A stretch of DNA of 64,000 nt from Actinomycetota bacterium (GTDB taxonomy: Bacteria > Actinomycetota > Humimicrobiia > Humimicrobiales > Humimicrobiaceae). The position numbers and the translations under genes are program-made. Of the stretch, positions 1 to 64,000 are shown piece after piece. How positions within the stretch are numbered: position 1 is the first letter of the stretch; the number at the start of each line of letters is the position of its first letter. The stretch covers positions 1,176-65,175 of the forward strand of contig JBNJCW010000002.1 of the NCBI GenBank assembly GCA_051744345.1, in the 5' to 3' direction. The notes below the pieces were generated by a model. It was not told where the DNA came from, made no database searches, and worked only from the letters and a program-made list of their open reading frames with translations.

Positions 1-68
1 GCAGAGATATTATATTAATAGCATTAAGTATGGTTTATTGGGGATAAAAGGTAGGGTTTTTTAACTGG

Positions 69-725
69 TCATTCGACCAGCTTATTCTTTAAGGCAATAG
101 AAACAGCTTCGCCCCTGCTTGAAGCCCCGAGCTTGTTTAAAATATTACTGACATGGAATTTGACAGTAGAAACACTTAATACCAGTTTCCGGGCAATCTT
201 TTTATTAGATAAGCCTTCTGCCAGGCAGGCCAATATATTCCTTTCCTGTTTGGTCAGCTGGTATTGTGTAACCTGGGGTTTTTTAAGGTTTGAAATTAGA
301 AATTCACTTGCCTCCGAAGACAGTGTTGATTTGCCCCTACTGGCATTTCTAATGGTTTCTACCAGTTCATCTCCTGAAATGTTCTTCAGGAGATATCCTA
401 TGGCTCCGGCCTTAAGTGAATCTTCTATAAGTTTTTTCTCTTTAAAACTGGTCAGGGCAACAATCTTAATATGTGACCAATTCCCCAGTATTTTTTTTAT
501 TGCTTCTATGCCATTGACTTCCGGCATAATTAAATCCATAAGAACTATATCAGGCTCGAATCTCTCGCACATTTCGAATGCCTCTCTTCCGTTTTCTGCC
601 TCGCCAACGACCTCTATGTCATCATAAACTTTAAGCAGGGCCCTTATACCCTGCCTTACCAGTAAATGATCATCTACTATCAATACTTTCATCATCTTCC
701 AAAATTTTTTTAATTTAGTTGTCAC
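69..725 (-). CDS. Two-component response regulator, NarL/LuxR (FixJ) family
   Basis: N-terminal receiver (MKVLIVDDH...D...K) and C-terminal LuxR-type HTH (ERNILACLAEGLSNKKIARKLVLSVSTVKFHVSNIL). Confidence 0.85.
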   Translation of the reverse strand: MTTKLKKFWKMMKVLIVDDHLLVRQGIRALLKVYDDIEVVGEAENGREAFEMCERFEPDIVLMDLIMPEVNGIEAIKKILGNWSHIKIVALTSFKEKKLIEDSLKAGAIGYLLKNISGDELVETIRNASRGKSTLSSEASEFLISNLKKPQVTQYQLTKQERNILACLAEGLSNKKIARKLVLSVSTVKFHVSNILNKLGASSRGEAVSIALKNKLVE

Positions 726-929
726 TCTGTTCTTGGTTTATATTACGATTATATAACAACTTCAGGTTAAATTAAATAATACGAACTGCATATAATATAT
801 TTCAACTGCCTAAAGGTACAGGTTATTACAGGGAAAAAGACCGGAGTATTATTTACGCCTCTGGTCTATAATAAAGGAAATGATTATAAGTTTATCAAAA
901 GATAGCCCTGCGTTATATTAAGGAAGCTT

Positions 930-1742
930 ATGGAATATATAATTGAGGATAGAATATTCATACTCAATGAAAAAGAATATAAGCCAAGATTGGAGGACGA
1001 TATATATTGTCTTGAGTCCATAGACTGCCAGGATACTTTTAACTGGATCTTGATATTGGATAAAATGCGCGATGCCTTTGCATATTTCAAATATCAAGTT
1101 GATGCCAAAAACAAACCCAAAGACTATATCCTTTTAGATGCCAACCATAAATATGAAAAGATAACCCGTTATGAGAAAAAGGAAGTAGTTGGTAAAAAAA
1201 TTACAGAAATCGAATGTGATAAAAAAAACTGTGCGCATGAATTAATAAACAAGTTTTACAGGACAGCAGTAAAAGGAACAGAACAGAATTTTCTCCTGTC
1301 TTCAAAACTAACAGGAAGGAATTACACCGCTTTTGTCTACAGTCCCTCAAAAAACTTTTTTGTAATAATATTTAAAGAAGTGCCTGAAAAAAATGAAAGG
1401 AAGAACTACTTAAACGGCTATAGGATAGTTATAGATTATTTAAACAGGGTCTGCAGGTCCCGGGCAGTGATTACCGAAACCAATAGTCCTTCTAAATACG
1501 GAAATACCCGGAATTTAAAGATGGTCTCTTCTGAAATTGCAGAATACCTTGGAATAATAGATAAAAATATCAGATTGGAGGAAAATACTGTTATTACAGG
1601 CCTGGATAGAATCAGCATTCCTCCAGATAAAAAATCAACAGTAGAAAAGCTTGAATCCGGAAAGGTTAACATACTGAGCAAATTTCAAAGCCCTTCTGAA
1701 AAAGCAAAAAAAGATGAAATCTATTTTATGATTAATAGATAA
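930..1742 (+). CDS. PAS-domain hypothetical protein
   Basis: 270-aa ORF. The motif DANHKYEKITRYEKKEVVGKKITEI resembles the PAS of the nearby kinase (LDVNHAYLGIMGLERSQVIGKKASEV). Confidence 0.4.
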   Translation: MEYIIEDRIFILNEKEYKPRLEDDIYCLESIDCQDTFNWILILDKMRDAFAYFKYQVDAKNKPKDYILLDANHKYEKITRYEKKEVVGKKITEIECDKKNCAHELINKFYRTAVKGTEQNFLLSSKLTGRNYTAFVYSPSKNFFVIIFKEVPEKNERKNYLNGYRIVIDYLNRVCRSRAVITETNSPSKYGNTRNLKMVSSEIAEYLGIIDKNIRLEENTVITGLDRISIPPDKKSTVEKLESGKVNILSKFQSPSEKAKKDEIYFMINR

Positions 1743-1889
1743 TACATTTCTTTAATCCGTATAATCCAGGCAGGCGGCATTATTGCTGAAATTCATTTTT
1801 TAGCTATAGGGAAATTTAAGTAAATACGTTTACATGAAGTTTAGGATAAGGCAGCCGCCTCGCAGCAGCTCATATGATCCTGTGATATT

Positions 1890-2408
1890 CTACCCTTTTA
1901 ATACGGCTAAACCCTCATCCCTGCCAAACTCTTTGCTCGGGCCGCCTATTTCCATATTCTTTTCATGGAGTTTCTGCCAAAACCTGTATTCCTGCCCATC
2001 GGAATATTCTATTCTACCTATTGCCCTGTCACTGTATGAATTAAAATAGTTTTTTTTGGCATAGACCCACTCAAGAAAAACTCTGAAAGGCCCGCTTACG
2101 CTGGCAGGTACTTTCAGGCTTTTCAGTGACTGCAGATATTGTTCATACTGTTTACCTAAAATTTCTGCATAATCCGGCCTGGCGTTTTCTCTTCTGTTAA
2201 ATTCGTCTACCAGAGGGGAGATCCTATTAAGGTATCTTTCCCAGACACTGAAAAAATCATTACAGAACCTATAGAAATCGCCTGCTGCCCTGGTATCGCC
2301 GCTTCCTTCCAGGCCCAGGCTCCATATAATATATGAAGCTTTTATCTGCAGCTTGAAATTTAACTCATTTGAAAGATAATTTATCTTCTCTTCTAAATTA
2401 ACCGTCAT
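1890..2408 (-). CDS. Hypothetical protein, paralog of the lipoprotein at 8749-9381
   Basis: Shares the block FY.F...FF.VW..Y.......L..FN.....PR with ORF 8749..9381. No signal peptide. Confidence 0.4.
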   Translation of the reverse strand: MTVNLEEKINYLSNELNFKLQIKASYIIWSLGLEGSGDTRAAGDFYRFCNDFFSVWERYLNRISPLVDEFNRRENARPDYAEILGKQYEQYLQSLKSLKVPASVSGPFRVFLEWVYAKKNYFNSYSDRAIGRIEYSDGQEYRFWQKLHEKNMEIGGPSKEFGRDEGLAVLKG

Positions 2409-2537
2409 CTCCAGCCCTCCCCGAATTTATAAAATAACACTTATAAATTATATATCCATGCCCGGGCCAATGGTAATGATATTAAGTATAGTATTTAAAG
2501 ATAAAAGGAAGAGTTTTTTAACTGGCCATAAGGCCAG

Positions 2538-4676
2538 CTATTTTGCTTTATTTTTCCTTGCCTTTTTATAAACAACTGTAATCCTGGTGCCCTCGCCGGG
2601 TGAACTGTCTATGTTAATCGATGCTCCTATAATCTTTGCCCGCTCTTGCATTATGTTCAATCCCAAACTTGTTGAGTCAATTTCTTCCCTCTTAAAACCC
2701 CGGCCGTCATCTTTAATATCCATGTATAATTCTCCGGGAATGGTTTTTAATATTATACTGGCATTGGCTGCTTTGGAATGTTTGATTATATTATTTATTG
2801 CTTCTTGGACAATACGGTAAAATCCAATTTCAATTTTAGGCAGAAACTTATCCTCCCCTTTTATAGTTAAGCTGATAGTGGTTTTCGATCTTGCCTCAAC
2901 CGACTTTACCAACCCCCTAAGCAGATTGCCCAGGTCCTCATCTTTAAGTGAAGCAGGCCTTAGCTCATAGAGTAAAATACGCATTTCCTCTAAGGCAATA
3001 TCATGTAAACGCTCAATTTCTCCAAGCCTTTTAGCCACAGACCCGGGATCCTTTTCCCATAATTTGGGAATAGTACCCGCAACCATGTTTGCCGAGAAAA
3101 GGGTTTGGGTTACTGTATCATGCAATTCTCTGGCCAGTTTATCCCGCTCACTGCTCAGGGCTTTTTCTTTTGCTATTTTCTTTTCCAGTTTCTCTGCTTT
3201 TTTCCTGGCAGTTACATCTGTCCCGTAGATATTGAAGTAGTTAAAATTTTTTACCGGGGTAACGGTTAACTCATAAAATGATTTAGCAATCTTTACCTCA
3301 ATCCTTTTGGGTTTATACCTGTTTTCCTTTACAGGACTTTTACTCAAACCCATTAAAGATTCCAGCAGCTTTTCCCTTCCTCTATTACCCAGCTGCCGCA
3401 GCATGTTTTTTGCCGGTTTATTTGTGTAAATTACCTTATTTTTATCATTAATTCTCATCACCGGATTGGGGTTTTCTAATGGAAACCTTGAAAGGCTCTT
3501 AATTTCTTTTTCAATTTTTTTCCTTTTGGTTATATCAGAAAATATGGTTGCAAATTTTCCCCTTGAGGGAGAAAAAACAGACACTGAAAAATATTTTTTC
3601 ATAGGAGGAAAATAGGCTTCAAACTTGGCGGGCTTCCCTGTTTTTAGGACCTTTTCATAAACACCCAGGTAAGGAGCTATATCCGTCCTGTAAACTTCGG
3701 AAGCCTTTTTCCCAATAACCTGGCTCCTTTCAAGTCCCATAATGCCTAGATAGGCATGGTTAACATCAAGAATCCTGTAATCTACCGGCTTCTTTGACTT
3801 ATCGTATATCATTTCCTGCAAACAGACTGCTTCATTCATGGAAAAATAGAGCGAACGGAATTTTTCTTCGCTTTCTTTTATTTCCTTTTCCCTCTGTCTT
3901 AATTTAAAAAACAGTAAATCCATGGGCTGGGAAAAACCTGTTTCTACAATGGCTTTATAAATCAGGAAAAAAGATAAAAGCTTAAGAAAATGGCCCAGCT
4001 GGTTAAACAAACCATACACATCACTATACAGGGTAAAAAACATCTCCGATAAGATAGTTATAAACAGTGAAACAACAATCAGCCTGAAAACCGTTCTGTT
4101 GAATTCCTTGCGGTACATATGGAGGAATAATATTGCCATTGCCAGCATAAAAGATATTATATATTCGCTGGCAATTTTAAATGTGGTAAGGCCATGTCCT
4201 TCTACAAAGCATACAGGGAATATTTCCCAGTAAAAAATCGATAACAGAATCAAAGCAGTGGCAGCCGAATAAAAGGTAACCTGCAGTTTGTAATTTAACC
4301 TTCTGGTTATAAACAGCAGGGCCAGAAGCATTGAGATGCTTTCCACATATCTTGCAGAAATCCAGAGCTGGGTTGCCAGGTTGGACTCAACATAGCCTGT
4401 AAACACCCCCATTCCCTCATAGGCCAGGGTATGCAGTAAATCCAGTACGGCTATAAAAAAGTAGGCTATGCCGGCAAACAAAAGGAAGTGGTTATCCAAA
4501 AACCTTTTTGAGTTCCAGGCAATGATAAATATTGCAAAGGCAATTACAATGCTGAACAATTCTGCAAAACTGTGGTACAGGACATAGCTGTACAGGCTTA
4601 TAAGGTATAGGCCCGCAAGTGATAACAGTCCCAGAATGATAGTTGCGTAATTTCTTTTAAAAAAAGGCCCTATCAA
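2538..4676 (-). CDS. Membrane sensor histidine kinase (multi-TM N-terminus, PAS domains, HisKA_3, HATPase_c)
   Basis: About 250 aa of hydrophobic helices and PAS-like repeats. NarL-type H-box ELHDTVTQTLFSANM. C-terminal GxGxG ATPase motifs (DDGRGF, GLNIMQERA). Confidence 0.85.
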   Translation of the reverse strand: MIGPFFKRNYATIILGLLSLAGLYLISLYSYVLYHSFAELFSIVIAFAIFIIAWNSKRFLDNHFLLFAGIAYFFIAVLDLLHTLAYEGMGVFTGYVESNLATQLWISARYVESISMLLALLFITRRLNYKLQVTFYSAATALILLSIFYWEIFPVCFVEGHGLTTFKIASEYIISFMLAMAILFLHMYRKEFNRTVFRLIVVSLFITILSEMFFTLYSDVYGLFNQLGHFLKLLSFFLIYKAIVETGFSQPMDLLFFKLRQREKEIKESEEKFRSLYFSMNEAVCLQEMIYDKSKKPVDYRILDVNHAYLGIMGLERSQVIGKKASEVYRTDIAPYLGVYEKVLKTGKPAKFEAYFPPMKKYFSVSVFSPSRGKFATIFSDITKRKKIEKEIKSLSRFPLENPNPVMRINDKNKVIYTNKPAKNMLRQLGNRGREKLLESLMGLSKSPVKENRYKPKRIEVKIAKSFYELTVTPVKNFNYFNIYGTDVTARKKAEKLEKKIAKEKALSSERDKLARELHDTVTQTLFSANMVAGTIPKLWEKDPGSVAKRLGEIERLHDIALEEMRILLYELRPASLKDEDLGNLLRGLVKSVEARSKTTISLTIKGEDKFLPKIEIGFYRIVQEAINNIIKHSKAANASIILKTIPGELYMDIKDDGRGFKREEIDSTSLGLNIMQERAKIIGASINIDSSPGEGTRITVVYKKARKNKAK

Positions 4677-4846
4677 AATAACAACCAGATTATTATTTTA
4701 AAAAACATCATACCCTAATTATAGATACTATATACATGTTCAGCTTATTTTCAATAATAATCCTCCCAGCATCAAAAAAGCAATACGGTAATGGCAAGAT
4801 AAAGGGACCCATTAGGCCCGGGCTATAATTTTATAACCGCCCCGCC

Positions 4847-5257
4847 CTATACAATTTCCCAGGAATAATTTATGGCCGCAGCCTCTTCCAGCATGGCTCC
4901 TACAGGGCAATAATTTTTCCGGGCCTTCTCTACAGCCCAGCCGGCATCATCTTCTTTTAAATTTTTTCCGGATAAAATGCATTTTACATCGATCCTGGTA
5001 AATACATAGGGATGCTCCTCTGCCTGCTGGCCTTCAATTTCTACTTCAAAGCCCTGTAAATCTATCCCCTTTTTCCCCAGAAGGGAAATCATATCCATTC
5101 CCAGGCAGCCGCCCAAAGAAATGAGCAAAAGTTCCATAGGGCGGGATGCTGCTTCCTGGCCCTGGACTTTTTTGGGAGCATCTAAGGCCACCCAGTGATT
5201 GGAATCACCTCTTCCCACCATCGACAAACCTTCAACCTGCTTCACCTTAATATGCAT
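4847..5257 (-). CDS. OsmC/Ohr family peroxiredoxin-like protein
   Basis: 136 aa with OsmC-like fold signatures and conserved Cys (LGGCLGMD ... KNYCPV). Confidence 0.75.
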   Translation of the reverse strand: MHIKVKQVEGLSMVGRGDSNHWVALDAPKKVQGQEAASRPMELLLISLGGCLGMDMISLLGKKGIDLQGFEVEIEGQQAEEHPYVFTRIDVKCILSGKNLKEDDAGWAVEKARKNYCPVGAMLEEAAAINYSWEIV

Positions 5258-5436
5258 AACAGACCTCCCCTATATTTTTTGCAAAAATTGTTTTATGCTT
5301 ATATTTTTGCTGAATTTAAGCCCTTGCATGCTATCCCTAAATTCTCTTTTCCATAAGGATATGATAAAAGGAACTTTCCTATTACCGCCTTCCGTTATTC
5401 TAGCCGCAATCCTTTTTTTTGGCCCGGAATTCAATT

Positions 5437-6126
5437 TTACTCATAACCCGGAAAATAATCCTTTATTATTTTGCCCGCACCCAATTCATTAAGGCTTTCT
5501 TCAACAGCTTTTACCATCCCTGTAGGACCGGATATATAGAACTTCCGCCTGTCCCCCTCCGGAACTTTTTCATCAATCAATTCCTTATTTATAAGCTGCG
5601 GCCCATAAATATAGTTTACCCTCAACCCCTTATTATTTTGCTCTAATCTTTCCCACAGTTCCCTAAAAACCACGCTGTCTTTGCTTTTACAGCTGTAGAG
5701 CATAATAATGTCTTTTATGTTATTCCTTTTTTCAAGGTCCAGCAGTATTGAACGGTAGGGAGTAATACCAATTCCCCCGGCGATAAATACCAGACCCTGT
5801 CCATCTGAATCTACAGTAAACTTCCCCCTTATATTATAGGCCTCTATCCTGTCTCCCGGCTCCAGCCCTAAAAGGGCCTTCTTAAAAGAACTCCCGCTCT
5901 TAAGGTCAAATTTGGAGGTAAGCATTATATTTTTCTCAAATGGTGCCGAGGAGATGGTAAAATGCCTTACAATGCCCCGTTGGTCCGGATTTTTATGGGG
6001 TATCTTGTAATAAATATACTGTCCTGCTTTCCATGATAAAGGATTTTCCGGCTTAAAAATAAATGAATAGATATTTTTTGCCTCTTTTGTTTTTTCAATC
6101 AATTCTACTTTCATAACCTTACCCAA
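5437..6126 (-). CDS. FAD/NAD(P)-binding oxidoreductase (ferredoxin-NADP reductase-like)
   Basis: RHFTISS (RxYS FAD-binding motif) and GGIGITP (NAD-binding glycine motif). Confidence 0.7.
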   Translation of the reverse strand: MGKVMKVELIEKTKEAKNIYSFIFKPENPLSWKAGQYIYYKIPHKNPDQRGIVRHFTISSAPFEKNIMLTSKFDLKSGSSFKKALLGLEPGDRIEAYNIRGKFTVDSDGQGLVFIAGGIGITPYRSILLDLEKRNNIKDIIMLYSCKSKDSVVFRELWERLEQNNKGLRVNYIYGPQLINKELIDEKVPEGDRRKFYISGPTGMVKAVEESLNELGAGKIIKDYFPGYE

Positions 6127-6522
6127 ATCCTTTAATTGAGGATACCGGCTAACATATTTTTTCCGGCATCCATTTTTATTAAACTGGCCGCAGGCCTTTG
6201 GCCTATTTTTTTCCTGCCAAATGCCTTCATTTAACCCGGTATCCGTTATTGTTTATATTCCCCAGGCCCGTGCAGTATTTAAACCTAAATATTTTTAACA
6301 GGGATATCCGCCAGGTTTAATAAAGGTTATAAGGCAATAAACCCGCATACCCACAGCTTTTATCCCGGGCAGCTTAACCGGCAAAACTGGTTAATATTAT
6401 ATTTGCATATAAATATCCGGAATTCAAAGAGCTGAGAATTAGCTGCTAAATACTGTCTGCCGAAAAGTCACAGTGCCGGACAGGCATAAGCCAGGGGATT
6501 ACCCAAACCGCAGAACTGAAAT

Positions 6523-7662
6523 TTACACAGGGTACCGGGCAATAAATGTAGTGCCGTGCTCAGGGGAACTGTCAAAATCAATGCGGCCGTTAAGGTAACG
6601 TTCACTCAAAAGTTTCATGCTGTAAGTACCCAGACCCCGGCCGGGCCCTTTGGTTGAGAATGAGCGCTGAAAAAGCTGAAGCTGAAGCTCTTTGGGAATA
6701 TATCCTTTATTATGGACACGGAATTCAGCATAACCCTCCTTAACCCCGCACGAAACCCTTATAGCCTCGTCAGGTTTACTCGCTTCTACAGCATTAAGGA
6801 CCATATTTTCCAGGACCCGGCGCAGAAGCTCTCTATCGGCACTCAATATAATGTCTGTCCCCGGCCTGTTTACAATTATTTTGCGCCCACGGAAACGGTT
6901 CCTGAGTGCTTGAGCCAAATCCTTGACGAGCAAATATCCATCGACAGCCTGCATCTTGGGTACAAGCTCATTGTTTTCTGCCGCCAGCAGTTCCTTTTGA
7001 GAGCGTATTTCATCCATTAATTGATTTAATCCAATAAGTAGTTTTTGCCAGTGGCTATTATTCCTGATACCTTCCGGACTTGAATCAAGCATATTTGCAA
7101 ATAGGTTTATGCCGGCAGCGGTATTCATTAAGTCATGGAAAAAAATATGTTCAAGCGCCTGCCTGCGTTTTTCATGGCTTATGTCAGTAATAGCAATAAT
7201 GCTGAATAGCCGGCCTTTAATTTTAAGAGGGGTCGTTCGGATTAAGAGGTCCAGTGCTTCGGTACTGTCCTTTTTCAGCACCCTGCATTCCTGTAGGCCA
7301 GCTTTATTGTTAAGTGCTGAAAGTATCGCATTAACCGCACCGCATTGCGAGCAATATTCGCTGGTGCCGCAGCCCCCGGGATTTTCACAGGCATAGACGC
7401 ATCCCAGTGCTTCGCCAGGCCGCAAACCATATATGCTGTCATGATCCTTAAACCCCAGCAGCAGAGGAGCAGCTGAATTGAAGAATATGATTTGCCTATT
7501 ATCATTTACTATAAAAATCATCTCTGAAACAGCATTATAGAGCTGGCCGAGGGAACCATTATATTCTGCCAGGAGTTTCTTCTGGTATTCAATTGTCATC
7601 CTGTCGCTTCGGTGAGCTGGTGCATACTGACTGGCAAAATTTTCAGACTTCAATAAGGCCAC
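6523..7662 (-). CDS. Cytoplasmic sensor histidine kinase with Cys-rich PAS-like sensor
   Basis: H-box HDLMNTAAGINLFANML and HATPase (GRGLGTYSMKLL). Sensor region has the Cys cluster CVYACENPGGCGTSEYCSQC. Confidence 0.75.
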   Translation of the reverse strand: MALLKSENFASQYAPAHRSDRMTIEYQKKLLAEYNGSLGQLYNAVSEMIFIVNDNRQIIFFNSAAPLLLGFKDHDSIYGLRPGEALGCVYACENPGGCGTSEYCSQCGAVNAILSALNNKAGLQECRVLKKDSTEALDLLIRTTPLKIKGRLFSIIAITDISHEKRRQALEHIFFHDLMNTAAGINLFANMLDSSPEGIRNNSHWQKLLIGLNQLMDEIRSQKELLAAENNELVPKMQAVDGYLLVKDLAQALRNRFRGRKIIVNRPGTDIILSADRELLRRVLENMVLNAVEASKPDEAIRVSCGVKEGYAEFRVHNKGYIPKELQLQLFQRSFSTKGPGRGLGTYSMKLLSERYLNGRIDFDSSPEHGTTFIARYPV

Positions 7663-7874
7663 CCCGCTTTAAAATATGCTACAGGTAACTATAGTATTAG
7701 TTTATATATCCCGTATTTTAAGTCAAGAAATTTAATATCCCTGTCCTTATGACCAGTTAAAACCCGTACTTTTTGAATCTGCAAACTATACATACTGCCG
7801 TTATACTCTTATCTGTTACCCCTTATAATCACCATATAAACATTTTAATTTATAAACATAAAGGATGATATCAA

Positions 7875-8273
7875 ATGGCTGAAATAAGTGAAATGATGCA
7901 GGTTGCAGATTTTAAAAAGGAAAAACATGTTCCCGTAATAGAAGTCCCGGGCTCGGTAAAAAAGGGAGAACAAGTAGAGGTGGCCATAAGCATAGGGAAG
8001 GAAATATCACACCCAAACACTACCCAGCACCATATAAGGTGGATATCCCTTTTCTTTTTACCGGATGGCGATAAGTACCCTATTCAGATTGGAGACCTGA
8101 CATTTGATGCCCATGGCAGCTCTGCCCAGGGTGCTGATACCAGTCATGTATATACAGATCACAGGGGTGTTCTTGTATTTAAAACTGAAAAACCGGGAAC
8201 CCTGCTGGCCTCCTCATACTGTAATATCCACGGCTTGTGGCAGAGCTCTGCCAGGCTGGATATCTCCGAATAA
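7875..8273 (+). CDS. sor: Superoxide reductase (neelaredoxin / desulfoferrodoxin centre II type)
   Basis: Conserved EKHVPVIE motif plus His ligands and C-terminal CNIHGLW. Length of 132 aa is typical for this family. Confidence 0.75.
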   Translation: MAEISEMMQVADFKKEKHVPVIEVPGSVKKGEQVEVAISIGKEISHPNTTQHHIRWISLFFLPDGDKYPIQIGDLTFDAHGSSAQGADTSHVYTDHRGVLVFKTEKPGTLLASSYCNIHGLWQSSARLDISE

Positions 8274-8363
8274 CTTATAAGGGTTATGGAGGAACACATA
8301 ACGGTCAAGTTAATTAATATGTTTTTATAAAAATATTGCAATGGAATTAAAAGAGGCAAGAAA

Positions 8364-8756
8364 ATGAAAATATTTAAACTAAACCTTTTAATAGTGCTGT
8401 CAGCATTATTTATCCTCATGCTGGCTTCTTGCCAAACCGATATATCCCCTGCTGAAACAGAAGCAGAACAGGAACCCGTTATTGCAGAAACTGGTGAAGC
8501 GCAGATAGAGATGAGAAATACAATGTTTAATCCAGATACATTAACCATTGAGCAGGGAACTACGGTTACCTGGACAAATGAAGACAACCTTATACATACA
8601 GTCACCAGCGGCACAAGGGACAATGAGACCGGCATTTTTGATAGTGGAGATATTACTAGAGGCGAAACTTTCAGTTACACTTTCAATGAAATAGGGACAT
8701 TTGAATACTTCTGCCGGCCGCATATAGGAATGAAAGGCACTATAGAGGTTGAGTAA
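8364..8756 (+). CDS. Cupredoxin (plastocyanin/amicyanin-like type-1 copper protein), lipoprotein
   Basis: Lipobox LASCQ. Type-1 Cu ligand pattern H...C(RPH)..M in FEYFCRPHIGMKG. Confidence 0.65.
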   Translation: MKIFKLNLLIVLSALFILMLASCQTDISPAETEAEQEPVIAETGEAQIEMRNTMFNPDTLTIEQGTTVTWTNEDNLIHTVTSGTRDNETGIFDSGDITRGETFSYTFNEIGTFEYFCRPHIGMKGTIEVE

Positions 8757-9381
8757 ACTGTTAACTGTAAGTATTAATTTTAGGAATATGATAAGAAAAT
8801 TAATTGTAACCTTAGTTCTTATTGGAATCTTTGTTTTATCGGCAGGCTGTGCACAAAATAATGGTGATTCTCCCAAATATTTGAGCCAGGCCGATCTTTT
8901 AATATACAGCTTAGATGAAAATGATGAAATGGATCAGTCCAGGCAATTTGAAACTCAGCTGAAGGAATTTTATGAATTCAGCCAGGAGTTCTTTACCGTA
9001 TGGACACAGTATATTGAAGAATCAGAATTTCTTTTGGAAAAATTCAATAATGAGAATACACCACGGGATGAGAAACTCGCCTATTCCCAAGATCTGCGTA
9101 AAAAATACGAAAAATTCAGCCATGACCTGATGCAAATTACACCACCCCCCGAGGCATCTAAAGCATACCAGTATGCTTTAGATGCTATAGCTAAAAGGAT
9201 AATGTTTCTTGAAAAGTTCGAACAGGTAACAGACACAAATACATTGGCCGAGATTGAAAATGAAGCTTATTTTACCGAATCACTGTTCTGGGAAGAAATA
9301 GATAAAATCTATGACTACTTTGACCAGATGGCAGAACAGCTGGGAATAGCAAATGATTATAAGGGTTTGGATTGGATATAA
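8749..9381 (+). CDS. Hypothetical lipoprotein, paralog of 1890-2408
   Basis: Signal peptide plus lipobox (LSAGC). Shares a conserved central block with ORF 1890..2408. Confidence 0.45.
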   Translation: MSKLLTVSINFRNMIRKLIVTLVLIGIFVLSAGCAQNNGDSPKYLSQADLLIYSLDENDEMDQSRQFETQLKEFYEFSQEFFTVWTQYIEESEFLLEKFNNENTPRDEKLAYSQDLRKKYEKFSHDLMQITPPPEASKAYQYALDAIAKRIMFLEKFEQVTDTNTLAEIENEAYFTESLFWEEIDKIYDYFDQMAEQLGIANDYKGLDWI

Positions 9382-9435
9382 AATACCCTTATTGCAGAAA
9401 AAAATTTTTGGAAATAAAAACAGAGAGGTATCCAT

Positions 9436-9876
9436 ATGTTAGAGGAGAAAACCAAAGCTCCCGGCTTTAATTTAGTCGACCAGGATAATAATTCTCATAA
9501 GCTGCTTGATTATAAAGGAAAGTGGGTATTAATCTATTTTTATCCAAAAGATAACAGCCCTGGCTGTACTACTGAAGCAAAGAACTTTAAGGATAATATC
9601 AATAAATTTAAGGCAATCAATACAGAAGTTATAGGAATAAGCCCGGACTCACCGGAAAGCCATAAAGAGTTTTCAGATAAATATGGTATCCCTATAACCC
9701 TGCTCTCAGACCCGAAAAAAGAGGTAATAAGGAAATATCATGCCAAAGGATTGGTTACCAAGAGAATTTCCTACCTCATTAATCCCGAGGGAATAATAAA
9801 GAAGGCTTATCCTTCAGTAAACCCCGCAAAACATGCAGAAGAAATTTTAAATGATCTGGAGGCATTAAGGGATTAG
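9436..9876 (+). CDS. bcp: Peroxiredoxin Bcp (thiol peroxidase)
   Basis: YFYPKDNSPGCTTEA peroxidatic-Cys motif. Size 146 aa. Confidence 0.85.
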   Translation: MLEEKTKAPGFNLVDQDNNSHKLLDYKGKWVLIYFYPKDNSPGCTTEAKNFKDNINKFKAINTEVIGISPDSPESHKEFSDKYGIPITLLSDPKKEVIRKYHAKGLVTKRISYLINPEGIIKKAYPSVNPAKHAEEILNDLEALRD

Positions 9877-9936
9877 TTAAATTAATATAGCTGGATTTTA
9901 TTAACCGATAAATAGAAACATCGTTAGGAGGAAGAA

Positions 9937-10485
9937 ATGAGAAAATATAGTATTTTACTTAGCTTTACTGCTTTGCTCGTTATACTTACGCTGGCAGGAT
10001 GCACGACACCTCAGGCAGAGCCGGCTGAAACAGCAGGCCAGCCTGGCTCAGAAACAGACATATCTGATCTTGATACCCTTCCTGTAGGCCAGGAAATAAC
10101 CACAGGTGATATAGTATGGGAAATAAGGGAAGTGGAAGACCTGGGAAATCAGCTCACTTATGAAGGTATCACGGGATCTCTTGAGGCTGAGGAAGGCAAG
10201 TTTATAGCAATTACTTTTTATATACATAATACTGGTGATGATGGTAAAGTAATATTTGACCTTACAGCAATAGATGATAAGGGAAGAAGCTATTCCATAT
10301 GCCTGGCTGCCTTCGCATACTTCAGCCCGGAAGAGGCTTGTGTTCTCCAGGAAATTATACCAGGAGTAGAAAACACTTACTCTGCAACATTCGATGTGGC
10401 AACAGATGTTAACCGTCTTGTTTTACAGGTAACGGACCTGGAGATACCACCCCAGGAAGTTGCCTATATAGACCTGGACATATAA
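9937..10485 (+). CDS. Hypothetical lipoprotein (DUF4352-like)
   Basis: Signal peptide with lipobox LAGC. Acidic, beta-rich 182-aa protein. Confidence 0.4.
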   Translation: MRKYSILLSFTALLVILTLAGCTTPQAEPAETAGQPGSETDISDLDTLPVGQEITTGDIVWEIREVEDLGNQLTYEGITGSLEAEEGKFIAITFYIHNTGDDGKVIFDLTAIDDKGRSYSICLAAFAYFSPEEACVLQEIIPGVENTYSATFDVATDVNRLVLQVTDLEIPPQEVAYIDLDI

Positions 10486-10841
10486 AAAAGCTGAACTGTT
10501 GATGGCACTTTATTTAACCCATTAAAAAGCAGCAGCCAAGCTTTTACCCGGGTTTTATAAATCAGTTGCCAGGCCTGTATATATTTTATTTCCAATATTA
10601 TATGTCGGTGGTTCTGGAATATATGTTTGCAGTTTCAGGCCTGGCAGCGGTTAACCCACCAATGCAATATGGACCTAATTAGGAAAAATGCTTCCTAAAA
10701 TACAGTGGTAATTGAAAACTGCATAATAAATTTATAACCTGAATTCCTGCTCCAATTAAGATAATTTTTAATTTTCTGTAAAATTATAGAAAATATGGTA
10801 ATCTTTTTCTCCCAAATCCCTGATTATCTTGCGCCCAACTG

Positions 10842-12002
10842 CTAAGGTAAACTGTATTCTACTAATTCCATTGTACCTGTAATTTCTTCTAAGAGCCCCT
10901 TTACTGCCTCGGTTCCTTCTATAATATGGTTTGAAGTGGATTTAACGCTTCCAACTCCTTCAGCAAGCCATGCGCTGGAGGTCATGCTATGGGTATAAAG
11001 CGGCATGGTTATTCCATGTGTTTTGAGGACATAATCTGATTCCAAGACAGTATCCATCCTTATCGCTTTAAATGTTCCAGCGGACACAGTCACTTCTTCT
11101 TCGCTTACAGCATTATAATTTACAATGACTGTATAGTCTAGCTGGCCGTCATACTCTTCTACAGCCAGCTCTCCTGAATATGTCTGGGTCCAGGTATCCC
11201 CTACTGATATTGAGCTGGGTATGGTTACGCCGGCTACATCTGAGCTTCCGGTAATAGTTACACCATTCCCAATAACGTTAAGGGCATCACCGCCCGGATG
11301 ACTCAGGTCGACGAGGCCTTCAGCCAGGCATATCCATTCATGCCTCTGGGTAGAGCCAGGCATATCCCAAGTAACCGTAAAACCTTCCTCACCAACCTCA
11401 GTAATCGTGCTTGTCATGGTCCCTGCATCAGTTGCATATGTATGTGAGACCCCCTCCGCTACAGGATAATAGGGATTGCCGCATAAATCGCTTGCTGCTG
11501 CATCCCATTCTGAAGACTGTGAGCCATTATCTTTCTGATCCCCATCAAGGCCGATATCTTCACCGTTTTCCTTTCTTTCGTCCATACCGGGACCGACAGG
11601 GGGCAAATCTGCGTAAGACTCTGTATTTACGGTATTGCTCTGGCTGCTTTCAATATCACCATCATAAACCGCAGTTACATAAAAAGCATAATTATTGTCC
11701 CCTATATTATACTTATAATTTGTGTCAGCAGTCCTGCCGATTTCTTCCCCGTTCATATACACCACATATTGAATAACTGCATATTCGCTCTCTGGTGCCT
11801 CCCAGGCTAAATTAATTTCCTTCTCTGCATTGCTTCCGGAAATTCCTGTAATCTGTAGATTATGTGGCGGCGGGTAAAATCCTGCATCCTGTCCATCTGC
11901 CCGGCTGCAGGAAACAACCGCCAGGATAAGGCCTAACATAAGCATCAGGATAACTGCTTTACTAAAATTACTTTTTTGAAATATCATAGCCGCTTTACTC
12001 AT
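10842..12002 (-). CDS. Secreted lipoprotein with FN3-like N-terminal domain, hypothetical
   Basis: Signal peptide plus lipobox (VVSCS). 386 aa with no catalytic motifs recognised. Confidence 0.4.
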   Translation of the reverse strand: MSKAAMIFQKSNFSKAVILMLMLGLILAVVSCSRADGQDAGFYPPPHNLQITGISGSNAEKEINLAWEAPESEYAVIQYVVYMNGEEIGRTADTNYKYNIGDNNYAFYVTAVYDGDIESSQSNTVNTESYADLPPVGPGMDERKENGEDIGLDGDQKDNGSQSSEWDAAASDLCGNPYYPVAEGVSHTYATDAGTMTSTITEVGEEGFTVTWDMPGSTQRHEWICLAEGLVDLSHPGGDALNVIGNGVTITGSSDVAGVTIPSSISVGDTWTQTYSGELAVEEYDGQLDYTVIVNYNAVSEEEVTVSAGTFKAIRMDTVLESDYVLKTHGITMPLYTHSMTSSAWLAEGVGSVKSTSNHIIEGTEAVKGLLEEITGTMELVEYSLP

Positions 12003-12220
12003 TTTTTTAGCTGCTCCTTTTTTATACCAGACTGATTAAGAAATTATAAGATGGCCGGCTAACCGATTAAAAACCCGATTATGTGTATGCCTTCATATGC
12101 AGACAATAAAACCCAGGTTTTCCCAGACCACGACATTTAAAAAATATCAGATGAATTATAACTAATAACAAAAATTATTCAAATTTGGATATGTCTTTAC
12201 CTGTATTAATAATGACATTC

Positions 12221-12868
12221 CTATAATAATTTAAAAGATATATATCTGGTATCATCAGCATATATCACCTTCAGCCCAGTTTTCTTTGCTATAATTTCCA
12301 TGGTCTTCGGGGTATAAAAAGATATATGGCTCATATCTCTTATATAGTACCAATCCAGAAATTCTTCACTGTTTATTGGGTGAAATAGAGTCATAATTGA
12401 TAATAAGCCATCTTTTTTTAAGCAGTCTTTAAATATTTTAAAATAGATCAACGGATTTTTTAGGTGCTCTGCAACTTCTGTAGAGGTTATCAAATTATAT
12501 TTCTTACCCGCATATACCTTTAACGGAGAATAAAAAAGGTCATAAATATCCATCTTAAAACCGTAATCTTTTTCCAGAATCATGGCTAGAACCGGAGATG
12601 GGCCGCTTCCAAAATCAAGCCCATATTTTCCGCAGCAATATTTTAAAACAGCTGAATGAAGAAATTTTTTAAAATAATCCACATATTTTGGATCGTTTAT
12701 AGAATTATTATGGTTTTCATAAATCTCTAATTCCTTTTCTGCGGACAGGATAAACTGTTCATCTTTAAAAATATACTCACATGCCTGACAGCAGTGGTAT
12801 ATGAATCCAAAATGTTTACTATAGATTTCAAATGTTTTTTGTCCGCAAATTTTACAGTATCTGCTCAT
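12221..12868 (-). CDS. Class I SAM-dependent methyltransferase with N-terminal zinc ribbon
   Basis: CKICG...CCQAC zinc ribbon and SAM motif I LDFGSGPSPV. Confidence 0.65.
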   Translation of the reverse strand: MSRYCKICGQKTFEIYSKHFGFIYHCCQACEYIFKDEQFILSAEKELEIYENHNNSINDPKYVDYFKKFLHSAVLKYCCGKYGLDFGSGPSPVLAMILEKDYGFKMDIYDLFYSPLKVYAGKKYNLITSTEVAEHLKNPLIYFKIFKDCLKKDGLLSIMTLFHPINSEEFLDWYYIRDMSHISFYTPKTMEIIAKKTGLKVIYADDTRYISFKLL

Positions 12869-13307
12869 ATCATCTTAGAACACAAATGTTAAATTTTTTT
12901 AAATATTTTTATGAGAACTAACAGTCTACCATAATTCTAACAGTAATAAATTTATTTAGCCTTTCAAATTTTTTTTAAAAGTCGTTATTTTAAAAACTTC
13001 CGAGGATAATTATTTTAATTACCCCATGGATGCATGATCGGCAATGATACCTTTTTTATGCCATTTATAAAAAAATCTTTACGTCCTTTATGTTTGAAAT
13101 GAAGTGTTTACATAGCTCTTTCTCTCCTCAGTTCTTACAATCTTACATTTTTTGTCTAAAGCTTAAAGATTGTCAGATTTTTTAAAATAGCTCAACAATC
13201 AACAAGGTGTCCGGATGTGGCCGAAATATGCAGGAAAGGCTGCTGGGCTCCGTTGACACTTTAGGATTAATGTCTGAATGATGTTTTCTGGAAATTTACT
13301 GAAAATT

Positions 13308-14435
13308 CTATGTCAGATAATCTAGATAATTATCTCCGTTTATCACATGGAATTCCGAACGAGGATAGGTATTAATAAAATCCCTGGGAACTTTTACTCC
13401 CTTTTTTGAATACTTGCATTCAAAGGCAAACAGCTTTCCTTCCCGTTCCTCTATAAGGTCTATTTCTTTCTTATCATAGGTTCGCCAAAAATAATTATTA
13501 GATGATAACTTTTTGTATCTTTGGTATTTAACCCTTTCAGAAATACAATAGTTTTCCCAGAGTCTTCCGACATCGTCCCTGAGATTAAGACGGTTATAGT
13601 TAGAAATCAAAGAATTAAGTATTCCGTTATCCCAGAAATAATACCTTGGGCTTTTGGTATATTCTTTTCTTAAATTTCTACTGAAACCATGGTGGGAAAA
13701 CACCACATAACTTTTTTCCAGCAACTCCAGGTATCTCATAACAGTTCTTTTGTTTACATTCAGGTTTGATGCCAGCTCTGAATAAGAAACATCCTGTCCT
13801 ATCTGGAAAGCTATAAGCCGGAGAAGATTGAATATAAAAATACTGTCTTTAAGATTATCAAGTTCTAGAATATCTTTTAAAAGATATCCATCACGTATTG
13901 ATTCTAATTCTGCCTTCTTCTGGTCCAAGGTTTCAGCTAAATATACCTGTGGATAAAAACCATAAATAAGCTGTTCTTCCAACATTTCTTTTTGCCTTAT
14001 GTAGTCCTCTATTCCTACCTCCAGCAATGCCAGAGGGTACAGGTAATAATACCGGCTTCGTCCCACCAGTGGTTCACCTACTTTATTTCTTAGGTCAAGA
14101 CTGGAGGATCCGGTGATAAAAACTGAAACATTCTGAATTGTGTCTACTATTAATTTAAGGTTTGATCCAATATTGGGAATTTTCTGTGCTTCGTCTACAA
14201 AAAGATACTTATTAACCCCTATGAATCTCTTCAGTACTCCAGTTCGCTGGCTTGACAATGCTTCAGCTGCATCAAGGTTTTCACCATTAACCATAATTAT
14301 TTCGCTGCTACCTATTTTTCCTTTAATCAAGTTCATTAGAACCGTTTTTCCAGCTCTTCGGGGTCCAAAAACACCTACTACCCTGGAAGGCTTTAGGTCT
14401 TTTACCACCTGATTTGTAATATATCTGGATATCAT
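13308..14435 (-). CDS. AAA-family ATPase with DUF4143 C-terminal domain
   Basis: Walker A GPRRAGKT, Walker B-like FVDEAQ, and C-terminal YFWDNGILN block. Confidence 0.7.
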   Translation of the reverse strand: MISRYITNQVVKDLKPSRVVGVFGPRRAGKTVLMNLIKGKIGSSEIIMVNGENLDAAEALSSQRTGVLKRFIGVNKYLFVDEAQKIPNIGSNLKLIVDTIQNVSVFITGSSSLDLRNKVGEPLVGRSRYYYLYPLALLEVGIEDYIRQKEMLEEQLIYGFYPQVYLAETLDQKKAELESIRDGYLLKDILELDNLKDSIFIFNLLRLIAFQIGQDVSYSELASNLNVNKRTVMRYLELLEKSYVVFSHHGFSRNLRKEYTKSPRYYFWDNGILNSLISNYNRLNLRDDVGRLWENYCISERVKYQRYKKLSSNNYFWRTYDKKEIDLIEEREGKLFAFECKYSKKGVKVPRDFINTYPRSEFHVINGDNYLDYLT

Positions 14436-14611
14436 AGTGCCTGTATTTTAGCAAATTCAGACATTCGAGTCAATCTAACAATAAGCTGATAAGCATGAAG
14501 TTCCTAGTTGAAGCTACTCGAATAAGATATGTCATTGTAAATCCATTGCGTGTTAGAGCATTATGCTGTTAGGAAACTGGTTGTCTCACTATAGTTATTT
14601 AGCCAATAATT

Positions 14612-14650
14612 TGGCTTCCCCAGGTTGTGAAATTTCGGGCTAATTTTTAA
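14612..14650 (+). repeat. Degenerate tRNA-Asn-3'-end-like repeat copy
   Basis: tggcttccccaggttgtgaaatttcgggctaattttt. Confidence 0.5.
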
Positions 14651-14712
14651 ATAGTTTAATCAGTTTAAAAAAATACTTTACGTAAAACCAAATTTCAAAT
14701 AGTCTAATAACT

Positions 14713-15447
14713 ATGGCAATAGATATAACAGAATTAGAAGGAATTTTAAATTCAAGATTTCAAGATATTGAAGAAAGCTTTGTATTAGGATATGCAAACA
14801 TGAAGAACCTTCTTAGCGGTGACCTCAAAAAATATGAATATTGTATAGTGCTGGGTAAAAAGCTTGATGATAAAGTAATAGATACAATAGAAAATGGCCC
14901 AACACCCCGGTATTATGAACTTTATAATAGAGTAAATATAGAGTTGTATCAAATCGGCTTAGAGCTATCAGGTTATCTTGATTCAAGAAAAATATCTAAC
15001 AAACTTATTAAACCTACTGGTATTAGTAAGGATGTTAAGAATTATAACCCAGAAACACTTACCTATTATTTTTCCCATAAAATGGCTGCAACCAGGGCAG
15101 GCCTTGGCTGGATCGGAAAAACTGATTTGATGGTCACAGAGAAATTCGGGCCAAGAGTTAGGTTTGTTTCAGTTCTTCTTGAAGAATGTATTCAAAAAAA
15201 TGGAATTCCTATTGAAAAGTTAGTTATACCTGTAACAGAAAGCAGATGCGGGAACTGTAATATCTGTATTGAACTGTGCCCGGCTGGAGCTGGGAGTGGC
15301 AAAGAATGGGATATAAATAAAGATAGAGATGCTTTTTTCGATGCCTTTTCATGCATGGAGAAATGCAAGAAACTTTCACTAAAGAACCTGGGGAAAAATG
15401 AGACTATCTGTGGAATATGTGTAAAAACTTGTCCTGTGGGAAAATAA
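14713..15447 (+). CDS. QueG (epoxyqueuosine reductase)-related 4Fe-4S protein, short form
   Basis: GLGWIGKTDL motif typical of QueG and two CxxCxxC...CP ferredoxin motifs. Lacks the N-terminal cobalamin domain (244 aa). Confidence 0.5.
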   Translation: MAIDITELEGILNSRFQDIEESFVLGYANMKNLLSGDLKKYEYCIVLGKKLDDKVIDTIENGPTPRYYELYNRVNIELYQIGLELSGYLDSRKISNKLIKPTGISKDVKNYNPETLTYYFSHKMAATRAGLGWIGKTDLMVTEKFGPRVRFVSVLLEECIQKNGIPIEKLVIPVTESRCGNCNICIELCPAGAGSGKEWDINKDRDAFFDAFSCMEKCKKLSLKNLGKNETICGICVKTCPVGK

Positions 15448-15449
15448 TC

Positions 15450-15495
15450 TGGCTCCCTTATGTTTGATATCCCGAACCAATTTTTTTAAAAGAAT
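15450..15495 (+). repeat. tRNA-Asn-3'-end-like repeat copy
   Basis: tggctcccttatgtttgatatcccgaaccaatttttttaaaagaat. About 85% identical to the copy at 16814. Confidence 0.6.
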
Positions 15496-15666
15496 TGATT
15501 ACTATCTATGGATTAAGACTACAAATCTAGGTGGATAATATGAAATCATGGAATATTCAATTAGTCTTTTGAGTGTAAATGGCTGTTCATACAATTTATT
15601 CTATTTTGGTAAACTTACTCCATGAAGATTGTGTGATTTCTAAAACCATAAGATAAATGTGAAAAA

Positions 15667-16245
15667 TCAATACCATTCAGTATACCATTGGCTCATTTGA
15701 TTGATTTCTTTGGTCTGTGTCCTGATAATATCTTTGGCCAGCTTTTTCATTTCTTCATGCTCTGTTCTATTTAGAAGCATAGAAGCCATCATTATTGCCG
15801 TTTGATGATGGGGAATCATCTGCTCAATGAATTCCCTGTCAAATAGTTCTGCATTTTCAAGTGATTTAAGGTCAGTCATGTCTCCCATAATTCCCATACC
15901 TTCTATTGCAGATTCTGGAACTTCGGTACCATACCAAGATTTGTACCATGAACGCATATCCTCAATCTCTCGTGATTGATTATCTCTTATGTTCTCTGAT
16001 AACTGTTTTAGTTCTTCATGCTCTGCTTTGGTAAGAGCCAGTTCTGCCATATGCACTGCATCCTCGTGATGAGGAATCATCTCCTCAATAAAATGGCGGT
16101 CAATGTCACTCATTATCCCTTGATTGAATCTACAAACTGGCCCTTGGCTAAAACCGCCTGTAATTAAACCTAAAGACATAATACCTATCAAACCTACAGC
16201 AATAAGCATCAAAGATATTACTAATAGTCCTTTATATTTTTTCAT
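15667..16245 (-). CDS. DUF305 family membrane-anchored protein
   Basis: Tandem repeats MIPHHEDAVHMAELAL and MIPHHQTAIMMASMLL. N-terminal TM helix. Confidence 0.6.
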   Translation of the reverse strand: MKKYKGLLVISLMLIAVGLIGIMSLGLITGGFSQGPVCRFNQGIMSDIDRHFIEEMIPHHEDAVHMAELALTKAEHEELKQLSENIRDNQSREIEDMRSWYKSWYGTEVPESAIEGMGIMGDMTDLKSLENAELFDREFIEQMIPHHQTAIMMASMLLNRTEHEEMKKLAKDIIRTQTKEINQMSQWYTEWY

Positions 16246-16269
16246 TTTTTTATAGTACCTTCCAAATTA

Positions 16270-16518
16270 TTAGCTCAGCAGATCTTTTTTGATACTTTCA
16301 TACTGTTCTTTTGATATTTCTCCTCTAGCGTACCTTTCTTTTATAACTTCTAAAGCTTTGTTTTTTGTCTTGGGCTCAGTTCCAGGATAAGTTGTTCTTT
16401 TTATTAACCAGACTATTAAAAGCACTATCCCGATTATTATCAGTATAAAAAAAATAAAACCCAGGATAATGCCGATCCAACCCAGACCGCCCATCATAGT
16501 AGGCCAACCCCACATCAT
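16270..16518 (-). CDS. SHOCT-domain small membrane protein
   Basis: Two TM helices and C-terminal RYARGEISKEQYESIKKDL (SHOCT motif). Confidence 0.5.
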   Translation of the reverse strand: MMWGWPTMMGGLGWIGIILGFIFFILIIIGIVLLIVWLIKRTTYPGTEPKTKNKALEVIKERYARGEISKEQYESIKKDLLS

Positions 16519-16813
16519 AATAAATCACTCCTTCTTTAAAACTTTTTTTAAAGTCTAATTAAGTATAATCTTTGAGCACCATAATAATAACCTTAGTTTG
16601 ACTAGTTTTATCCTAATAATTAGACCAGTTTAGAGATAAATACGCTTCAGTTTTTTAAGAATCGTCTAATTTAATAATTTTGAAATTAGCATTTATATTC
16701 TGGCCGTTTGTTGATAAGGTAATAATAATTAGACTTTTCCTAGTTATTCCATCCCTTTATTATTTACATTAATTGATTGAATATTTTTCATTTATGTGAG
16801 GTAAATATCTGAA

Positions 16814-16858
16814 AGAGGGCCCTAATGTTTGAAATTTCGAACCAATTTTTTAAAAGAG
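16814..16858 (+). repeat. tRNA-Asn-3'-end-like repeat copy
   Basis: gagggccctaatgtttgaaatttcgaaccaattttttaaaagagg. Confidence 0.6.
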
Positions 16859-17455
16859 GTTATTTTAAGTTATTACAATTATTCTGAGCTTAATAGCCTG
16901 GGTTCTCTCCAGTACAATAATTTCCTTAATTAAAAGAAATAAAAAAACATGCAAGACAGCTTGAAGAACAACCATAAAAAAAGAATGAAGACAAACTGCG
17001 CTATTTCATCATCTATTAGCTGAGTTCCCAAAACATTAAACCACCGTATACTTGATTTTGACTCCAGCTGCAAATATAAAATGCTGGAAGGAAAGTTACT
17101 AAAAATGTTTTCAAATAAGGAAAATAAAAACGCTCAATACCTATAGCCCAATCAAGCACAAGAAGTGTGGCTGTTTTAATAATATAACTCTGCCGGAATT
17201 TAGCCATAACCCTTCCCATCTGATTGTTTATAAATATTTATATGGCTTAGAAGCAATTCTTTACAGTATTAGAGTTGGCTGGGGAGGGAAAACTAGAATC
17301 ATAAATAAAATATTTAAATAATTGTATCATTTAAAGTACCAATAATAATTTTTGAGATAGCTCACCATCTGCTACAGTGATAGAAATAATTTATTGAACT
17401 CAATTGGAGATATTTATACCAGAATAGAGTTTTTAAAAAGAAATATTTTTAAAAC

Positions 17456-17492
17456 ATCCTCTAAACGTAGTGAAATTTAGAACTTTTTAAGG
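17456..17492 (+). repeat. Degenerate repeat copy immediately 3' of typA
   Basis: atcctctaaacgtagtgaaatttagaactttttaagg. Compare the 30111 copy, ctaagtagtgaaacttcgaaccttttt. Confidence 0.45.
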
Positions 17493-17500
17493 AGTTTCTA

Positions 17501-19312
17501 TTATACTTTTGAAACTTTTTTGCTTCGCTTTGCTTCAAGTTCCGATAAAGCTATTTTCCTGATACGTACTGATTGAGGTGTGATTTCTACAAGTTCAGTT
17601 TCATCGATATATTCAAGGGCATCGTCGAGACCAATATTCTTTGGTACATTAAAATGTTCCATACTGCCCTCACCCTTAGAGCGCATATTTGAAAGCTGCT
17701 TTTCCTTACACACATTTACCCATATATCTTCCCGCCTGGAGTTCTGGCCTACTACCTGTCCCTTATAAACACTTATTCCCGGACCATAAAATAAGTCACC
17801 CCTGTCCTGCACATTGGTCAATCCATATAATCTTGTAATCCCGGTCTCATGTGCGACCAGCGAACCTCTTTCACGTTCCTCCCATTCACCTTTTTCCGGA
17901 AGATACCCATGAAAAAGGTTATTCATTATTCCAAGACCCCTGGTATCTGTCATGAATTCCCGTCTGTAACCAAAAAGTCCGCTGGTAGGTATAATAAATT
18001 CAAGATAAGCTATACCCTTTTTCTTTTCCATTTTTTTCATGATTCCATAACGGCCTCCAAGCTTTTGGATTACAGCACCAGAATATTCTTCAGGGACCTC
18101 AATAAATACTTCTTCATAAGGTATGTGTTTTATCCCTGCTATAATCTTTATGATTACCTGCGGCTGTGAAACCTGCAATTCGAACCCTTCACGCCTGAGC
18201 CTTTCAATAAAAATAGCAAGGTGGAGCTCACCCCTGCCTAATACTGTCCATCCACTGGTACTATTTTCCTCAATTCTCATAGCCACATCATTCTCAAGCT
18301 CTTTATATAGTCTTTTCCTTATTTGTCTTGAAGTTGTAAATTGACCTTCCTTGCCTGCAAACGGCGATGTATTGACAGAAAAAGTCATTTTTACCGTAGG
18401 TTCTTCAATTTTTATCAGTGGCAATGCGACTGGATTTTCAATATCAGCAACTGTCTCACCAATCATTATATCAGGGATTCCTGCGATACTAACTATTGAA
18501 CCTGCTTTAGCTTCATCTATCTCATATTGTGCAAGTCCCTGAAAAGTCATCAATGAACTCAGACGGTATCTTTTCAGATGGCCTTCCCGGTTTATCTGCA
18601 TGACTTCCTGTCCTGCCTGTATTTTTCCATTATATATTTTTCCAGTTGCAACACGGCCTTTATAATTGTCCCAGTTAACTGATGTTACCAGCATCTGAAG
18701 AGGTTTTTCAGCATCCCCGGCAGGTACAGGTATATAGCTGATTATTTCGTCAAATAGAGGAGCGATGTCATTCATCCTGTTTAACTCAGGATAAAGAGCT
18801 GATTTACCCATTTTAGATGAAGTATAGACAACAGGAAAATCTGCTGTGGCTTCATCAGCTCCCAAATCTATAAAAAGGTCAAAGGTATTATTTAAAGCTT
18901 TGTCTATATTGGCATTAGGCTTATCTATTTTATTAATCACAACTATTATTTTATGTTTAAGTTCAAGTGCTTTTTTCAGCACGAAACGTGTCTGCGGCAT
19001 TGGTCCCTCCTGTGCATCTACCAGCAGAAGTGAACCTTCGGCCATCTTCAACACTCTTTCCACCTCTCCACCAAAATCTGCATGTCCTGGCGTATCTATA
19101 ATATTTATCTTTATTCCACGCCAGACCACAGAAGCATTTTTAGAAAAAATGGTTATGCCTCGTTCCCTCTCAATCTCATTGCTGTCCATTATACATTCCG
19201 ATAATGCAATTTCCTTATTGAGTTTTGTCTTTGACTGACGAAGCAAAGAATCCACGAGAGTAGTTTTGCCATGGTCAACGTGTGCGATTATTGCTATATT
19301 TCTAATTTCCAT
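17501..19312 (-). CDS. typA: Translational GTPase TypA/BipA
   Basis: IRNIAIIAHVDHGKTTLVD G1 motif, DTPGHADF. 603 aa EF-G-like architecture. Confidence 0.95.
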   Translation of the reverse strand: MEIRNIAIIAHVDHGKTTLVDSLLRQSKTKLNKEIALSECIMDSNEIERERGITIFSKNASVVWRGIKINIIDTPGHADFGGEVERVLKMAEGSLLLVDAQEGPMPQTRFVLKKALELKHKIIVVINKIDKPNANIDKALNNTFDLFIDLGADEATADFPVVYTSSKMGKSALYPELNRMNDIAPLFDEIISYIPVPAGDAEKPLQMLVTSVNWDNYKGRVATGKIYNGKIQAGQEVMQINREGHLKRYRLSSLMTFQGLAQYEIDEAKAGSIVSIAGIPDIMIGETVADIENPVALPLIKIEEPTVKMTFSVNTSPFAGKEGQFTTSRQIRKRLYKELENDVAMRIEENSTSGWTVLGRGELHLAIFIERLRREGFELQVSQPQVIIKIIAGIKHIPYEEVFIEVPEEYSGAVIQKLGGRYGIMKKMEKKKGIAYLEFIIPTSGLFGYRREFMTDTRGLGIMNNLFHGYLPEKGEWEERERGSLVAHETGITRLYGLTNVQDRGDLFYGPGISVYKGQVVGQNSRREDIWVNVCKEKQLSNMRSKGEGSMEHFNVPKNIGLDDALEYIDETELVEITPQSVRIRKIALSELEAKRSKKVSKV

Positions 19313-19648
19313 AATTATTTATTTAATTTTCTTTGAATCTTATTAAGGCTATGACATGTTAAACAACTTCCTCTTTAATTACAACTATTTTTATTTTTTA
19401 TTATTTGATGCGTAAAAAGTACAGATTATGGTGATATTAAAAGTAAAGGCTTCCCATAACCAGCTGGGACATATATAGGAGTTTTTTGTTGGAAAACTAT
19501 AATCAGGATTTCATTTACATATTTATATGATAAAAACTCATGAATGTGGGGTCTTGATCTTCATATTAGCTGATTAAAATTTATATGACGTAGATGTCTT
19601 AATTGGCTCTCCTAATGAAAACCAGTTTACATACTGTATCAGCTACTA

Positions 19649-20107
19649 TTAAGTGAACCACATAGGAATAAATAATACAGTTGTATTTTCTATTATTCTT
19701 TTGCACCAAAAGCCTTTGGTCAGTATTAAGCCTCTAGGAAGGTTATATCTGTTTATAAAACTTCTAAAGCTTCTGCTGGTTCTAGCTGCATTTAGAGAAG
19801 AATATTTAACCTCGATAGACATTAATCCATTTTCTGTTTTCATGACAAAATCTACTTCAGCTTTATGAATAGTCCTCCAGTACCTTAACCCTTTTTGCCC
19901 CTTTTTTAGAAGGTTTGAGAAAACTGCATTTTCAGCCAGACTGCCAGAGTCTACTCTTAAATTTAGAAGGTTATAATTATTGACAGCCCTATTTCTTAAC
20001 CCTGTATCCAAGAAATATATTTTTGGGTTTTTCTTTATTTCTGAAGCAAGGTTGGTCCAAAAACTATCTATCCTACCTGCTGCAAACGCTTCACTACCAA
20101 CAATCAT
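19649..20107 (-). pseudogene. C-terminal fragment of a DUF4143/AAA ATPase (truncated paralog of 13308-14435)
   Basis: The block IYFLDTGLRNRAVNNYNLLNLRVDSGSLAENAV aligns to the C-terminus of ORF 13308..14435. No ATPase domain upstream. Confidence 0.5.
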
Positions 20108-20163
20108 ATTTAGACCAATGTACTTTAAAAGCTTGTTAAGGCTAATGTAAGCTTCATAGGCTT

Positions 20164-20358
20164 TTACTCAAAATGACCTTTTATTAATGCAACAAGATCA
20201 CGGATATGCTCCTCTTTATCATTTGCCAGTTTCTGCCAGAAATCTTTGCACTCATTGCACCCTGAAGCATCATCAATATAGTTATTTTTTATCCTCCACA
20301 GACTCTTATTTTCTTCAGTCAGTTGTGCCATTAGATTATAGATATTATTGTCTAACAT
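20164..20358 (-). CDS. Small hypothetical protein
   Basis: 64-aa ORF with CNEC motif. No recognised family. Confidence 0.25.
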   Translation of the reverse strand: MLDNNIYNLMAQLTEENKSLWRIKNNYIDDASGCNECKDFWQKLANDKEEHIRDLVALIKGHFE

Positions 20359-20580
20359 GGCTCCCCTCCTTCTTTTTTTTAAATTTTTTATAATTGTTTT
20401 GTAGCAAAAATACCAGGATGCTCTAACGACATAAGTATTGCAGCAGGTAATTTCGTTTTTTGTTTAATCTCACTTTTATATAAACTGGTTAATGTTATAT
20501 TTGTATACAAATTTACAGGATTCAAAGAGATATTATTAATATAGGGGGCATTTTACAGTATTGCCCCCTATATTATTCTT

Positions 20581-21162
20581 CTATTCTTCCTTAGGCTTTC
20601 TAAGGTATAGTATTCCTAATGCTCCGATAATCAACAGAATCCCAGCAATTAAATAGAATGAAAGGAAATCAAATCCGGTTTCTGGTAAATCCGCCGGTTC
20701 TTCTGCTGCCGGTTCTTCTGCTGCCGGTTCTTCTACAGGTTCTTCAACGGCAACTGAAAAGATACCCATAACTACGTTTCCTTCTTCATCTGTTACGGGT
20801 GGATCTGCATCTGGAAATTCATATTCTCCCGTTACCCCTGTGTCTTCATGTAACATAGCAAACAGCGTATCTGTTACCATGGCTGGATCTATTTCTACCA
20901 TTACATTAGTATTTGTTCCACTTTCTACCATAGCTTGACCAATAACAGGCCCAGGAGAATCATCTACTTCCTGATGTATAACTATCCATCCTTGTGTTGG
21001 AGAAATTACTTCTGAAACAGTGACCATATTGTCTTCTCCTATGGTCTGATCTTCAACCGTAACTTCTGGTGTCTCATCTTGGGCATAAATTAGGTTAAAA
21101 GGAATAAATAGAAGAGACAGAGTCACTATTAAAGGAATAATAAGGGTTAATTTAGTTCTCAT
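20581..21162 (-). CDS. LPXTG-anchored surface protein with acidic PAAEE repeats
   Basis: Signal peptide follows a probable start at MRTKLTLIIPLIV. C-terminal LPETG, hydrophobic helix and RKPKEE tail. Confidence 0.6.
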   Translation of the reverse strand: MRTKLTLIIPLIVTLSLLFIPFNLIYAQDETPEVTVEDQTIGEDNMVTVSEVISPTQGWIVIHQEVDDSPGPVIGQAMVESGTNTNVMVEIDPAMVTDTLFAMLHEDTGVTGEYEFPDADPPVTDEEGNVVMGIFSVAVEEPVEEPAAEEPAAEEPADLPETGFDFLSFYLIAGILLIIGALGILYLRKPKEE

Positions 21163-22616
21163 AATTTCACCTCCTCTTATTTTACACATACCTTTTTCAA
21201 ATCTATCTATGTAAAATCAAAAGAAACATCCACATAATAATTTTAGATGAAATAAATGTAATAAAAAATTTCTACCTAAAATTATTTCGTCCAGTTTTCT
21301 GTTTCTATTGCTTTTTTAATCTCATATTCAATTACAATCCATATACTTCTATTTTCAAAAAAGCCTTTAATGCGAGATATCTTTTTTATTACCAAGAGAA
21401 CACTTTTATGTATATTGTATGTTTTAGTTTATGATATTATAACCGCAGCAAGTCTGGTTTTTGGGTATAAAAAGTATGGATTTTTACTGGCTATTAGACC
21501 AGCATAGCAGCCGTATCTTTAGATATGCTATAGGAAATAAATGCAAGATTTAGATTACAAGGTTTGCGGTTTAACAGATATAATTACCAATGAATTCTAA
21601 AACTACAACATTGTTTATGAGTTATTCAGGCACAGCCCATAAAATTGCATTCTTTTATTGCAATAAACTACTGAGCTGATGATAAAGGCTGAGGGATAAC
21701 ATTATGATTTAAAATAAAATAGCGGCATAGTAAAAGCGCCATTTTTCAGGCTTAATTTTATCTAAAATTATCCTCAGGTTTTAAGATTTTAAGCCAAATA
21801 GACAGCGAATTTCAGAAAATTATGAACCAAATTATGAAAGAAATAACTATTTTTATTATTGACATATAAATAAGCAATAAAAAATTATACCTATATCATA
21901 TATATAATAATTCAGTAGTTTTTAAGGTTTTTCTATTTGTAATTTGACACAAGTTGCATAAAAAAGCTTAGCCAACAACGAACCCGACTAAATGACCAGC
22001 CGGGTTTTTTATTTAGTAATACTTGGTATTTTTATAACCGAGGAGAGGTAAAATGAGAAAGAAAAAGTTGTTGATTTTACCAATTAGGATAGTTGCTTCA
22101 AAAAGCAGGATTAGCATCTCCCTACTACTCCTTCCTCACAGTTTAAAGCAGACAAAAATGGCCAGACCAGAATAAGGTAAAAGGACTTTCCGGATCTAAG
22201 TGATAATGGATTTAAAAGGACGTTAAACCCTGGGTCATTATTTGAGCAGAAATCAACCATGCAGTCGTTTATAAAAAAGAAATAGATTAATTACCCTATT
22301 GCTGCTGGTGAATACACTGCACCTATAAATAAAAGCCTGGAAGACCGATATTATTTCTTTACGTGTCAAAGCAATAGATTGGAAAAAAGCAACAGAGGAT
22401 ATTGTCCCTTTTTTAGAACGTGAAGTTGAAAAACATCTATTAACCCGGGATAATTGTTTAAATCTTTTTAATAAATTTCATAAAAAATAAACACCAGTTT
22501 ATATCATGTTATCAGTCTAAATCTTTTGGTTGAGGGAAGTAGAACCCAAAGACTGGCTCCCCGGATCATGCCGGTGCGAGAACTTTTAAGATTAAAATAA
22601 TTATAGAGTATTAGAT

Positions 22617-22850
22617 TTAAGAAACCTTCTCAAGGCGTTCTGCCACCCAGACTTTAATAATAGATTGTCTTGGCACGCCTAGCCTTTTAGCTTCTTTATC
22701 CAATAGATTAATCATCCATAAAGGAAAATCGACATTAACCCTTTTTTTCACCTGCCCTGGTCTTTTTGCCTTGGATATATCAAGGTATCTAGATATGTCC
22801 TTATTTTCATCAAATTCTTTATCGAAATCATGAGCATTCATAAATATCAA
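22617..22850 (-). CDS. brnA: BrnA antitoxin (type II TA)
   Basis: C-terminal GVPRQSIIKVWVAERL resembles the BrnA RHH-like motif. Immediately downstream of brnT. Confidence 0.7.
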   Translation of the reverse strand: MIFMNAHDFDKEFDENKDISRYLDISKAKRPGQVKKRVNVDFPLWMINLLDKEAKRLGVPRQSIIKVWVAERLEKVS

Positions 22851-22875
22851 TTTCCTCCTTTCTTGACCTCCGTAC

Positions 22876-23121
22876 TTAAATTATTCTTATATTTTTACTT
22901 CGGTATGTTATAACAGCAGAATAATGTTTTTCCGATATTTTTCCGATTACCACTGACCTTTCCTCATCACTGGTCCTTACCGGTATCTCGATAAAATCTG
23001 TATCATCCCATAGTTTTTGTGTTTCGCAAAAATCAATGCCATGCTTCTTCTTATTGCTATTACTTTTTCTCTTATCGAATTCAAATTCCAAGGTATATTT
23101 ATTATACCTATTATATACCAT
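22876..23121 (-). CDS. brnT: BrnT toxin (DUF497 ribonuclease)
   Basis: LEFEFDKRKSNSNKKKHGIDFCE matches the DUF497 FEWD..K...N..KHG..F.E signature. Confidence 0.7.
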   Translation of the reverse strand: MVYNRYNKYTLEFEFDKRKSNSNKKKHGIDFCETQKLWDDTDFIEIPVRTSDEERSVVIGKISEKHYSAVITYRSKNIRII

Positions 23122-23192
23122 AAATCAAAATAAATTTTAGAATAAGTTAATCTGTAATCTGGATAGTAGTTTCCATTGTTGTTAGAGATTAG

Positions 23193-23410
23193 GGCCGATA
23201 GCTCCCTCTAGTGGACATATTTCGAATTTTTTATTTTAATGAAACGAGTACTTTAGAAGATAAATTAGATAGAATTAACACCATTTTTGTATTCCCATAA
23301 TCAAGAGTTTTATTTTCTAAGCCTCTTTATTGAAGATTTTAGGTCCATTTACCAAAAATTTACAATATAAATATAATATATTGACATCATAAAAATTTAT
23401 TTATATAAGG
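23193..23410 (+). repeat. Long direct repeat R1 (about 215 bp), near-identical to R2 at 36418-36632
   Basis: Aligns at about 95% identity with 36418..36632. Begins with the tRNA-3'-end-like core (agctccctctagtggacatatttcgaa). Confidence 0.85.
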
Positions 23411-23650
23411 TTCGGTGTTGCCTAAAAAGCTTCTATATGCCTTGTTTTGACATATTAGGTTATAGGGTATGGTATAAAAAAATCTCTATGGACCTCAATT
23501 TCCTAGACCATAATGGTAGCCTCATAAAAATTTTTGCAAATTAGATTAAAATGGTATATTCTATAATAATTGTATTTTTAATAAGATGAAAATATCTTAA
23601 TCAATATTTCTATATACAATAATAATACAAGCACAGGGAAATAAAAAGTT

Positions 23651-23696
23651 CTCCCAGTATCATAGTGGACATATTTCGAACTTATTTTTTTATTTG
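23651..23696 (+). repeat. Degenerate tRNA-Asn-3'-end-like repeat copy
   Basis: catagtggacatatttcgaacttattttttatttg matches the cores of R1 and R2 and the 35413 copy. Confidence 0.6.
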
Positions 23697-23835
23697 TCTA
23701 ATCAAATATTTTAACTTGGAGGTAGGGTTATATCTACTAAAGCCCTATACTTTTATTTGTTTTTCAAAGAGCATTTTTATTAAGTAGTTGTAAACACAAC
23801 TCTTAGATAGTGCATATAATAATCGGTTAATTAAT

Positions 23836-24126
23836 TTAGTTATTTTTTAAGTTTTTAAATGCCTCCAAGTAGTCGTCATAACGAATAGATGATTTTATAC
23901 CAAATTCAGCAAGTAAGTCTAAAACATCATTTATGGATAGGTCAAGTTCTTCCGCCATTTTTCCAATAGACACTTTACCCGTGCTATATAATTTAAGCCA
24001 ATAAAACATCCATCCTTCCCTTAATAATTCTCTTACTACTGCTGACTTTGCTTCTTTTTTTTGTGCTGATAACTTAGATATTCTATTTAATTCCTCCCTA
24101 TTTAAACGGAGACTCATTACACTCAT
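23836..24126 (-). CDS. UPF0175-family antitoxin
   Basis: C-terminal HTH-like block KMAEELDLSINDVLDLLAEFGI. Overlaps the downstream PIN-like gene by the stop codon. Confidence 0.55.
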   Translation of the reverse strand: MSVMSLRLNREELNRISKLSAQKKEAKSAVVRELLREGWMFYWLKLYSTGKVSIGKMAEELDLSINDVLDLLAEFGIKSSIRYDDYLEAFKNLKNN

Positions 24127-24127
24127 T

Positions 24128-24607
24128 TTAATTACCTTTCCTTATACGTTTTTTGGCATCTTTAATTATATCTATCGAATAACGCCCAAATTCTTGAAGT
24201 AAATTAAGTTTTGCCAAAGCAATTTTTTTATCCATATCTGCGCTAACTAAAAAATGAATTGCTGTTACAAATTTTATATTAAATATTTTACAAACTTTAA
24301 TAGCTAATCCATCGTCAGTTGCAAAAATATAATTATTCTCTCTAGTTAAGACTAATGCGGCCGCTTCGCCTTTCCCTAAAGAAAAATCTTTACAAACCTT
24401 CTCAATAACTTTCTTATTTGGATTTTTATTTAATTTGATCCTTCCTTCATCAATAAATCCTTTAATAATTTTGGAATCCATAGTTTCTTTAAATAAAACT
24501 TCTTTTTTTACTATTTCGGGTATAACTCCAATATGCTGCTTTAAAACCAATTTTAGAATATCCACCTTAGCTAACAAAATCAATGTAGAAGAATCAAAAA
24601 TTATCAA
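24128..24607 (-). CDS. DUF3368/PIN-like nuclease toxin
   Basis: N-terminal IIFDSSTLILLAKV (PIN acidic motif). Operon with a UPF0175 gene. Confidence 0.6.
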   Translation of the reverse strand: MIIFDSSTLILLAKVDILKLVLKQHIGVIPEIVKKEVLFKETMDSKIIKGFIDEGRIKLNKNPNKKVIEKVCKDFSLGKGEAAALVLTRENNYIFATDDGLAIKVCKIFNIKFVTAIHFLVSADMDKKIALAKLNLLQEFGRYSIDIIKDAKKRIRKGN

Positions 24608-25203
24608 TATTACCTCATTATTACAATTAACTACATTCGTAGTTTATCAGAAAAAAAGAATTGCATCAATACTTAAAAAGAATAATAGGAAAATAGTAAT
24701 CCCGTAGAGCTTATGGGTTTAAAAACTTTAAAAATTATAGACTTAGAGTTAATGCGCGTTAGTTTGACAGCATAGCCCTAACACCATTCCCCCAGATCCC
24801 CCGCTATAAGGCTTTAAGGGAATTTTTTATTGTAAAAAGATAGGCAGGAAGTATTCCCCGGAAAATATAATGGAGTGCCTTAATTGTATATCCTGCTCCA
24901 ATGAGCAGGATAACCTTTATCTTTTTGATTATAGGAGCAGGGTATCAGATGCCATAGGTGATGCCCTGGGTATTGACTTTGCCAAAAAGAGGCTTCGCAG
25001 GGCAGAGATAAAAAATATTTTGGCAGAAAGCAAAAAATGAGCTAAAGTGTCCAAAGCTTACATTATGTACAATAACCTGACTTTGACAGCAAAAAGGATC
25101 AAAAAAAGGCCAAAACCCCTTTAAACACAGGGATTCCAGCCTTTTCAAATTTTCACAAATATGTGGTATATATAGATAAAAACAGTGAGTATAATTACAG
25201 GGA

Positions 25204-25698
25204 TCACTCATTTATTGGTGCAGACATTACATTTAGCTGGTGCTGTCCATCTTTACGAGAAATTTCAAGATCCACTATCATCATCTTTATATGGGAAAAG
25301 CTCTTTTTTTTCCGTTCCAGCATCATTGATAAAATTGCTTTTACCGTTTTTTTATCAAGGTTGTCTTTTATGTATTTTTCAATATCCCCATCTATCAATT
25401 TTTTTCTTTCTTTCGGGGGAAAGGAAGAAGAATTCCAGGCTAATGCGGAAAGTTGAATTGCATTAAAAAATGCCCTATCGCTTTCACATTCATCGGTTAA
25501 AGGTTCTGCAAATTCAAGTAATATTTCTGACATTTTTTCATTTCGGGTATTGGGAGTTACAATCGTTCCTTCAGGCAAATCTTTACGCAGACCACTTGAG
25601 AAAAGTATTTTGCCTTTATTATTTTTCCCATAACAGCACTTTTTATATTTTTTCCCACTGCCGCAGGGGCATGGTTGATTTCTGCCGATTCTTGCCAT
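25204..25698 (-). CDS. SEC-C motif domain protein
   Basis: N-terminal RNQPCPCGSGKKYKKCC (SecA C-terminal Zn-binding motif). Confidence 0.55.
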   Translation of the reverse strand: MARIGRNQPCPCGSGKKYKKCCYGKNNKGKILFSSGLRKDLPEGTIVTPNTRNEKMSEILLEFAEPLTDECESDRAFFNAIQLSALAWNSSSFPPKERKKLIDGDIEKYIKDNLDKKTVKAILSMMLERKKKSFSHIKMMIVDLEISRKDGQHQLNVMSAPINE

Positions 25699-25782
25699 AT
25701 ATCTTTCCCCTTATTCTGATGATAGTTTCATCTATCCTGCTGCTGTTATTTGTAGTTGACAGGCAACCGCCTCCATTCTTTT

Positions 25783-26559
25783 TTATCTATACTTCCTAAG
25801 ATTAAAAGGTTCTACCTTTATCGTAACGATGCTGTCTGTGCCGATCCTGAGCAACATATTCCCGATCTGCTGCATAGTATACGTCTTACCATAGGTCTTG
25901 ATGCATGCGTCAGTCCAGCCCCAGTCGACTTTGCCGATAAGGCCTTCGCCGGTTAATAGACGGAGGGCATCAAATTCATTGTTTTCCAGAGCATAATACA
26001 ATCTTCTATTAACCTCATTCTTGTTAAAATATTCAGGATCATAAATGCGTCCCCTGGTATCCTTTTCGGCCCAGTCCAGCATATTCTGCCTTTCCGGATT
26101 ACTTTTATCGCTTATTATCCTAACAAAATCAGTATAACCGGAAATCCCTCCTACATCCTCCGGAGGTCTTTCCCTTGCGCCTCCCATACATTCTGGCATT
26201 GAATTTCTCTTTGTATCCTTGAGCTTTCTCTCTACAATGATCTTATGCTTCCAGGTATCGCCAAAATCATATTCGTATTCAAATTCATCATGTTCATCAA
26301 GGAATTTATCGATTGTGGTATCCTCCGGGTCAAGCTCCACTATATCATCCCCAAATAATTCAGCCGGCGAATAATCATCAAACGGCTCGGTTATGACAAT
26401 ATTGGGGAAATCAAACTTAAATAGATGGTATTCCAGCCAGCCGAAAGAAGCCTGTATTATCTGGTGAAACTGCTGGAAAGTTATGCCTCCCGGAATCTTT
26501 AATCTCCGCCATATCTCCGGTTCTATGCCTTTTATGGATATCTTGATTTTGTATGCCAT
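25783..26559 (-). CDS. Plasmid pRiA4b ORF-3-like (PF07929) family protein
   Basis: N-terminal YKIKISIKGIEPEIWRRLKIPGGITFQQFHQIIQASFGWLEYHLFKF is characteristic of the family. Confidence 0.7.
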   Translation of the reverse strand: MAYKIKISIKGIEPEIWRRLKIPGGITFQQFHQIIQASFGWLEYHLFKFDFPNIVITEPFDDYSPAELFGDDIVELDPEDTTIDKFLDEHDEFEYEYDFGDTWKHKIIVERKLKDTKRNSMPECMGGARERPPEDVGGISGYTDFVRIISDKSNPERQNMLDWAEKDTRGRIYDPEYFNKNEVNRRLYYALENNEFDALRLLTGEGLIGKVDWGWTDACIKTYGKTYTMQQIGNMLLRIGTDSIVTIKVEPFNLRKYR

Positions 26560-26721
26560 TTATTCTTAGATCCTTTCAATTATTGTTTCTTATATCAAAT
26601 ATAGCATAGCCGATGTTACATTAAAAACTTTTGTTGTATTAAATTTTTCAAAGCAAAAACAGAGAATTATTTAAGCCTTGAGATCAGTATTTATTTGATA
26701 GAATTATAAAAAACATTTTAG

Positions 26722-26775
26722 GTGTCCGGATAGTCCCGTTACCCTGTCCGGATGTTTCCGTTATAGTGTCCGGAT
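26722..26775. promoter_or_regulatory. Three direct repeats of GTGTCCGGAT spaced 22 bp, in the upstream region of the PRiA4_ORF3-like gene
   Basis: Copies at 26722-26731, 26744-26753 and 26766-26775. A fourth copy is at 13207-13216. Confidence 0.5.
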
Positions 26776-26785
26776 GACACCGTAA

Positions 26786-28137
26786 TCAATCTTCATTTTC
26801 ATAACCGCCCCAGAAGCTCCGTTTCCTTTTATGTTCATTATAAATCCGTTCCTTGAATATCAAATGATCCTCAAAGTCTTTCCAATCAGAGACCCTTACC
26901 GCCATTTTATCCAGTTTTTTAAGGTAGCGGATACCGTGGTAATATGCTTTTGAATATCTCCGATCCAGAATTGAGAACAGGAGGCTCCTGTAAATAACAC
27001 TCGCTGCAAGGAAACGCCCCTCTGACTCCATTAATTTTACTAAATTAAGAAGGCCTGTATAATGATCCCCATCAAGCTGTCCGGCCCTATTAATAATATA
27101 TTCCTCTGCTTCATCGATCTTTGCGATTCATTAAGAACTGAGCATCATTCAGGCTTAACCTGTCATTTGAAACTATGGAAGCCACTGCCTCTGATAAAAC
27201 TTCATCCCTTTTCCCAGCCCCGATAACATTCAGTAACTCCTGAAGTCTTTCTGTAGAATGATAAGATCTGAATCTTTTATAGAGAAGATCTATCAATTTA
27301 TCCTTATAGCCAGGCTTTTGATAGATCTTTACCAAAAGCTCCTCTGCCTCATACTTCCGTAATGAATCATCTTCGGGAATCTTTTTCAACCATGAAAGAG
27401 CGGTTTCTGCATCACCACTTTTAAAAATATACACAGGCAATATCATATAATGCAGCTGCTGATAGTTTTTCACTGGAAGCAACCTGTATTTGCTTAAAGA
27501 GCTCTGCGTCTTTTATCTGCCGCGCCAATGATCCGACAAGGCCCAGGTAATGCCGTCTCCAGCGGCTCCCCTCTCCACTATCGGCCAGTTCCTGGATCTT
27601 ATCGATCATGGACCGGATCATTTTTTCAGGCAGGCATTCCGAAGCGCAGTCAATCAGTGTATCCCTTATCCCGTAATCATCATTCCTGTTAAGCTCAAGT
27701 ATGATGCCAGCAACTTTTTCCTTGTCTTCGCATTCTGCCGCATACCTGGTAAATAATTCTTTTGCATCATAACAAAATATATCCCCTATATTGCCGCTGG
27801 AATCGTCGCATTGATTAAATATCTCCTCATCTGCCTTATAGAAAAGCGAGATAAGCTCAAGACCCGTAGAGGGGTCCTTAACTCCTGCCCTCAGGTCTTC
27901 CAGCAATTCCCCAAGCTTTTGGGCAAAATCTTCGGATTCATTCCACTCATAAAAATGCCTGGACCTTTTTATCCCGGACAGCTTCTTTTTGAACCGCTGT
28001 ATATTCTCTTCAGGACCGGAGATCATGCGCTCAACCAGGTTATCTGCAGTATCGGACCATTCTGCAAGTTCCAGCAGCGCATCTGCCAGGGTTTCGGCTC
28101 CCAGGTCTGTTAATTTTTGTCTGCGTTTGTCTTCCAT
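26786..28137 (-). pseudogene. Hypothetical protein gene disrupted by a frameshift (about 440 aa if fused)
   Basis: ORFs 27421..28137 and 27111..27482 overlap by 62 nt. Removing one A from the A5 run at 27423-27427 fuses ...DIACVYF to KSGDAETALSW.... A third ORF, 26786..27031, continues in another frame. Confidence 0.45.
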
Positions 28138-28580
28138 ATTATCTTATATGCTCAACTAAAATCTCTTCCAATTAATTCCCTGATAAACAGGCAAAACGTG
28201 TTCCACTTTTCAGGAAAATCACTACTCCCCTTGGAACTAAAAACTTCACTATTATCAAAATAGATTTCAAGGGACCAACTTGTCCCATCCAATACTTCAT
28301 TGTTATTATAATTTTTTCCCATTTAGTAATTTCTATTGAATCTAGTTAATTAGTAAAGGCAGCCAATTTTTTATTAGGAATTTTAATTTTCTCTTTATCT
28401 TCCTTTACAAAACATTTTTTATAGGCAATATACTGTGCCACAGAATTTTCAAAGTCTATTTCTACACTGAACCGCCGACTGAAACTTTTAATGTTTCTAT
28501 CTGCATTACTGATCGGCTCCTTTTTATTATTTCAGGTTTTTCATTTGTTAAGAATTTGGTTCTATGTCTAGTAGGTTTTC

Positions 28581-29555
28581 TTAATCAAGACCGTACTTAC
28601 TCTTAAACTCCCCTATCCAATCTATATGTCTGTCAGATCTTGATATTTCCCCTACAAGATCCTGTATCGTTATCCTGCTGACCAGATGACTATATTTCCT
28701 GGGTATGAAAGAAACAAGAAATGGCCACAGGCCTCTTTCTTTGCTCTCATCAGACGCTTCTAAGAATGCTGGATTCCTCTTATCATGAAGAAGCAAAAAG
28801 GAGCCTCCTATTTTTAATGAAAATAATACTTCCCTGTAGAATTGATAATAATTTATAAATGGGCAGATAAGCCCCTTTGAGAGTTTTTCCTCATCGAACC
28901 TGAATTCTTCCATAAGATCCCAATATTTCCTGCCAATGTGGTGAAGGTAGCAATTTTTAAGACCATAGACAACAGGATTTCTGCCATCACAATCCCCGCG
29001 TTCAAAAACAGAACAGCTGCCAAACCCCCTCTCTGCCAGTTTTGATTCGATAAATATATTTCTACCCTGACCCTCTATTACAGCATCAAGAGATGTCGGT
29101 TGTCCGGAATCTTCATTAAAAACTGAACGGTCACAGCACTCAAACCTGGCCGATACTTTGCTTGAAGGCCAGTTAATACCAGCATTTTCTATCACTGATT
29201 TTAATGGATCCAGGTCATCCCTTATTATAAGGGGGGCAAGCAGGTTAAATAACATAGCCTGGCTGCTTAATCCGTGATGAAGGTATTTGTGCAAGGGAAA
29301 GGCTTCCTTGCCAAGGTTTCTCTGGTTTTCTTCCAGGATGTATTCTGAGACTTCGGGGCATATAATATTTTTTGGCCAGCTTATAAGAGAATCCAAACAA
29401 TACAGCATTTTGGGATGGGTTTTAAATCCTTTTTCCCTGAACCATCTACTGGATGAATTCCGGAGTTCGGCTTCAAATTCTTTGTAGCGTTTATGAGGCC
29501 AGGTTCTTGCAAGACGCTTATTATTATCTTTTATTGTCTCTAATTCATCTTGCAT
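28581..29555 (-). CDS. Hypothetical protein with PD-(D/E)xK-like nuclease motif
   Basis: SLDAVIEGQGRNIFIESKLAE (D...E.K) is preceded by the His-rich stretch HKYLHHGLSS. No recognised family. Confidence 0.35.
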   Translation of the reverse strand: MQDELETIKDNNKRLARTWPHKRYKEFEAELRNSSSRWFREKGFKTHPKMLYCLDSLISWPKNIICPEVSEYILEENQRNLGKEAFPLHKYLHHGLSSQAMLFNLLAPLIIRDDLDPLKSVIENAGINWPSSKVSARFECCDRSVFNEDSGQPTSLDAVIEGQGRNIFIESKLAERGFGSCSVFERGDCDGRNPVVYGLKNCYLHHIGRKYWDLMEEFRFDEEKLSKGLICPFINYYQFYREVLFSLKIGGSFLLLHDKRNPAFLEASDESKERGLWPFLVSFIPRKYSHLVSRITIQDLVGEISRSDRHIDWIGEFKSKYGLD

Positions 29556-29765
29556 AAAAACAGAAATCCTTGCTTACTAATCATCAATATTTATCTGATT
29601 TAGAAATTCCTTTATTTTTATCATATCATCATTACAAAATCTTCCTATCTTTCTTTTATTTTTTCAGAGATCTCGTCAATCGAAGCATCAATCTTGTCGT
29701 TGGGATTTAATATTTTTTTTTGATAAACAGTATTATATTTTTGATATAAATTATTCCCAATAATT

Positions 29766-30188
29766 GAAAAGAAGAAATCAAAGATTGAGGATCTTGTAAT
29801 TGATGGTACCTTTGACAGAATGACATACTCCAAGAAAAAAAATGAAATTGAGACTGATATTATATCAAAGAAAACTGAGTTATGAGATTATGAAAATGGA
29901 TTAATAGATATATATCAGTTAATTGAATACGGAAAGAAATTTTTATTTAATCTATCAAATTTATGGCTTAATTTAGATACTGATAAAAAAAGAAAATTTC
30001 AAAATGTGCTATTTCCTGAAGGTATTTACATTGAAAATGATAAGTTTCGAACCACCGAAATAGCCAGCATTTTTAAGTTTTTCAGAGATTATAATTTTGA
30101 AGAATCAAACTTGGCTCCCCTAAGTAGTGAAACTTCGAACCTTTTTTTGAAAGTATTATTACGGTTAAAGGAAATTGATGTTATATAA
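29766..30188 (+). pseudogene. C-terminal remnant of a large serine recombinase, with an in-frame stop
   Basis: Translation ...IDGTFDRMTYSKKKNEIETDIISKKTEL*DYENGLIDIYQLIEYGKKFLFNLSNLWLNLDTDKKRKFQNVLFPEGIYIEND... resembles TP901/SpoIVCA-type integrase C-terminal tails. No catalytic domain upstream. Confidence 0.4.
30111..30153 (+). repeat. tRNA-Asn-3'-end-like repeat copy (inside the recombinase remnant)
   Basis: ttggctcccctaagtagtgaaacttcgaacctttttttgaaag. Confidence 0.6.
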
Positions 30189-30376
30189 ATTGAAACAGAA
30201 CAAACAGCGAATCGAAAGATTTTACAAAGTAAACGGTACAAACATAAAGAAATTGTGAAGAGAAGCTCCAACATAATGATCTAAAGGATTGGAACTTTTT
30301 CTCTTATTTATTATATTAAGCTTGAAATTTAAAAAGTTTTTGCTATGAATGTATAATGTTACCCTGGTTATTTCTA

Positions 30377-31411
30377 TTATTTTTCATTATAACTTTTCTT
30401 AAAATTTTCCCAATATTCTATATTTTGTTTAATCAGCTCTGGAATATTAAGATTATAAGGACATTTTTCAATACACTCTTTACATTCAACACAACCTCTA
30501 GCTTTTTCTATAGCTTTTTCCTGCCAATAGATTGCAGAATCATAATCGGTCCTTTTTATTATACTCTTGGTAATTAAAACAGTACTTATTGGAATTCCTT
30601 CCGGACAAGGCTGGCAATAACCACAACGATGGCACCATTCATCTCCAAGTTTTTCTTTTATTTTTTTAATTCTCTGTTTTTCTTTATAAGCTAATGGTCT
30701 GGTATTCTCAACTATACCTACAATTTCTTTCATTTCTTCTGTCTCTTCTATCCCCGGATCCGGAACCACCTCTTTAAATTGGGAAAGATATCTAAAAGCC
30801 AGATTAGCATCTTCAAGCATTCCACCACCCATTGGTTTCATTGCTATAAAACCAATATTTAGCTTCTTGGCTAAGGGTATCAATTTTTTTTCAGCTTCAG
30901 TGTCTATAAAATTTAAAGGGATTTGGACTACTTGGAATTTATTGGTCAACATGATTTTTTCGGCTACATCAGGGCTATGAGAACTAAAAGCATAATATCT
31001 TACTTTTCCTTTAGCTACAGCATCTTCTAATCCCTCATAAGCCCCACCTGTAGCCATGACTTTTTTAAAATTATCTTGGTCATTTATAGCATGCAGATGA
31101 TATATATCGATATAATCAGTACCTAATCTTTTTAAGCTTAGATCCAAATGAGATAAAAATGTTTTTTTATCTTTAGCATTCGATTTAGAAGAAAGCACTA
31201 ATTTTTCTCGTTTAAACTTCTTTATAGCTTCTCCGATTTTTTCTTCACTATCACCATAAGCATTAGCAGTATCTATGAAATTTATACCCATATTAATAAC
31301 ATCTCTTATTACTTTAACGGCGTTCTTTTTAGTAAGACGCATTATGGGTATACCTCCTAAAGCTACTCTGCTCACCTTTAGGTCTGTGTTTCCAAATTTT
31401 ATCTTTTTCAT
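30377..31411 (-). CDS. Aldo/keto reductase with C-terminal 4Fe-4S cluster domain
   Basis: AKR fold with start MKKIKFGNTDLKVSRVALGG and an AAGGA RBS. C-terminal CHRCGYCQPCP...CVECKECIEKCP. Confidence 0.8.
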   Translation of the reverse strand: MKKIKFGNTDLKVSRVALGGIPIMRLTKKNAVKVIRDVINMGINFIDTANAYGDSEEKIGEAIKKFKREKLVLSSKSNAKDKKTFLSHLDLSLKRLGTDYIDIYHLHAINDQDNFKKVMATGGAYEGLEDAVAKGKVRYYAFSSHSPDVAEKIMLTNKFQVVQIPLNFIDTEAEKKLIPLAKKLNIGFIAMKPMGGGMLEDANLAFRYLSQFKEVVPDPGIEETEEMKEIVGIVENTRPLAYKEKQRIKKIKEKLGDEWCHRCGYCQPCPEGIPISTVLITKSIIKRTDYDSAIYWQEKAIEKARGCVECKECIEKCPYNLNIPELIKQNIEYWENFKKSYNEK

Positions 31412-31435
31412 GTAAAATCCTTTCTTATGTTTTGT

Positions 31436-32494
31436 TAGGGGGTAGTCAGTTTGCTCCACCTAATAAACTATGTTCAATTGCTTCCCCAATTGTAACCATA
31501 AGTTACATCATCCTCGACAATTGGCCCGGTAACAAATACTTGTTCCAAAAGTCTTCTAAAAACAAGTGCACGGCTAAGAGAAGTACACCTATTGAACCGA
31601 AATGTAAACTCCTCCAAGTAAAATTGCAAATGGCCGGGAATGACTGAACCTTGATGGGTACCGAGGTTCCACCGCTTAAGCAAGCTTGGAACTCGATAAA
31701 CACCTGGCATAGAGACATGGGAAGGATCCCCAGAAGATGAGAGCACAGTAACTTTTCACCTGTATTCCCATGTTCTGGCACCCTGTTGCAACCACGCCAC
31801 CCATCAGTGTGTATCAACGCTCCAGAAACTACCACATTACATATAAATGGTAGAAGACTTTCACCAGAAGTATCCGGAACATGGCGCATACGCACTCTTC
31901 CAAATCCTTTGGGTTGCTTGATCTCTACAGCAATAGCCACAATACTTTTAGTAGTGCCACGGTCTCGTTTGCCACCACCAACTAAAGCTTCATCCACTTC
32001 CACATCGCCTGATAATTGTTTACTTTTAAGCGTCTACCATCGCCGCCCTAAAACGCTGTAGCATTGTCCATACTACTCGGTAGCTTGTACCCAGAGCACA
32101 CCCTAAGGTTTTAGCCGATAATTCCGCTCTTAGCCATGGTTACGTGCCAAGCTGCCTCAAACCAAATCGTTAGCAGTGTTCTTGTTTTATCAAAGATTGT
32201 TCCTGTAGTCACTGATGCCTGATGGCGACAAATTGGACAAGCCAATCGGTCCAAGGCTTTCCTTCCATGGAACTGAAGACTTTTTGCATGATGGACAGAT
32301 AAATCCTTCAGGCCAAAGCAATTTTGACAAGAAATTCGCACAGGCAATGTCGTCAGAAAGCATTTCCACAAATCCCCGGTAAGTATTCGAGTAGTCAAAT
32401 CCTTCAACTAATGCCAATTTCAATATTTCTTTGCTCATTATGAATGTTTCTCTATTCATTTTAGCAGAGGTGGAGCTAATTGACCTCCCTCCCC
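31436..32494 (-). mobile_element. Degenerate IS1595-family insertion sequence (frameshifted transposase)
   Basis: Overlapping minus-strand ORFs encode an N-terminal Zn ribbon (WPEGFICPSCKKSS; LACPICRHQ...TGTIFDKTRTLLTIWFEAAWHV) and an ISXO2-like DDE region (EVDEALVGGGKRDRGTTKSIVAIAVE). GC is elevated and the termini share GCTCCACCT inverted ends. Confidence 0.55.
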
Positions 32495-32600
32495 TTAATT
32501 ATATTTATTCTTAAATTGTTTAACAATAAAAAAGATTATAGATTTTCAACTGTGTCATTTTCACTATAAAAGATGAGTTAAAAATAAAATGATTGATTGC

Positions 32601-32660
32601 TGGCTCCCCCAAGTAATGAAATTTCGAACCAATTTATGAATGAAATGATTAAATTAAAAG
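32601..32660 (+). repeat. tRNA-Asn-3'-end-like repeat copy
   Basis: tggctcccccaagtaatgaaatttcgaaccaatttatgaatgaaatgattaaattaaaagg. Confidence 0.7.
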
Positions 32661-32753
32661 GCTCTTTGTTTTTTACAAGTATTGTTGATTTTCTACACCA
32701 CCTTTACAGAACATGCTCCCAGCAGAAGAGCCCTTCTTGCTGCTGGAATGGTT

Positions 32754-32951
32754 TTATCCTTTGCTACAGTATCCACTTGCAAAGCGCCTGGCTCTAATCT
32801 CAGATATTATATCGGATTGATTTTCCCCTTCTTCCATTTTCTTACCGGAAAGTAGTGCGATAATTTCTTTCTTTTCATCCTCTGAGAGGTCTAGTAGCAT
32901 TTGGTAGAGTTTCTTTTTTGTATCTTTTGCCATACTTTTCCTTTCGAACAT
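32754..32951 (-). CDS. Small hypothetical protein (possible regulator)
   Basis: 65-aa ORF (MAKDTKKKLYQMLLDLSEDEKKEIIALLSGK...). No recognised family. Confidence 0.3.
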   Translation of the reverse strand: MFERKSMAKDTKKKLYQMLLDLSEDEKKEIIALLSGKKMEEGENQSDIISEIRARRFASGYCSKG

Positions 32952-33240
32952 ACTTAATTTAGACCTATATTATCAAACGTATGTTCGTACTTCAACAATA
33001 CTTTTAAAAAGAGCCAATTAAAAAGCTTACTTATTAAATAAACAATATAAGTGTATGTTTTAAAAAGCATATTATAGACATTATCATGACATGATTAACG
33101 CTTTTAATAACTCCATACTTTAAGAATTCAGTCTTGCATATGCTCTGCCATATTTTTAATTCCTCAAACTTAAAGTTGAATAATTCATGTTTTAAGATTA
33201 GTATTTTAAAACAAGCAATCATTTTTTTAAAAGCTTTTTA

Positions 33241-34422
33241 ATGGCAAATAAGACTGTTAATAGAATAAAGCAAAATCAGATACTTGTATTTGGTTTTTCG
33301 CAGCTACTTGTGCTATCTGTATCCAGGCTGATCATTGGTCCTCTAATACCGCTTATTTCAGAAGAGCTAAAAATAGGTTTGGACTTTATAGGTTCAGCTA
33401 TTTCTGTAAGTATTTTTCCCTTGTTTTTAGTATCACTAAGTGCCGGCAATCTCATAGAGCTAATAGGTCTAAAGAAAGTCCTTTATATCGGATTGGGCAT
33501 GAGCATAGCTGGTTCCATGATGCTGTATTTTTCACATTCCTTTCCCACCTTTATGGTTGCGTACTTACTGCTACAATCTGGATTTGGAGTTCTGGTTATA
33601 GGAAATTTTTCTATCATAGGAAGTCTGTATCCCACCCGCAAGACATCAAGCCTAATTAAATTAGATATGGGAGTTGTAGCAGGTTTTGTTATTGCTCCTA
33701 TTATGGTTAGTCTGATGCTTTTTATAAAGGCTGATTGGCGTAATTACTATCTTTTTAGTCTGATATTACTGTTTGCTTTAGTGGTTATATTATGGAAGCT
33801 TAAGGTGCCCAGGGCGGTTCGTATAAGGAACGATCTAAAGACCTTGTTTATGACTAACAAGAGTATTATTTCCAATAACAGTTTTGTTATGTGCGGGATG
33901 ATAATCTTTTTTTATGCTTCCGTTATGAATACTTTTTTTATGTGGTTTACGTCTTATTTTCAGAATGTTGATATAGAAATTAACATTAGCTCTCTTTTCC
34001 TTGCAATATATGGTGTAGCTATTTTCATTGGTATGATGCTACGGGGCAAATTGATCAAGCATTTCAAAGAGAAGGGTATCCTGCTTTTTGGTTTTATAGC
34101 ATCCTTATGCCTGCTTATAGGAATTCTGTTTATACAAGATTTGATATTTAAGAATATCCTGATATTCTTATTTGGTATTACTATTGCTGGCAATTTTCCA
34201 ATTGTCTTTTCCATAGGGTCAGGACTTTTTCCGGAATATGCCAACTCTGTTTCCGGGCTAATGGTTGCTTTTGCAAACTTAGGAACAATGGTGTTTCAGT
34301 ATCTTTCAGGGTATTTTTCAGAATACTATTCAAAAAACAGTGTTTTATATATAAATATAGCTATTTTACTGATACTTATTATTCTAACCTCTATTCTAAA
34401 TTATTATAAAAAGTTTAAGTAA
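33241..34422 (+). CDS. MFS transporter
   Basis: 393 aa with about 12 hydrophobic helices. No motif beyond MFS topology recognised. Confidence 0.75.
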   Translation: MANKTVNRIKQNQILVFGFSQLLVLSVSRLIIGPLIPLISEELKIGLDFIGSAISVSIFPLFLVSLSAGNLIELIGLKKVLYIGLGMSIAGSMMLYFSHSFPTFMVAYLLLQSGFGVLVIGNFSIIGSLYPTRKTSSLIKLDMGVVAGFVIAPIMVSLMLFIKADWRNYYLFSLILLFALVVILWKLKVPRAVRIRNDLKTLFMTNKSIISNNSFVMCGMIIFFYASVMNTFFMWFTSYFQNVDIEINISSLFLAIYGVAIFIGMMLRGKLIKHFKEKGILLFGFIASLCLLIGILFIQDLIFKNILIFLFGITIAGNFPIVFSIGSGLFPEYANSVSGLMVAFANLGTMVFQYLSGYFSEYYSKNSVLYINIAILLILIILTSILNYYKKFK

Positions 34423-34752
34423 ATAGATAATATGTTTATAATGTCAATAATTTTTTAGCTCTTTTTAAGGATTGTTGATTTTTTATTTTGAATTTATTGG
34501 CTTAATTCTTAGTTTTCCCCTCTTTTTTACTAATACCTGCATACTATTTCTAATAAATAGTTCAGATAATTGATTAAATGCATTAGAACCAAATTCAGAC
34601 GGTTGAAAAAGTTTCTCTCTCTTCAAAGTATGTCGTATTTTTTAAACTTATCTTTATATATCAACAATGTTCTTAAAAAGAGCCAATTTTTATTATAAAT
34701 TAAGAATTACAGTTTTCTGTTTTTATGATATATGCTATATGGTTTTCTGAAG

Positions 34753-34813
34753 TGGCTCCCCCAACAGATGAAATTTCGAACCAATTTCTTAATGAATTAT
34801 TAAAGTTGAAAAT
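34753..34813 (+). repeat. tRNA-Asn-3'-end-like repeat copy
   Basis: tggctcccccaacagatgaaatttcgaaccaatttcttaatgaattattaaagttgaaaat. About 80% identical to the 32601 copy. Confidence 0.7.
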
Positions 34814-34883
34814 AAATTTTATGCAGTAATTGACAAAAAGTATATTATTTAGTACTATTTAAAGTACTAAAAGGAGTATTATT

Positions 34884-35141
34884 ATGGTAAAAATATTAAC
34901 AGCAAACGAATTAAAACAAAAAGGTGCTTCAGCATTAAAAGATGCGACCTCAAGCGACAGTGCAGTTATTATTACTGTAAGAGGAAAGAGTGAATATGTC
35001 GTTTTGCCTATTGCAGCATATAATAGCTTGAGAGAGTGCGAGCTTGAAATTGCCCTTATCGAATCAAGAAAAGATATGGAAAATGGCAAATTTATTGAAG
35101 AATCTGTTGAAGAACACATTAGAAGAATAACCGGTGAATAA
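34884..35141 (+). CDS. Phd/YefM-family antitoxin
   Basis: 85 aa. The block ITVRGKSEYVVLPIAAYNSLRE is typical of Phd/YefM. Overlaps the downstream toxin gene by 8 nt. Confidence 0.7.
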   Translation: MVKILTANELKQKGASALKDATSSDSAVIITVRGKSEYVVLPIAAYNSLRECELEIALIESRKDMENGKFIEESVEEHIRRITGE

Positions 35142-35406
35142 AATAATATATACAGAGACATATATTAAGAGAGCCAAAAAGTTTTTAAAAAATCACCCTG
35201 AAATTATTTCTCAATACGAAAAGACTTTAAAGTTAATCGAAATAAATGTATTTCACCCATCACTTCGCTTGCATAAATTAAAAGGTAAATTATCAGATTT
35301 ATATTCAGTTTCAATTAATATCTCATATAGGATATGCATTGATTTCATTATTGAAGAAAACACGATAATTCCGATTGATTTAGGAAAACATGATGATGTA
35401 TATTAA
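35134..35406 (+). CDS. YafQ/RelE-family mRNA interferase toxin
   Basis: 90 aa with the conserved features HPSLRLHKLKGKLSDLYSVSINISYRICIDF.... Confidence 0.65.
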   Translation: MNKIIYTETYIKRAKKFLKNHPEIISQYEKTLKLIEINVFHPSLRLHKLKGKLSDLYSVSINISYRICIDFIIEENTIIPIDLGKHDDVY

Positions 35407-35412
35407 AATTTG

Positions 35413-35454
35413 CTGGCTCCCCCTAGTGGACATATTTCGAACTTTTTATTTTGA
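35413..35454 (+). repeat. tRNA-Asn-3'-end-like repeat copy
   Basis: ctggctccccctagtggacatatttcgaactttttattttga. Preceded by aaatttgc, which is identical to the tRNA flank. Confidence 0.75.
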
Positions 35455-35537
35455 TAATATGTTTAATATTGATAAAATCAATAATATTAAAAATACTATA
35501 AACTATTTGATTATGCAATAAATACTTATCTTAATAA

Positions 35538-36304
35538 TTGTGGATTTTTGATTTAGAAAATAAAACTTATTTTTTATTTTTAGACGAGTCTGGTCATCAT
35601 GGCCTAAAAAAATAAATCGAGAATACCCAATATTTCTGCTTGCATGTTGTATTTTTAAAGAAACTTATTTTAAAACTATATTTCTAAAAAGAGCAAAAGA
35701 ATTGAAAATCAAGCACTTTGGGACTGATAAAATCATTTTGCATTCAAGAGATATTAGGAAATGGCAAAAGGAATTTAAGTGTCTTGGAGATATAAATAAG
35801 AGAATAGATTTTTACAAAGATTTAGATAATTTAATACAAACATCAGAGTTCACAATTATTGCTTCAGCAATAGAAAAAAATAAGCTTATCCAACAATATG
35901 GGCCCAGAGCAGATAACCCATACAATATATCACTTTCTTTTATCTTAGAAAGAAGCATATTTTATACAGATAATATTAATTGTAATTCTATTGAAATAAT
36001 AGCAGAATCACGTGGTAAAAGAGAAGATGACCAACTATACTCTCAATATCAATTAATTCTGCATAATGGGACCCATTATGTAACGAGTAATAGATTTAGA
36101 AATAAAATGAAATCTTTTAAATTTGTGGATAAAATTGATAATAATATTGGTATCCAAATCGCTGACCTTGTTGCCTATCCTATAGCAACAAAAATTATTT
36201 ATCCTAAAAGAGTTAATTTAGCATTTGAAGTATTAGAAGATAAAATTTATAGACAATTTCCTGGTGCTGATTATATAGGGTATGGATTAAAAATATTCCC
36301 ATAA
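35538..36304 (+). pseudogene. DUF3800 family protein gene interrupted by a frameshift at an A7 tract
   Basis: N-terminal frame gives LWIFDLENKTYFLFLDESGHHGLKK*, which is the DUF3800 N-motif. The main frame resumes PKKINREYP...MKIKHFG... and includes IQIADLVAYP. An A7-to-A8 change at 35606-35612 restores one ORF. Confidence 0.6.
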
Positions 36305-36417
36305 ACGAAACAAGTCCCCTCAGGGACTTGCCGATCGTGATCCACAATCCAATAATACTATAACAAAATTAGAATTAGTTTGTCAATAATTCAAAAATCC
36401 ATTGACATTTAAAAATC

Positions 36418-36632
36418 CATGGCTCCCCCTAGTGGACATATTCCGAACTTTTTATTTTAATGAAACCAGTACTTTAGAAGATAAATTAGATAGAATTAAC
36501 ACTATTTTTGTATTCCCATAATCAAGAGTTTTATTTTGTAAGCCTCTTTATTGAAGGTTTTAAACCCATTTCCCAAAAATTTACAATATAAAGATAATAT
36601 ATTGACATCATAAATTTATTTTATATAATTAT
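36418..36632 (+). repeat. Long direct repeat R2 (about 215 bp), carrying a sigma70-like promoter for brnT-brnA
   Basis: About 95% identical to 23193..23410. Ends with TTGACA, 17 nt, then TATAAT about 8 nt before the brnT ATG. Confidence 0.85.
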
Positions 36633-36635
36633 TTT

Positions 36636-36902
36636 ATGATAATCTATGATAAAAATAAGGCCATAAAATTAAGATATGAGCGCAATATTGAGATTGAAGA
36701 CATCTTAGATATCATTATTCATAAAAAATATTTAGATATATTAGAACATCCAAAAAGAGCGGGACAGCAAATTTTCATTCTTGAATATAGAGATTATATA
36801 CATGTTGTACCTTTTGTTATTGATAATGACAACAACATTATAATAAAAACAGTATTCCCCAGCAGGAATTTTCATAAGATATATAAGGAGGAATTAAAAT
36901 GA
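36636..36902 (+). CDS. BrnT-like toxin (DUF497/DUF4258-like)
   Basis: 88-aa protein with C-terminal IIIKTVFPSRNFHKIY resembling BrnT RIISARKA...Y. Overlaps the downstream BrnA-like gene. Confidence 0.5.
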   Translation: MIIYDKNKAIKLRYERNIEIEDILDIIIHKKYLDILEHPKRAGQQIFILEYRDYIHVVPFVIDNDNNIIIKTVFPSRNFHKIYKEELK

Positions 36903-37189
36903 AATATGAATTAGATACAGATGAAAAGATTATTGAAAGAGAAGCAACAGAATATAAAAAAGTTTCTGAAGAGAAAAAGAAAAATATCGAGTCAGTTTTA
37001 GAAAGAAGTTCAAAAAAAAGAGTTGTGACTCTAAGACTTAATAATAATGATCTTGAGCAATTAAAATCCATTGCAAATATCGAAGGTATCCCCTATCAGA
37101 CATTAATATCAAGCATACTACATAAGTATATCAATGACAGATTTGTTGATAAAAAAGAAGTATTTAAGATTTCAGAATTATTGAAATGA
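36899..37189 (+). CDS. BrnA-like antitoxin
   Basis: RVVTLRLNNNDLEQLKSIANIEGIPYQTLISSILHKYI matches the BrnA C-terminal RHH-like motif (VPYQSLIK). Confidence 0.55.
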   Translation: MKYELDTDEKIIEREATEYKKVSEEKKKNIESVLERSSKKRVVTLRLNNNDLEQLKSIANIEGIPYQTLISSILHKYINDRFVDKKEVFKISELLK

Positions 37190-37196
37190 AATTTGC

Positions 37197-37271
<75 letters not shown>

Positions 37272-37339
37272 AAGCCTTACACGATAAGCTATTATAATAT
37301 AGAAAATATTTATTGCAAGCTTCCGGCAGAATTTCCCAA

Positions 37340-38449
37340 TCAGGTTTCCAGGAAATCTTTCAATGCACCGCTTCTGTTTGGATGCCTTAACTTGCTTAAA
37401 GTCTTGGATTCTATTTGCCTAATTCTTTCCCTGGTAACACCAAACTCACGCCCTACCTCTTCCAGAGTTCTGGGATGTCCGTCCTGCAGCCCAAATCTTA
37501 ACTGTATAACCTTCCTCTCCCTTTCATTGAGAGTGTTTAGGACATCCTGAAGCTGCTCCTGCAGCAAGGTAAAGGAGGCCGCATCCGATGGAGCCTCAAC
37601 CTCGGAATCCTCAATAAAATCCCCCAGGTGACTGTCTTCTTCCTCTCCTATTGGGGTCTCCAGTGATACAGGTTCCTGCGAAATCTTCATTATTTCCCTT
37701 ACCTTATCTGGAGAAAAGTCCATCTGCTTGGCAATCTCTTCAGGAACAGGCTCCCTGCCCAGCTTCTGCAGCAACTGCCTTTGAATCCTGATTAATTTAT
37801 TTATGGTCTCTACCATATGGACAGGAATCCTTATGGTCCTTGCCTGATCAGCAATAGCTCTGGTAATTGCCTGCCTGATCCACCAGGTAGCATAGGTTGA
37901 AAACTTGTATCCCTTGGTATGGTCAAACTTCTCTACAGCCCTTATAAGGCCAAGATTTCCTTCCTGTATAAGGTCAAGAAACAGCATGCCCCTTCCAACA
38001 TATTTCTTGGCAATGCTTACAACCAGCCTTAAATTTGCCTCAACCAGCTTTCTCTTTGCTGCCATATCACCTTTTTTTATCCTTTTGGCCAGCTGTACTT
38101 CTTCAACTGCAGTAAGAAGCCTTACTTTACCTATTTCCTTAAGGTACATCCTTACAGGATCATTAGTAGGAGATTTTATAGTAAGGTCTAACTTTTTCTT
38201 TAAAGCATCTTCTTGTTTTTTACTCCTGCTTATAACATCAAGGTCTTCATCTTCTTCGCTGATAATCTCTATACCAAGGTTTTGCAGTACATCATATATA
38301 TTTTCTATCTGTTCCTTGGTGAGATCCACCTCAGATAAAGCTTCTCCTATCTCTTCAGTAGTCAGAAGCCCTTCTTCCTTGCCCTTGCTTATAAGGGCTT
38401 TCACTTCATCTAACTTGAATTCAGCTCCTCTTTTCATTATTTCTATCAC
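37340..38449 (-). CDS. sigA: RNA polymerase primary sigma factor RpoD/SigA
   Basis: Regions 1.2 to 4 present: [24 protein letters not shown], and region 4 [20 protein letters not shown]. Confidence 0.95.
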
Positions 38450-38506
38450 CTCAAATATATTTTAAATGGAAATAAGACCAGTATTTTACATATTATATTG
38501 AAAATA

Positions 38507-40393
38507 TCAAGTAATTTTCTCTGCCATTGCTTGTTCCACCAGCTTTATATGCTTCTGGCACAGCTGATTATACTTTTGCTGGATTTCAGTTCCGGTTTCC
38601 CCTTTTTTCTTCCTCTCTTCTATTTTTAACATCTCTGACCTGATTCTGTCAATTTCCTGTAAGAGATTGACCAATTTTAAATTTTTCAGTACTTCTTTAC
38701 AATTCACCCTGCCGTTTTTATAAGGTTTAGAATCAAAATAAATGGTATTGTAAAGTTTCTGTACCGCCTCTTCTTCTAAATAATCTGACGTTATTTCTAC
38801 GGGAAAGTTTATTTTTTTAGATGCCTTCCTGTAGTCTGTAATCAATTTGCTTAATATATTAAATAACTTTCTAGTATCCTCGAACCTGAAGTAACTTTCA
38901 TCCAGTCCCAAAAAACATCCATCTGTTAATCCTTCGCCGTTTATCATAAGCCTAAGCGCTTCAATTTCCAGCTTCTTGTAAGGTGCTTCATTTTTTTCCG
39001 GCAGTTTTCCGCCGGGGGTATGTGTATTTTTTTTACTACTGCTTCCCATCTTAACCAGTTCTTCAAACAGCAGGCTTTCTTTTAAATCAAGTTTTCTGGA
39101 AACTTTTTTTATGCATTCTTCCTGTATTATTTTGGAAGAGAGGGTAAGAATAAATTTCAGCAGCTCATTGCTGGCCCTCAGTTTGCCGTTGATATTGGAA
39201 ATATCATGCTTCTTCATTATAGTATCCAGGGTAAAATCAATTATGTTTTCCGCCTGCCTGACCTGGTCCAGGAAAGCACTGCTCCCCCTTTTAAAAGTAT
39301 AATCTGCAGGATCATAACCCTTCTCCAGAATCGCTACCTCTATGCTCATATTGTTTTCATTAAAAAGGTCTAACCTATGGTTGTATTCCTTAAGCCTATC
39401 CATTCCCTTAAGTGATGCAGACATTCCTGCCTGGTCGCTGTCAAAAACAAGAACTATATTCTGGGTAAACCTGCCCAAAAGTTTTATCTGCTCGGAGGTT
39501 AAAGCAGTTCCCAGGCTGGCAACAACATTTTGGATACCATTCTGGAAAAGAGCCATTACATCGGTATAGCCTTCCACAATCAATGCCCTGTTCTGCTCAA
39601 CTATAGCATTTTTAGCCCTGTATATATTATATATATTCTTGCTTTTAGAATAGAGTTTTGTTTCGGGTGTGTTTATGTATTTGGCTGACTGCCTGTCAGC
39701 CCCCGGGTTTAATATCCTTGCTCCAAAACCAATGGTTTTGCCCACTACGTCTTCTATGGGAAACATTATCCTTCCCCTGAACCGGTCATATATCTCCTGC
39801 CTTCCCTTTTTGCTTTTTATGGCCATTCCGGCTTCTATAAGTTCCGTAGGGCTGTAATTCCTTTTCCGGGCAAAACTGCAAAACTGCTCCCAGCTGTTCA
39901 GGCTGTAGCCTACCTGAAACCGCTCAATGGTCTTCTTGTTAAAACCTCTGTTTTCCAGGTACTCTAAGGCTGCACCACCGGCTTTGGAATTAAACAATAC
40001 ATAATGGTAGTATTTTTTGGCAAGCTCATTTAAATCCAGCAGCTTTTCCTTGAATTTTCTTGATGTAGAGGACTCCCGTGTGCTATATGTAAGCTTATAG
40101 CCTGTCTTATTGGCTAAAAACTCTACCGCTTCCAAAAACTCCATATTCTCTATTTTCATAAGAAAACTTATAACATCTCCGCCTTCTCCGCAGCCAAAAC
40201 AGTGGTACAGCTGCTTGATTGAATCAACAGTAAAAGATGGAGTTTTTTCCTGGTGAAAAGGGCATAGACCTACGAAATTCTTGCCTCTTTTTTTCAGGCT
40301 TACATATCCGCCTATTACATCAGCAATGTCCGATCTGGTTTTAAGTTCTTCTACTTCACCTTCTTTAAGGCTTTTAGACATAGCTTCTCCCAC
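38507..40393 (-). CDS. dnaG: DNA primase DnaG
   Basis: N-terminal zinc ribbon CPFHQEKTPSF...CFGCG and TOPRIM motifs (EGYTDV, VLVFDSD). Confidence 0.95.
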   Translation of the reverse strand: MGEAMSKSLKEGEVEELKTRSDIADVIGGYVSLKKRGKNFVGLCPFHQEKTPSFTVDSIKQLYHCFGCGEGGDVISFLMKIENMEFLEAVEFLANKTGYKLTYSTRESSTSRKFKEKLLDLNELAKKYYHYVLFNSKAGGAALEYLENRGFNKKTIERFQVGYSLNSWEQFCSFARKRNYSPTELIEAGMAIKSKKGRQEIYDRFRGRIMFPIEDVVGKTIGFGARILNPGADRQSAKYINTPETKLYSKSKNIYNIYRAKNAIVEQNRALIVEGYTDVMALFQNGIQNVVASLGTALTSEQIKLLGRFTQNIVLVFDSDQAGMSASLKGMDRLKEYNHRLDLFNENNMSIEVAILEKGYDPADYTFKRGSSAFLDQVRQAENIIDFTLDTIMKKHDISNINGKLRASNELLKFILTLSSKIIQEECIKKVSRKLDLKESLLFEELVKMGSSSKKNTHTPGGKLPEKNEAPYKKLEIEALRLMINGEGLTDGCFLGLDESYFRFEDTRKLFNILSKLITDYRKASKKINFPVEITSDYLEEEAVQKLYNTIYFDSKPYKNGRVNCKEVLKNLKLVNLLQEIDRIRSEMLKIEERKKKGETGTEIQQKYNQLCQKHIKLVEQAMAEKIT

Positions 40394-40467
40394 AGCAATT
40401 TTTTTAAAAGAGGCATAACCTATTTTACCAGATTATGGTTTAGGTATGAAAAATTATAGGAAGAATT

Positions 40468-40493
40468 CAGGGAGCAGCATATGCTGCTCCCTG
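40468..40493 (-). terminator. Perfect 26-nt palindrome downstream of ppdK (hairpin terminator)
   Basis: CAGGGAGCAGCATATGCTGCTCCCTG lies immediately after the ppdK stop and is followed by a U-rich tract on the minus strand. Confidence 0.5.
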
Positions 40494-40499
40494 ATTGTA

Positions 40500-43121
40500 T
40501 TATGATTGTTCAGCTATATGGGCCTGGGCTGCAGCAAGCCTGGCTACCGGAACCCGGTAAGGAGAACAGCTTACATAGTCCATTCCTGCCTTGTAGCAGA
40601 ACTTAACAGAACTTGGATCCCCTCCGTGTTCACCGCATATGCCTATCTTTAAATTTTCCCTGGCAGCTCTTCCTTTCTCTATTCCCATCTTTACCAGCGG
40701 GCCTACCCCGTTAATATCGAGGGTAGCAAACGGGTCTTTTCCCAGTATGCCTTTTTCTATATAGGCAGGCAGAAATTTACCCACATCATCCCTGGAAAAG
40801 CCAAAGGTTAACTGGGTCAAGTCATTGGTGCCAAAGCTAAAGAATTCGGCTTCGGTCGCTATCTCGTCAGCTACCACACAAGCCCTGGGAACCTCTATCA
40901 TGGTTCCCACTTTATAATCAAATTTCAGGTTATTCTTCTCCATCAGGTCGTCTGCTATCTCTGTAATCTGGTCTTTTAGGATCTTGATTTCTGCAACTGT
41001 CCCTGCAAGCGGAATCATAATTTCCGGCTCTACCTTGACCCCTTCTCTGGTTAGCTCAAGCGCGGCCTCCAGGATAGCCCTTGCCTGCATCTCAAGAATC
41101 TCCGGATAAGTTATTGACAGCCTGCATCCCCTGTGGCCCAGCATAGGGTTCAATTCATGAAGTGCCTTTACAGTTGCTTTCAGCTCTGATGCCTCAATTC
41201 CGAGCTCACCTGCTATCTCCCGGATATCCTCATCCTCTGAAGGCAGGAACTCGTGCAGCGGGGGATCAAGGAGCCTTATGGTTACCGGTTTACCCTCCAT
41301 AACCTTGAAAATATCTATAAAATCCTGCTTCTGATAAGGCAGTATGGTCATTAAAGCCTTTCTTCTTTCCTCTTCGTTTGAAGCAACTATCATCTTCCTT
41401 ACTGCCTTTATCCTGTCTGCCTCAAAGAACATATGCTCGGTCCGGCACAATCCTATTCCTTCAGCCCCGAATTTTAAGGCTACTTCCGCATCATGGGGTG
41501 TATCAGCATTTGTTCTTACCCCCATCTTGCTGAATTCTTCGATCCATTCCATAAACAACTCAAAATTTCCGGAGATTTCCGGATCTACAACCTCAAGCTG
41601 GCCTAAAAATACCTCGCCGGTTGAACCGTCAAGTGTAATCCAATCCCCTTTGCTTATCTTTTGGCCGTCAGCTGTAAAGTATTTCTCATCAGCATAAACC
41701 TTTACATTCTCACAGCCCGCAACACAGCTCTTACCCATTCCTCTGGCCACTACCGCTGCATGTGAGGTCATACCCCCCCTGGAAGTAAGGATACCCTGGG
41801 CTACCGACATCCCTTCAATATCTTCAGGTGAAGTCTCTGTCCTTACCAGGATTACCGGCCCGTTTTCTGCTTCCTCTACCGCCTCATCAGCATCAAACAC
41901 AACTTTTCCCAGAGCAGCTCCTGGAGAAGCAGGAAGCCCTTTGGCAAGAAGCCGGGCATCCTCTTTGGCATCCTTGTCTATCTGCTTGTGCAGCAGCTGG
42001 TCCAGCTGCTGGGGCTCTACCCTCATTACTGCCGTCTTTTTGTCTATCAATCCATCTTTTTCCATATCTACTGCAATCTGCAGGGCGGCAGCTGCAGTCC
42101 TTTTTCCTGTCCTAGTCTGGAGTATATAAAGTTTTCCTTCCTGTATGGTAAACTCAAGGTCCTCCATCTCCCTGTAATGCTGTTCGAGCTTCTGGAATAC
42201 TTCCATAAGCTCGTCGTATATCTTGGGCATCTCTTCCTGCAGTTTGGTTATATCCTGGGGAGTTCTTATGCCTGCCACCACGTCTTCACCCTGAGCATTT
42301 ACCAGGTACTCTCCATATTCCTTGTTTTCCCCTGTAGACGGGTTCCTGGTAAAAGCAACTCCGGTTCCTGAATTGTCTCCCATATTCCCAAAAACCATGG
42401 TCTGTACGTTTACTGCGGTACCTATGCTATGGGGTATATCATGAAGATTTCTGTAGGTTATAGCCCTTTTATTATTCCATGAGCCGAATACTGCATCTAT
42501 GGACATCTGAAGCTGTTTCCTTGGATCCTGGGGAAAATCTTCTCCAGCCTCTTCCCTTATAATCTGCTTGTATCTTTTCACCAGCTCTTTTAAGTCATCT
42601 GCATCCAGGTCGGTATCAAATTCAGCTCCCTTTGCGTCCTTTATTTCCTGCATGGCTTCCTCAAATTTATCATGCTCCACTCCCATTACCACATCTCCGA
42701 ACATCTGTATAAACCTGCGGTAGGAGTCCCACCCGAACCGGTGGTTGCCTGTTTTTTTAATCAGGCCGTTTATGGTCCTGTCATTTAAACCCAGGTTAAG
42801 CACTGTATCCATCATTCCGGGCATGGATATGGCTGCTCCGGACCTCACCGATACCAGCAGGGGGTCCTCTTCATCTCCCAGTCTGAGCCCCATTTTTTCT
42901 TCCAGCCTTTTCAAAGCGCTGTCTATTTGTTCCTGGAGCCCTTCCGGGTATCTTTCGCCCAGTTCATAAAAAAGGTTACAAACCTCTGTGGTAATAGTAA
43001 AGCCGGGAGGTACCGGCAGACCTATGTTGGTCATCTCCGAAAGGTTTGCACCCTTACCTCCCAAAAGTTTTTTCATTTCCTTCTTGCCTTCACCAAAGAA
43101 ATATACGTATTTTTTTTCTGC
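40500..43121 (-). CDS. ppdK: Pyruvate, phosphate dikinase
   Basis: 881-aa ORF. Probable start MAEKKYVYFFGEG. Phosphohistidine domain GGMTSHAAVVARG and C-terminal PEP-utilising domain. Confidence 0.95.
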   Translation of the reverse strand, partial: AEKKYVYFFGEGKKEMKKLLGGKGANLSEMTNIGLPVPPGFTITTEVCNLFYELGERYPEGLQEQIDSALKRLEEKMGLRLGDEEDPLLVSVRSGAAISMPGMMDTVLNLGLNDRTINGLIKKTGNHRFGWDSYRRFIQMFGDVVMGVEHDKFEEAMQEIKDAKGAEFDTDLDADDLKELVKRYKQIIREEAGEDFPQDPRKQLQMSIDAVFGSWNNKRAITYRNLHDIPHSIGTAVNVQTMVFGNMGDNSGTGVAFTRNPSTGENKEYGEYLVNAQGEDVVAGIRTPQDITKLQEEMPKIYDELMEVFQKLEQHYREMEDLEFTIQEGKLYILQTRTGKRTAAAALQIAVDMEKDGLIDKKTAVMRVEPQQLDQLLHKQIDKDAKEDARLLAKGLPASPGAALGKVVFDADEAVEEAENGPVILVRTETSPEDIEGMSVAQGILTSRGGMTSHAAVVARGMGKSCVAGCENVKVYADEKYFTADGQKISKGDWITLDGSTGEVFLGQLEVVDPEISGNFELFMEWIEEFSKMGVRTNADTPHDAEVALKFGAEGIGLCRTEHMFFEADRIKAVRKMIVASNEEERRKALMTILPYQKQDFIDIFKVMEGKPVTIRLLDPPLHEFLPSEDEDIREIAGELGIEASELKATVKALHELNPMLGHRGCRLSITYPEILEMQARAILEAALELTREGVKVEPEIMIPLAGTVAEIKILKDQITEIADDLMEKNNLKFDYKVGTMIEVPRACVVADEIATEAEFFSFGTNDLTQLTFGFSRDDVGKFLPAYIEKGILGKDPFATLDINGVGPLVKMGIEKGRAARENLKIGICGEHGGDPSSVKFCYKAGMDYVSCSPYRVPVARLAAAQAHIAEQS

Positions 43122-43198
43122 CATTTTTGCCATCCCTTTCATCAAATTTTCTAATAATTATAAGGTTTTTTAACAGTTTTTTAAAACCCCGTAAAATC

Positions 43199-45289
43199 CT
43201 ATCCCTCTATTACCAGCTTCGAAAAATCAGCTATCCTAAAGTAAAGGTTTCGGGCAAATTTTACCAGGCTCATCCTGTTGGCTCTTACCCTGGGGTCCTC
43301 ATCCATCACCAGCACCCGGTCAAAAAACAGGTCAACGGTTTTGCCAAAATCCTCCAGCTTGAGCAAAACCCCGTAATAATCTTCCCTGCCGATTCTGCCG
43401 GCAATATCATCACTGAGCTTTAAAGCGGCTTCATAAAGCTTCCTTTCCTCTTCTTCGGTAAAAAGCTCCGGCTCCAGTTCAGGGATTTCTTTTCCCTTTA
43501 TTATATTCTGGCATCTTATCATGGGATTGGCCAGCAATTCTGCCTGCCTCTGCCCCATGTAGTTCTCCAGCGCCCTGTACCTTTTGTCTATACCGCTAAC
43601 AGAAGATATGCCTGCGCCAACAATAGCATCCGCCAGATCAAGCCTCTTTCCCTCCTTTTCCAGGTTGAACCTGTACCTTGCTAGGATAAAATCAAGTATC
43701 TTCTCTTCTAAGCCTTCCGGTTTCCTTAAGCCAAACCTGTCCTCATACAGGGATACTGCAAACCTGATAAGGGTTGATAGTTTAAGCGGATAGTCCTTTT
43801 TAAGTACCGAGGAAACGATACCTGCAGCCTTTCTCCTTAAGGCAAAAGGATCCTCGGAGCCTGTAGGTATGTTCTCCAGGAGGAACATACCGCAAATGGT
43901 GTCTATTTTATCAGCTACAGAAAGGATGGTTCCGGTATCATTGCCGGGCAGCAAATCCCCTGCAAACCGGGGAAGGTAATGCTCAAAAATCGCCCTGGCC
44001 ACTTCCGGATCCTCTCCTTTTTCCAGCGCATACTCCCTGCCTACAATCCCCTGGAGCTGCGGAAACTCAACCACCATATTGGTTACCAGGTCGCACTTGC
44101 ATATCCGGGCAGCCCTTACCAGGCTATCTTCTATTTCCGTTTTGTGGAGTTTTCCGGCCAGATAGGAAACTAATTCTTCAAGCCTGTCCACCTTGTCATA
44201 CATGCTCCCTATGCCCGAATAAAAAATTACCCCTTTGAGTTTTTCCAGCCACTGGCTAAAATCATGTTTTTTATCCTCTTCATAAAAGAAGGCGGCATCG
44301 CTTAACCTTGCCTCCAGCACCCTCTGATTTCCCTTGGTAATCTCTCCGCTTTCATCTCCCGGCCCGTTAGCCACTATTATAAAATTGGTGGTGACACCGC
44401 CCCCGCCATCTGCCACAGCAAAGTACTTCTGGTGGTATTCAATTGCCTTAATCAGTATATCCTTGGGGATATAGAGGTATCGGGCAGAAAAGCTGCCTGC
44501 CAGAACACGGGGATGCTCTACCAGGTTGGCCACTTCATCAAGCAAATCAGCATCCAGCAGAACTTTCTTCTCTCCGTTCCACAGTTTCCTTTCCATCTTA
44601 TGGATGGAGTCAACTATGATTTTTTTCCTCCTGGCCGGATCAATAATGACCCCGCCTTTGCCTTCCAGAAGCTCCATATATTTCCCTGCATTTTCTACCT
44701 CCAGCCGGCATTGGGCCAGGCAGCGAAGGCCGTGGGTATAGCTTTGGGTTTTCAGGTTCTCAAGCTCAAAACCTATAAGCTGGCTTCCCAGCAGGGCCAG
44801 AATCCACCTTATAGGCCTGGCAAACTTAAGGCTGTAATTTCCCCAGGCCATCTGCTTGGAGAAGTTAATCTCGGTTATGCTTTCTTTCAGTATATCCGGC
44901 AGTACCTCGATTGTCCGCTTACCCTCTTCGGGTATGGTTTTCCCCATGTATGTGCCCCTGTCGGTTTCAATCTCTTCCAGCTGGGATACATCCAGTTTAA
45001 GGCTCCCGGCAAAGCCTTCGGCTGCCTTGGTGGGTTTGCCGTCAGCATCAAAAGCAATTTTTTTGGGAGGGCCAATTATTACCCTGTTATGGGATTTTTG
45101 CACCTCGCTTACGCCTTCCAGAACCGCGGCAAGCCTCCTCGGTGTGCCGTAAGTATCTATGGAAGAAAAAGATATCCTCTCAGCTTCAAGCTTCCGGCAT
45201 AGAATCTTCTCTAACTGGTCCACCCCTTCAACTATGCATGAAGAAGGGAGCTCTTCTGTTCCTATCTCAAATACCAGTTTCTTACCCAT
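43199..45289 (-). CDS. glyS: Glycine--tRNA ligase beta subunit
   Basis: 696 aa. Overlaps glyQ by 8 nt, giving the typical glyQS operon. Confidence 0.95.
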
Positions 45290-46157
45290 TATCCTTTATC
45301 AGGGGAAAACCCAGTTCCTTTCTTTGTTTTATATACGCATTACATAATTTCTTGGCCAAATTCCTCACCCGGGCGATATAAGAGGTCCTTTCGGCAACAC
45401 TTATCGCCTCCCTGGCGTCAAGCAGGTTGAATACATGGGAACATTTAAGCACATACTCACAGGCTACAAACACAAGATCCTTTTTAATGGTCCGGTAAAA
45501 CTCATTCTCAAATTTTTCAAAAAGGTCTAAAAGCATATCCACGTCAGCCAACTCAAAATTATAGACACACCACTGTTTTTCAGATTCAAGCGAAACATCA
45601 GCATAGGTAATACCATCATTCCAGTTAAGGTCCCAAAAGCTGTCCTTATCCTGAAGATACATGGCAATCCTCTCCAGCCCGTAGGTAAGCTCCGCAGACA
45701 CCGGCTTTAGCGGAATGCCGCCCATCTGCTGAAAATAGGTAAACTGGGTTATTTCCATTCCGTCCGCCCATACCTCCCAGCCAAGGCCGGCAGCACCTAT
45801 GGTAGGGGAAGCCCAATCGTCTTCCACCAGCCTTATGTCATGCCTCCCTATGTCAATGCCCAGGCATTCCAGAGAGCCGAGGTAGAGATCAATGACATCA
45901 TCGGGAGACGGCTTGAGCAGTACCTGGTACTGGTAATAGAACTGGCTCCGGAAAGGGTTCTGGCCGTACCTTCCATCGGTAGGCCTCCTTGACGGCTCCA
46001 CATAAGCAACATTCCACGGCTCAGGGCCCAAACACCTTAGAAAAGTATCGGGATTAAAGGTACCTGCCCCCTTTTCCAAATCAAGGGGCTGCCTGATTAT
46101 ACAGCCTTTGCCGCTCCAGTATTTTTGAAGGCTAAAAATTATATCCTGAAAATTCAT
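45282..46157 (-). CDS. glyQ: Glycine--tRNA ligase alpha subunit
   Basis: Start [19 protein letters not shown], 291 aa. Confidence 0.95.
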
Positions 46158-46219
46158 AATCTACCATTGTAATAACTATGGTGGCAAACGTCAATTAAGA
46201 ATTGGGGCCCTTGCAGCAG

Positions 46220-46534
46220 TTACCACCACGTATCGTAAAACCTTTCCCTGTGGTATTTGTTATACTCCCCTTCCTCGACGATCCTTACCTTTTGCCTGGC
46301 AAAGGATATGGGGTATCTGTAGCAGTAGTCCAGAAGTATTTTGTAGCAGTTATTTATATGCTTGAACTTTTCTTCAAACTGCTTCCTCTCCTCTGGAGCA
46401 TTGCCTTTATCCGGATGGTACTTAAGGGATAGTTCCCTGTATGCCTTCTTTATATCCTCCATGGTGCATACCTCTTTTAGGCCCAGCGCTTTTCTTGCCT
46501 TTTCAATATCTTCAAAATCAACAGCTTTTTTCAT
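46220..46534 (-). CDS. Small J-domain (DnaJ-like) protein
   Basis: The motif YRELSLKYHPDKG contains HPD. 104 aa. Confidence 0.7.
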   Translation of the reverse strand: MKKAVDFEDIEKARKALGLKEVCTMEDIKKAYRELSLKYHPDKGNAPEERKQFEEKFKHINNCYKILLDYCYRYPISFARQKVRIVEEGEYNKYHRERFYDTWW

Positions 46535-46651
46535 GTCTTTTTACCTTAAATAATTCTGCTTACATTATTTTACCTGCCGTTCGTAACTTAAACGGACAGT
46601 TATTTATAATAAAAGATAAACCAATTTAGGAAAAGTTTACAGCCTCCTTTA

Positions 46652-47431
46652 TCATAGGCCAATTTTTTTAAGGTACCTGAAGCTGTCCAGGCTGCAATCA
46701 GTATGGTATATAATATAATTTTCTAAAAACCTGTACACCTTATTTAAAGCATGTTTGTCCACTTCCCTATCCCTTACCTGTTCAATCTTAAGGTTGAACA
46801 GGCCCTTAAAAAATTTGAAGCTTTCAGGAGCCAGACGTGTATTTGCCTCCCTCCCGGAAGCGCAATCCGGACATAGTATCCCCCCCAGCCTTACCGATAC
46901 AGGTATCCTTCTGTCCCCAGCAGGAGCCTTTTGCAGGTTAGCATTGCATCTTGAACATGAATCAAACAATGGGGCATAGCCGGTAACCGAAAGGAACCTG
47001 GCCATAAAAAAACACACAATCTTTTTCAGTCCCGGGATATCCTCATTATGGCAGGCATCTATCTCCCTCAGGCATATGTATATAAGTTTAAAAAGGTCTT
47101 CGCAGGGCCCGCTGGCCTCTGTCTGGGTTTTTAACACAATCTTTGCTATAAGGCCGCAGAAAACAAACTTATTGAAATCAGAGGATATATTTTTAAAACT
47201 CTCAATTATTTCAGCCTGGGTAATTATATCCAAAGACCTTCCCCTGGCCATTTCCAGATCCACCAGGTTAAAAAGGCCTATCCGTGCCCCGAACCTGCTT
47301 TTGGGCTTTCTGGCTCCCCTGGCCACTCCGCTTAAAACCCCCTGGTGCTGGGAATACATCTTTAGTATCTTATCATAATCTCCCAGGCTGTATCCCTTAA
47401 GTATTAAAGCCTTGGCCTTATACGAAGACAT
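46652..47431 (-). CDS. recO: DNA repair protein RecO
   Basis: Start set at MSSYKAKALILKGYSLGDYD. The ORF track's 27-aa N-terminal extension would overlap deoC. C-terminal zinc motif CSRC...CPDC. Confidence 0.85.
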   Translation of the reverse strand: MSSYKAKALILKGYSLGDYDKILKMYSQHQGVLSGVARGARKPKSRFGARIGLFNLVDLEMARGRSLDIITQAEIIESFKNISSDFNKFVFCGLIAKIVLKTQTEASGPCEDLFKLIYICLREIDACHNEDIPGLKKIVCFFMARFLSVTGYAPLFDSCSRCNANLQKAPAGDRRIPVSVRLGGILCPDCASGREANTRLAPESFKFFKGLFNLKIEQVRDREVDKHALNKVYRFLENYIIYHTDCSLDSFRYLKKIGL

Positions 47432-47432
47432 C

Positions 47433-48143
47433 TTATTTGTCGAAATAGCTGGAGTATTCTTCCATGATGGACATTCCGCTGCTGGTCCCCAGCCTTGTAG
47501 CTCCGGCATCAATCAGTGCCTGGGCATCCGCAAATGTCCGTATGCCCCCCGATGCCTTAACCCCTATGTTCCTGGTAACCACTTCCCTTATAAGGCGGAT
47601 ATCGTCAAGCTCAACCCCCCGCACGCCGAACCCGGTGGAGGTTTCTATAAAATCAGCGCCTGCCTCCTCTATTATCTTGCAGACCTTTTTGATTTCCTCC
47701 TTGGTAAGGACTCCGGTCTCTATTATAAATTTAATATTGATATGCTTATTATATTCGGCCATCTGCTCTCTTCGTATAACGCTTACTATAAGGCTTATCT
47801 CCCTTTCAATATAATCATAATTACCGCCTTTCAAAGCCCCCAGGTTTATAACCGCATCAAGCTCATCTGCTCCCTTCTTAACATTATCCCTGGCTTCAAA
47901 TACCTTGGTCTCAATGGTATTTGATCCCATGGGAAAGCCGACCATCGAGCATATCTTAACATCGGTTCCCCTAAGCAGGTTTTTGGTAGTAACAATAAAA
48001 GAGGGGCTGACGGTCACAGCTGCAAAGTGCTGTTTTCTGGCTTCCCTGCACAGTTGCTCAATATTTTTTATAGTCGTTATGGGCCTTAGCAATGTCTGGT
48101 CGATTGTCTTTGCCAGTTGTTCTTTGGTTAACGTTTTAATCAC
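47433..48143 (-). CDS. deoC: Deoxyribose-phosphate aldolase
   Basis: 236 aa. Contains VKASGGIRT (Schiff-base Lys region) and the DeoC fold. Confidence 0.9.
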   Translation of the reverse strand: MIKTLTKEQLAKTIDQTLLRPITTIKNIEQLCREARKQHFAAVTVSPSFIVTTKNLLRGTDVKICSMVGFPMGSNTIETKVFEARDNVKKGADELDAVINLGALKGGNYDYIEREISLIVSVIRREQMAEYNKHINIKFIIETGVLTKEEIKKVCKIIEEAGADFIETSTGFGVRGVELDDIRLIREVVTRNIGVKASGGIRTFADAQALIDAGATRLGTSSGMSIMEEYSSYFDK

Positions 48144-48163
48144 CCAACCTTGTATATTAATTA

Positions 48164-49063
48164 TTAATAATAGCCAAATTTCTTGAGCATGGATTCATTC
48201 CTGGTCCAGTTTTCTTCAACCTTAACCCACAGCTCCACAAACACCTTACAGCCGAAGAGGTCTTCGAGTTCTTTCCTTGCCTGTTTCCCTGCTTCTTTTA
48301 ATACCCTCCCTGATTTTCCAATCACTATGGCTTTCTGAGATTCTTTTTCAGTAAAGATTTCTGCAGATATCTTTATCAGGCGCTCACCTTTGCCGGTACG
48401 GGTCTCATTGGCGATATCAACCATTACGCTTATCCGGTGGGGCAGTTCCTGTAGGAGATTTGAAGCCAGTTTTTCCCTTATTATGTCTGCAACCATCATC
48501 TCTGCAGGCTGATCGGTTACCGCATCATCCTCAAAATATTTCGGCCCCTCGGGGAGCCTTTCTTTTACGGCCTCCAGGCAGGCAGGGATATTATAGCCTG
48601 TCTTTGCAGATACAGGGATTACCTTCTCAAAAAAATCAGGAGGTACCTTTTCCTTTTCTCCCTCAAGCTTTTCCCTGGATACCAAATCCACCTTGTTTAA
48701 CAGCAGTATTTTGGGCTGCTTCCTGTACCTTAAACTATCAAACACAAAAAAATCTCCGCCGCCTATACCTCCGGCAACATCAACCATGGCAAGCAGTATA
48801 TCTGCATCGCTTATGACATCATGCACCACCCGGTTAAGTTTTTTCCCGAAAAGGTCACGGGGCTTGAAAAAACCCGGGCAGTCAACAAAGATGATTTGTG
48901 AATCAGCATCGCTGTATATGCAGTTTACCCTCTGCCTGGTGGTCTGGGGCCTGTCAGTTATGATAACTACCTTCTGTTTAAGCACGCTGTTTATAAAAGT
49001 TGATTTTCCTACATTGGTTCTTCCAATTAACCCTGCAAATCCTGACCTAAATCCTTTTACCAT
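48164..49063 (-). CDS. era: GTPase Era
   Basis: G1 motif GRTNVGKST, DCPG, NKVD, and C-terminal KH domain. Confidence 0.95.
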   Translation of the reverse strand: MVKGFRSGFAGLIGRTNVGKSTFINSVLKQKVVIITDRPQTTRQRVNCIYSDADSQIIFVDCPGFFKPRDLFGKKLNRVVHDVISDADILLAMVDVAGGIGGGDFFVFDSLRYRKQPKILLLNKVDLVSREKLEGEKEKVPPDFFEKVIPVSAKTGYNIPACLEAVKERLPEGPKYFEDDAVTDQPAEMMVADIIREKLASNLLQELPHRISVMVDIANETRTGKGERLIKISAEIFTEKESQKAIVIGKSGRVLKEAGKQARKELEDLFGCKVFVELWVKVEENWTRNESMLKKFGYY

Positions 49064-49123
49064 AATCCCTTTTAGAAAAAAAATATACCTATATTAAATT
49101 TTACAATATCTGTCAAACACAAT

Positions 49124-49624
49124 CTATTGCCCAAAAAGCTCAAACTTTTTTCCTACATCCTCCAGCATGGAGTCCTGTATTTCAAACATCTTCTCCTTCT
49201 CTTCTTTCAGCTCGTGGTCATAACCATACATATGCAGAAAACCGTGTATGATAAGCAAAAAAAGCTCCAGGTTGAGGTTCCAGCTCCCCTTTTGGCTGCT
49301 GGCATTGTCTCCGGCTACTGCAGGGCATATGATTATTTCCCCCAGGGTATAGAAACCATGGGTTTCCTTGTTCCTGCCGATAACATCTTCAATATCCGGC
49401 TCATCTTTTTCAGACAGGTAAGAGAAGGAAAGGACATCGGTTTCGGTATCTTTTTGCCTGTACTGCTTGTTTAGCTGCCTTATCTGCCGGCGGGGCACAA
49501 AAATTATGTTGACCTCGCATTTTCTGTCCCGGTCAAATTTATCCGAAATATAGGCGGCTGCCTGTTCTATAAGCTCCAGGTTAAGGGGGATATCGTCCTG
49601 CTGGTTTAATACATTTACCTTCAT
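49124..49624 (-). CDS. ybeY: Endoribonuclease YbeY
   Basis: HGFLHMYGYDH metal-binding motif. Confidence 0.9.
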   Translation of the reverse strand: MKVNVLNQQDDIPLNLELIEQAAAYISDKFDRDRKCEVNIIFVPRRQIRQLNKQYRQKDTETDVLSFSYLSEKDEPDIEDVIGRNKETHGFYTLGEIIICPAVAGDNASSQKGSWNLNLELFLLIIHGFLHMYGYDHELKEEKEKMFEIQDSMLEDVGKKFELFGQ

Positions 49625-51786
49625 TTTCTGGCTTCCACGCTTTCCTTGGCCGGTTCAGGATAGGTGATTCTGGAATGGTGTATGGAAATGAGGCCATCTA
49701 TCAGGCTGTTTTTGACCTTCTCTATCTCTTTTAAGGTTATGTTTGCCTCACTAAGCTGGCCGTCATTTATCTTGTCTTCCACTATATCGCTTACCATCTG
49801 CTCAATTTTCTTTGGGGTCATCTTGTCTATTGACCTTATGGCAGCTTCTGTAGAATCAGCAAGCATAAGCACCGCTGCTTCCCTGGTCTGGGGCTTTTTG
49901 GAAGGATACCTGAAATGGCCTTTGAGGCCATTTCCTGAGCCATTAGCAGTTTTAATGGCATCCATCCCTTTTTGTTTTTCATAAAAATAGGAAATTACGG
50001 AATTGCCGTGGTGCTGGGATATGATTTCTATTACTTTTTTGGGAATCTTATTCTTTATGGCTACCTCCACCCCGTCCTTTATATGGTTGGCAATTATATT
50101 TCTGCTCATGGAAGGGTTGAGCCTGTCATGTATATTCTGTATATCTGCCTGGTTTTCATAGAAATATTCAGGCCTTTTCATCTTACCCAGGTCATGATAG
50201 AGGGCAGCAACCTTGACCAGGAGGGCATCCGCCCCTATGGCCTTTGCCGCATTCTCCGCCAGGTGGCCTACCAGCAAGCTGTGGTTATAGGTTCCCGGAG
50301 AAGATATGAGCAGCTCTTTTAACAGCGGCTGGTCAGTATGGGACAGCTCCAGCAATCCCATGGCAGTAACAATATTAAATGTAGACTCAATAAATGGCAG
50401 CAGCCCTATGGTAAGTATGGCACAGATTATCCCGTTTAAAACACCCAGCATGGTATAAAGGGCTATGTTCTGCAGCTCCCCGCCAATCAGGTTAACGGTA
50501 AGGAATAAGAATCCCAGCATCAGGGAACTTATAAATCCCGCCCTCATAACCGTTGAGCGCTGCGAGATATTTGACACAAGGTAAGTGGAAAATATTGCCC
50601 CTAAAAGGTAAGCGACAGTTATGCTGAAATCAAAATCGGTAGCAATACCCAAGAATGCAGACATGGAAATAGCCAGCATTATGGCAAGACGGGAATCAAA
50701 TATTATGGTACACAGCATTGCTGCAGCTATAACCGGGAAAAGATAATTCCATAAAGGCAGGTGGATGGAAGAAAGTACAGTAAGCACCTTTATTATGCCT
50801 GTAAAAATTACAAGTATTATGGATATAAGCAGCAGTTTCTTGATATTGTCATAAACATTACGGTTAAATTTTTGTATATAAAAGCCAAACAGGTAAAGGG
50901 CAGTAAAAGCTATGAATAAAATGTAGAGGAACCTCTTCCAGTTAAAATCCCTTTCCATCAGGCCCAGCCTCTGGAGGATGGCGATATCCTCGCTGCTTAC
51001 TATTTCGCCTTCATAGACAATGGTCTGGCCCTCCAGTATTGTAACCATAGCCGGCGGAGTATCCATCCTGGCCTCCAGTCTCGCCCTCTGGGTTGCCTCT
51101 GGATTGAAAACAGCTGTGGGCTGTATGTTCTGCTCTAGCACACTGATAGCCAGAGGGATATAGTCAGGTGGTATGTCATCGTCCCTTGCCATATCGGCAG
51201 CCTGCTGCCTGGCCAAATCAAGCTCATTGGGCCTGATGGCCTGCCTCATAACCTCCCGGGCAATATCCTGTGTCCTGGTATTGAGCAGCTCCCTCTCCTC
51301 AACACTTAACCTCAGGGCAATGGATATTACCGATGCCGGGTAGCGGTTCCCGGTAAGATTGTTAAGATAATCTACCTTTTCTTCAAATGTCCTCTCTGTT
51401 TTCTTCTGCACTATGCCTGCAAGGTTGAAAAAGTATCTGATACTGTAAAGGGTGCCGTTTTCCCCGGTTAAGGCATCCGCATCATAAGCATACGCATCCT
51501 CTACCGCTGCCTCATTCCTGAGCATGTTTTCTTCTGTTATTGCAGGGTCCTCAAACTCCAAATTCCTGTTGGCTTTAATAGTGCGGGGAGCAGGCCTGCC
51601 CGCCTCTATGTTTATATTGGGAGTAAAATCATAAGCAAGCATAACCACTACAACCGCCAGGGTCAGGACAAATATATACATCCTTTTTGCCATAGGGCTA
51701 AAGAACCAGCTTTGCTTGGGGCCGTTTTCCCCGGACTTGATTATTTCCTTGGTTTTATTTTTTATTTTATTCTTTTTTGCTATCAT
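49621..51786 (-). CDS. pgpH: 7TM receptor with intracellular HD hydrolase (PgpH/YqfF, c-di-AMP phosphodiesterase family)
   Basis: Multiple TM helices. HD motif HSLLVGHLAENAAKAIGADALLVKVAALYHDLGK. Start uncertain (M22 or M53 of the track ORF); the upstream ATG would overlap phoH. Confidence 0.85.
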   Translation of the reverse strand: MIAKKNKIKNKTKEIIKSGENGPKQSWFFSPMAKRMYIFVLTLAVVVVMLAYDFTPNINIEAGRPAPRTIKANRNLEFEDPAITEENMLRNEAAVEDAYAYDADALTGENGTLYSIRYFFNLAGIVQKKTERTFEEKVDYLNNLTGNRYPASVISIALRLSVEERELLNTRTQDIAREVMRQAIRPNELDLARQQAADMARDDDIPPDYIPLAISVLEQNIQPTAVFNPEATQRARLEARMDTPPAMVTILEGQTIVYEGEIVSSEDIAILQRLGLMERDFNWKRFLYILFIAFTALYLFGFYIQKFNRNVYDNIKKLLLISIILVIFTGIIKVLTVLSSIHLPLWNYLFPVIAAAMLCTIIFDSRLAIMLAISMSAFLGIATDFDFSITVAYLLGAIFSTYLVSNISQRSTVMRAGFISSLMLGFLFLTVNLIGGELQNIALYTMLGVLNGIICAILTIGLLPFIESTFNIVTAMGLLELSHTDQPLLKELLISSPGTYNHSLLVGHLAENAAKAIGADALLVKVAALYHDLGKMKRPEYFYENQADIQNIHDRLNPSMSRNIIANHIKDGVEVAIKNKIPKKVIEIISQHHGNSVISYFYEKQKGMDAIKTANGSGNGLKGHFRYPSKKPQTREAAVLMLADSTEAAIRSIDKMTPKKIEQMVSDIVEDKINDGQLSEANITLKEIEKVKNSLIDGLISIHHSRITYPEPAKESVEARK

Positions 51787-52780
51787 CTTCTGTATTTTCT
51801 GCCTTTTCTTTTTGCAGCGCCTTGTTGTCCTCATAGAACTTGTAGGCATCCACTATTTTCTGGACCAGCTTATGCCTTATGACATCTTTTGAAGTAAGGT
51901 TCACAAACTCTATACCCCTTATACCATTAAGGATTCCCCTTACCAGCACAAGGCCCGACTCTTTTTCCCTGGGCAGGTCAATCTGGGTTATATCACCGGT
52001 TATAACCACCTTGGACCCAAACCCAAGCCTGGTCAAAAACATCTTCATTTGCTCAGGGGAAGCGTTCTGCGCCTCATCCAGGATAATAAAGGAATCATTT
52101 AAGGTCCTGCCCCTCATATAGGCCAGGGGAACCACCTCAATTATTCCCATGTCCATATACTGCTGGAATATCTCCACATCCAGCATCTCATAAAGGGCAT
52201 CATAGAGAGGTTTTAGGTATGGGCTTACCTTGTCATAAATATCTCCCGGCAAATAGCCCAGTTTCTCCCCGGCTTCCACTACCGGTTTTACCAGTATTAT
52301 CCTTCCAATTTCATTCTGGCACAATGCATTTACCGCCATTGCCAGAGCAAGATAGGTCTTGCCGGTCCCTGCAGGCCCTATGCCGAATGCAATGGTATTT
52401 TCTTTTATGGCCCTTACATACTTTTCCTGCCCTTCGGTCCTGGGCTTGATTTTCTTTCCGCCATTTATGATTATCTGGCTGACCAAGGTTTCCACAGCAC
52501 CGGGCCCCTTATCTTCTAACAGGTTAACCGCCTCATCAAGCTTCTGCTCATTGATCCTCTGGCCCAGGTTTATCTGGAGCACTAGGTCGTTTAGGAGCTT
52601 GCTTGCCTTGTCCACATTGTTCTTCTTTCCTGATATCTCCACATCATTGCCCAGGACAAAGATATTTACATTATATTCTTCTTCAATCTGTTTTATAAGC
52701 TTATCCTTATGGCCCAATAGTTCAGCTATTGAGTGATTTTCATTAAAGTCCAGATGGATTTTCTGCTTAACTGGAGACAA
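51767..52780 (-). CDS. phoH: PhoH-like ATPase
   Basis: Walker A GPAGTGKTYLA. 337 aa. Position upstream of pgpH-ybeY is the conserved synteny. Confidence 0.9.
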   Translation of the reverse strand: MSPVKQKIHLDFNENHSIAELLGHKDKLIKQIEEEYNVNIFVLGNDVEISGKKNNVDKASKLLNDLVLQINLGQRINEQKLDEAVNLLEDKGPGAVETLVSQIIINGGKKIKPRTEGQEKYVRAIKENTIAFGIGPAGTGKTYLALAMAVNALCQNEIGRIILVKPVVEAGEKLGYLPGDIYDKVSPYLKPLYDALYEMLDVEIFQQYMDMGIIEVVPLAYMRGRTLNDSFIILDEAQNASPEQMKMFLTRLGFGSKVVITGDITQIDLPREKESGLVLVRGILNGIRGIEFVNLTSKDVIRHKLVQKIVDAYKFYEDNKALQKEKAENTEDDSKKE

Positions 52781-52832
52781 AAAAATCCCTCCCTTTTATT
52801 TTTCTTTTATCCTATATTATATCACGTTATTC

Positions 52833-53174
52833 TTAACCAGGAGGCCAGGTGAATTTTCTTTTGCCCAAAATATGAAAATGTAAATGATCCACGCTCTGCC
52901 CTGCTCCCCTGCCGGTATTGGTAACTACCCTGAAGCCGTCCTCTTCAAGCCCCATATCCCTGGCTACGCCGGCAATCACTTTAAACAATTCATCCAGTAC
53001 CCCATCAGCAAGGTTTTCTGCAGCCAGCACCGATTCAACATGCTGTTTGGGGATAGCCAGCAGATGGACAGGCGCCTTGGGATCTATATCCTTAAAAACC
53101 ATCACATTTTCAGTCTCTAGAACTATATTGCTTTCTATCTCTTTATTTGCTATCTTGCAAAAAAGGCAATCCAT
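52833..53174 (-). CDS. HIT family hydrolase
   Basis: Start MDCLFCKI. Histidine triad HLHFHILG. Confidence 0.8.
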   Translation of the reverse strand: MDCLFCKIANKEIESNIVLETENVMVFKDIDPKAPVHLLAIPKQHVESVLAAENLADGVLDELFKVIAGVARDMGLEEDGFRVVTNTGRGAGQSVDHLHFHILGKRKFTWPPG

Positions 53175-53259
53175 AAACGTCCCCCTGTTACTCTCCATTA
53201 TTTATCAAACTGATGATTATACACCATTTAAGTATTTTTACAACCTCACTTAATTTATT

Positions 53260-54507
53260 TCAAGTACCATATATTTTACCCCATAATCCATTTGCATACA
53301 TACTTTCTGTAAAAACTTCATAAATCCGGCCTTTCCTCAAACCCCCTGCCGGTTTAAAGAACACCTTTATGTAATTACCAGACATGCCTGTGCATAAATC
53401 AAGGTCTCTCCTTTCCAGCACCACCTGGAGGGCTTTTCCCGTATTTTTTGCCAGATACCTGCCCCTCAACTCCTCCCCCAACATGACAAGCTGCCTGCTC
53501 CTGGCCTTCTTAAGCTCCTCGGGGACATGGCCGCCCATTCCAGCGGCAGCTGTTTTTTTTCTTCTGGAATACTTAAATACATGAAGCTTGGAAAAGGAAG
53601 CCTTGCGGGCTGCTTCCATGGTTTGCATAAAATCATCTTCACCCTCTCCCGGAAAACCAACCATCAGGTCAGTGGTTATGGATACAGAAGGCATAATTTC
53701 TGTAATCCTTGCTATCCTGTTAAAAAAATATTCCCTGCTGTAGGGCCGCCCCATGGATTCAAGTATCCTGTTGCTTCCGCTCTGAAGGGGAATATGCAGG
53801 TGGTCACATATCCTGCTTCCGCTGCCTGCCATAAGGTTTAACAGCCCGTCGGTTACCTCTCCTATCTCTATGGAGCTTAGCCTGATCCTCTTTATGTCCG
53901 TCTTAGCCAAAATATCTTCAATCAAATCCTCAAGTCCGTAATCTCCGGCCAAATCAATCCCGTACCTTCCCAGGTGTATGCCGGTAATAACCGCCTCCTG
54001 GTAACCGCTTCCTGCTGCCTGTTTTACCATGTTTACCGCCTGCTGGGGAGCGACACTGCGGTAACCTCCCCTTACCAGGGGAACTATGCAGTAACTGCAG
54101 AACTGCTGGCATCCGTCCTGTACTTTTACCATTGGCCTGGAATGCATGCCCCCGGGTATGCTTTTGCAGTCCTTTTTTGCCTGTACCAGGTTGCCTATGT
54201 CCATCTTGTCCCTGTTTGCAACTACAAGGTGGGCTCCCTCTTTTTCTAAAAACTCCCTGTTGAGCTCAGCAAAGCAGCCGGTAACCACCAGCATTGCGCG
54301 GGGGCAGGCTTTTTTTATCTTCCTTATGGCCTGCCTTACCTTTTTGTCGGTATGCGAAGTTACTGTACATGTATTTATAATGCACCAGTCAGGAGACTGG
54401 TTCATTCCTACCTGCTTCAATCCCTTTTTGACCAGCTTGCCTGAAATCTCATCTGTCTCAGCCTGGTTTACCTTGCATCCCAGGGTATGGGTATAAAATT
54501 TATCCAT
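53260..54507 (-). CDS. mtaB: tRNA methylthiotransferase MtaB (MiaB-like radical SAM)
   Basis: N-terminal MTTase Cys (TLGCKVNQ...NTCTVT), radical SAM CSYC, and TRAM domain. Position next to rsmE matches yqeV in Bacillus. Confidence 0.8.
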   Translation of the reverse strand: MDKFYTHTLGCKVNQAETDEISGKLVKKGLKQVGMNQSPDWCIINTCTVTSHTDKKVRQAIRKIKKACPRAMLVVTGCFAELNREFLEKEGAHLVVANRDKMDIGNLVQAKKDCKSIPGGMHSRPMVKVQDGCQQFCSYCIVPLVRGGYRSVAPQQAVNMVKQAAGSGYQEAVITGIHLGRYGIDLAGDYGLEDLIEDILAKTDIKRIRLSSIEIGEVTDGLLNLMAGSGSRICDHLHIPLQSGSNRILESMGRPYSREYFFNRIARITEIMPSVSITTDLMVGFPGEGEDDFMQTMEAARKASFSKLHVFKYSRRKKTAAAGMGGHVPEELKKARSRQLVMLGEELRGRYLAKNTGKALQVVLERRDLDLCTGMSGNYIKVFFKPAGGLRKGRIYEVFTESMYANGLWGKIYGT

Positions 54508-55225
54508 TTTTCTTCCTGTAAAAATAATCAATTACCGAAAGCATATACAGCGAGGCTGTTTCTGCCCTCAGTATGTTTTTTGCCAAACTTACCGCCGCCG
54601 CCCCCTTTTTTTTCAGCAGCTCTACTTCCTGCCTTTCAAATCCGCCCTCTGGCCCGGTTAGGACGGCAATACTTTTATGGCTTTGGCCGTTACCCAGCAA
54701 AAGGTCTCTGCTGCTCTCCTCATAGGGCAGATAGAACAGACTGTAGCCGGAAGGGGAAACGGTTTTGATATCTGCCGGTTCGGCTACGGTAGTAATAAAA
54801 TTCCTCTTGCTCTGTTTGCATGCCTGCTCTGCAATTTTTTGCCAGCGCCCTATTTTAGAACCAACCCTGCCCGGGTCAACCACCACCCTTCCGCTTATAA
54901 CCGGGACAATGGTATCCGCCCCTATCTCGCAGGCTTTCTGCAGCACAAGCTCCATGGCAGCTTTTTTCAATATACACTGGAAAAGGGTAGCCTGGGGGAA
55001 ACTTCTCTCAATTTTCTGCCTGGAGACAACCGAAAGCAGTGCGTGATTTTTTTTAACCGCTGCCAGATCTGCTTCATACCGCAAGCTTTTATTATCAGAA
55101 AGCATTACCCTACTTCCGACCTGAGCCCTCAGTACCTTGACCAGGTGATTAAAATCATCTCCGGCAAGTACAATATTTTCGCCGTCAATACTGTCAGGGT
55201 TAATAAAAAAATATGGATAGCTCAT
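54500..55225 (-). CDS. rsmE: 16S rRNA (uracil1498-N3)-methyltransferase RsmE
   Basis: 241 aa with the SPOUT/RsmE C-terminal GPEGGF motif (LTGPEGGFERQEVELL). Confidence 0.85.
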   Translation of the reverse strand: MSYPYFFINPDSIDGENIVLAGDDFNHLVKVLRAQVGSRVMLSDNKSLRYEADLAAVKKNHALLSVVSRQKIERSFPQATLFQCILKKAAMELVLQKACEIGADTIVPVISGRVVVDPGRVGSKIGRWQKIAEQACKQSKRNFITTVAEPADIKTVSPSGYSLFYLPYEESSRDLLLGNGQSHKSIAVLTGPEGGFERQEVELLKKKGAAAVSLAKNILRAETASLYMLSVIDYFYRKKNG

Positions 55226-55234
55226 CAGACTAAA

Positions 55235-56365
55235 TTATTTCCTGAAGGCATTCCTCAAGCTGGAGAAAAAGTCGCTTCCATTGCCCACATCTTCATCCCT
55301 TCCCCGGGCATACCTGGCCAGCATCTCTGCCTCCTGTTCTGAAAGCCTGGTAGGTATGGTAACCTTTACGTTAACTATATGGTCACCCCTCCGGTACCCG
55401 TTAAGCGGGACAAACCCCCGGGCTTTCAGTACTTTCTTGGTCCCCGGCTGGGTTCCTGGTTTTATGTCCATCTCTTCTTCCCCGTCCAGGGTAGGAATCT
55501 TAACCTTGCAGCCCAGGGCTGCCTGGGCAAAGGATATCTCTGCATCATACACCACATTATCCCTTTCCCTTTTAAGCTCAGGATGGGGCTCTACATTAAC
55601 CGTCAGGTACAGATCCCCGCTAACCGAATCCCTTCCGAGGGAATTTCCCTTTCCGGTTACCCTCAGCCGGTCCTTATCGTGTATGCCTGCAGGAATATCG
55701 ACCTTAACCTTCTTTTTCTTTTTATGGTACCCGCTTCCCCCGCATTTCCTGCAGGGATCAGTTACAACCTTCCCGTTTCCCCCGCAGTTCTTGCAGGTAG
55801 AAGTGGTTACAATGCTGCCCAAAAAGGTCTGCCGCTGGTTCCTTACCTGGCCTGTTCCCCCGCAGAGAGAGCAGGTGCCCAGGCCTTCTTCACTTTTGCT
55901 TCCCCTTCCTCCGCATTCTTCACATAGGTCATCTGCAGTGTATTCAACCTCTTTCTTTATGCCGAAAGCAGACTCCTTAAAACTTATGGTTACCTGTGAC
56001 TCCACGTCTGAACCGCGGCTCTGCCGCCTCCTGGTACGGGAAGAAAATCCCTGCCCAAAGCTGCTTCCGAAAAACATATCGAAAATATCTCCAAAACCAA
56101 ACTCTTCAAAAACACTGCCAAAATCAGATTCGTTGAATAGGTTATTGCTGAATCCGTACTGGTCATAATGCATCCTTTTCCTGTCATCGCTTAATACAGC
56201 ATAAGCCTCGGATACTTCCTTGAATTTTTCCTCGGCATCCGGGTCCCCGTTGTTTACATCAGGATGGTATTTATGTGCCAGCTTTCTGTATGCTTTTTTT
56301 AGTTCTTCCTTGCTGCACTGCTTGGTAACACCAAGGACTTCATAATAATCTCTCTTTTGCGCCAC
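55235..56365 (-). CDS. dnaJ: Molecular chaperone DnaJ
   Basis: J domain (YHPDVN), G/F-rich region and four CxxCxGxG zinc repeats. Confidence 0.95.
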
Positions 56366-56435
56366 TTCTTACATCACCTCAATTTTTTTATGCCTGAAGT
56401 TCAAAATGATAAAACATTTTCACTATTTTTTCCAA

Positions 56436-57470
56436 TCATCTTTTAGAAGCAAACAGTTCGCTCAGGTTTACCCTGAAAACATCAAGCACATTTATCACCT
56501 TGCAGTAGTCCATCCTTTTGGGGCCCAGCACCCCTATGGCACCAGAAGGCTGGTTATGGATTTTATATTTTGAAGCTATCAGGCTCAGCTCGTCTGTCTC
56601 CTGGTTAAAAACCTCAGAACCGATTTTTATGATAAAGTCGCTGTCCTTGGAAATATCCAGGAGTATCTTCATAAGCATATACTCGTTCTCTATAATCCTT
56701 AGCACCTTCCTGATTTTTGCCAGGTCTATAAATTCCGGCTGGTTGAGCACATCGGAGGTGCCGTGGACATATATATGGTTGTACTGCAGGCTCTGGGCCG
56801 CATAATCCTTTATAAGGCCTAACACTTTCTTGGCTATCAGCACCAGGTACGACTCACCTTCCGGCAGCTTTAAATTCTCCGTGTCGATATCTGCAATAAG
56901 TTTATCTTTAAACTGCATATTGAGTATATTGGACAGCGCCTGCAAATCAAGGTTTGAGTATGAGCCGTCCATGGAGAAATGCCTTTTATATACCCTGCCG
57001 GTGTCGGTTATAAGGACCATCAGGAAGTTGTTTCCCTCAAGCTTTAAAAGCTCTATATGTCTCAGCCTGCTCTGGCTAAGCGTAGGAGCCACAATCATGG
57101 AAAGGTAGTTGGTAATCCTGGCCAGGTTCTCAGAGGATTTTTTAAGTACGGTCTCAAGCTCCATATCCCCGGAAACCTCCATATTTATTGCAGGCATATC
57201 CTTATTATTTTTCTTGTGCAGCCCTGTTTCTATCAGGTTATCTACATAAAACCTGTAACCCTTATCAGTAGGTATCCTCCCTGCAGAGGTATGGGGATGG
57301 GTAAGATAGCCCATCTCTTCCAGCTCCGACATCTCCTTCCGGATGGTGGCCGTACTCACATCGAGGCTTGGGCTCGAGGCCACGCTTTTTGAGGATACAG
57401 GCTCGGCATCATCTATATACCGGGCCGCCACCTGCTTTATTATCTCTTTCTTTCTTTCACTTAATTTCAT
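56436..57470 (-). CDS. hrcA: Heat-inducible transcription repressor HrcA
   Basis: N-terminal winged HTH (ERKKEIIKQVAARYIDDAEPVSSKSVA) and the HrcA C-terminal domain. 344 aa. Confidence 0.9.
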   Translation of the reverse strand: MKLSERKKEIIKQVAARYIDDAEPVSSKSVASSPSLDVSTATIRKEMSELEEMGYLTHPHTSAGRIPTDKGYRFYVDNLIETGLHKKNNKDMPAINMEVSGDMELETVLKKSSENLARITNYLSMIVAPTLSQSRLRHIELLKLEGNNFLMVLITDTGRVYKRHFSMDGSYSNLDLQALSNILNMQFKDKLIADIDTENLKLPEGESYLVLIAKKVLGLIKDYAAQSLQYNHIYVHGTSDVLNQPEFIDLAKIRKVLRIIENEYMLMKILLDISKDSDFIIKIGSEVFNQETDELSLIASKYKIHNQPSGAIGVLGPKRMDYCKVINVLDVFRVNLSELFASKR

Positions 57471-57490
57471 AAGTATCTTAACCGCTCCAT

Positions 57491-57519
57491 TTGACTTTTT
57501 AACAATTGGTGGTAATATA
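57491..57519 (+). promoter_or_regulatory. Sigma70-like promoter for the thi operon (TTGACT, 17 nt, TAATAT)
   Basis: -35 TTGACT at 57491-57496 and -10 TAATAT at 57514-57519, about 55 nt upstream of the TPP riboswitch. Confidence 0.45.
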
Positions 57520-57576
57520 TTTCCGTAATATACATTACCATTATAATGAATATTCTTTGAAAATTGAATAAGGAAG

Positions 57577-57658
57577 CGCTGGGGGAGCCATTGAGCTGAG
57601 AGGGCAGTTTAGCTGCCGACCCCAACCACCTGACCTAGATAATACTAGCGTAGGGAAG
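57577..57658 (+). promoter_or_regulatory. TPP (THI-box) riboswitch
   Basis: The sequence gctgggggagcc...gctgagagg...gaccccaaccacctgacctagataatactagcgtagggaa contains the conserved CUGAGA and ACCUGA..GGAUAAUAC.AGCGUAGGGAA elements. Located upstream of thiD. Confidence 0.8.
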
Positions 57659-57725
57659 TGTATTTTAAAAATATAATGCCAACCTGTGCTGGGTTGGTTT
57701 TTTTATTTATGTAAAGGGTTTTATT

Positions 57726-58532
57726 ATGAACTATGAGGCAAAAGCACTAGCCATCGCCGGTTCGGATTCCGGAGGCGGGGCAGGAATACAGGCGGACCTG
57801 AAAACTTTTCAGGCTTTTAATGTATACGGGATGACAGCCATAACCTCTGTGACTGCCCAGAATACAGTAGGGTTAAGGTCCATATTTGACCTGGACCCAG
57901 CCATAGTAGCAGACCAGATAGAGATGGTGGTAGAAGATATAGGAGTGGATGCGGTTAAGGTGGGAATGCTTTCCAATGCCCGCATTATAGAAGAGGTGAT
58001 AAGGTGTGTAAAAAAATACCGGCTTAAGAAAATAGTAGTGGATCCTGTAATGGTCTCCAAAACCGGAGCATCCCTCTTAAAACCGGAAGCCCAGAAAAGC
58101 CTTAACGGCCTCCTTGAGATTGCTTTTCTGGCCACTCCCAATATTTATGAAGCTGAAAAGATATCAGGTATGGAAATTAAGGATCTGAAAGGTGTAGAAA
58201 AAGCAGCACGCCTGCTTTCCTCTATGGGCATAGAAAACACCCTTATAAAAGGCGGCCACCTTAAGGGGGATAAGGTGGTAGACATATTATATGATGGCAA
58301 AGGTTTCCATCATTTTGAATCGCCCCGGATAAAAACAAAAAACACTCACGGCACGGGATGCACCTATTCTTCCGCCATCGCTGCTTCCCTGGCCAAGGGA
58401 CTGAATTTAAGGGAAGCGGTCTATATTGCAAAAGACTATATAAGCAGGGCTCTGAAGGAATCTCCAGCAAGCCTCGGGCAGGGCAACGGCCCGCTTTACC
58501 ATAATATCAAACCTATCGGGGGCAAAAGATGA
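57726..58532 (+). CDS. thiD: Hydroxymethylpyrimidine/phosphomethylpyrimidine kinase ThiD
   Basis: AGSDSGGGAGIQADLKT N-terminal motif. 268 aa. Confidence 0.9.
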   Translation: MNYEAKALAIAGSDSGGGAGIQADLKTFQAFNVYGMTAITSVTAQNTVGLRSIFDLDPAIVADQIEMVVEDIGVDAVKVGMLSNARIIEEVIRCVKKYRLKKIVVDPVMVSKTGASLLKPEAQKSLNGLLEIAFLATPNIYEAEKISGMEIKDLKGVEKAARLLSSMGIENTLIKGGHLKGDKVVDILYDGKGFHHFESPRIKTKNTHGTGCTYSSAIAASLAKGLNLREAVYIAKDYISRALKESPASLGQGNGPLYHNIKPIGGKR

Positions 58533-59188
58533 ACATAATGTCAAGGCTCAGAAAAGATTCCAAACAAATATGGGACAGTATAGAGGAACACCCTTTCATA
58601 GTGGAGCTTTGTAATGGCAGCCTTCCCCTTGAAAAGTTCAAGCATTATGTCTTGCAGGAATACCACTTTCTGGTAGCTGGCATCAGAAATTTTAGCATCA
58701 TAGCATCCAGGGCTGAACCTGTGGAAGATATCATAGAACTGGTAGAAATCTCCCCTGGGATAGCGGTAAGCGAGTATAAAAATTACCTTAAACTGCTTGA
58801 AAGCCTGGGGTTGGGCTTGGAAGATGCAAAGGCTACCCAGCCCATACCCATTGTTTGTGCATATTCTGATTTTCTGATATCGGTTAGCTACCTAGGGTCT
58901 TATCCAGAAGCTCTCATCGCCATACTCCCCTGTTTCTGGTCCTACTGTGAAATAATTAAACCCCATAAGGAAAAACTTGACAGTAACCGCTGCCAGCTAT
59001 ACCAAAACTGGGCAAAGGCTTACTGCTCCTCTTCCTATTATGAGGTAATGGATAGGATAAAGGAGGTAGCAGAGAGGGCGTCGGCAAATACTCCCTATCA
59101 GAAACTGAAATATTTGTTTTTAAAAGCAAGCAGGTATGAATACATGTACTGGGACAATATGTATAACCTCAAAGGGTGGGATATATGA
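58529..59188 (+). CDS. tenA: Aminopyrimidine aminohydrolase TenA (thiaminase II)
   Basis: TenA/THI-4 family fold, 219 aa. Sits in the thi operon. Confidence 0.75.
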   Translation: MNIMSRLRKDSKQIWDSIEEHPFIVELCNGSLPLEKFKHYVLQEYHFLVAGIRNFSIIASRAEPVEDIIELVEISPGIAVSEYKNYLKLLESLGLGLEDAKATQPIPIVCAYSDFLISVSYLGSYPEALIAILPCFWSYCEIIKPHKEKLDSNRCQLYQNWAKAYCSSSYYEVMDRIKEVAERASANTPYQKLKYLFLKASRYEYMYWDNMYNLKGWDI

Positions 59189-59949
59189 AAATACTTCTTA
59201 CTAATGATGACGGCATAGAGTCAGAAGGGATAAAAAAGCTTGCAGCCAAACTTGCAAGGACCGAGGAGCTGTATGTGGTTGCCCCCCATAGGAAGCTGCA
59301 CGGTGCCAGCTGCAGCATAACCTTCGATCAGCCGGTAAAAGTACAGGAATTTCCTCTGGGGCTGGGGGAGAAAAAATCGTACCAGGTCAAGGGAACCCCT
59401 GCAGACTGTGTAATTCTGGGGCTGGATGCACTTGCCAGCGGGATTAAGCTGGTAATATCCGGGATAAATGATGAGCCCAATGTGGGTGATGATGTGAGGT
59501 TTTCTGGAACCATTGGGGCCTGCACCGAGGCTTCTTTCTCAGGAGTAAGCTCTTTTGGCATATCCCTTGAATATGGCAGGGAAGATTTTGATGCGGCAGT
59601 GGAATTTTCCAGTTACCTGGTGCAGTTTCTAAAAAAACACGCCCTTGCCCCGGGGGTTTTTCTAAATATAAATATGCCTCCGGCAAGCCTTGAACAGATA
59701 AAGGGCGTAAAATTTGTCAGGCTGGGAAGAAGGAGGTACAGAGACAGGGTGCATAAGATAACCAGCCCCTACGGAGAAACCTTTTACTGGATAGGGGGCA
59801 AACAGATTCCCGGCTACGGGAAGGATACCTTAAACTCAGCCTTAAAAGATAATTACATAGCTGTAACTCCCATGGCTGTAGATTCAACAAGTTACGATTT
59901 TTTAAAGGAGATGATAAACAATTGGACCATGAAATTTCCCAAATTCTAA
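59176..59949 (+). CDS. surE: SurE-family 5'/3'-nucleotidase embedded in the thi operon
   Basis: MKILLTNDDGIESEGI N-terminal SurE signature. 257 aa. Confidence 0.8.
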   Translation: MGYMKILLTNDDGIESEGIKKLAAKLARTEELYVVAPHRKLHGASCSITFDQPVKVQEFPLGLGEKKSYQVKGTPADCVILGLDALASGIKLVISGINDEPNVGDDVRFSGTIGACTEASFSGVSSFGISLEYGREDFDAAVEFSSYLVQFLKKHALAPGVFLNINMPPASLEQIKGVKFVRLGRRRYRDRVHKITSPYGETFYWIGGKQIPGYGKDTLNSALKDNYIAVTPMAVDSTSYDFLKEMINNWTMKFPKF

Positions 59950-60740
59950 CCAAGGCTTCGCAAAGCTGGGACAGAATAGAGGAGAAAAAGCCACTCATCC
60001 ACCACATAACCAATTTTGTAGCTATGGCCGAACAGGCCCATCTTACCCTGGCACTGGGTGCGAGCCCGGTTATGGCTCCAGATCTGGGGGAATCTTCAGA
60101 AATGGCCAGTCATGCTGATGCACTATTGTTAAACATAGGTACCCCTTCGCAAGAACAATTAGACTCCATGCTTTCTGCCCACCAGCAAGCAAATAAAAAA
60201 GGGATATCCGTACTTCTGGACCCGGTAGGTTACGGAGCAACTAAGCTCAGAAACAGGGTTGTTTTAAAGATTTTAGACAACGGTCCGGTTTCCATAATAA
60301 AAGGAAACCATGGGGAGGTTTCCGCCCTGGCCGGAAGCACAGGAACCGTCAAAGGGGTAGATTCAAAGGTTACCGGTGATTCCAATTTGAAAAATACAGT
60401 AGATTCTCTGGCCAAAAAATATAATGCGGTGGTGGTATCCACCGGTAAAAAAGATCTGATTTCAGACGGCAGCAGGGTAATTTCAGTAGCCGGCGGCAAC
60501 CCACTTCTGACCAGTATTTCAGGCTCCGGGTGCTGGCTGGGGACCATCATAGCATCAGCTGCAGCCGTTTCAGATGATGCGTTTACTGCTTCCCTGAGCG
60601 GAACAGTTGCTTTAAAGCTGGCATCGGAGAGAATTAAACCGGCAGGGGTAGGAATGTTCAGGATCAGTCTTTTGGATAAACTGGCCGAAATTAAAGGAGA
60701 AGACCTGCTGGCCAAAGGAGATGCAATAAAATGGATCTGA
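59922..60740 (+). CDS. thiM: Hydroxyethylthiazole kinase ThiM
   Basis: 272 aa ThiM fold with ATP-binding motifs. Confidence 0.85.
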   Translation: MDHEISQILTKASQSWDRIEEKKPLIHHITNFVAMAEQAHLTLALGASPVMAPDLGESSEMASHADALLLNIGTPSQEQLDSMLSAHQQANKKGISVLLDPVGYGATKLRNRVVLKILDNGPVSIIKGNHGEVSALAGSTGTVKGVDSKVTGDSNLKNTVDSLAKKYNAVVVSTGKKDLISDGSRVISVAGGNPLLTSISGSGCWLGTIIASAAAVSDDAFTASLSGTVALKLASERIKPAGVGMFRISLLDKLAEIKGEDLLAKGDAIKWI

Positions 60741-61366
60741 GCCTCTACCTTGTAACCGATGAAAAAATAGGGCTGGGAAGGCCCCATACCTACCTCAGCC
60801 AACAGGCCCTGGAGGGGGGAGTAAGGGCAGTCCAGCTAAGGGATAAGCAAAAGAGCAGCAGAGAATTATATGATATAGGCCTGAGGCTTAGAAAAATTAC
60901 CAAAAAATTTAATGCACTGTTTATCGTCAATGACAGGCTGGACATTGCCCTGGCAACGGAAGCTGACGGTGTGCATCTGGGCAAGGATGACCTGCCAATT
61001 TCTGTTGCCCGCAGTATAGCAGGAAAAAACTTTATAATAGGAGCCTCGGTTTCCACGGTCGCCGAAGCTGTGCAGGCTCAGAGGGAGGGGGCAAGTTATC
61101 TAAGTGCCCAGAGCATATTTAAAACAACCAGCAAGGATGATGTTGGGGTTGTAGGTCTGAATACGCTCAGGAAAATCTCCGGGCAGAGCAGGATACCGGT
61201 TATAGCCATAGGGGGGATCAATACTGAAAATGTGGAACAGGTAATAGGTGCCGGTGCTGCCGGAGTAGCGGTAATATCAGCTATTGTAGCAAAAAAGGAT
61301 GTAAAAAGCGCAAGCTTAAAGCTAAAAGAAAAGATAGATAAACAGATTCCACCAGGCAAAAAATAG
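60731..61366 (+). CDS. thiE: Thiamine-phosphate synthase ThiE
   Basis: MDLSLYLVTD start, QLRDK, and the ThiE TIM-barrel motif IGGINTENV. Confidence 0.9.
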   Translation: MDLSLYLVTDEKIGLGRPHTYLSQQALEGGVRAVQLRDKQKSSRELYDIGLRLRKITKKFNALFIVNDRLDIALATEADGVHLGKDDLPISVARSIAGKNFIIGASVSTVAEAVQAQREGASYLSAQSIFKTTSKDDVGVVGLNTLRKISGQSRIPVIAIGGINTENVEQVIGAGAAGVAVISAIVAKKDVKSASLKLKEKIDKQIPPGKK

Positions 61367-61397
61367 ATAAGATAAAGCCGGCAGGAAAGGAAGGGTT

Positions 61398-62057
61398 ATG
61401 GAAAAATTTAAAAAGGCAATAGTGGTAACCAATGGAGAGATCAAAGACCCGGATAAGATAAAAAAACACCTAAAATATTTTGGGTTTGGAAGAGAGGACC
61501 TGGTTATAAGTGCTGATGGAGGAGCCAAAAATGCCATAAGGCTGGGGCTGGATACCCGCCTGTTAACTGGTGATATGGACAGCATAGATGAAGAAGTAAG
61601 GGAAAACCTTAAGTCCGGGGGGGCAGAATTTGTATTAGAGCCTTTGGAGAAAGATTACACCGATACCCACCTGGCCTTAAGGCAAGCCATAAAAAAGGGA
61701 GCTGAGCAAATAATAATACTAGCTGCTATCGGAGACCGGGTAGACCACAGCCTGGCCAATTTGCTGCTACTGGCCGACCCTTTCCTTTCCGGAACCGATG
61801 TGAGGATAATTACAGAAACAGAAGAGATTTTTGTTGTCAGGAAACCGGTTCGGTTGGAAGGAAGTAAAGGCAGGCGCCTCAGCCTTTTCTCCCTTACCCC
61901 CTACACCCTTTTTAGAGAAAGCAGGGGACTGAAATACGGGCTTAAGAACGAAAAGCTTCTTTTTTCCCCCATAAGGGGAGTGAGCAACGAGTTTACCCAG
62001 GATAGCGCATACCTGGGAATAAAAGAAGGCATACTTCTTGTAATAAAAGAGCTATAA
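61398..62057 (+). CDS. thiN: Thiamine pyrophosphokinase (ThiN/TPK)
   Basis: SADGGAKNA and GDMDSI motifs. 219 aa. Confidence 0.75.
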   Translation: MEKFKKAIVVTNGEIKDPDKIKKHLKYFGFGREDLVISADGGAKNAIRLGLDTRLLTGDMDSIDEEVRENLKSGGAEFVLEPLEKDYTDTHLALRQAIKKGAEQIIILAAIGDRVDHSLANLLLLADPFLSGTDVRIITETEEIFVVRKPVRLEGSKGRRLSLFSLTPYTLFRESRGLKYGLKNEKLLFSPIRGVSNEFTQDSAYLGIKEGILLVIKEL

Positions 62058-62061
62058 GTTT

Positions 62062-62847
62062 ATGGAAAGAATATCAGTAAAAAAGATAAACAGCAGGTAT
62101 TATCCGATCTTTTTCTTCCTTGCCATACTTACAGTCTGGGAGATACTCACAAGGTCAGGGACATTCCCTCCCTTTATACTTCCTCCGCCCAGTACCATAG
62201 TGATAAGTCTGTTTAAGGATTTCAGGTCTATGCAGTTTGATATCCTGGTAACCTTGTATGAGGCATTTACCGGATTTACTATCGCAATAGTACTATCCTT
62301 TTTAATTGCTTTGCTAATGGATGCTGCACAGGGGGTTAAGAAGACTATCTATCCGCTGCTTATAATATCACAGACCATTCCGATTATAATAGTGGCTCCC
62401 CTCTTTATAATCTGGTTCGGTTACGGTTATACTCCAAAACTTATTATAGTTATACTGATATGCTTCTTCCCGGTTACAATTAGTCTCATGCAGTCGCTCT
62501 CAGGAGTTGACCATGAACTTATTGACCTGTTAAGGTCCATGGGCTCGAGCAGGCTCCAAATATACAGGTATGTAAAGCTTCCTGCCTCTATGTCAGGGTT
62601 TTTCTCTGGATTAAAAATAGCTGCCACTTACAGCATCATGGGAGCTACTATCGGAGAGTGGGTTGGGGGGAAGGATGGCCTGGGAGTGTATATGATAAGG
62701 GCAAAACAGTCATTTGCTACAGACAGGGTATTTGCAGCAATACTGGTTATAACTGTTCTGAGCATTCTGCTGCTTAAGTTTATAGAGGTCATTGAAAAAA
62801 AAGCTACGCCCTGGACAGTAAAAACTGGTGAAGGATATATAGAATAA
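62062..62847 (+). CDS. ABC transporter permease (ThiX-type, HMP/thiamine precursor uptake)
   Basis: Six TM helices. Binding-protein-dependent permease EAA-like loop (LRSMGSSRLQIYRYVKLPAS). Confidence 0.7.
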   Translation: MERISVKKINSRYYPIFFFLAILTVWEILTRSGTFPPFILPPPSTIVISLFKDFRSMQFDILVTLYEAFTGFTIAIVLSFLIALLMDAAQGVKKTIYPLLIISQTIPIIIVAPLFIIWFGYGYTPKLIIVILICFFPVTISLMQSLSGVDHELIDLLRSMGSSRLQIYRYVKLPASMSGFFSGLKIAATYSIMGATIGEWVGGKDGLGVYMIRAKQSFATDRVFAAILVITVLSILLLKFIEVIEKKATPWTVKTGEGYIE

Positions 62848-62871
62848 TATAAACAATATGAAAGGAGTGCT

Positions 62872-63873
62872 ATGAAGATAATAAAAATAATATTTAGCCT
62901 AATGATAGCTATAACAATGGCTATTATACTGATATTTACCTCATGTTCACCATCAGGTACCCAGGAGTTAAGAAAGATCACAGTAATACTTGACTGGGTA
63001 CCCAATACAAACCATACCGGTATATACGTGGCCAGGCACGAGGGTTATTACAGAGACAATGGACTTGAAGTAGAGATAATTCAACCCTCTGAAGGAGGCA
63101 GCGCTGACCTGATAGCAGCCAAAAAAGGGGAATTTGGTATTAGCTATCAGGAGCAGGTAACCTATGCTAGGACTGCGGATGAACCTTTACCTGTTGTAGC
63201 CATTGCTGCCATAATCCAGCATAATACGTCTGGATTTGCTTCTCCTAAAGATAGTGGTATAAAGACACCTGCAGATTTTGAGGGGAAAAAATACGGGGGA
63301 TGGGGATCTCCCATGGAAGAAACCATGCTAAAAGGACTTATGGAAAAATACAGTGCTGATTTTTCAAAACTTGAAATAGTAAATATTGGCGCAACTGATT
63401 TCTTTACCAGCGTTCAGAGGGATGTGGATTTTGCCTGGATATATTACGGCTGGGATGGGATAAGAGCTGAACTTATAGGATTCCCACTGGAATTCATGCT
63501 GCTTCAGGACCTTGATCCGGTACTTGATTTCTATACCCCTGTTATAATAGCTTCAGAAACTACTATAAAAAATGAACCTGAACTGGTTAGAAGATTTTTA
63601 GAAGCAACCGAAAAAGGTTACCAGTTTTCAATCCAAGACCCGATTGCCGCTGCTGATATATTTCTGAAGGATAATAGCGAGCTTAAAAAGGATATGTTAA
63701 GTGCCAGTCAGCAATATCTTTCTAAAAACTACATCAGCCACGATGAAGGATGGGGATATATGAAAAAAGAAATATGGGAAGGCTATAGTGGCTGGATGTT
63801 TGAAAAAGGTCTTATTGCAAGCCCTCTTAAAGTCGAAGAGGCTTATACTAATGAGTTTCTACCTGGGCAATAA
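62872..63873 (+). CDS. NMT1/THI5-like substrate-binding lipoprotein (ThiY-type)
   Basis: Lipobox FTSCS and the NMT1/THI5 periplasmic-binding fold. Located in the thi operon. Confidence 0.7.
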   Translation: MKIIKIIFSLMIAITMAIILIFTSCSPSGTQELRKITVILDWVPNTNHTGIYVARHEGYYRDNGLEVEIIQPSEGGSADLIAAKKGEFGISYQEQVTYARTADEPLPVVAIAAIIQHNTSGFASPKDSGIKTPADFEGKKYGGWGSPMEETMLKGLMEKYSADFSKLEIVNIGATDFFTSVQRDVDFAWIYYGWDGIRAELIGFPLEFMLLQDLDPVLDFYTPVIIASETTIKNEPELVRRFLEATEKGYQFSIQDPIAAADIFLKDNSELKKDMLSASQQYLSKNYISHDEGWGYMKKEIWEGYSGWMFEKGLIASPLKVEEAYTNEFLPGQ

Positions 63874-64000
63874 TGAATATAGAAAATAATAAGGTATTAG
63901 AAGTAATAGATGTAAGAAAAACCTATCCGGGACTGCATACACTGGAAAATATATACCTTGAACTTTACAGACATCAGTTTGTATCAGTGCTCGGACCAAG
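63873..64000 (+). CDS. ABC transporter ATP-binding protein (ThiZ-type), 5' partial at window end
   Basis: ATG overlaps the upstream stop. MNIENNKVLEVIDVRKTYPG... leads toward the Walker A (VSVLGP...). Confidence 0.5.
   Translation, partial: MNIENNKVLEVIDVRKTYPGLHTLENIYLELYRHQFVSVLGP

What the first reader, a model, noticed from the sequence alone, without database searches (positions are those of the whole stretch)
23193..36632. Two roughly 215-bp near-identical direct repeats 13.2 kb apart (R1 at 23193-23410 and R2 at 36418-36632)
R1 and R2 align over about 215 bp at roughly 95% identity. Both begin with the tRNA-end-like core. Both then carry ttttattttaatgaaac.agtactttagaagataaattagatagaattaacac...tttacaatataaa.ataatatattgacatcataaa.

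This level of identity is far above every other repeat in the window, which implies a recent duplication or gene conversion. Direct repeats of this length could mediate RecA-dependent deletion or excision of the intervening 13 kb (UPF0175/PIN TA, GC-rich island, AKR, IS remnant, MFS, phd/yafQ, DUF3800).

R2 is positioned as the promoter and leader of brnT-brnA. R1 has no plus-strand gene downstream within 400 bp. It sits next to the minus-strand brnTA number 1.
Basis: seen in the sequence. Interest (0 to 1): 0.6.

Follow-up and report, generated by a model that had tools for sequence, protein, structure and literature searches.

The report
Recombinase scars heading tRNA-Asn gene cassettes
The two 215-bp repeats are matching left ends of two small gene cassettes stacked beside a tRNA-Asn gene; each starts with a junction scar carrying the last 33 codons of a large serine recombinase gene, and the stack looks like an integron-like, recombinase-built array in uncultured Actinomycetota.

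Summary
The repeat is real: 23198-23393 matches 36419-36614 at 93% without gaps.

It is not an isolated duplication. R1 and R2 belong to a family of at least 11 same-strand "cores" between 14.6 and 37.2 kb. These end at an intact tRNA-Asn gene (37197-37271, minus strand).

The core plus the next ~70 nt is a coding relic. It reads WLPLVDIFRTFYFNE...FVFP* and matches the C-terminus of ~500-aa large serine recombinases. In related metagenomic loci these genes read into tRNA 3' ends.

I read each core as an attL-type junction left by site-specific integration at the tRNA-Asn CCA end. After the relic, R1 and R2 share ~95 nt of intergenic DNA with a sigma-70 promoter. In R2 this is a perfect TTGACA-16-TATAAT, 7 nt before the ATG of a toxin-antitoxin pair.

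Whole cassettes bounded by TGGCTCCCC recur in other Actinomycetota MAGs in different neighbourhoods. No recombinase gene lies in the window.

The closest known analogues are tandem accretion arrays with cis-mobilizable elements, such as the Dehalococcoides ssrA islands. The small cassette size and the att site inside the recombinase ORF make this a new variant. Mobility itself is inferred, not shown.

The parts
23199..23410 (+). R1: the left end of a cassette. It holds a degenerate core (23199-23227, TAGCTCCCTC TAGTGGACATATTTCGAAT), then the recombinase C-terminal relic *LPLVDIFRIFYFNETSTLEDKLDRINTIFVFP* (23199-23300). After that come ~80 nt of intergenic DNA and a promoter-like TTGACA (23381-23386)-17-TATAAG (23404-23409). 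No ORF follows it.
23661..23692 (+). Partial A-type core (TAGTGGACATATTTCGAAC) that lacks TGGCTCCCC. It closes the 454-bp 'empty' R1 cassette. It also heads the 6.4-kb segment holding UPF0175/PIN-like, SEC-C, PRiA4_ORF3, broken DUF6880 and REase-ARP genes.
   Evidence: 22.7 bits
30112..30140 (+). B-type core (TGGCTCCCCTAAGTAGTGAAACTTCGAAC). It heads a 2.5-kb cassette with an aldo-keto reductase/Fer4 gene (-) and an IS1595 transposase remnant (-).
   Evidence: 42.4 bits
32601..32629 (+). B-type core, which reads WLPQVMKFRTNL*. It heads a 2.15-kb cassette with an MFS transporter gene (33241-34422, +).
   Evidence: 45.0 bits
34753..34781 (+). B-type core heading the 661-bp phd/yafQ-higB-like toxin-antitoxin cassette (34884-35406, +). 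The same cassette is found between cores in L001 (96%) and L011 (80.5%).
35414..35442 (+). A-type core with a diverged tail (WLPLVDIFRTFYFDNMFNIDKINNIKNTINYLIMQ*). It heads the 1006-bp DUF3800 cassette (35702-36304, +).
   Evidence: 49.6 bits
36420..36632 (+). R2: the left end of the last cassette. It holds the core (36420-36448) and the recombinase C-terminal relic WLPLVDIFRTFYFNETSTLEDKLDRINTIFVFP* (36420-36521, stop TAA at 36519-36521). Intergenic DNA follows, then a perfect sigma-70-type promoter TTGACA-16-TATAAT at 36602-36629.
36636..37189 (+). Cargo of the R2 cassette: an 88-aa putative toxin with no Pfam hit (36636-36902) and a 96-aa CopG/BrnA-like antitoxin (36899-37189). The ATG lies 7 nt after the -10 element, so the mRNA is probably leaderless. 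The stop codon lies 7 nt before the tRNA.
   Evidence: the whole cassette 36420-37206 is 91.9% identical to L009 3945-4727
37197..37271 (-). Intact tRNA-Asn(GTT) gene downstream of dnaG-rpoD. Its 3' end reads TGGCTCCCCGAGTAGGATTCGAACC on the + strand. This is the inferred attB and the fixed end of the array.
14610..17489 (+). A distal group of four degenerate cores at about 14612, 15450, 16820 and 17466, in the same orientation. They are interleaved with a Fer4 protein gene, DUF305 and SHOCT genes. They are separated from the proximal array by bipA and other genes. This is probably an older part of the same array.
   Evidence: 19.2, 15.8, 19.7, 11.5 bits

Best explanation
R1 and R2 are two copies of the left end of one family of small gene cassettes. 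These cassettes are stacked, all in one orientation, next to the 3' (CCA) end of the tRNA-Asn gene.

Each copy has three pieces:
1. A ~30-nt core, TGGCTCCCC(C)TAGTGGACATATTTCGAAC. Its first 9-10 nt equal the antisense of the tRNA-Asn acceptor end.
2. A continuation in the same reading frame that encodes the last 33 residues and the stop codon of a large serine recombinase.
3. About 95 nt of intergenic DNA ending in a sigma-70 promoter that fires into the cargo. In R2 the cargo is a toxin-antitoxin pair with a near-leaderless start.

Inferred mechanism. The family's mobile elements carry a large serine recombinase gene whose 3' end spans its own attP. The crossover lies inside TGGCTCCCC. Integration at the tRNA-Asn 3' end leaves an attL-type junction on the far side, made of a chromosomal or previous-cassette arm, TGGCTCCCC, and the P' arm with the 33-codon tail. 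It also fuses the recombinase gene to the tRNA, giving ...NWLPE*. Repeated integration, followed by excision that uses an inner junction instead of the outer one, would deposit or capture recombinase-free cassettes. The result is an array of cis-mobilizable, integron-like cassettes.

What is shown:
- the repeat family and its single orientation;
- the coding relic and its homology to serine recombinase C-termini;
- recombinase genes reading into tRNA-Asn or into cores in related loci;
- whole cassettes recurring in other genomes with boundaries at TGGCTCCCC;
- the consensus promoter.

What is inferred:
- the position of the crossover;
- the deposition/capture cycle;
- present-day activity;
- promoter function.

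R1 itself has a mutated core and no cargo, so it is probably a dead relic. Its unusually high identity to R2 may also owe something to gene conversion.
For: Repeat family and orientation:
- Cores in the window sit at 14612, 15450, 16820, 17466, 23199, 23661, 30112, 32601, 34753, 35414 and 36420, then the tRNA at 37197. All are on the + strand.
- Across the window plus 59 related loci there are 105 cores. In 28 of 28 sources with two or more cores, all cores share one orientation. Spacing is 81-6449 bp, median 1366 bp.

Coding relic:
- In the frame of TGG the copies read WLP(L/V/I)(V/L)D(I/T/A)FRTFYF... Differences are synonymous or conservative: CTA/TTA, GTG/GTT/GTA, GAC/GAT, CGA/AGA.
- 29 of 42 distinct A-type cores stop exactly at codon 34, against a chance value of 0.017.

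Homology to recombinases:
- In L008 the core is preceded in frame by ~110 residues of a recombinase C-terminus.
- 126 homologous fragments were found, some named 'site-specific DNA recombinase' by their source.
- Full-length relatives of ~490-530 aa carry Resolvase, Recombinase and Zn_ribbon_recom domains.
- They end either in antisense-tRNA peptides (..WLPE*..WLPDMDSNHE..WRPHRESNPD) or in native tails.

attR-type junction:
- In L011-L014, with the same recO-glyQS-ppdK-dnaG-rpoD-tRNA-Asn synteny, a recombinase relic reads ...NKCSNWLPE* into tRNA-Asn. Cores and TA cassettes lie to its left.

Cassette modularity:
- Window 36420-37206 equals L009 3945-4727 at 91.9% over 788 nt, with unrelated DNA on both sides.
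- The brnA-like end plus TGGCTCCCCG is joined to a different core in L006.
- The phd/yafQ cassette lies between cores in the window, L001 and L011. The UPF0175/PIN-like cassette is adjacent to it in L001 but 10 kb away in the window.
- Different cassettes abut tRNA-Asn in L003 (ABC transporter) and L005 (AbiE).

Other points:
- R2 holds a 12/12 consensus promoter at 36602-36629.
- No recombinase lies in the array.
- GC is 0.27-0.38 in the array and 0.42-0.49 beyond the tRNA.
Against: - No recombinase gene of this family lies in the 64-kb window, so an active enzyme in this genome is not shown.
- Identity to the real tRNA is limited to TGGCTCCCC(G) plus a TTCGAAC motif. There are 13 nt between the two in the cores and 8 nt in the tRNA.
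- The crossover position is inferred only from where similarity breaks. For the phd/yafQ cassette, the left break against L011 falls after the 30-nt core rather than inside TGGCTCCCC.
- Large serine integrases normally recombine only attP with attB. Excision needs a directionality factor, which was not identified.
- Tandem insertion requires each cassette's right end to act as a B-type arm. Only a loose consensus (AAAWTTGC) is seen there.
- The codon-position signal in the tail is modest: entropy 0.61, 0.50 and 0.73 for positions 1, 2 and 3.
- The sample of loci was ascertained through the core itself.
- Many recombinase relics start at the same residue (GRITQDEYDKK), and the model does not explain this.
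Confidence: 0.72

Rival explanations
1. Plain intragenomic duplication or gene conversion. A ~200-bp promoter-bearing segment was copied within this genome by homologous or replicative processes. The resemblance to the tRNA end and to other cores would then be incidental.
For: R1 and R2 are closer to each other than either is to the orthologous unit in L009: 94.7% against 81.8% over the first 132 nt. The rest of the R2 cassette is ~92% identical to L009. This fits some homogenisation between R1 and R2. R1 has no cargo behind its promoter.
Against: - The unit starts exactly at a core that recurs at least 11 times in the window and 105 times in 60 sources, always in one orientation.
- Its first 102 nt are a conserved recombinase C-terminal relic.
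- The same unit heads the same cassette in another genome.

Duplication alone explains none of these. At most it adds to the main explanation.
Confidence: 0.12
2. A classical tandem genomic-island graveyard made by tyrosine integrases. On this view the cores are decayed displaced 3' fragments of tRNA-Asn from successive phage or island insertions. The 215-bp unit would be a conserved island end holding arm-type integrase binding sites.
For: The array sits at a tRNA gene, the commonest target of tyrosine integrases (Islander abstract, PMC4383910). The region has low GC and carries TA and defence-type cargo.
Against: - The cores are not decayed tRNA copies. They form a separate family with a constant 13-nt spacer against 8 nt in the tRNA, and with codon-like variation.
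- They are homologous to the 3' end of serine recombinase genes.
- No tyrosine integrase was found among the ORFs scanned in the window array or in eight related loci.
- Units of median 1.4 kb are far smaller than phages or islands.
Confidence: 0.06
3. The unit is functional in its own right. It might be a small-protein gene (33-45 aa), a structured RNA, or an integron attC-like folded recombination site.
For: The tail ORF is conserved, with its stop at a fixed codon, in 29 of 42 copies. Gene callers predicted 31-76-aa ORFs over it in many metagenomes.
Against: - The predicted ORFs have unrelated N-termini and no shared start codon. The conserved part always begins at WLP.
- R1 begins with a stop codon.
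- Rfam finds only the tRNA.
- Folding of the core and of the whole unit is no better than shuffled sequence, with z from -0.8 to +1.35.
- Pfam finds nothing for the peptide.
- No IntI is present, and cargo genes lie on both strands.
Confidence: 0.05

Closest known systems
Dehalococcoides ssrA genomic islands (ssrA-GIs; McMurdie et al. 2011, PMC3146451)
   Same: - Several tandem islands lie downstream of a small stable-RNA gene.
- Each is bounded by a direct repeat of that gene's 3' end.
- They are built by a ~540-aa CcrB-like large serine recombinase.
- About half of the islands lack the integration module and were interpreted as cis-mobilizable elements gathered by accretion.
   Different: - The target here is tRNA-Asn, not tmRNA.
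- The identical segment is only 9-10 nt plus a P' arm, against a 20-bp repeat there.
- The units here are tiny: 0.45-6.4 kb in the window, and median 1.4 kb across loci.
- The recombinase gene of this family reads into the target gene, and the att core lies inside its ORF. Each junction therefore carries a 33-codon coding relic.
- No integration module (DsiA, ParB, Mom) is seen in the window.
Cis-mobilizable elements and site-specific accretion (ICESt1/ICESt3-type; review PMC5704250)
   Same: The elements have lost integration genes but keep attL and attR. They sit in tandem at the 3' end of a target gene. Composite excision patterns allow capture and co-mobilization.
   Different: Those systems use tyrosine integrases and elements of tens of kb that are decayed ICEs or IMEs. 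Here the units are single-operon cassettes with clean boundaries. They resemble modules rather than decay products, and the recombinase is a serine enzyme.
Integron gene-cassette arrays (own knowledge)
   Same: - Arrays of small, 0.5-2.5 kb, mostly single-operon cassettes.
- Each carries one recombination site, and all sites share one orientation.
- The arrays are rich in toxin-antitoxin pairs.
- The same cassette is found in different orders in different genomes.
   Different: - No IntI tyrosine recombinase and no attI are present.
- The sites show no attC-like fold.
- The sites are double-strand att-like sequences homologous to a serine recombinase 3' end.
- Cargo genes lie on both strands and bring their own promoters.
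- The fixed end is a tRNA gene.
Recombinases with the att site inside their own gene: archaeal SSV-type 'suicidal' tyrosine integrases (PMC8371274) and the streptococcal serine-integrase element IME_Spy2096_SNF2 (PMC5357655)
   Same: The recombination site lies within the recombinase ORF. Integration therefore changes or splits the gene, and part of its coding sequence is left at the other end of the element.
   Different: SSV-type enzymes are archaeal tyrosine recombinases that are split into two sizeable fragments. Here a bacterial large serine recombinase only swaps its last ~33 codons. It becomes ...WLPE* at tRNA-Asn, or regains a tail when it lies next to a resident core. The streptococcal case targets a protein-coding gene (snf2), not a tRNA.

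Membership tests
Tandem accretion array / cis-mobilizable elements at a tRNA or tmRNA gene | An intact target gene at one end, with direct repeats of its 3' end, in the same orientation, bounding each unit | tested here: met
   tRNA-Asn is intact (74 bits). Eleven cores on the same strand share TGGCTCCCC with its 3' end. Identity to the tRNA beyond 9-10 nt is limited to a TTCGAAC motif.
Tandem accretion array / cis-mobilizable elements at a tRNA or tmRNA gene | The units lack their own integrase but keep att sites | tested here: met
   No recombinase was found among any ORF of 60 aa or more scanned in 12-37.2 kb. tblastn with full-length family members finds nothing better than E=0.3.
Tandem accretion array / cis-mobilizable elements at a tRNA or tmRNA gene | A cognate site-specific recombinase exists and is found at the junction with the target gene in some genomes | tested here: met
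   L011-L014 hold a recombinase relic reading ...NWLPE* into tRNA-Asn in the same synteny. L008, L021, L029, L035 and L043 have a recombinase ORF reading into an A-type core.
Tandem accretion array / cis-mobilizable elements at a tRNA or tmRNA gene | Excision, circularisation or transfer of the units | not testable with these tools
   Only indirect evidence is available: the same cassettes occur in different contexts.
Large serine recombinase (serine integrase) att system | An enzyme with Resolvase catalytic domain, Recombinase domain and zinc ribbon | tested here: met
   P0167, P0156, P0160 and P0242 hit PF00239 and PF07508. P0167 and P0156 also hit PF13408. They align with the window's tail through the C-terminal region.
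Large serine recombinase (serine integrase) att system | A short attP with imperfect dyad symmetry around a central crossover dinucleotide | tested here: inconclusive
   Sites with recombinase upstream read AAGTGTTCTGAT-TGGCTCCCC-TTAGTKGACAC. GTGT...ACAC arms lie 6 and 7 nt from the 9-mer, which is suggestive only.
Large serine recombinase (serine integrase) att system | A recombination directionality factor for attL x attR | not tested
   No candidate was looked for. No intact element was recovered.
Integron | An IntI tyrosine recombinase gene with attI and Pc next to the array | tested here: not met
   rpoD and tRNA-Asn flank the array. No integrase was found among the scanned ORFs.
Integron | attC sites that fold as imperfect hairpins | tested here: not met
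   DNA folds of four cores give z = 0.03, 0.70, -0.01 and -0.81 against shuffles.
   The 88-aa protein has no Pfam family at E<=0.01. The antitoxin passes CopG_antitoxin PF12441 (32.1 against a cutoff of 28) but falls below the BrnA cutoff (25.2 against 26.1). Pair no. 1 at 22617-23121 does match BrnT (66.5 bits) but is unrelated to pair no. 2.

The most novel reading that the evidence does not exclude
The array is a working, integron-like cassette platform. It is run in trans by a tRNA-Asn-specific large serine recombinase that carries its attP inside its own 3' end. Resident junctions (cores) serve as extra landing sites that restore the enzyme's native 33-residue C-terminus, while insertion at the tRNA itself truncates it to ...WLPE*. 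The state of the C-terminus would then act as a built-in directionality or activity switch. Excision from alternative junctions would continuously deposit, capture and shuffle single-operon cassettes (TA pairs, defence genes, transporters) among uncultured low-GC Actinomycetota (Humimicrobiia-like).
Probability: 0.2. Interest if true: 0.8.

Novelty: new variant of a known kind. Interest (0 to 1): 0.55.

Why it matters
If the model holds, these poorly known, uncultured Actinomycetota assemble small cassettes at a tRNA gene with a serine recombinase. The cassettes hold toxin-antitoxin, defence and transporter genes. This would parallel integrons in outcome (ordered, same-orientation, shuffled single-operon cassettes) while using unrelated chemistry and site architecture.

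It would also be a bacterial serine-recombinase counterpart of the archaeal 'att site inside the integrase gene' arrangement. There is a testable idea that the swapped C-terminus regulates the enzyme. tRNA-targeting serine integrases with short defined sites could also be useful as genome-engineering tools.

For annotation, the finding explains many spurious 30-75-aa 'hypothetical proteins' and ~110-aa 'site-specific recombinase' fragments in metagenomes. It also explains why assemblies break at these repeats.

Tried and rejected
1. Exact look-up of the window's antitoxin in public assemblies found nothing on record. The source genome also did not appear in the species-representative genome scan. 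The organism is therefore inferred only from relatives: Actinomycetota MAGs, with names such as Candidatus Hydromicrobium.
2. A viral-contig scan for the core gave 0 hits, so there is no evidence for a phage attP.
3. Pfam on the 33-aa tail peptides gave nothing.
4. Profile search with the tail alone returned only short ORFs with variable N-termini. This ruled out the tail being the end of a conserved full-length gene other than the recombinase found via L008.
5. A structured RNA or attC-like fold was rejected.
6. R1 plus 'brnTA no. 1' as an inverted copy of the R2 cassette was rejected, because the two TA pairs are unrelated.
7. The 467-aa gene upstream of the recombinase relic in L011 was checked as a possible fused recombinase. 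It has no Pfam hit and looks like a secreted cargo protein.
8. A recombinase in or near the arrays of L001-L007 was looked for among 20 ORFs and not found.
9. Exact crossover mapping from similarity breakpoints gave consistent results for the R2 cassette, with the break inside or after TGGCTCCCC(G). It was not clean for the left edge of the phd/yafQ cassette against L011.

Full report
**1. The observation**

The two sequences are there. The repeat finder lists 23198-23393 and 36419-36614 as a 196-nt direct repeat, 93% identical without gaps and 13,221 bp apart. It is the longest and best repeat in the window. MAFFT extends the similarity to about 23410 / 36632 with one small indel.

Over the first 132 nt identity is 94.7%.

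Both copies begin with a motif that resembles the antisense of a tRNA 3' end. TAGTGGACATATTTCGAA occurs four times on the + strand, against 0.06 expected.

**2. The pair belongs to a larger family anchored at tRNA-Asn**

ARAGORN and Rfam find one tRNA, tRNA-Asn(GTT), at 37197-37271 on the minus strand. It lies just downstream of dnaG-rpoD. Read on the + strand, its 3' end is TGGCTCCCCGAGTAGGATTCGAACC.

A fuzzy search and an nhmmer profile find 'cores' of the form TGGCTCCCC-N13-TTCGAAC. They sit at 23199 (R1, degenerate), 23661 (partial), 30112, 32601, 34753, 35414 and 36420 (R2). Weaker ones sit at about 14612, 15450, 16820 and 17466. All are on the + strand, the same orientation as the tRNA's 3' end.

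Two subtypes exist. Type A has ...CTAGTGGACATATTTCGAAC TTTTTATTTTAATGAA... and includes R1, R2, 35414 and 23661. Type B has ...CAAGTAATGAAATTTCGAACC....

The segments between cores are small and each holds one operon or a few genes (Pfam):
- 36420-37196: an 88-aa protein plus a CopG/BrnA-like antitoxin.
- 35414-36419: DUF3800.
- 34753-35413: a Phd plus YafQ/HigB-like pair.
- 32601-34752: an MFS transporter.
- 30112-32600: an aldo-keto reductase/Fer4 gene plus an IS1595 remnant.
- 23661-30111: UPF0175 plus a neighbouring gene, SEC-C, PRiA4_ORF3, broken DUF6880 and REase-ARP.
- 23199-23660: no ORF.

GC is 0.27-0.38 across this region and 0.42-0.49 beyond the tRNA.

**3. The same cores occur in other genomes, in arrays, with shuffled cassettes**

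One scan of species-representative genomes with TGGCTCCCCNNAGTNNNNANANTTCGAAC returned seven loci. All are from uncultured Actinomycetota MAGs. Each has several cores in one orientation. L003 and L005 show the same dnaG-rpoD-tRNA-Asn synteny followed by cores.

Cassettes recur in new contexts:
- The phd/yafQ cassette is 96% identical in L001. There it lies next to the UPF0175/PIN-like cassette, which is 10 kb away in the window.
- The complete R2 cassette, window 36420-37206, is 91.9% identical over 788 nt to L009 3945-4727 (assembly GCA_007120425.1). Similarity starts at the T of TGG of the left core. It ends right after TGGCTCCCCG, which in the window is the tRNA end and in L009 is another core.
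- In L006 the antitoxin gene's end plus TGGCTCCCCG is joined to yet another core.
- Different cassettes abut tRNA-Asn in L003 (ABC transporter) and L005 (AbiEi/AbiEii).

A metagenome scan with a codon-degenerate type-A pattern gave 46 more loci. Over all 60 sources there are 105 cores. All 28 sources with two or more cores have them in one orientation. Spacing is 81-6449 bp with median 1366 bp.

**4. The core and the following ~70 nt are a coding relic**

Type-A copies from different genomes differ at sites that are synonymous or conservative in the frame of TGG. Examples are CTA/TTA, GTG/GTT/GTA, GAC/GAT and even CGA/AGA. They read WLP(L/V/I)(V/L)D(I/T/A)FRTFYFNE.T.L.DELE.IK..F.F and stop at the same codon.

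Of 42 distinct type-A cores, 29 stop exactly at codon 34. The chance of staying open for 20 codons and then stopping is 0.017 at this composition. Entropy per codon position is 0.61, 0.50 and 0.73, a modest coding signature.

A profile of the peptide finds only short predicted ORFs (31-76 aa). Their N-termini are unrelated, and the conserved part always starts at WLP.

One of them (P0018, locus L008) showed what the relic comes from. Upstream of the core, in frame, lies ...GRITKDEYDKK...LASRAFELFESS..EQKRQLINFLLSNLKLEGKTLLYDVNKPFDAIL..NKCSDWLPLVDTFRTFY....

This stretch has 126 homologues in the protein collection. Some are named 'site-specific DNA recombinase' by JGI. Some come from 'Candidatus Hydromicrobium sp.' or Actinobacteria MAGs (taxonomy).

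An exhaustive HMMER search with a profile of these fragments found 5505 relatives, including full-length proteins of ~490-530 aa. Those tested have Resolvase (PF00239), Recombinase (PF07508) and Zn_ribbon_recom (PF13408) domains. They are therefore large serine recombinases.

Their C-termini fall into two classes. Some are native tails (P0167, P0242, P0164, P0157, P0154, P0036). Others are peptides that are plainly antisense tRNA, such as ...NWLPE*...EWLPDMDSNHE...WRPHRESNPD and ...WLRRSDSNRRPSGY. The second class is what one expects if the gene reads into a tRNA 3' end in the integrated state, with TGG as the antisense of CCA.

In L011-L014, which share the window's recO-glyQS-ppdK-dnaG-rpoD-tRNA-Asn synteny, a 108-aa relic ending ...NKCSNWLPE* runs straight into tRNA-Asn. 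Cores and TA cassettes lie to its left, including the phd/yafQ cassette at 80.5%.

Type-B cores read WLPQV(M/V/L)KFRTNL*. They resemble the short end of another branch, such as P0086 (...SIWLPRAVKFQTIF).

**5. Anatomy of the 215-bp unit**

- R2: core 36420-36448; relic ORF 36420-36521 (WLPLVDIFRTFYFNETSTLEDKLDRINTIFVFP, stop TAA at 36519-36521); then about 80 nt of intergenic DNA; then TTGACA-16-TATAAT at 36602-36629. This is a 12/12 match, the best in the region. The ATG of the 88-aa gene is at 36636, so the mRNA would be leaderless or nearly so.
- R1: the same layout at 23199-23410, but its core is mutated (TAGCTCCCTC; the W codon is now a stop; GAAT replaces GAAC). Its -10 element is TATAAG. 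What follows (23411-23660) has no ORF and ends at a partial core.

In the first 102 nt, R1 and R2 differ at six positions. Four are synonymous in the relic frame. R1 and R2 diverge at the -10 element.

Neither the core nor the unit folds better than shuffled sequence, and Rfam sees nothing.

**6. Mechanism (inferred)**

Where a recombinase ORF precedes the core, the site reads AAGTGTTCTGAT-TGGCTCCCC-(C/T)TAGT(G/T)GACAC. The GTGT/ACAC arms are roughly symmetric about the 9-mer. This is what a serine-integrase attP looks like, and it places the crossover inside TGGCTCCCC.

In the arrays the left arm is instead cassette DNA with a loose AAAWTTGC consensus. The same 8 nt precede both the tRNA and core 35414. 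Array cores therefore look like attL (B-P') junctions, and the tRNA keeps a B-B' site.

A cycle would account for the data as follows. First, a composite element integrates at the tRNA. Later it excises using an inner attL rather than the outer one. This leaves recombinase-free cassettes next to a regenerated attB. Excision from an outer attL would capture resident cassettes instead.

This cycle would explain:
- the single orientation of the cores;
- the intact tRNA;
- the absence of recombinase genes in arrays (only 4 of the 46 metagenomic loci have recombinase sequence directly upstream of a core);
- the clean cassette boundaries;
- the shuffling between genomes.

It is the accretion/cis-mobilization logic described for streptococcal ICEs and CIMEs (PMC5704250). 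It was also proposed for the Dehalococcoides ssrA islands, which likewise use a large serine recombinase (PMC3146451).

Points not explained:
- How attL x attR recombination is licensed, since no directionality factor was identified.
- Why so many recombinase relics begin at the same residue, GRITQDEYDKK.
- Why the left break of the phd/yafQ cassette against L011 falls after the core.

**7.

Right: the repeat, the tRNA-like start, a shared origin, and the promoter position of R2.

Incomplete or wrong:
- It is not a unique pair.
- Half of it is a recombinase gene relic, not a leader.
- The toxin after R2 is not a recognisable BrnT.
- 'brnTA no. 1' beside R1 is unrelated to pair no. 2 and, in the cassette model, belongs to the neighbouring segment.
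- Homologous deletion between R1 and R2 remains possible but untested.

**8. Novelty**

Tandem accretion at tRNA or tmRNA genes, CIMEs, and serine-recombinase islands are all known. An att site inside a serine integrase gene has been noted once, in streptococci (PMC5357655). For tyrosine enzymes, a review calls self-disrupting integrases exclusively archaeal (PMC8371274).

I did not find the following combination described in the papers searched:
- a tRNA-CCA-end-specific large serine recombinase family whose last ~33 codons are exchanged on integration;
- arrays of very small, single-operon cassettes that behave like integron cassettes.

I therefore rate it a new variant of a known kind. The given finding itself, two repeats, is explained. 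The system behind it is moderately interesting and testable.

Noticed in passing
window 14610-17489: Four degenerate cores (~14612, 15450, 16820, 17466; 11-20 bits) lie in the same orientation. They are interleaved with a 244-aa Fer4 protein gene, DUF305 and SHOCT genes. They sit on the far side of bipA (17501-19312) from the main array. The whole 12-37 kb stretch has lower GC than the flanks, so bipA may lie inside an old part of the array.
   Followed up: partly
proteins P0035-P0153; L008 9805-10225; L011 10001-10327: Dozens of independent ~100-150-aa recombinase relics all begin at the same residue (G)RIT(Q/K)DEYDKK, with unrelated sequence upstream. In P0046 the upstream part is a ParB-like N-terminus. 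This suggests a recurrent breakpoint or a retained functional C-terminal module. It is unexplained.
   Followed up: no
L043 784-1914 and 4223-4318: A different, distantly related serine recombinase ORF (about 22% identity to the main family) reads in frame through a type-A core into the same 33-residue tail. A second core lies 2.4 kb downstream, after a response regulator and histidine kinase pair.
   Followed up: partly
window 32601, 34753, 30112 (type-B cores): Type-B cores read WLPQV(M/V/L)KFRTNL*. Four of twelve copies across loci carry TAA instead of CAA at codon 4. They resemble the short C-terminus of another recombinase branch (P0086). Two recombinase lineages may therefore share the tRNA-Asn site.
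   Followed up: partly
window 21190-22616: A 1.4-kb stretch has no ORF of 60 aa or more on either strand, with GC about 0.285. It lies between a DUF7282/LPXTG protein gene and the BrnT/CopG pair.
   Followed up: no
window 26786-28137 and 31503-32459: Broken genes lie inside the array. DUF6880 is split over three ORFs (26786-27031, 27111-27482, 27421-28137). An IS1595-family transposase is split into a zinc-ribbon ORF and a DDE ORF.
   Followed up: no
window 43-82 and 2500-2539: There is a 40-nt direct repeat (85%) containing a hairpin-like AACTGGYCAT..GRCCAGCT, located after the LuxR-type response regulator gene and after the MASE3 histidine kinase gene. Another 48-nt repeat (85%) lies at 6384-6431 and 20482-20529.
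   Followed up: no
window 4720-4761 vs 36786-36827: A 42-nt similarity (74%) links the 88-aa toxin gene of the R2 cassette to a spot just upstream of the OsmC gene. It may be a remnant of a paralogous toxin gene.
   Followed up: no
window 36309-36332 (minus strand): This is the only terminator-like hairpin in the region (10 bp, GGCAAGTCCCTGAGGGGACTTGTT). It sits right after the DUF3800 ORF. It is scored on the opposite strand, but the palindromic stem could serve either direction.
   Followed up: no

Follow-up and report, generated by a model that had tools for sequence, protein, structure and literature searches.

Tandem accretion of integrative elements, and of integrase-less remnants that are mobilisable in cis, occurs at tRNA genes, with the ICESt1-related elements and the ssrA islands of Dehalococcoides as examples. 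PRiA4_ORF3 is documented as a transposon passenger, carried by Mutator-like transposons of the ISAzba1 group (PMC3942029). The SEC-C motif (PF02810) is known from the C-terminal metal-binding domain of SecA (PDB 1OZB, 1SX0) and from stand-alone proteins of the YchJ/YecA type. ADP-ribosylglycohydrolase (ARG)-centric conflict systems, whose REase effector evolves rapidly, have been described by Iyer, Burroughs, Anantharaman and Aravind (2022, Viruses 14:1977; PMC9503650); these systems are a computational prediction without experimental proof, as is the assignment of the REase-type nuclease family as a conflict-system effector (PMC9503650). The name REase-ARP may point to the ARG/rhodanese-phosphatase systems of that work, a link drawn here and not by its authors. 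In other genomes REase-ARP is the terminal effector of ADP-ribosylglycohydrolase-centred operons, which often include a helicase and are predicted to counter phage ADP-ribosylation. A search of the literature returned nothing specific on REase-ARP, DUF6880 or PGN_0703, and the pairing of PRiA4 with a SEC-C protein was not found described in the literature searched.

Members of these families lie side by side in a block (25,700-29,600) of a 64,000-nucleotide stretch of DNA, hereafter the window, from an uncultured low-GC Actinomycetota bacterium. The block comprises four ORFs, all on the minus strand, at 25,204-25,698, 25,783-26,559, 26,786-28,137 (fragmented) and 28,581-29,555. An earlier note on this DNA had called these genes with the same coordinates and strand, which agree with the ORF list, and its domain calls are upheld by Pfam as SEC-C, PRiA4_ORF3, DUF6880 and REase-ARP; it was also right that none has a housekeeping role. 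The spacers between these same-strand genes are short, and co-transcription would be allowed. Nonetheless, the block is probably not one system but a mosaic whose three units were acquired independently, namely a conserved PRiA4 and SEC-C pair, a dead DUF6880 gene and a lone nuclease, which would have come together within an integrase-less, decaying variable island.

The composition of the block is consistent with such a mosaic. The earlier note had described a GC-rich sub-island, a description that stands against the immediate AT-rich surroundings, as the remaining island has a GC content of ~31% (0.312), but not against the genome, the block at 39.6% (0.396) being level with the whole window at 39.3% (0.393) and below the housekeeping part between 37.2 and 64 kb at 44.5% (0.445). 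Likewise, the long runs of 45-50% GC are present but confined to ~25,650-26,100 and 27,300-28,200, while the spacers within the block (26,560-26,785 and 28,138-28,580) have a GC content of 0.31 and values from gene to gene spread from 0.27 to 0.43. The GC bump amounts to three foreign gene bodies (40-43% GC) with 31%-GC spacers between them, set in an AT-rich island.

This variable island (~19.3-37.2 kb) lies between typA and tRNA-Asn/rpoD and is flanked by housekeeping genes, with the rpoD-dnaG cluster on the tRNA side. It is rich in toxin-antitoxin pairs, as the earlier note had claimed for the neighbourhood, with BrnT/CopG, PIN-like/UPF0175, HigB-like and BrnA modules, and it also holds decayed genes, including a DUF4143 fragment and an IS1595 element that is broken into three or more pieces. 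The tRNA-Asn(GTT) gene at 37,197-37,271 on the minus strand (ARAGORN; Rfam tRNA, 74 bits) marks the border with rpoD-dnaG, its 3' end facing the island. Six direct repeats resembling a tRNA 3' end, all in the same orientation, divide the island into segments of 0.6-6.9 kb, and the block sits wholly inside one 6.9-kb segment (23.2-30.1 kb) between the copies at 23,199-23,227 and 30,112-30,140 (plus strand). These repeats are putative att sites. They exceed the true tRNA-Asn 3' end by 5 nt, differ from it in the T-stem and form two sub-families; a permissive Rfam scan of the island for partial tRNAs recovered the true tRNA alone, and a comparison with IMG/VR for phage attP sites gave no match. 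No tyrosine or serine integrase and no excisionase was found among the annotated ORFs of the window. An integron cassette array was rejected as an account of the segments, there being no hairpins and no integrase in the window; the spacers that carry repeats showed no folding advantage over shuffled sequences (z -0.4 to +1.2). The island shares with known tRNA-gene accretion islands the tRNA at its border and the same-orientation, 3'-end-like repeats that delimit segments of accessory genes, but differs from them in that its repeats do not exactly match the 3' end of the resident tRNA, its segments are very small and an integrase is missing. Overall it is an ordinary accreted variable island, and its accretion would have taken place at the tRNA.

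The same repeats allow a different history, in which a single tRNA-Asn-targeting integrative element, since deprived of its integrase, brought in the whole 6.9-kb segment at once as cargo, so that the genes of the segment would share transport and not function. The confinement of the block between the copies at 23,199 and 30,112, the position of tRNA-Asn at the edge of the island, into which its 3' end points, and the minus-strand orientation of every gene of the segment, the PIN-like/UPF0175 pair included, all fit a single arrival. We nevertheless consider it unlikely, given the lack of an integrase or excisionase in the window, the unproven att-site nature of repeats that overrun the tRNA 3' end and split into two sub-families, the absence of a match in IMG/VR, the range of GC among the genes, and the different flanking genes in L001, the only relative that carries the PRiA4 and SEC-C pair. 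The mosaic reading, for its part, faces the observation that neither an integrase nor terminal inverted repeats are present to account for the movement of its units.

Within the mosaic, the first unit consists of an upstream PRiA4_ORF3 gene and a downstream SEC-C gene. The 258-aa PRiA4_ORF3/MM3350-like protein (25,783-26,559, minus strand) matches PF07929 at 188.3 bits (E 1.2e-55) and PDB 2I1S by sequence (E 7e-30). Its AlphaFold model (pLDDT 90.3) is matched by Foldseek to 2I1S (TM 0.84, rmsd 2.3 A) and to no other fold. Full-length homologs reach 81% identity, and the protein has a C-terminal extension of ~70 aa in common with homologs from Clostridia and Actinomycetota. The SEC-C-motif protein of 164 aa (25,204-25,698, minus strand) carries an N-terminal CPCGSGKKYKKCC zinc knuckle, and its Pfam match (PF02810, 38.7 bits) covers only aa 6-23. 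The motif is the CxC...CC zinc knuckle of SecA and of the YchJ/YecA-type proteins, here placed at the N-terminus, and it alone accounts for the matches in the PDB to SecA C-terminal peptides and YchJ. Unlike in those proteins, only ~20 residues correspond, the other 140 residues forming an uncharacterised domain (a C-terminal region of ~120 aa), and in contrast to SecA the protein shows no evident link to secretion. No Pfam model exists for this body, whose family comprises at least 110 representative clusters at E<=1e-10.

The pair is a real, conserved two-gene cassette. It is colinear in L001, a metagenome-assembled genome (MAG) of another Actinomycetota bacterium, over a tract (25,203-26,609) of 81.7% nucleotide identity. 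More broadly, at 9 of 80 PRiA4 genome loci a same-strand SEC-C-motif ORF lies no more than 600 bp away, adjacent or fused, while the control yielded one SEC-C ORF in 0.82 Mb; these nine include one fusion and four SEC-C+TPR proteins. The partner takes several forms, being a 164-aa protein here, a SEC-C+TPR or SEC-C+HEAT protein elsewhere, and once a direct fusion. Because adjacency recurs and one fusion is found, the PRiA4 protein most likely acts together with its SEC-C partner and probably binds it physically, such that an MM3350-fold protein would act jointly with a zinc knuckle of the SecA type. The PRiA4_ORF3 family is typical plasmid and transposon cargo, with relatives on 688 plasmids among plasmid records. 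With the ISAzba1-group passengers, the protein shares its family, fold and mobile-element context, but the pair here lacks a flanking transposase, Mutator-like or otherwise, and only inverted repeats of low complementarity were found around it. A transposon origin for the units was ruled out, as terminal inverted repeats are absent.

A joint and more speculative reading, which we regard as doubtful and somewhat less likely still than a single arrival, would make PRiA4 and its SEC-C partner the two components of an uncharacterised mobile-element module, for example in defence, anti-defence or addiction, with the MM3350-fold domain working through the SecA-type zinc knuckle; separately, the tRNA-3'-end-like repeats, which bound segments of a single gene, could mark an unusual site-specific process of cassette accretion.

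The lone unit of the mosaic is an intact PD-(D/E)xK nuclease of 324 aa (28,581-29,555, minus strand) of the REase-ARP family, named by NCBI as the PGN_0703 family putative restriction endonuclease. It matches PF22558 at 177.5 bits (E 5e-52; cut-off 27 bits) over profile positions 2-270 of 270. The D...ESK nuclease-like motif pointed out previously is confirmed, as D157, E170 and K172 are invariant in an alignment of 44 homologs and all kept here, along with four invariant cysteines (C181, C189, C202 and C231). Foldseek found no significant neighbour of its AlphaFold model (pLDDT 90.8), the best E being 0.028, although the weak neighbours are nearly all PD-(D/E)xK nucleases; its profile gave only chance matches to the PDB by sequence, and no relative was matched among plasmids. 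The active site is complete, and the enzyme is predicted to be active as a nuclease.

Elsewhere, nuclease relatives adjoin genes for GmrSD, NERD-helicases, McrB-like ATPases and ADP-ribosylglycohydrolases. An ADP-ribosylglycohydrolase gene lies upstream, overlapping or abutting the nuclease, in 32 of 85 related loci (about 40%), often with a helicase gene further upstream. Neighbour clustering, in which the clusters were mostly antisense shadow ORFs from GC-rich contigs, left only the ADP-ribosylglycohydrolase and the large helicase as real recurrent partners, in agreement with the ARG-centric systems (PMC9503650). The nuclease of the window shares with those systems a full-length, high-scoring PF22558 member with the D...ExK triad, but it is an orphan effector, with no adjoining ARG, phosphatase, helicase or Nudix/WYL regulator. 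No ADP-ribosylglycohydrolase-like ORF was found upstream of 29,555 in the window, the 820 bp upstream of the gene are non-coding with 26% GC, and Pfam scans of all island ORFs detected no Nudix or WYL-HTH regulator, phosphatase or chaperone. Nor do the ORFs between 23 and 31 kb include a methyltransferase domain, as a type II restriction-modification system would. The nuclease would have lost, or never had, its ADP-ribosylglycohydrolase and helicase partners and, if expressed, would work alone as a DNA nuclease.

The earlier note had taken the block for a candidate undescribed defence or abortive-infection module. As a single operon, the nuclease would be the effector, DUF6880, PRiA4 and SEC-C would serve as sensors or adaptors, and the copy seen here would have become inactive only recently. 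The closeness of four genes on one strand of a toxin-antitoxin-rich island invites this view, as do the predicted conflict role of the nuclease family (PMC9503650) and the 5 of 80 REase metagenome loci with PRiA4 or DUF6880 relatives within 10 kb. One of these five (L153) has PRiA4 40 nt downstream of the nuclease. At L122, genes for DUF1186+SEC-C and for DUF6880 lie 2-3 kb from the nuclease. Because of the five loci, a loose affinity exists among the REase, PRiA4 and DUF6880 families that chance does not fully explain. The relatives concerned are, however, distant (28-34% identity) and vary in order and orientation, and neither DUF6880 nor REase-ARP occurs within 10 kb of PRiA4 at any of the 80 PRiA4 genome loci. 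DUF6880 itself occurs without the other block genes at L009-L011 and on two plasmids. The nearest homologs of each block gene have different neighbours, and DNA homology to these relatives ends at gene borders, for the nuclease covering the gene body only. PADLOC (PADLOC-DB 2.0) found no system in the block and holds no families for PRiA4, DUF6880 or the nuclease; the SEC-C protein matches its E2 and PDC-S12 models through the 20-residue motif only. In NCBIfam, three of the four proteins match no named family. With the DUF6880 gene broken twice and the nuclease partnerless, a single operon is very unlikely, and the data on gene neighbourhoods already refute it for the most part. The earlier note had itself named the outcomes that would speak against its module, and these are largely what was found: linkage of all four genes is absent, that of PRiA4 and SEC-C alone recurring, and the GC content equals the window average.

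The remaining unit of the mosaic is a DUF6880 pseudogene (26,786-28,137, minus strand), the remnant of an ancestral TPR-like protein of ~450 aa. It matches PF21810 in two fragments (E 4e-21 and 6e-13) at profile positions 9-195 and 404-470. The gene is indeed broken by a homopolymer frameshift, as had been noted, but its length is ~450 aa and not ~440 aa, and it bears a second lesion. Alignment to L009 and L010 placed a +1 insertion at ~27,427, in the T-run of a T5A4 homopolymer, and a -2 deletion at ~27,131, such that the coding sequence is now spread over three frames and no single intact ORF of ~450 aa is left. Once reconstructed, the 450-aa protein can be aligned along 99-100% of its length with intact homologs of 447-452 aa, with a best identity of 80% (P0241), and the DNA matches L009 at 85% over 26,796-28,133. 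Plasmid copies are solitary and sit beside IS and toxin-antitoxin genes. This gene is a dead version of a solitary TPR-like gene that is highly conserved and widely transferred. That its frameshifts, or the juxtaposition of the genes, are artefacts of metagenome sequencing or assembly, with DUF6880 really intact or the contig chimeric, is least likely of all and hardly credible: the source is a MAG contig and one lesion lies within a homopolymer, but the second is a 2-nt deletion where no such run occurs, the AT-rich spacers and repeats continue through the block, and real decay fits because other decayed genes (IS1595, DUF4143) share the island.

Two small features adjoin the pseudogene. A 22-bp tandem repeat of 2.5 copies (26,722-26,776, minus strand; TRF score 68) begins 10 nt past its stop codon and has ATCCGGACA in each unit, a 9-mer with five occurrences in the window where 0.18 would be expected. 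On the other side, six-frame reading tentatively suggests a decayed small ORF with an internal stop and frameshift (28,152-28,545, minus strand), whose weak similarity to DUF6438 (E 2e-4, 21.8 bits) is below the Pfam cut-off of 30.

Taken as a mosaic, the block is an ordinary case of a variable island beside a tRNA gene that gathers unrelated mobile cargo, which then decays, and a local GC bump within an AT-rich island need not mark a unit. For annotators, about 40% of REase-ARP loci place the nuclease in an operon with an ADP-ribosylglycohydrolase gene, and in the rest it is an orphan. Finally, the recurrence of PRiA4_ORF3 beside, or fused with, SEC-C proteins gives a family with a solved structure (2I1S) but no function its first handle.

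The block at 25700-29600 is a patchwork that grew by accretion and is in part dead, made up of members of known families and seated within a variable, tRNA-linked island at 19.3-37.2 kb. Its genes encode a SEC-C protein, a PRiA4_ORF3 protein (PRiA4), a DUF6880 protein and a nuclease (REase-ARP, 28581-29555). The earlier note had called these open reading frames correctly, coordinates included, all of them on the minus strand, and a Pfam scan upheld every domain name it gave, while its interpretation of the block as a candidate defence or abortive-infection module over-reached. The SEC-C match (38.7 bits) is confined to residues 6-23, PRiA4_ORF3 is matched at E 1.2e-55, DUF6880 is recognized in two of the three fragments of a broken gene, and REase-ARP is matched at E 5.4e-52, with PDDEXK_13 as a weak further hit. 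D157, E170 and K172 make up the D...ESK motif noticed in the nuclease, and none of the three varies across 44 aligned homologs. A possible additional small gene, decayed by a stop and a frameshift, lies on the minus strand in the gap between the nuclease and DUF6880 genes (28152-28545), where similarity to DUF6438 is weak and below threshold.

The description of the block as a GC-rich sub-island was not borne out, as its GC content (0.396) equals that of the whole window (0.393) and is exceeded by that of the housekeeping cluster at 37.2-64 kb (0.445; rpoD, dnaG, ppdK, glyS, glyQ, recO, era, phoH and dnaJ). The remainder of the island, with the block left out, has a GC content of 0.312, and within the block the gene bodies (0.36-0.43) stand against spacers that are both at 0.31. 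The sub-island is therefore not a GC-rich insertion: it is three or four gene bodies with a GC content close to the genomic level, set in an AT-rich island.

The reading of the four genes as one defence module is unsupported, because the linkage scans, the plasmid contexts of DUF6880 and PADLOC give no common cluster. With profiles made from the homolog sets, neither DUF6880 nor REase-ARP was found within 10 kb of PRiA4 at any of 80 loci from species-representative genomes. Relatives of PRiA4 or DUF6880 were found within 10 kb of the nuclease at only five of 80 metagenome loci, where they share 28-34% identity with the window proteins and vary in order and orientation. On plasmids, DUF6880 is solitary amid IS and toxin-antitoxin genes, and PADLOC holds no model for three of the four proteins, the SEC-C protein matching through its motif alone. 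DNA homology to the nearest relatives ends at gene borders: the segment 25203-26609, which spans SEC-C, PRiA4 and the 50 nt upstream, runs colinear with a contig of another Actinomycetota MAG (loci L001/L017) at 81.7% identity, 26796-28133 aligns with a different locus (L009), and matches to the nuclease are confined to the gene itself. The closest PRiA4 homologs adjoin DUF4143 ATPases and an SNF2/SWIM pair, or gyrA and AbiEii; those of DUF6880 adjoin an IrrE-like regulator, an SNF2/SWIM pair, or a helicase/DprA-like pair with RhuM; and those of the nuclease adjoin NosD-like proteins, HIRAN, or a helicase/ADP-ribosylglycohydrolase (ARG)/methyltransferase operon. All that remains is that these families tend, loosely, to occupy the same kind of variable island. 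A pair composed of a DUF3670-SNF2 helicase and a SWIM zinc-finger protein recurs near PRiA4 and DUF6880 homologs (L002-L005, L010, L001), as do AAA_14/DUF4143 ATPase genes; the window has its own DUF4143 ATPase as a complete copy (13308-14435) and a fragment (19649-20107).

The DUF6880 gene is spread over three reading frames, and its lesions were placed by alignment to intact homologs at L009 (85% nucleotide identity) and L010. The homopolymer frameshift reported earlier holds for one lesion, where a T-run has gained one nucleotide (+1) at ~27427; the second lesion, a 2-nt deletion at ~27131, is not a homopolymer error. The repaired protein of 450 amino acids has hundreds of intact counterparts of 447-452 amino acids, to which it can be aligned over 99-100% of its length; identity is 80% for the best of them and 57-60% for many that come from distant phyla. 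Given the two lesions and this full-length alignment, the copy is a pseudogene, and the gene it derives from is conserved and widely transferred. Directly after its stop codon lies a 22-bp tandem repeat of 2.5 copies (26722-26776), each containing ATCCGGACA; a 9-mer of this repeat occurs five times against 0.18 expected, and its 12-mer ATCCGGACACCT recurs at 13205-13216, ~100 nt beyond the stop codon of the gene for the DUF4143 ATPase.

The nuclease family is a resident of defence islands, as its neighbours attest. An ARG gene lies immediately upstream, mostly overlapping, in 32 of 85 loci, although the upstream sequence reaches 1.5 kb or more in only 55 of the 85; the identity of the ARG gene was confirmed by Pfam at L122 and L179 and by precomputed Pfam hits at L015. 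When all neighbours were clustered, ARG and a large helicase were the only recurrent partners, and further relatives adjoin genes for GmrSD, a UvrD-nuclease, a NERD-helicase, a conflict-type glycosyltransferase and a McrB-like ATPase. This linkage agrees with the ARG-centric systems, which are predicted to reverse phage ADP-ribosylation and include a newly recognized, rapidly evolving REase as an optional effector (Iyer et al. 2022; PMC9503650 section 3.8). Unlike those systems, the window nuclease is without a partner gene, and no credible ORF was found in the 820 bp upstream (26% GC). At one homolog locus (L016, 1453-2878, minus strand), the nuclease homolog is accompanied by a gene with a HIRAN domain and by another, unannotated, that encodes 337 aa, a pair reminiscent of the HIRAN-ARPP two-gene pairs (PMC9503650). 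The nuclease model (pLDDT 90.8) found no significant neighbour among solved structures, its weak matches being nearly all PD-(D/E)xK nucleases. Additionally, C181, C189, C202 and C231 are invariant across the REase-ARP family in the 44-homolog alignment, which suggests a putative structural metal site (zinc or iron-sulfur).

The island is bordered on the left by typA (17501-19312) and on the right by tRNA-Asn (37197-37271), which adjoins rpoD. It carries BrnT/CopG, PIN-like/UPF0175, HigB/YafQ-like and BrnA-type toxin-antitoxin modules, together with DUF3800, an aldo-keto reductase, an MFS transporter and the DUF4143 fragment. An IS1595-family transposase with zinc ribbon and DDE domain (31474-32459, minus strand) is split into at least three overlapping ORFs and, at 0.44 GC, forms the other GC-richer patch. 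Six 29-nt repeats resembling a tRNA 3' end (23199-23227, 30112-30140, 32601-32629, 34753-34781, 35414-35442 and 36420-36448), with a half-copy at 23663-23692, are confined to 23.2-36.4 kb and point the same way as the neighbouring tRNA-Asn gene. Their motif comprises a T-loop, GTTCGAA, and an acceptor end, GGGGAGCCA, and reads TGGCTCCCC...TTCGAAC on the plus strand; the copies exceed the real tRNA end by 5 nt, form two sub-families and have no folding or hairpin potential. The repeats split the island into segments of 0.6-6.9 kb, mostly of one gene or one toxin-antitoxin pair each, and the block sits in the largest (23228-30111). Most likely, though this is as yet unproven, the repeats are remnants of several rounds of site-specific integration at tRNA-Asn, with deletion afterwards; no integrase was found anywhere in the window, and the repeats had no match in IMG/VR. 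A 212-nt direct duplication (23198-23408 and 36419-36628; 92% identical) includes one tRNA-like repeat per copy, each adjoining a BrnT/BrnA-type module, the two modules being in opposite orientations. A TPP riboswitch (57571-57673, plus strand; Rfam, 68 bits) upstream of a plus-strand gene cluster is unrelated to the block.

Mutator-like transposons are documented to carry PRiA4 genes as passengers (PMC3942029), and such genes occur on 688 of 72,556 plasmids. The sole match to the PRiA4 model (pLDDT 90.3) is 2I1S, an MM3350-fold structure of unknown function, and the fold gives no mechanism away. Besides the colinear L001 pair, nine of the 80 PRiA4 loci have an ORF with a SEC-C motif on the same strand, no more than 600 bp away; such adjacent ORFs make up 10 of all 14 SEC-C ORFs in 1.12 Mb, compared with one in 0.82 Mb of nuclease loci, taken as the control. 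Four of the partners are SEC-C+TPR proteins (~310 aa) and one is a HEAT+SEC-C protein; others are small SEC-C proteins, and in one case SEC-C is fused directly to PRiA4. The window's own SEC-C protein has a ~120-aa C-terminal domain that lacks a Pfam model and is found in at least 110 representative clusters. What these diverse partners share is the zinc knuckle, pointing to it as the putative counterpart of the MM3350-fold domain. This recurrent pairing of PRiA4 with SEC-C is the single lead of some wider value.

Follow-up and report, generated by a model that had tools for sequence, protein, structure and literature searches.

How did a fragment of a recombinase gene come to end in a sequence that resembles the end of a tRNA gene, and why does this sequence recur along the neighbouring DNA? 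These questions are raised by the plus-strand reading frame at 29766-30188 of a 64,000-nt stretch from an Actinomycetota bacterium (contig JBNJCW010000002.1), referred to here as the window. The frame lies to the left of an intact tRNA-Asn gene, in a region that includes several further copies of the tRNA-end-like sequence. We have examined the identity of the frame, the arrangement of the repeat copies, and the behaviour of related proteins at their own target sites.

A truncated large serine recombinase gene

The frame is open on the plus strand from 29745 to 30185, with a single in-frame TGA (29883-29885), and closes with a TAA stop codon at 30186-30188. A sequence-only reading of this DNA had interpreted it as the C-terminal tail of a large serine recombinase (LSR) interrupted by an internal TGA, and both the TGA and the peptide quoted there are correct. 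A phmmer search of 1.84 billion cluster representatives with the translation of the remnant (142 aa) returned 672 matches at E<=1e-3, including 61 at E<=1e-10 and a best value of 4.6e-37. The matches fall on residues ~370-500 of proteins of ~490-530 aa, which bears out the assignment to the C-terminal part of LSRs. Resolvase and Zn_ribbon_recom domains were identified in all seven of the full-length matches scanned and a Recombinase domain in six; Recombinase and zinc-ribbon domains are together present in the homologues P0004, P0033, P0040, P0049, P0084, P0085, L002 and L010.

An intact close relative of 500 aa is encoded at L002:1929-3431 and shows 78% DNA identity over 296 nt (window 29758-30053). 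It matches the PHROG integrase family phrog_95 (5e-94) and, by sequence, the solved A118 and TP901-1 integrases. It is accompanied by a rolling-circle Rep (ORF2/G2P type), a family which takes its name from the replication proteins of small ssDNA elements. Searches with the remnant itself yielded little: Pfam and NCBIfam scans of the 142-aa translation gave no match, PHROGs gave only a weak integrase hint (phrog_95, E 0.12), neither the word-indexed protein search nor tblastn against phage records returned a match, and no relatives were found in a scan of viral contigs. Two family alignments were discarded as too diverse for locus searching.

The remnant represents the C-terminal ~140 codons of an LSR of ~500 aa, the part upstream of the repeat core corresponding to residues ~367-485; the gene lacks its 5' ~1.1 kb, about three-quarters of its length. 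Alignments to relatives, whether of DNA or of protein, all begin at 29758-29763. With ten family proteins as tblastn queries, only 29763-30197 was matched in the 64-kb window. Neither other LSR pieces nor the first ~365 residues were found in these searches, and the Resolvase catalytic domain with its serine nucleophile is absent from the window, in agreement with the earlier remark that no catalytic domain lies upstream. The Recombinase (PF07508) and zinc-ribbon (PF13408) domains are likewise absent from the window, as judged by domain scan and tblastn. Residues 367-472 of P0004 align with 29763-30080 at 56% identity (E 6e-32 for P0004 against the remnant by tblastn), and the alignment continues uninterrupted over the TGA, where homologues carry Ser or Asn. 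The TGA is thus a point nonsense mutation. In view of the homology to LSRs, the absent 5' part and the TGA at a Ser/Asn position, 29763-30188(+) is, judged from its sequence, a 5'-truncated and nonsense-mutated LSR pseudogene, the functionless remnant of a former family member. As a feature of the window it is an unremarkable dead gene, part of an island beside a tRNA gene.

Repeat copies and the spacing of their putative half-sites

The repeat core (TGGCTCCCC...TTCGAAC, 30112-30140) lies inside the remnant in frame, as had been proposed, and encodes LAPLSSETSN. While the 43-nt stretch around it is unique in the window as an exact string, the pattern GGCTCCCC-N13-TTCGAA with up to two mismatches occurs seven times against 0.36 expected, and six of the seven occurrences are on the plus strand between 23.2 and 36.5 kb (Table 1). 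A repeat finder distinguished two sequence subtypes, one including the copies at 30112, 32601 and 34753 and the other those at 35414, 36420 and 23199. Together with the ~170 nt after it, the 36420 copy is 93% identical to 23198-23393, and a further partial copy, which has lost the core, is located at about 23664-23688. The tRNA-Asn gene is the single tRNA gene found in the window, and Rfam gave no tRNA-like match at the repeat copies.

Table 1. Coordinates of the remnant, the repeat copies and the tRNA gene in the window.
Feature	Position	Strand	Basis
LSR pseudogene remnant upstream of the attachment core	29763-30111	+	Homology; DNA and protein alignments
Shared core TGGCTCCCC, complement of the tRNA-Asn 3' end GGGGAGCCA	30112-30120	+	Sole stretch identical between copies and tRNA end
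Putative P' half-site, with TTCGAAC at 30134-30140 (13 nt after GGCTCCCC)	30121-30188	+	Spacing; tail comparison
Last codons of the integrase frame in the putative P' half-site: tail SNLFLKVLLRLKEIDVI, stop 30186-30188	30121-30188	+	
Putative P'-type copy, tail codons LAPPSNEISNQFMNEMIKLK, no recombinase sequence upstream	32601-32659	+	Repeat scan; tblastn
Putative P'-type copy, tail codons (V)APPTDEISNQFLNELLKLKINFMQ then stop, no recombinase upstream	34753-34829	+	Repeat scan; tblastn
Putative P'-type copy, second subtype (TGGCTCCCCCTAGTGGACATATTTCGAAC)	35414-35442	+	Repeat scan
Putative P'-type copy, second subtype	36420-36448	+	Repeat scan
Putative degenerate P'-type copy (TAGCTCCCTCTAGTGGACATATTTCGAAT)	23199-23227	+	Repeat scan
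Intact tRNA-Asn (GTT); 3' end, putative host-type (B') half-site	37197-37271	-	tRNA search; Rfam, 74 bits

The copies and the tRNA end differ in a constant way. On the plus strand, the end of tRNA-Asn (37197-37220) reads TGGCTCCCC GAGTAGGA TTCGAACC, with 8 nt between the outer blocks, TTCGAAC following just 8 nt after GGCTCCCC. Clean repeat copies consist of TGGCTCCCC, 13 nt and TTCGAAC(C), where the similarity to the tRNA ends. Spacings of 7, 8, 9, 12, 13 and 14 nt were scanned in the window and in eleven related loci. All ten exact copies (five in the window, two in L001 and three in L006) have the 13-nt spacing and are on the plus strand; L007 includes one copy with a spacing of 14 nt. Over the same set of loci the 8-nt spacing is limited to the tRNA gene and the L002 junction. 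The copies of L004 have TGGCT alone in common with the core.

Serine-integrase attB sites have the motif of the zinc-ribbon domain 5 bp nearer to their centre than attP sites do (Rutherford et al. 2013, PMC3783163). The spacings found here, 13 and 8 nt, fit this rule in a comparison restricted to the right-hand half-sites. Since the constant 5-nt difference matches this geometry, the repeat copies are interpreted as putative P' arms of elements and the tRNA end as the putative B' arm of the host. What had been called a tRNA-end-like repeat is therefore best read as an element-side P' half-site, a case of half-site mimicry rather than a decayed tRNA fragment: the likeness is real, while derivation from the tRNA is at odds with the fixed 5-bp offset. 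TTCGAAC would be the zinc-ribbon-domain motif. The crossover is bracketed by the alignments to the shared TGGCT(CCCC) and would occur inside TGGCTCCCC, probably within TGGCT.

An imperfect inverted repeat, TTTGAAGAATCA / TGAAACTTCGAA, which would have fixed the crossover at 30117/30118, was considered and rejected. Dyad symmetry of the attP-like site at 30112 is at background level (at best 12 of 26 matches, against a background mean of 12.3), and an exact-seed inverted-repeat search likewise failed to detect it. On the left side of the repeat copies we found no common motif, including any resembling a P arm; these left flanks are unrelated and AT-rich.

A coding tail beyond the tRNA-like stretch

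The ten codons which follow TCGAAC lie beyond both the tRNA-like part and the reach of an attP half-site of ~25 bp. Related peptides had been noticed in the equivalent frame of two other copies, and indeed, read in that frame, the copies at 32601 and 34753 encode LAPPSNEISNQFMNEMIKLK and (V)APPTDEISNQFLNELLKLK, with two synonymous and three conservative changes between them. Among 15 copies from five genomes, pairwise differences in the tail number 403, 252 and 544 at codon positions 1, 2 and 3 respectively. Tail positions 2, 3, 6, 7 and 9 are hydrophobic in 12-15 of the 15 copies and position 10 is K or R in 14. Distant full-length homologues end in a tail of the same conserved, amphipathic type. 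By the distribution of differences over codon positions, the tail codons are shown to be under selection on the protein, and together with the conserved hydrophobic/basic pattern this argues that the tails are not purely an antisense translation of tRNA-like sequence.

An AlphaFold model of 29889-30185, calculated with a family alignment, has a mean pLDDT of 80 (76-79 for the tail blocks). It comprises three helices, a hairpin and a further helix, then a low-confidence linker encoded by the core, and the tail forms the terminal helix (model residues 80-95). The modelled C-terminal region, of ~100 aa and family-specific, gave no PDB fold match at E below 1. The tails differ between repeat copies, and the repeat-headed units are hence derived from different elements.

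Related integrases read across their attachment sites

A locus in an Actinomycetota MAG (L001) is syntenic with the window (dnaG-rpoD-tRNA-Asn), at 68-76% DNA identity. Here, an N-truncated LSR ORF runs directly into tRNA-Asn and ends in ...SNLAPRVGLEPTTLRLTAECSTIELSG, which is the antisense translation of the tRNA. Copies of the P' type are present 3.7 and 7.2 kb upstream, and joining the end of the integrase to the nearer P' arm would give a tail ...LAPPGCEISNQFLRDIINLK, of the same type as that in the window. An intact homologue beside tRNA-Asn, which the sequence-only reading had proposed to look for, is absent from the window and is found in part in L001, as this truncated ORF.

Other relatives have ORFs that enter tRNA-Met (L013, L014, L019, L020 and L022), tRNA-Leu (L012 and L017) or tRNA-Gln (L010). 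Integrated relatives therefore read antisense into four tRNA species: tRNA-Asn, -Met, -Leu and -Gln. The tRNA-Met subfamily includes two forms of one ORF, identical up to ...ESHLV. The first (L013, L014, L019 and L022) continues with AGTGLEPVTFGL into the tRNA and reaches TCGAAC after 12 nt; the second (L021, L025 and L027) continues with DNSIEISNIS..., the P' arm, and reaches it after 17 nt. The difference between 17 and 12 nt is again 5 nt and is independent of the tRNA-Asn case. The contigs L023 and L024 both end precisely where the junction lies.

Tails of both types are also found among the 150 best homologues. Antisense-tRNA tails ([LMV][AV]xxxG[FILV]EP) end 33-49 of these, depending on the pattern used, and the P-type tail ([LMV][AV]x6[SW]N...) ends about 19-21; both start a median of 19 residues after a conserved FRT motif. 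In L002 and L003, intact or nearly intact integrases read into a 25-nt tRNA-like stretch with host-type spacing, and no tRNA gene was detected at these stretches.

In this family, as far as the sequences indicate, the integrase ORF is one that spans the crossover point, so that integration would alter the protein. The earlier proposal that the 3' end of the recombinase gene overlaps its attachment core is upheld by the relatives, whose ORFs cross the site. Its corollary, that the later copies are more decayed versions of the same gene end, is probably wrong: no recombinase sequence lies upstream of these copies, and they look more like junction scars.

Origin of the island

The tRNA-Asn gene is followed on the right by rpoD (37340-38449) and dnaG (38507-40393), and typA is located at 17501-19312; these three genes identify the DNA as bacterial, and an initial archaeal (methanogen) assignment was rejected on their account. 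Between about 12 and 38 kb the GC content is 0.27-0.41, while past 40 kb it amounts to 0.43-0.49. Accessory genes on the left side of the tRNA gene include those for a REase-ARP nuclease, DUF6880, PRiA4_ORF3, SEC-C and aldo-keto reductase proteins and an MFS transporter, a fragmented IS1595/ISXO2-like transposase, a Phd/RelE-type pair, DUF3800 and two BrnT/BrnA-type pairs. The repeat copies divide this region into units of 6.9, 2.5, 2.2, 0.66, 1.0 and 0.78 kb, the short ones with one or two cargo genes each, and integrase sequence is kept at only one of the six junctions in the window (30112). L004 has four copies at intervals of about 1 kb, and a single gene comes after each of them (epimerase, DUF2087, GNAT). 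Integrase remnants compared between the window and relatives (L001, L004, L005/L011 and L006) are graded in length: 303, 144, 92 and 37 aa in the relatives against ~140 here. The 3' end is always retained, which fits progressive deletion from the 5' side.

We consider it likely that the region left of tRNA-Asn is a low-GC island of successive LSR insertions and that 29763-30188 is the dead 3' end of an integrase gene at one of the junctions. The island, at least 23.2-37.2 kb, would have been built from elements of one LSR family that used the 3' end of the tRNA as attB. Their integrase gene would lie at the element end adjoining the tRNA and read towards it, with the attP crossover ~25-30 codons before its stop codon. 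Integration would then leave, on the tRNA side, the order integrase gene, core, tRNA, with the ORF running antisense into the tRNA; the far junction would consist of flank, core, P' arm and the orphaned last codons of the integrase. At 30112, where an integrase 3' end is joined to a P' arm, a later element would have inserted between an older integrase gene and the tRNA. The copies at 32601, 34753, 35414 and 36420 and the degenerate copy at 23199 would be P' scars of the far junctions of separate insertions, an interpretation which follows from their unrelated left flanks, without shared motif or integrase sequence. They are probably left-junction scars, each heading a unit of one or two cargo genes. 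The order of the insertions, and the loss by deletion of the integrase genes of the other units, would follow from this arrangement.

Several points weigh against such an insertion history. To our knowledge, recombination of attP with an occupied attR-like site is not a reaction of canonical serine integrases, and the textbook mechanism hence does not predict repeated insertion at an occupied tRNA gene. That integrase genes were cleanly lost time after time has to be assumed ad hoc, given that integrase sequence persists at one junction of six and that the units are short. Among the sequences searched, neither an attB-empty nor a circular form of any close relative came to light. The lack of a common motif to the left of the copies, the background level of dyad symmetry at 30112 and the tRNA-like stretches of L002 and L003, where no tRNA gene was detected, speak against it as well.

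Three other explanations have to be weighed against successive insertion. The repeats could be decayed 3' fragments of tRNA-Asn left by tyrosine-integrase islands, their overlap with an LSR frame being incidental. The position of the array, next to a tRNA gene within low-GC DNA, is what such islands classically show (PMC4383910; tycheposon model), and the copies do have TGGCTCCCC and TTCGAACC in common with the tRNA end. However, identity between copies and tRNA amounts to only 9 + 8 nt, with none past TTCGAACC, instead of a near-exact contiguous copy, and every clean copy in three genomes carries the same extra 5 nt, a constant insertion that independent decay would not yield. The ORFs scanned from 6.5 to 37.2 kb, a set that covers the small ORFs in part, yielded no Phage_integrase domain, and Rfam recognized nothing tRNA-like at the copies. 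Moreover, an LSR frame crosses the core in the window as well as in relatives with four different target tRNAs, and codons beyond the tRNA-like part are under protein selection. We regard this origin as very improbable. It is scarcely believable, too, that 29766-30188 still gives rise to a small protein with a function, by read-through of the TGA or from a GTG at 30006, even though an intact ORF of 60 aa is present at 30006-30188 and the predicted fold of the C-terminal region is a confident one (pLDDT 80). Such a product would have no catalytic, Recombinase or zinc-ribbon domain; long ORFs across the window use standard stops and give no indication of TGA recoding; homology starts abruptly at 29758-29763 without the context of a start codon; and the truncated remnants of relatives vary in length, which is unexpected for a conserved small gene.

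A working platform deserves more attention, although we think it unlikely: the short units might be integrase-less cassettes moved in trans by a family LSR encoded elsewhere, comparable to pseudo-SCC or integron cassettes. This would accommodate units of 0.66-2.5 kb with one or two accessory genes (aldo-keto reductase, MFS transporter, Phd/RelE, DUF3800, BrnT/BrnA), the one-gene spacing of the four L004 copies at about 1 kb, the different tails and hence different sources of the units, and the restriction of integrase sequence to one junction. A circular cassette, however, would need a P-type left arm, and the left flanks of the units share no motif and bear no resemblance to the 3' end of the integrase. 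There is no intact LSR within the 64-kb window, and neither a circular cassette nor an empty-site variant was found among the loci compared. The series of remnants (303, 144, 140, 92 and 37 aa) with their 3' ends kept fits progressive deletion instead. Successive insertion, followed by loss of integrase genes, remains the reading we prefer.

Comparison with known systems

The relatives of the remnant have a Resolvase, Recombinase and zinc-ribbon architecture like that of integrases of the A118/TP901-1/phiC31/Bxb1 type. Unlike these, the family considered here targets the 3' end of a tRNA gene, its ORF crosses the crossover so that integration would replace the last ~25 codons, and it includes a family-specific C-terminal region of ~100 aa; the copy in the window is a dead fragment.

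SCCmec and other SCC elements are inserted by the CcrAB LSRs at the 3' end of a conserved gene and form tandem units bounded by short direct repeats. Their target is rlmH (orfX), the ccr genes are inside the element, and SCC arrays include units without a recombinase. The island resembles them in that a recombinase would have inserted at the 3' end of a conserved gene to give tandem repeat-bounded units, some of which lack an integrase. It differs in its target, tRNA-Asn rather than rlmH, and in having no Ccr-type pair and no LSR besides the remnant. Furthermore, the ccr genes do not span the site, while the repeats here appear to be P'-type half-sites that encode the tail of the integrase.

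Attachment sites within an integrase gene have precedents among tyrosine recombinases. In the SSV-type archaeal integrases, which are tyrosine recombinases, the gene spans attP. In phage Mx8 of Myxococcus the attachment site is likewise within the integrase ORF, and an altered C-terminal region of IntP is reported (Tojo 1996, as cited in PMC4383910). The family described here is similar in that the site is inside the ORF and integration would alter or split the protein. Mx8 and SSV, however, use tyrosine chemistry and long cores of identity, whereas here the chemistry is that of serine recombinases, the common core is 5-9 nt and the arms are non-identical. A non-exhaustive search of the literature identified no description of a serine integrase ORF that spans attP.

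The 5-bp shift of the outer motif between element and host half-sites is like that described for the LI integrase (PMC3783163). The use of tRNA genes by serine recombinases was described as unknown in the Islander paper (PMC4383910) and as rare by Ghinet et al. (2011, PMC3218068), who list phiRSM1 (tRNA-Ser) and eight mycobacterial AICEs (tRNA-Leu). In phiRSM1 and the Mycobacterium AICEs, as here, serine recombinases act at the 3' end of a tRNA gene; the phiRSM enzyme is small and resolvase-like, unlike the LSR family. In the tycheposons of Prochlorococcus, newcomers enter at the tRNA and displace older elements, which are degenerating, away from it, and the islands retain integrase fragments and partial attachment sites (bioRxiv 10.1101/2020.12.28.424599). 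The additive accumulation on the tRNA side proposed here is similar, although the recombinases of tycheposons are of the tyrosine type and genuine parts of tRNAs make up their repeats. As regards integrons, no IntI-like match was obtained among the ORFs tested, and the boundary repeats are, by inspection, LSR half-site-like and not attC-like.

Significance for the family

On the preferred reading, the remnant accounts for both the array of repeats and the low-GC island next to tRNA-Asn. It belongs to a family of hundreds of LSR clusters, and many of the 150 best matches read into tRNA genes, a class of target deemed unused or rare for serine integrases. The behaviour of the family, targeting of tRNA genes by an enzyme whose ORF lies across its own site, is a rare variant. 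The family also provides a clean natural illustration of the 5-bp rule that distinguishes attP from attB, and the 3' ends of tRNA genes are new, short and predictable attB sites for the construction of integrase tools.

The exchange of the C-terminal tail on integration raises the question of whether it acts as a control of directionality. More speculatively, and with rather long odds in our estimation, the family could be specialised for the 3' ends of tRNA genes and the location of attP within the gene could constitute a switch: the free integrase would end in a conserved amphipathic helix and integration would swap in an arbitrary antisense-tRNA tail with changed activity or directionality, while orphan P' arms would seed arrays of small cargo units that might still be moved in trans. 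If this were true, the family would represent a serine-recombinase counterpart of a cassette platform.

Repeat arrays and gene decay in the island

At L004, a related integrase locus, four P′-type copies of the attachment repeat (repeats read as element-side half-sites, with 13 nt from core to TTCGAAC against 8 nt in host-type, tRNA sites) occur at 3803, 4983, 5992 and 6743, a spacing of about 1 kb. GTTACGAAATTTCGAACC and the integrase-tail codons, which follow the attachment core, are common to all four. Their acceptor-like cores (TGGCTGGCC, GACTGCCCC, TGGCTAGGG and TGGCTGGGC) differ, which repeated use of a single tRNA does not readily explain. One gene follows each of copies 1–3 (epimerase, DUF2087 and GNAT, respectively), and the array looks cassette-like.

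In the window, a degenerate P′-like copy occurs to the left of typA and GC is low from approximately 12 kb onward in the profile (12–37 kb). Either the island reaches beyond typA or typA itself lies within acquired DNA. A 196-nt duplication (93% identity) spans a P′ arm and following sequence, and each copy lies beside a toxin–antitoxin pair. The DUF6880-family gene is probably frameshifted. The transposase pseudogene has an intact 301-aa relative (L001:6846–7751) in the corresponding island of the syntenic Actinomycetota locus L001. By inspection, the L001 island also includes a fragment similar to DUF4143 (6067–6513).

Features of the low-GC region in the window
Feature	Position	Strand	Remarks
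AAA_14/DUF4143 ATPase gene	13308–14435	-	intact
Degenerate P′-like copy	16813–16860	+	…GGGCCCTAATGTTTGAAATTTCGAACCAATTTTTT…; left of typA
typA	17501–19312		
DUF4143 copy	19649–20107	-	truncated
BrnT/BrnA-type toxin–antitoxin pair	22617–23121	-	beside duplication copy 23198–23393
Duplication, copy	23198–23393		
DUF6880-family gene	26786–28137	-	apparently in three ORFs (26786–27031, 27111–27482, 27421–28137)
IS1595/ISXO2-like transposase	31474–32459	-	pseudogene, split among several overlapping ORFs
Duplication, copy	36419–36614		
BrnT/BrnA-type toxin–antitoxin pair	36636–37189	+	beside duplication copy 36419–36614

Integrase ends and their junctions

The integrase-family C-terminal region following the coiled coil (window 29889–30185) gave a confident model (pLDDT 80) and, since a Foldseek search of PDB returned no match at E below 1, may represent a family-specific domain. 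The conserved FRT codons ahead of the core (window 30046–30054) are themselves similar to the site motif. At L006 (8820–8933), an integrase remnant is joined at its conserved E-F-R-T codons (GAATTTCGAACC) straight to a P′-type tail, apparently through a deletion between two copies of TTTCGAACC.

At L002 (3388–3431) and L003 (2974–3009), integrases that are intact or nearly so run into a 25-nt stretch resembling a tRNA 3′ end, with host-type 8-nt spacing, past which the sequence is divergent. No tRNA gene was detected at these two junctions; possible identities for the stretch are a pseudo-attB and a truncated tRNA. The L002 integrase, an intact close relative of that in the window, is preceded, within 301–1951, by an XRE-type regulator and, on the opposite strand, by a rolling-circle replication protein (REP_ORF2-G2P; the RepSA match is weak). 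Together these suggest that the element is small, integrative and replicative. Upstream, the contig stops after 3 kb.

Metagenome contigs carrying one tRNA-Met-targeting integrase stop exactly at the junction (…CATTTAGTAG; L023 and L024), and others run on into the tRNA or into a P′ arm (L019/L022 versus L021/L025/L027), which suggests that both junction forms are present together in the sampled populations.
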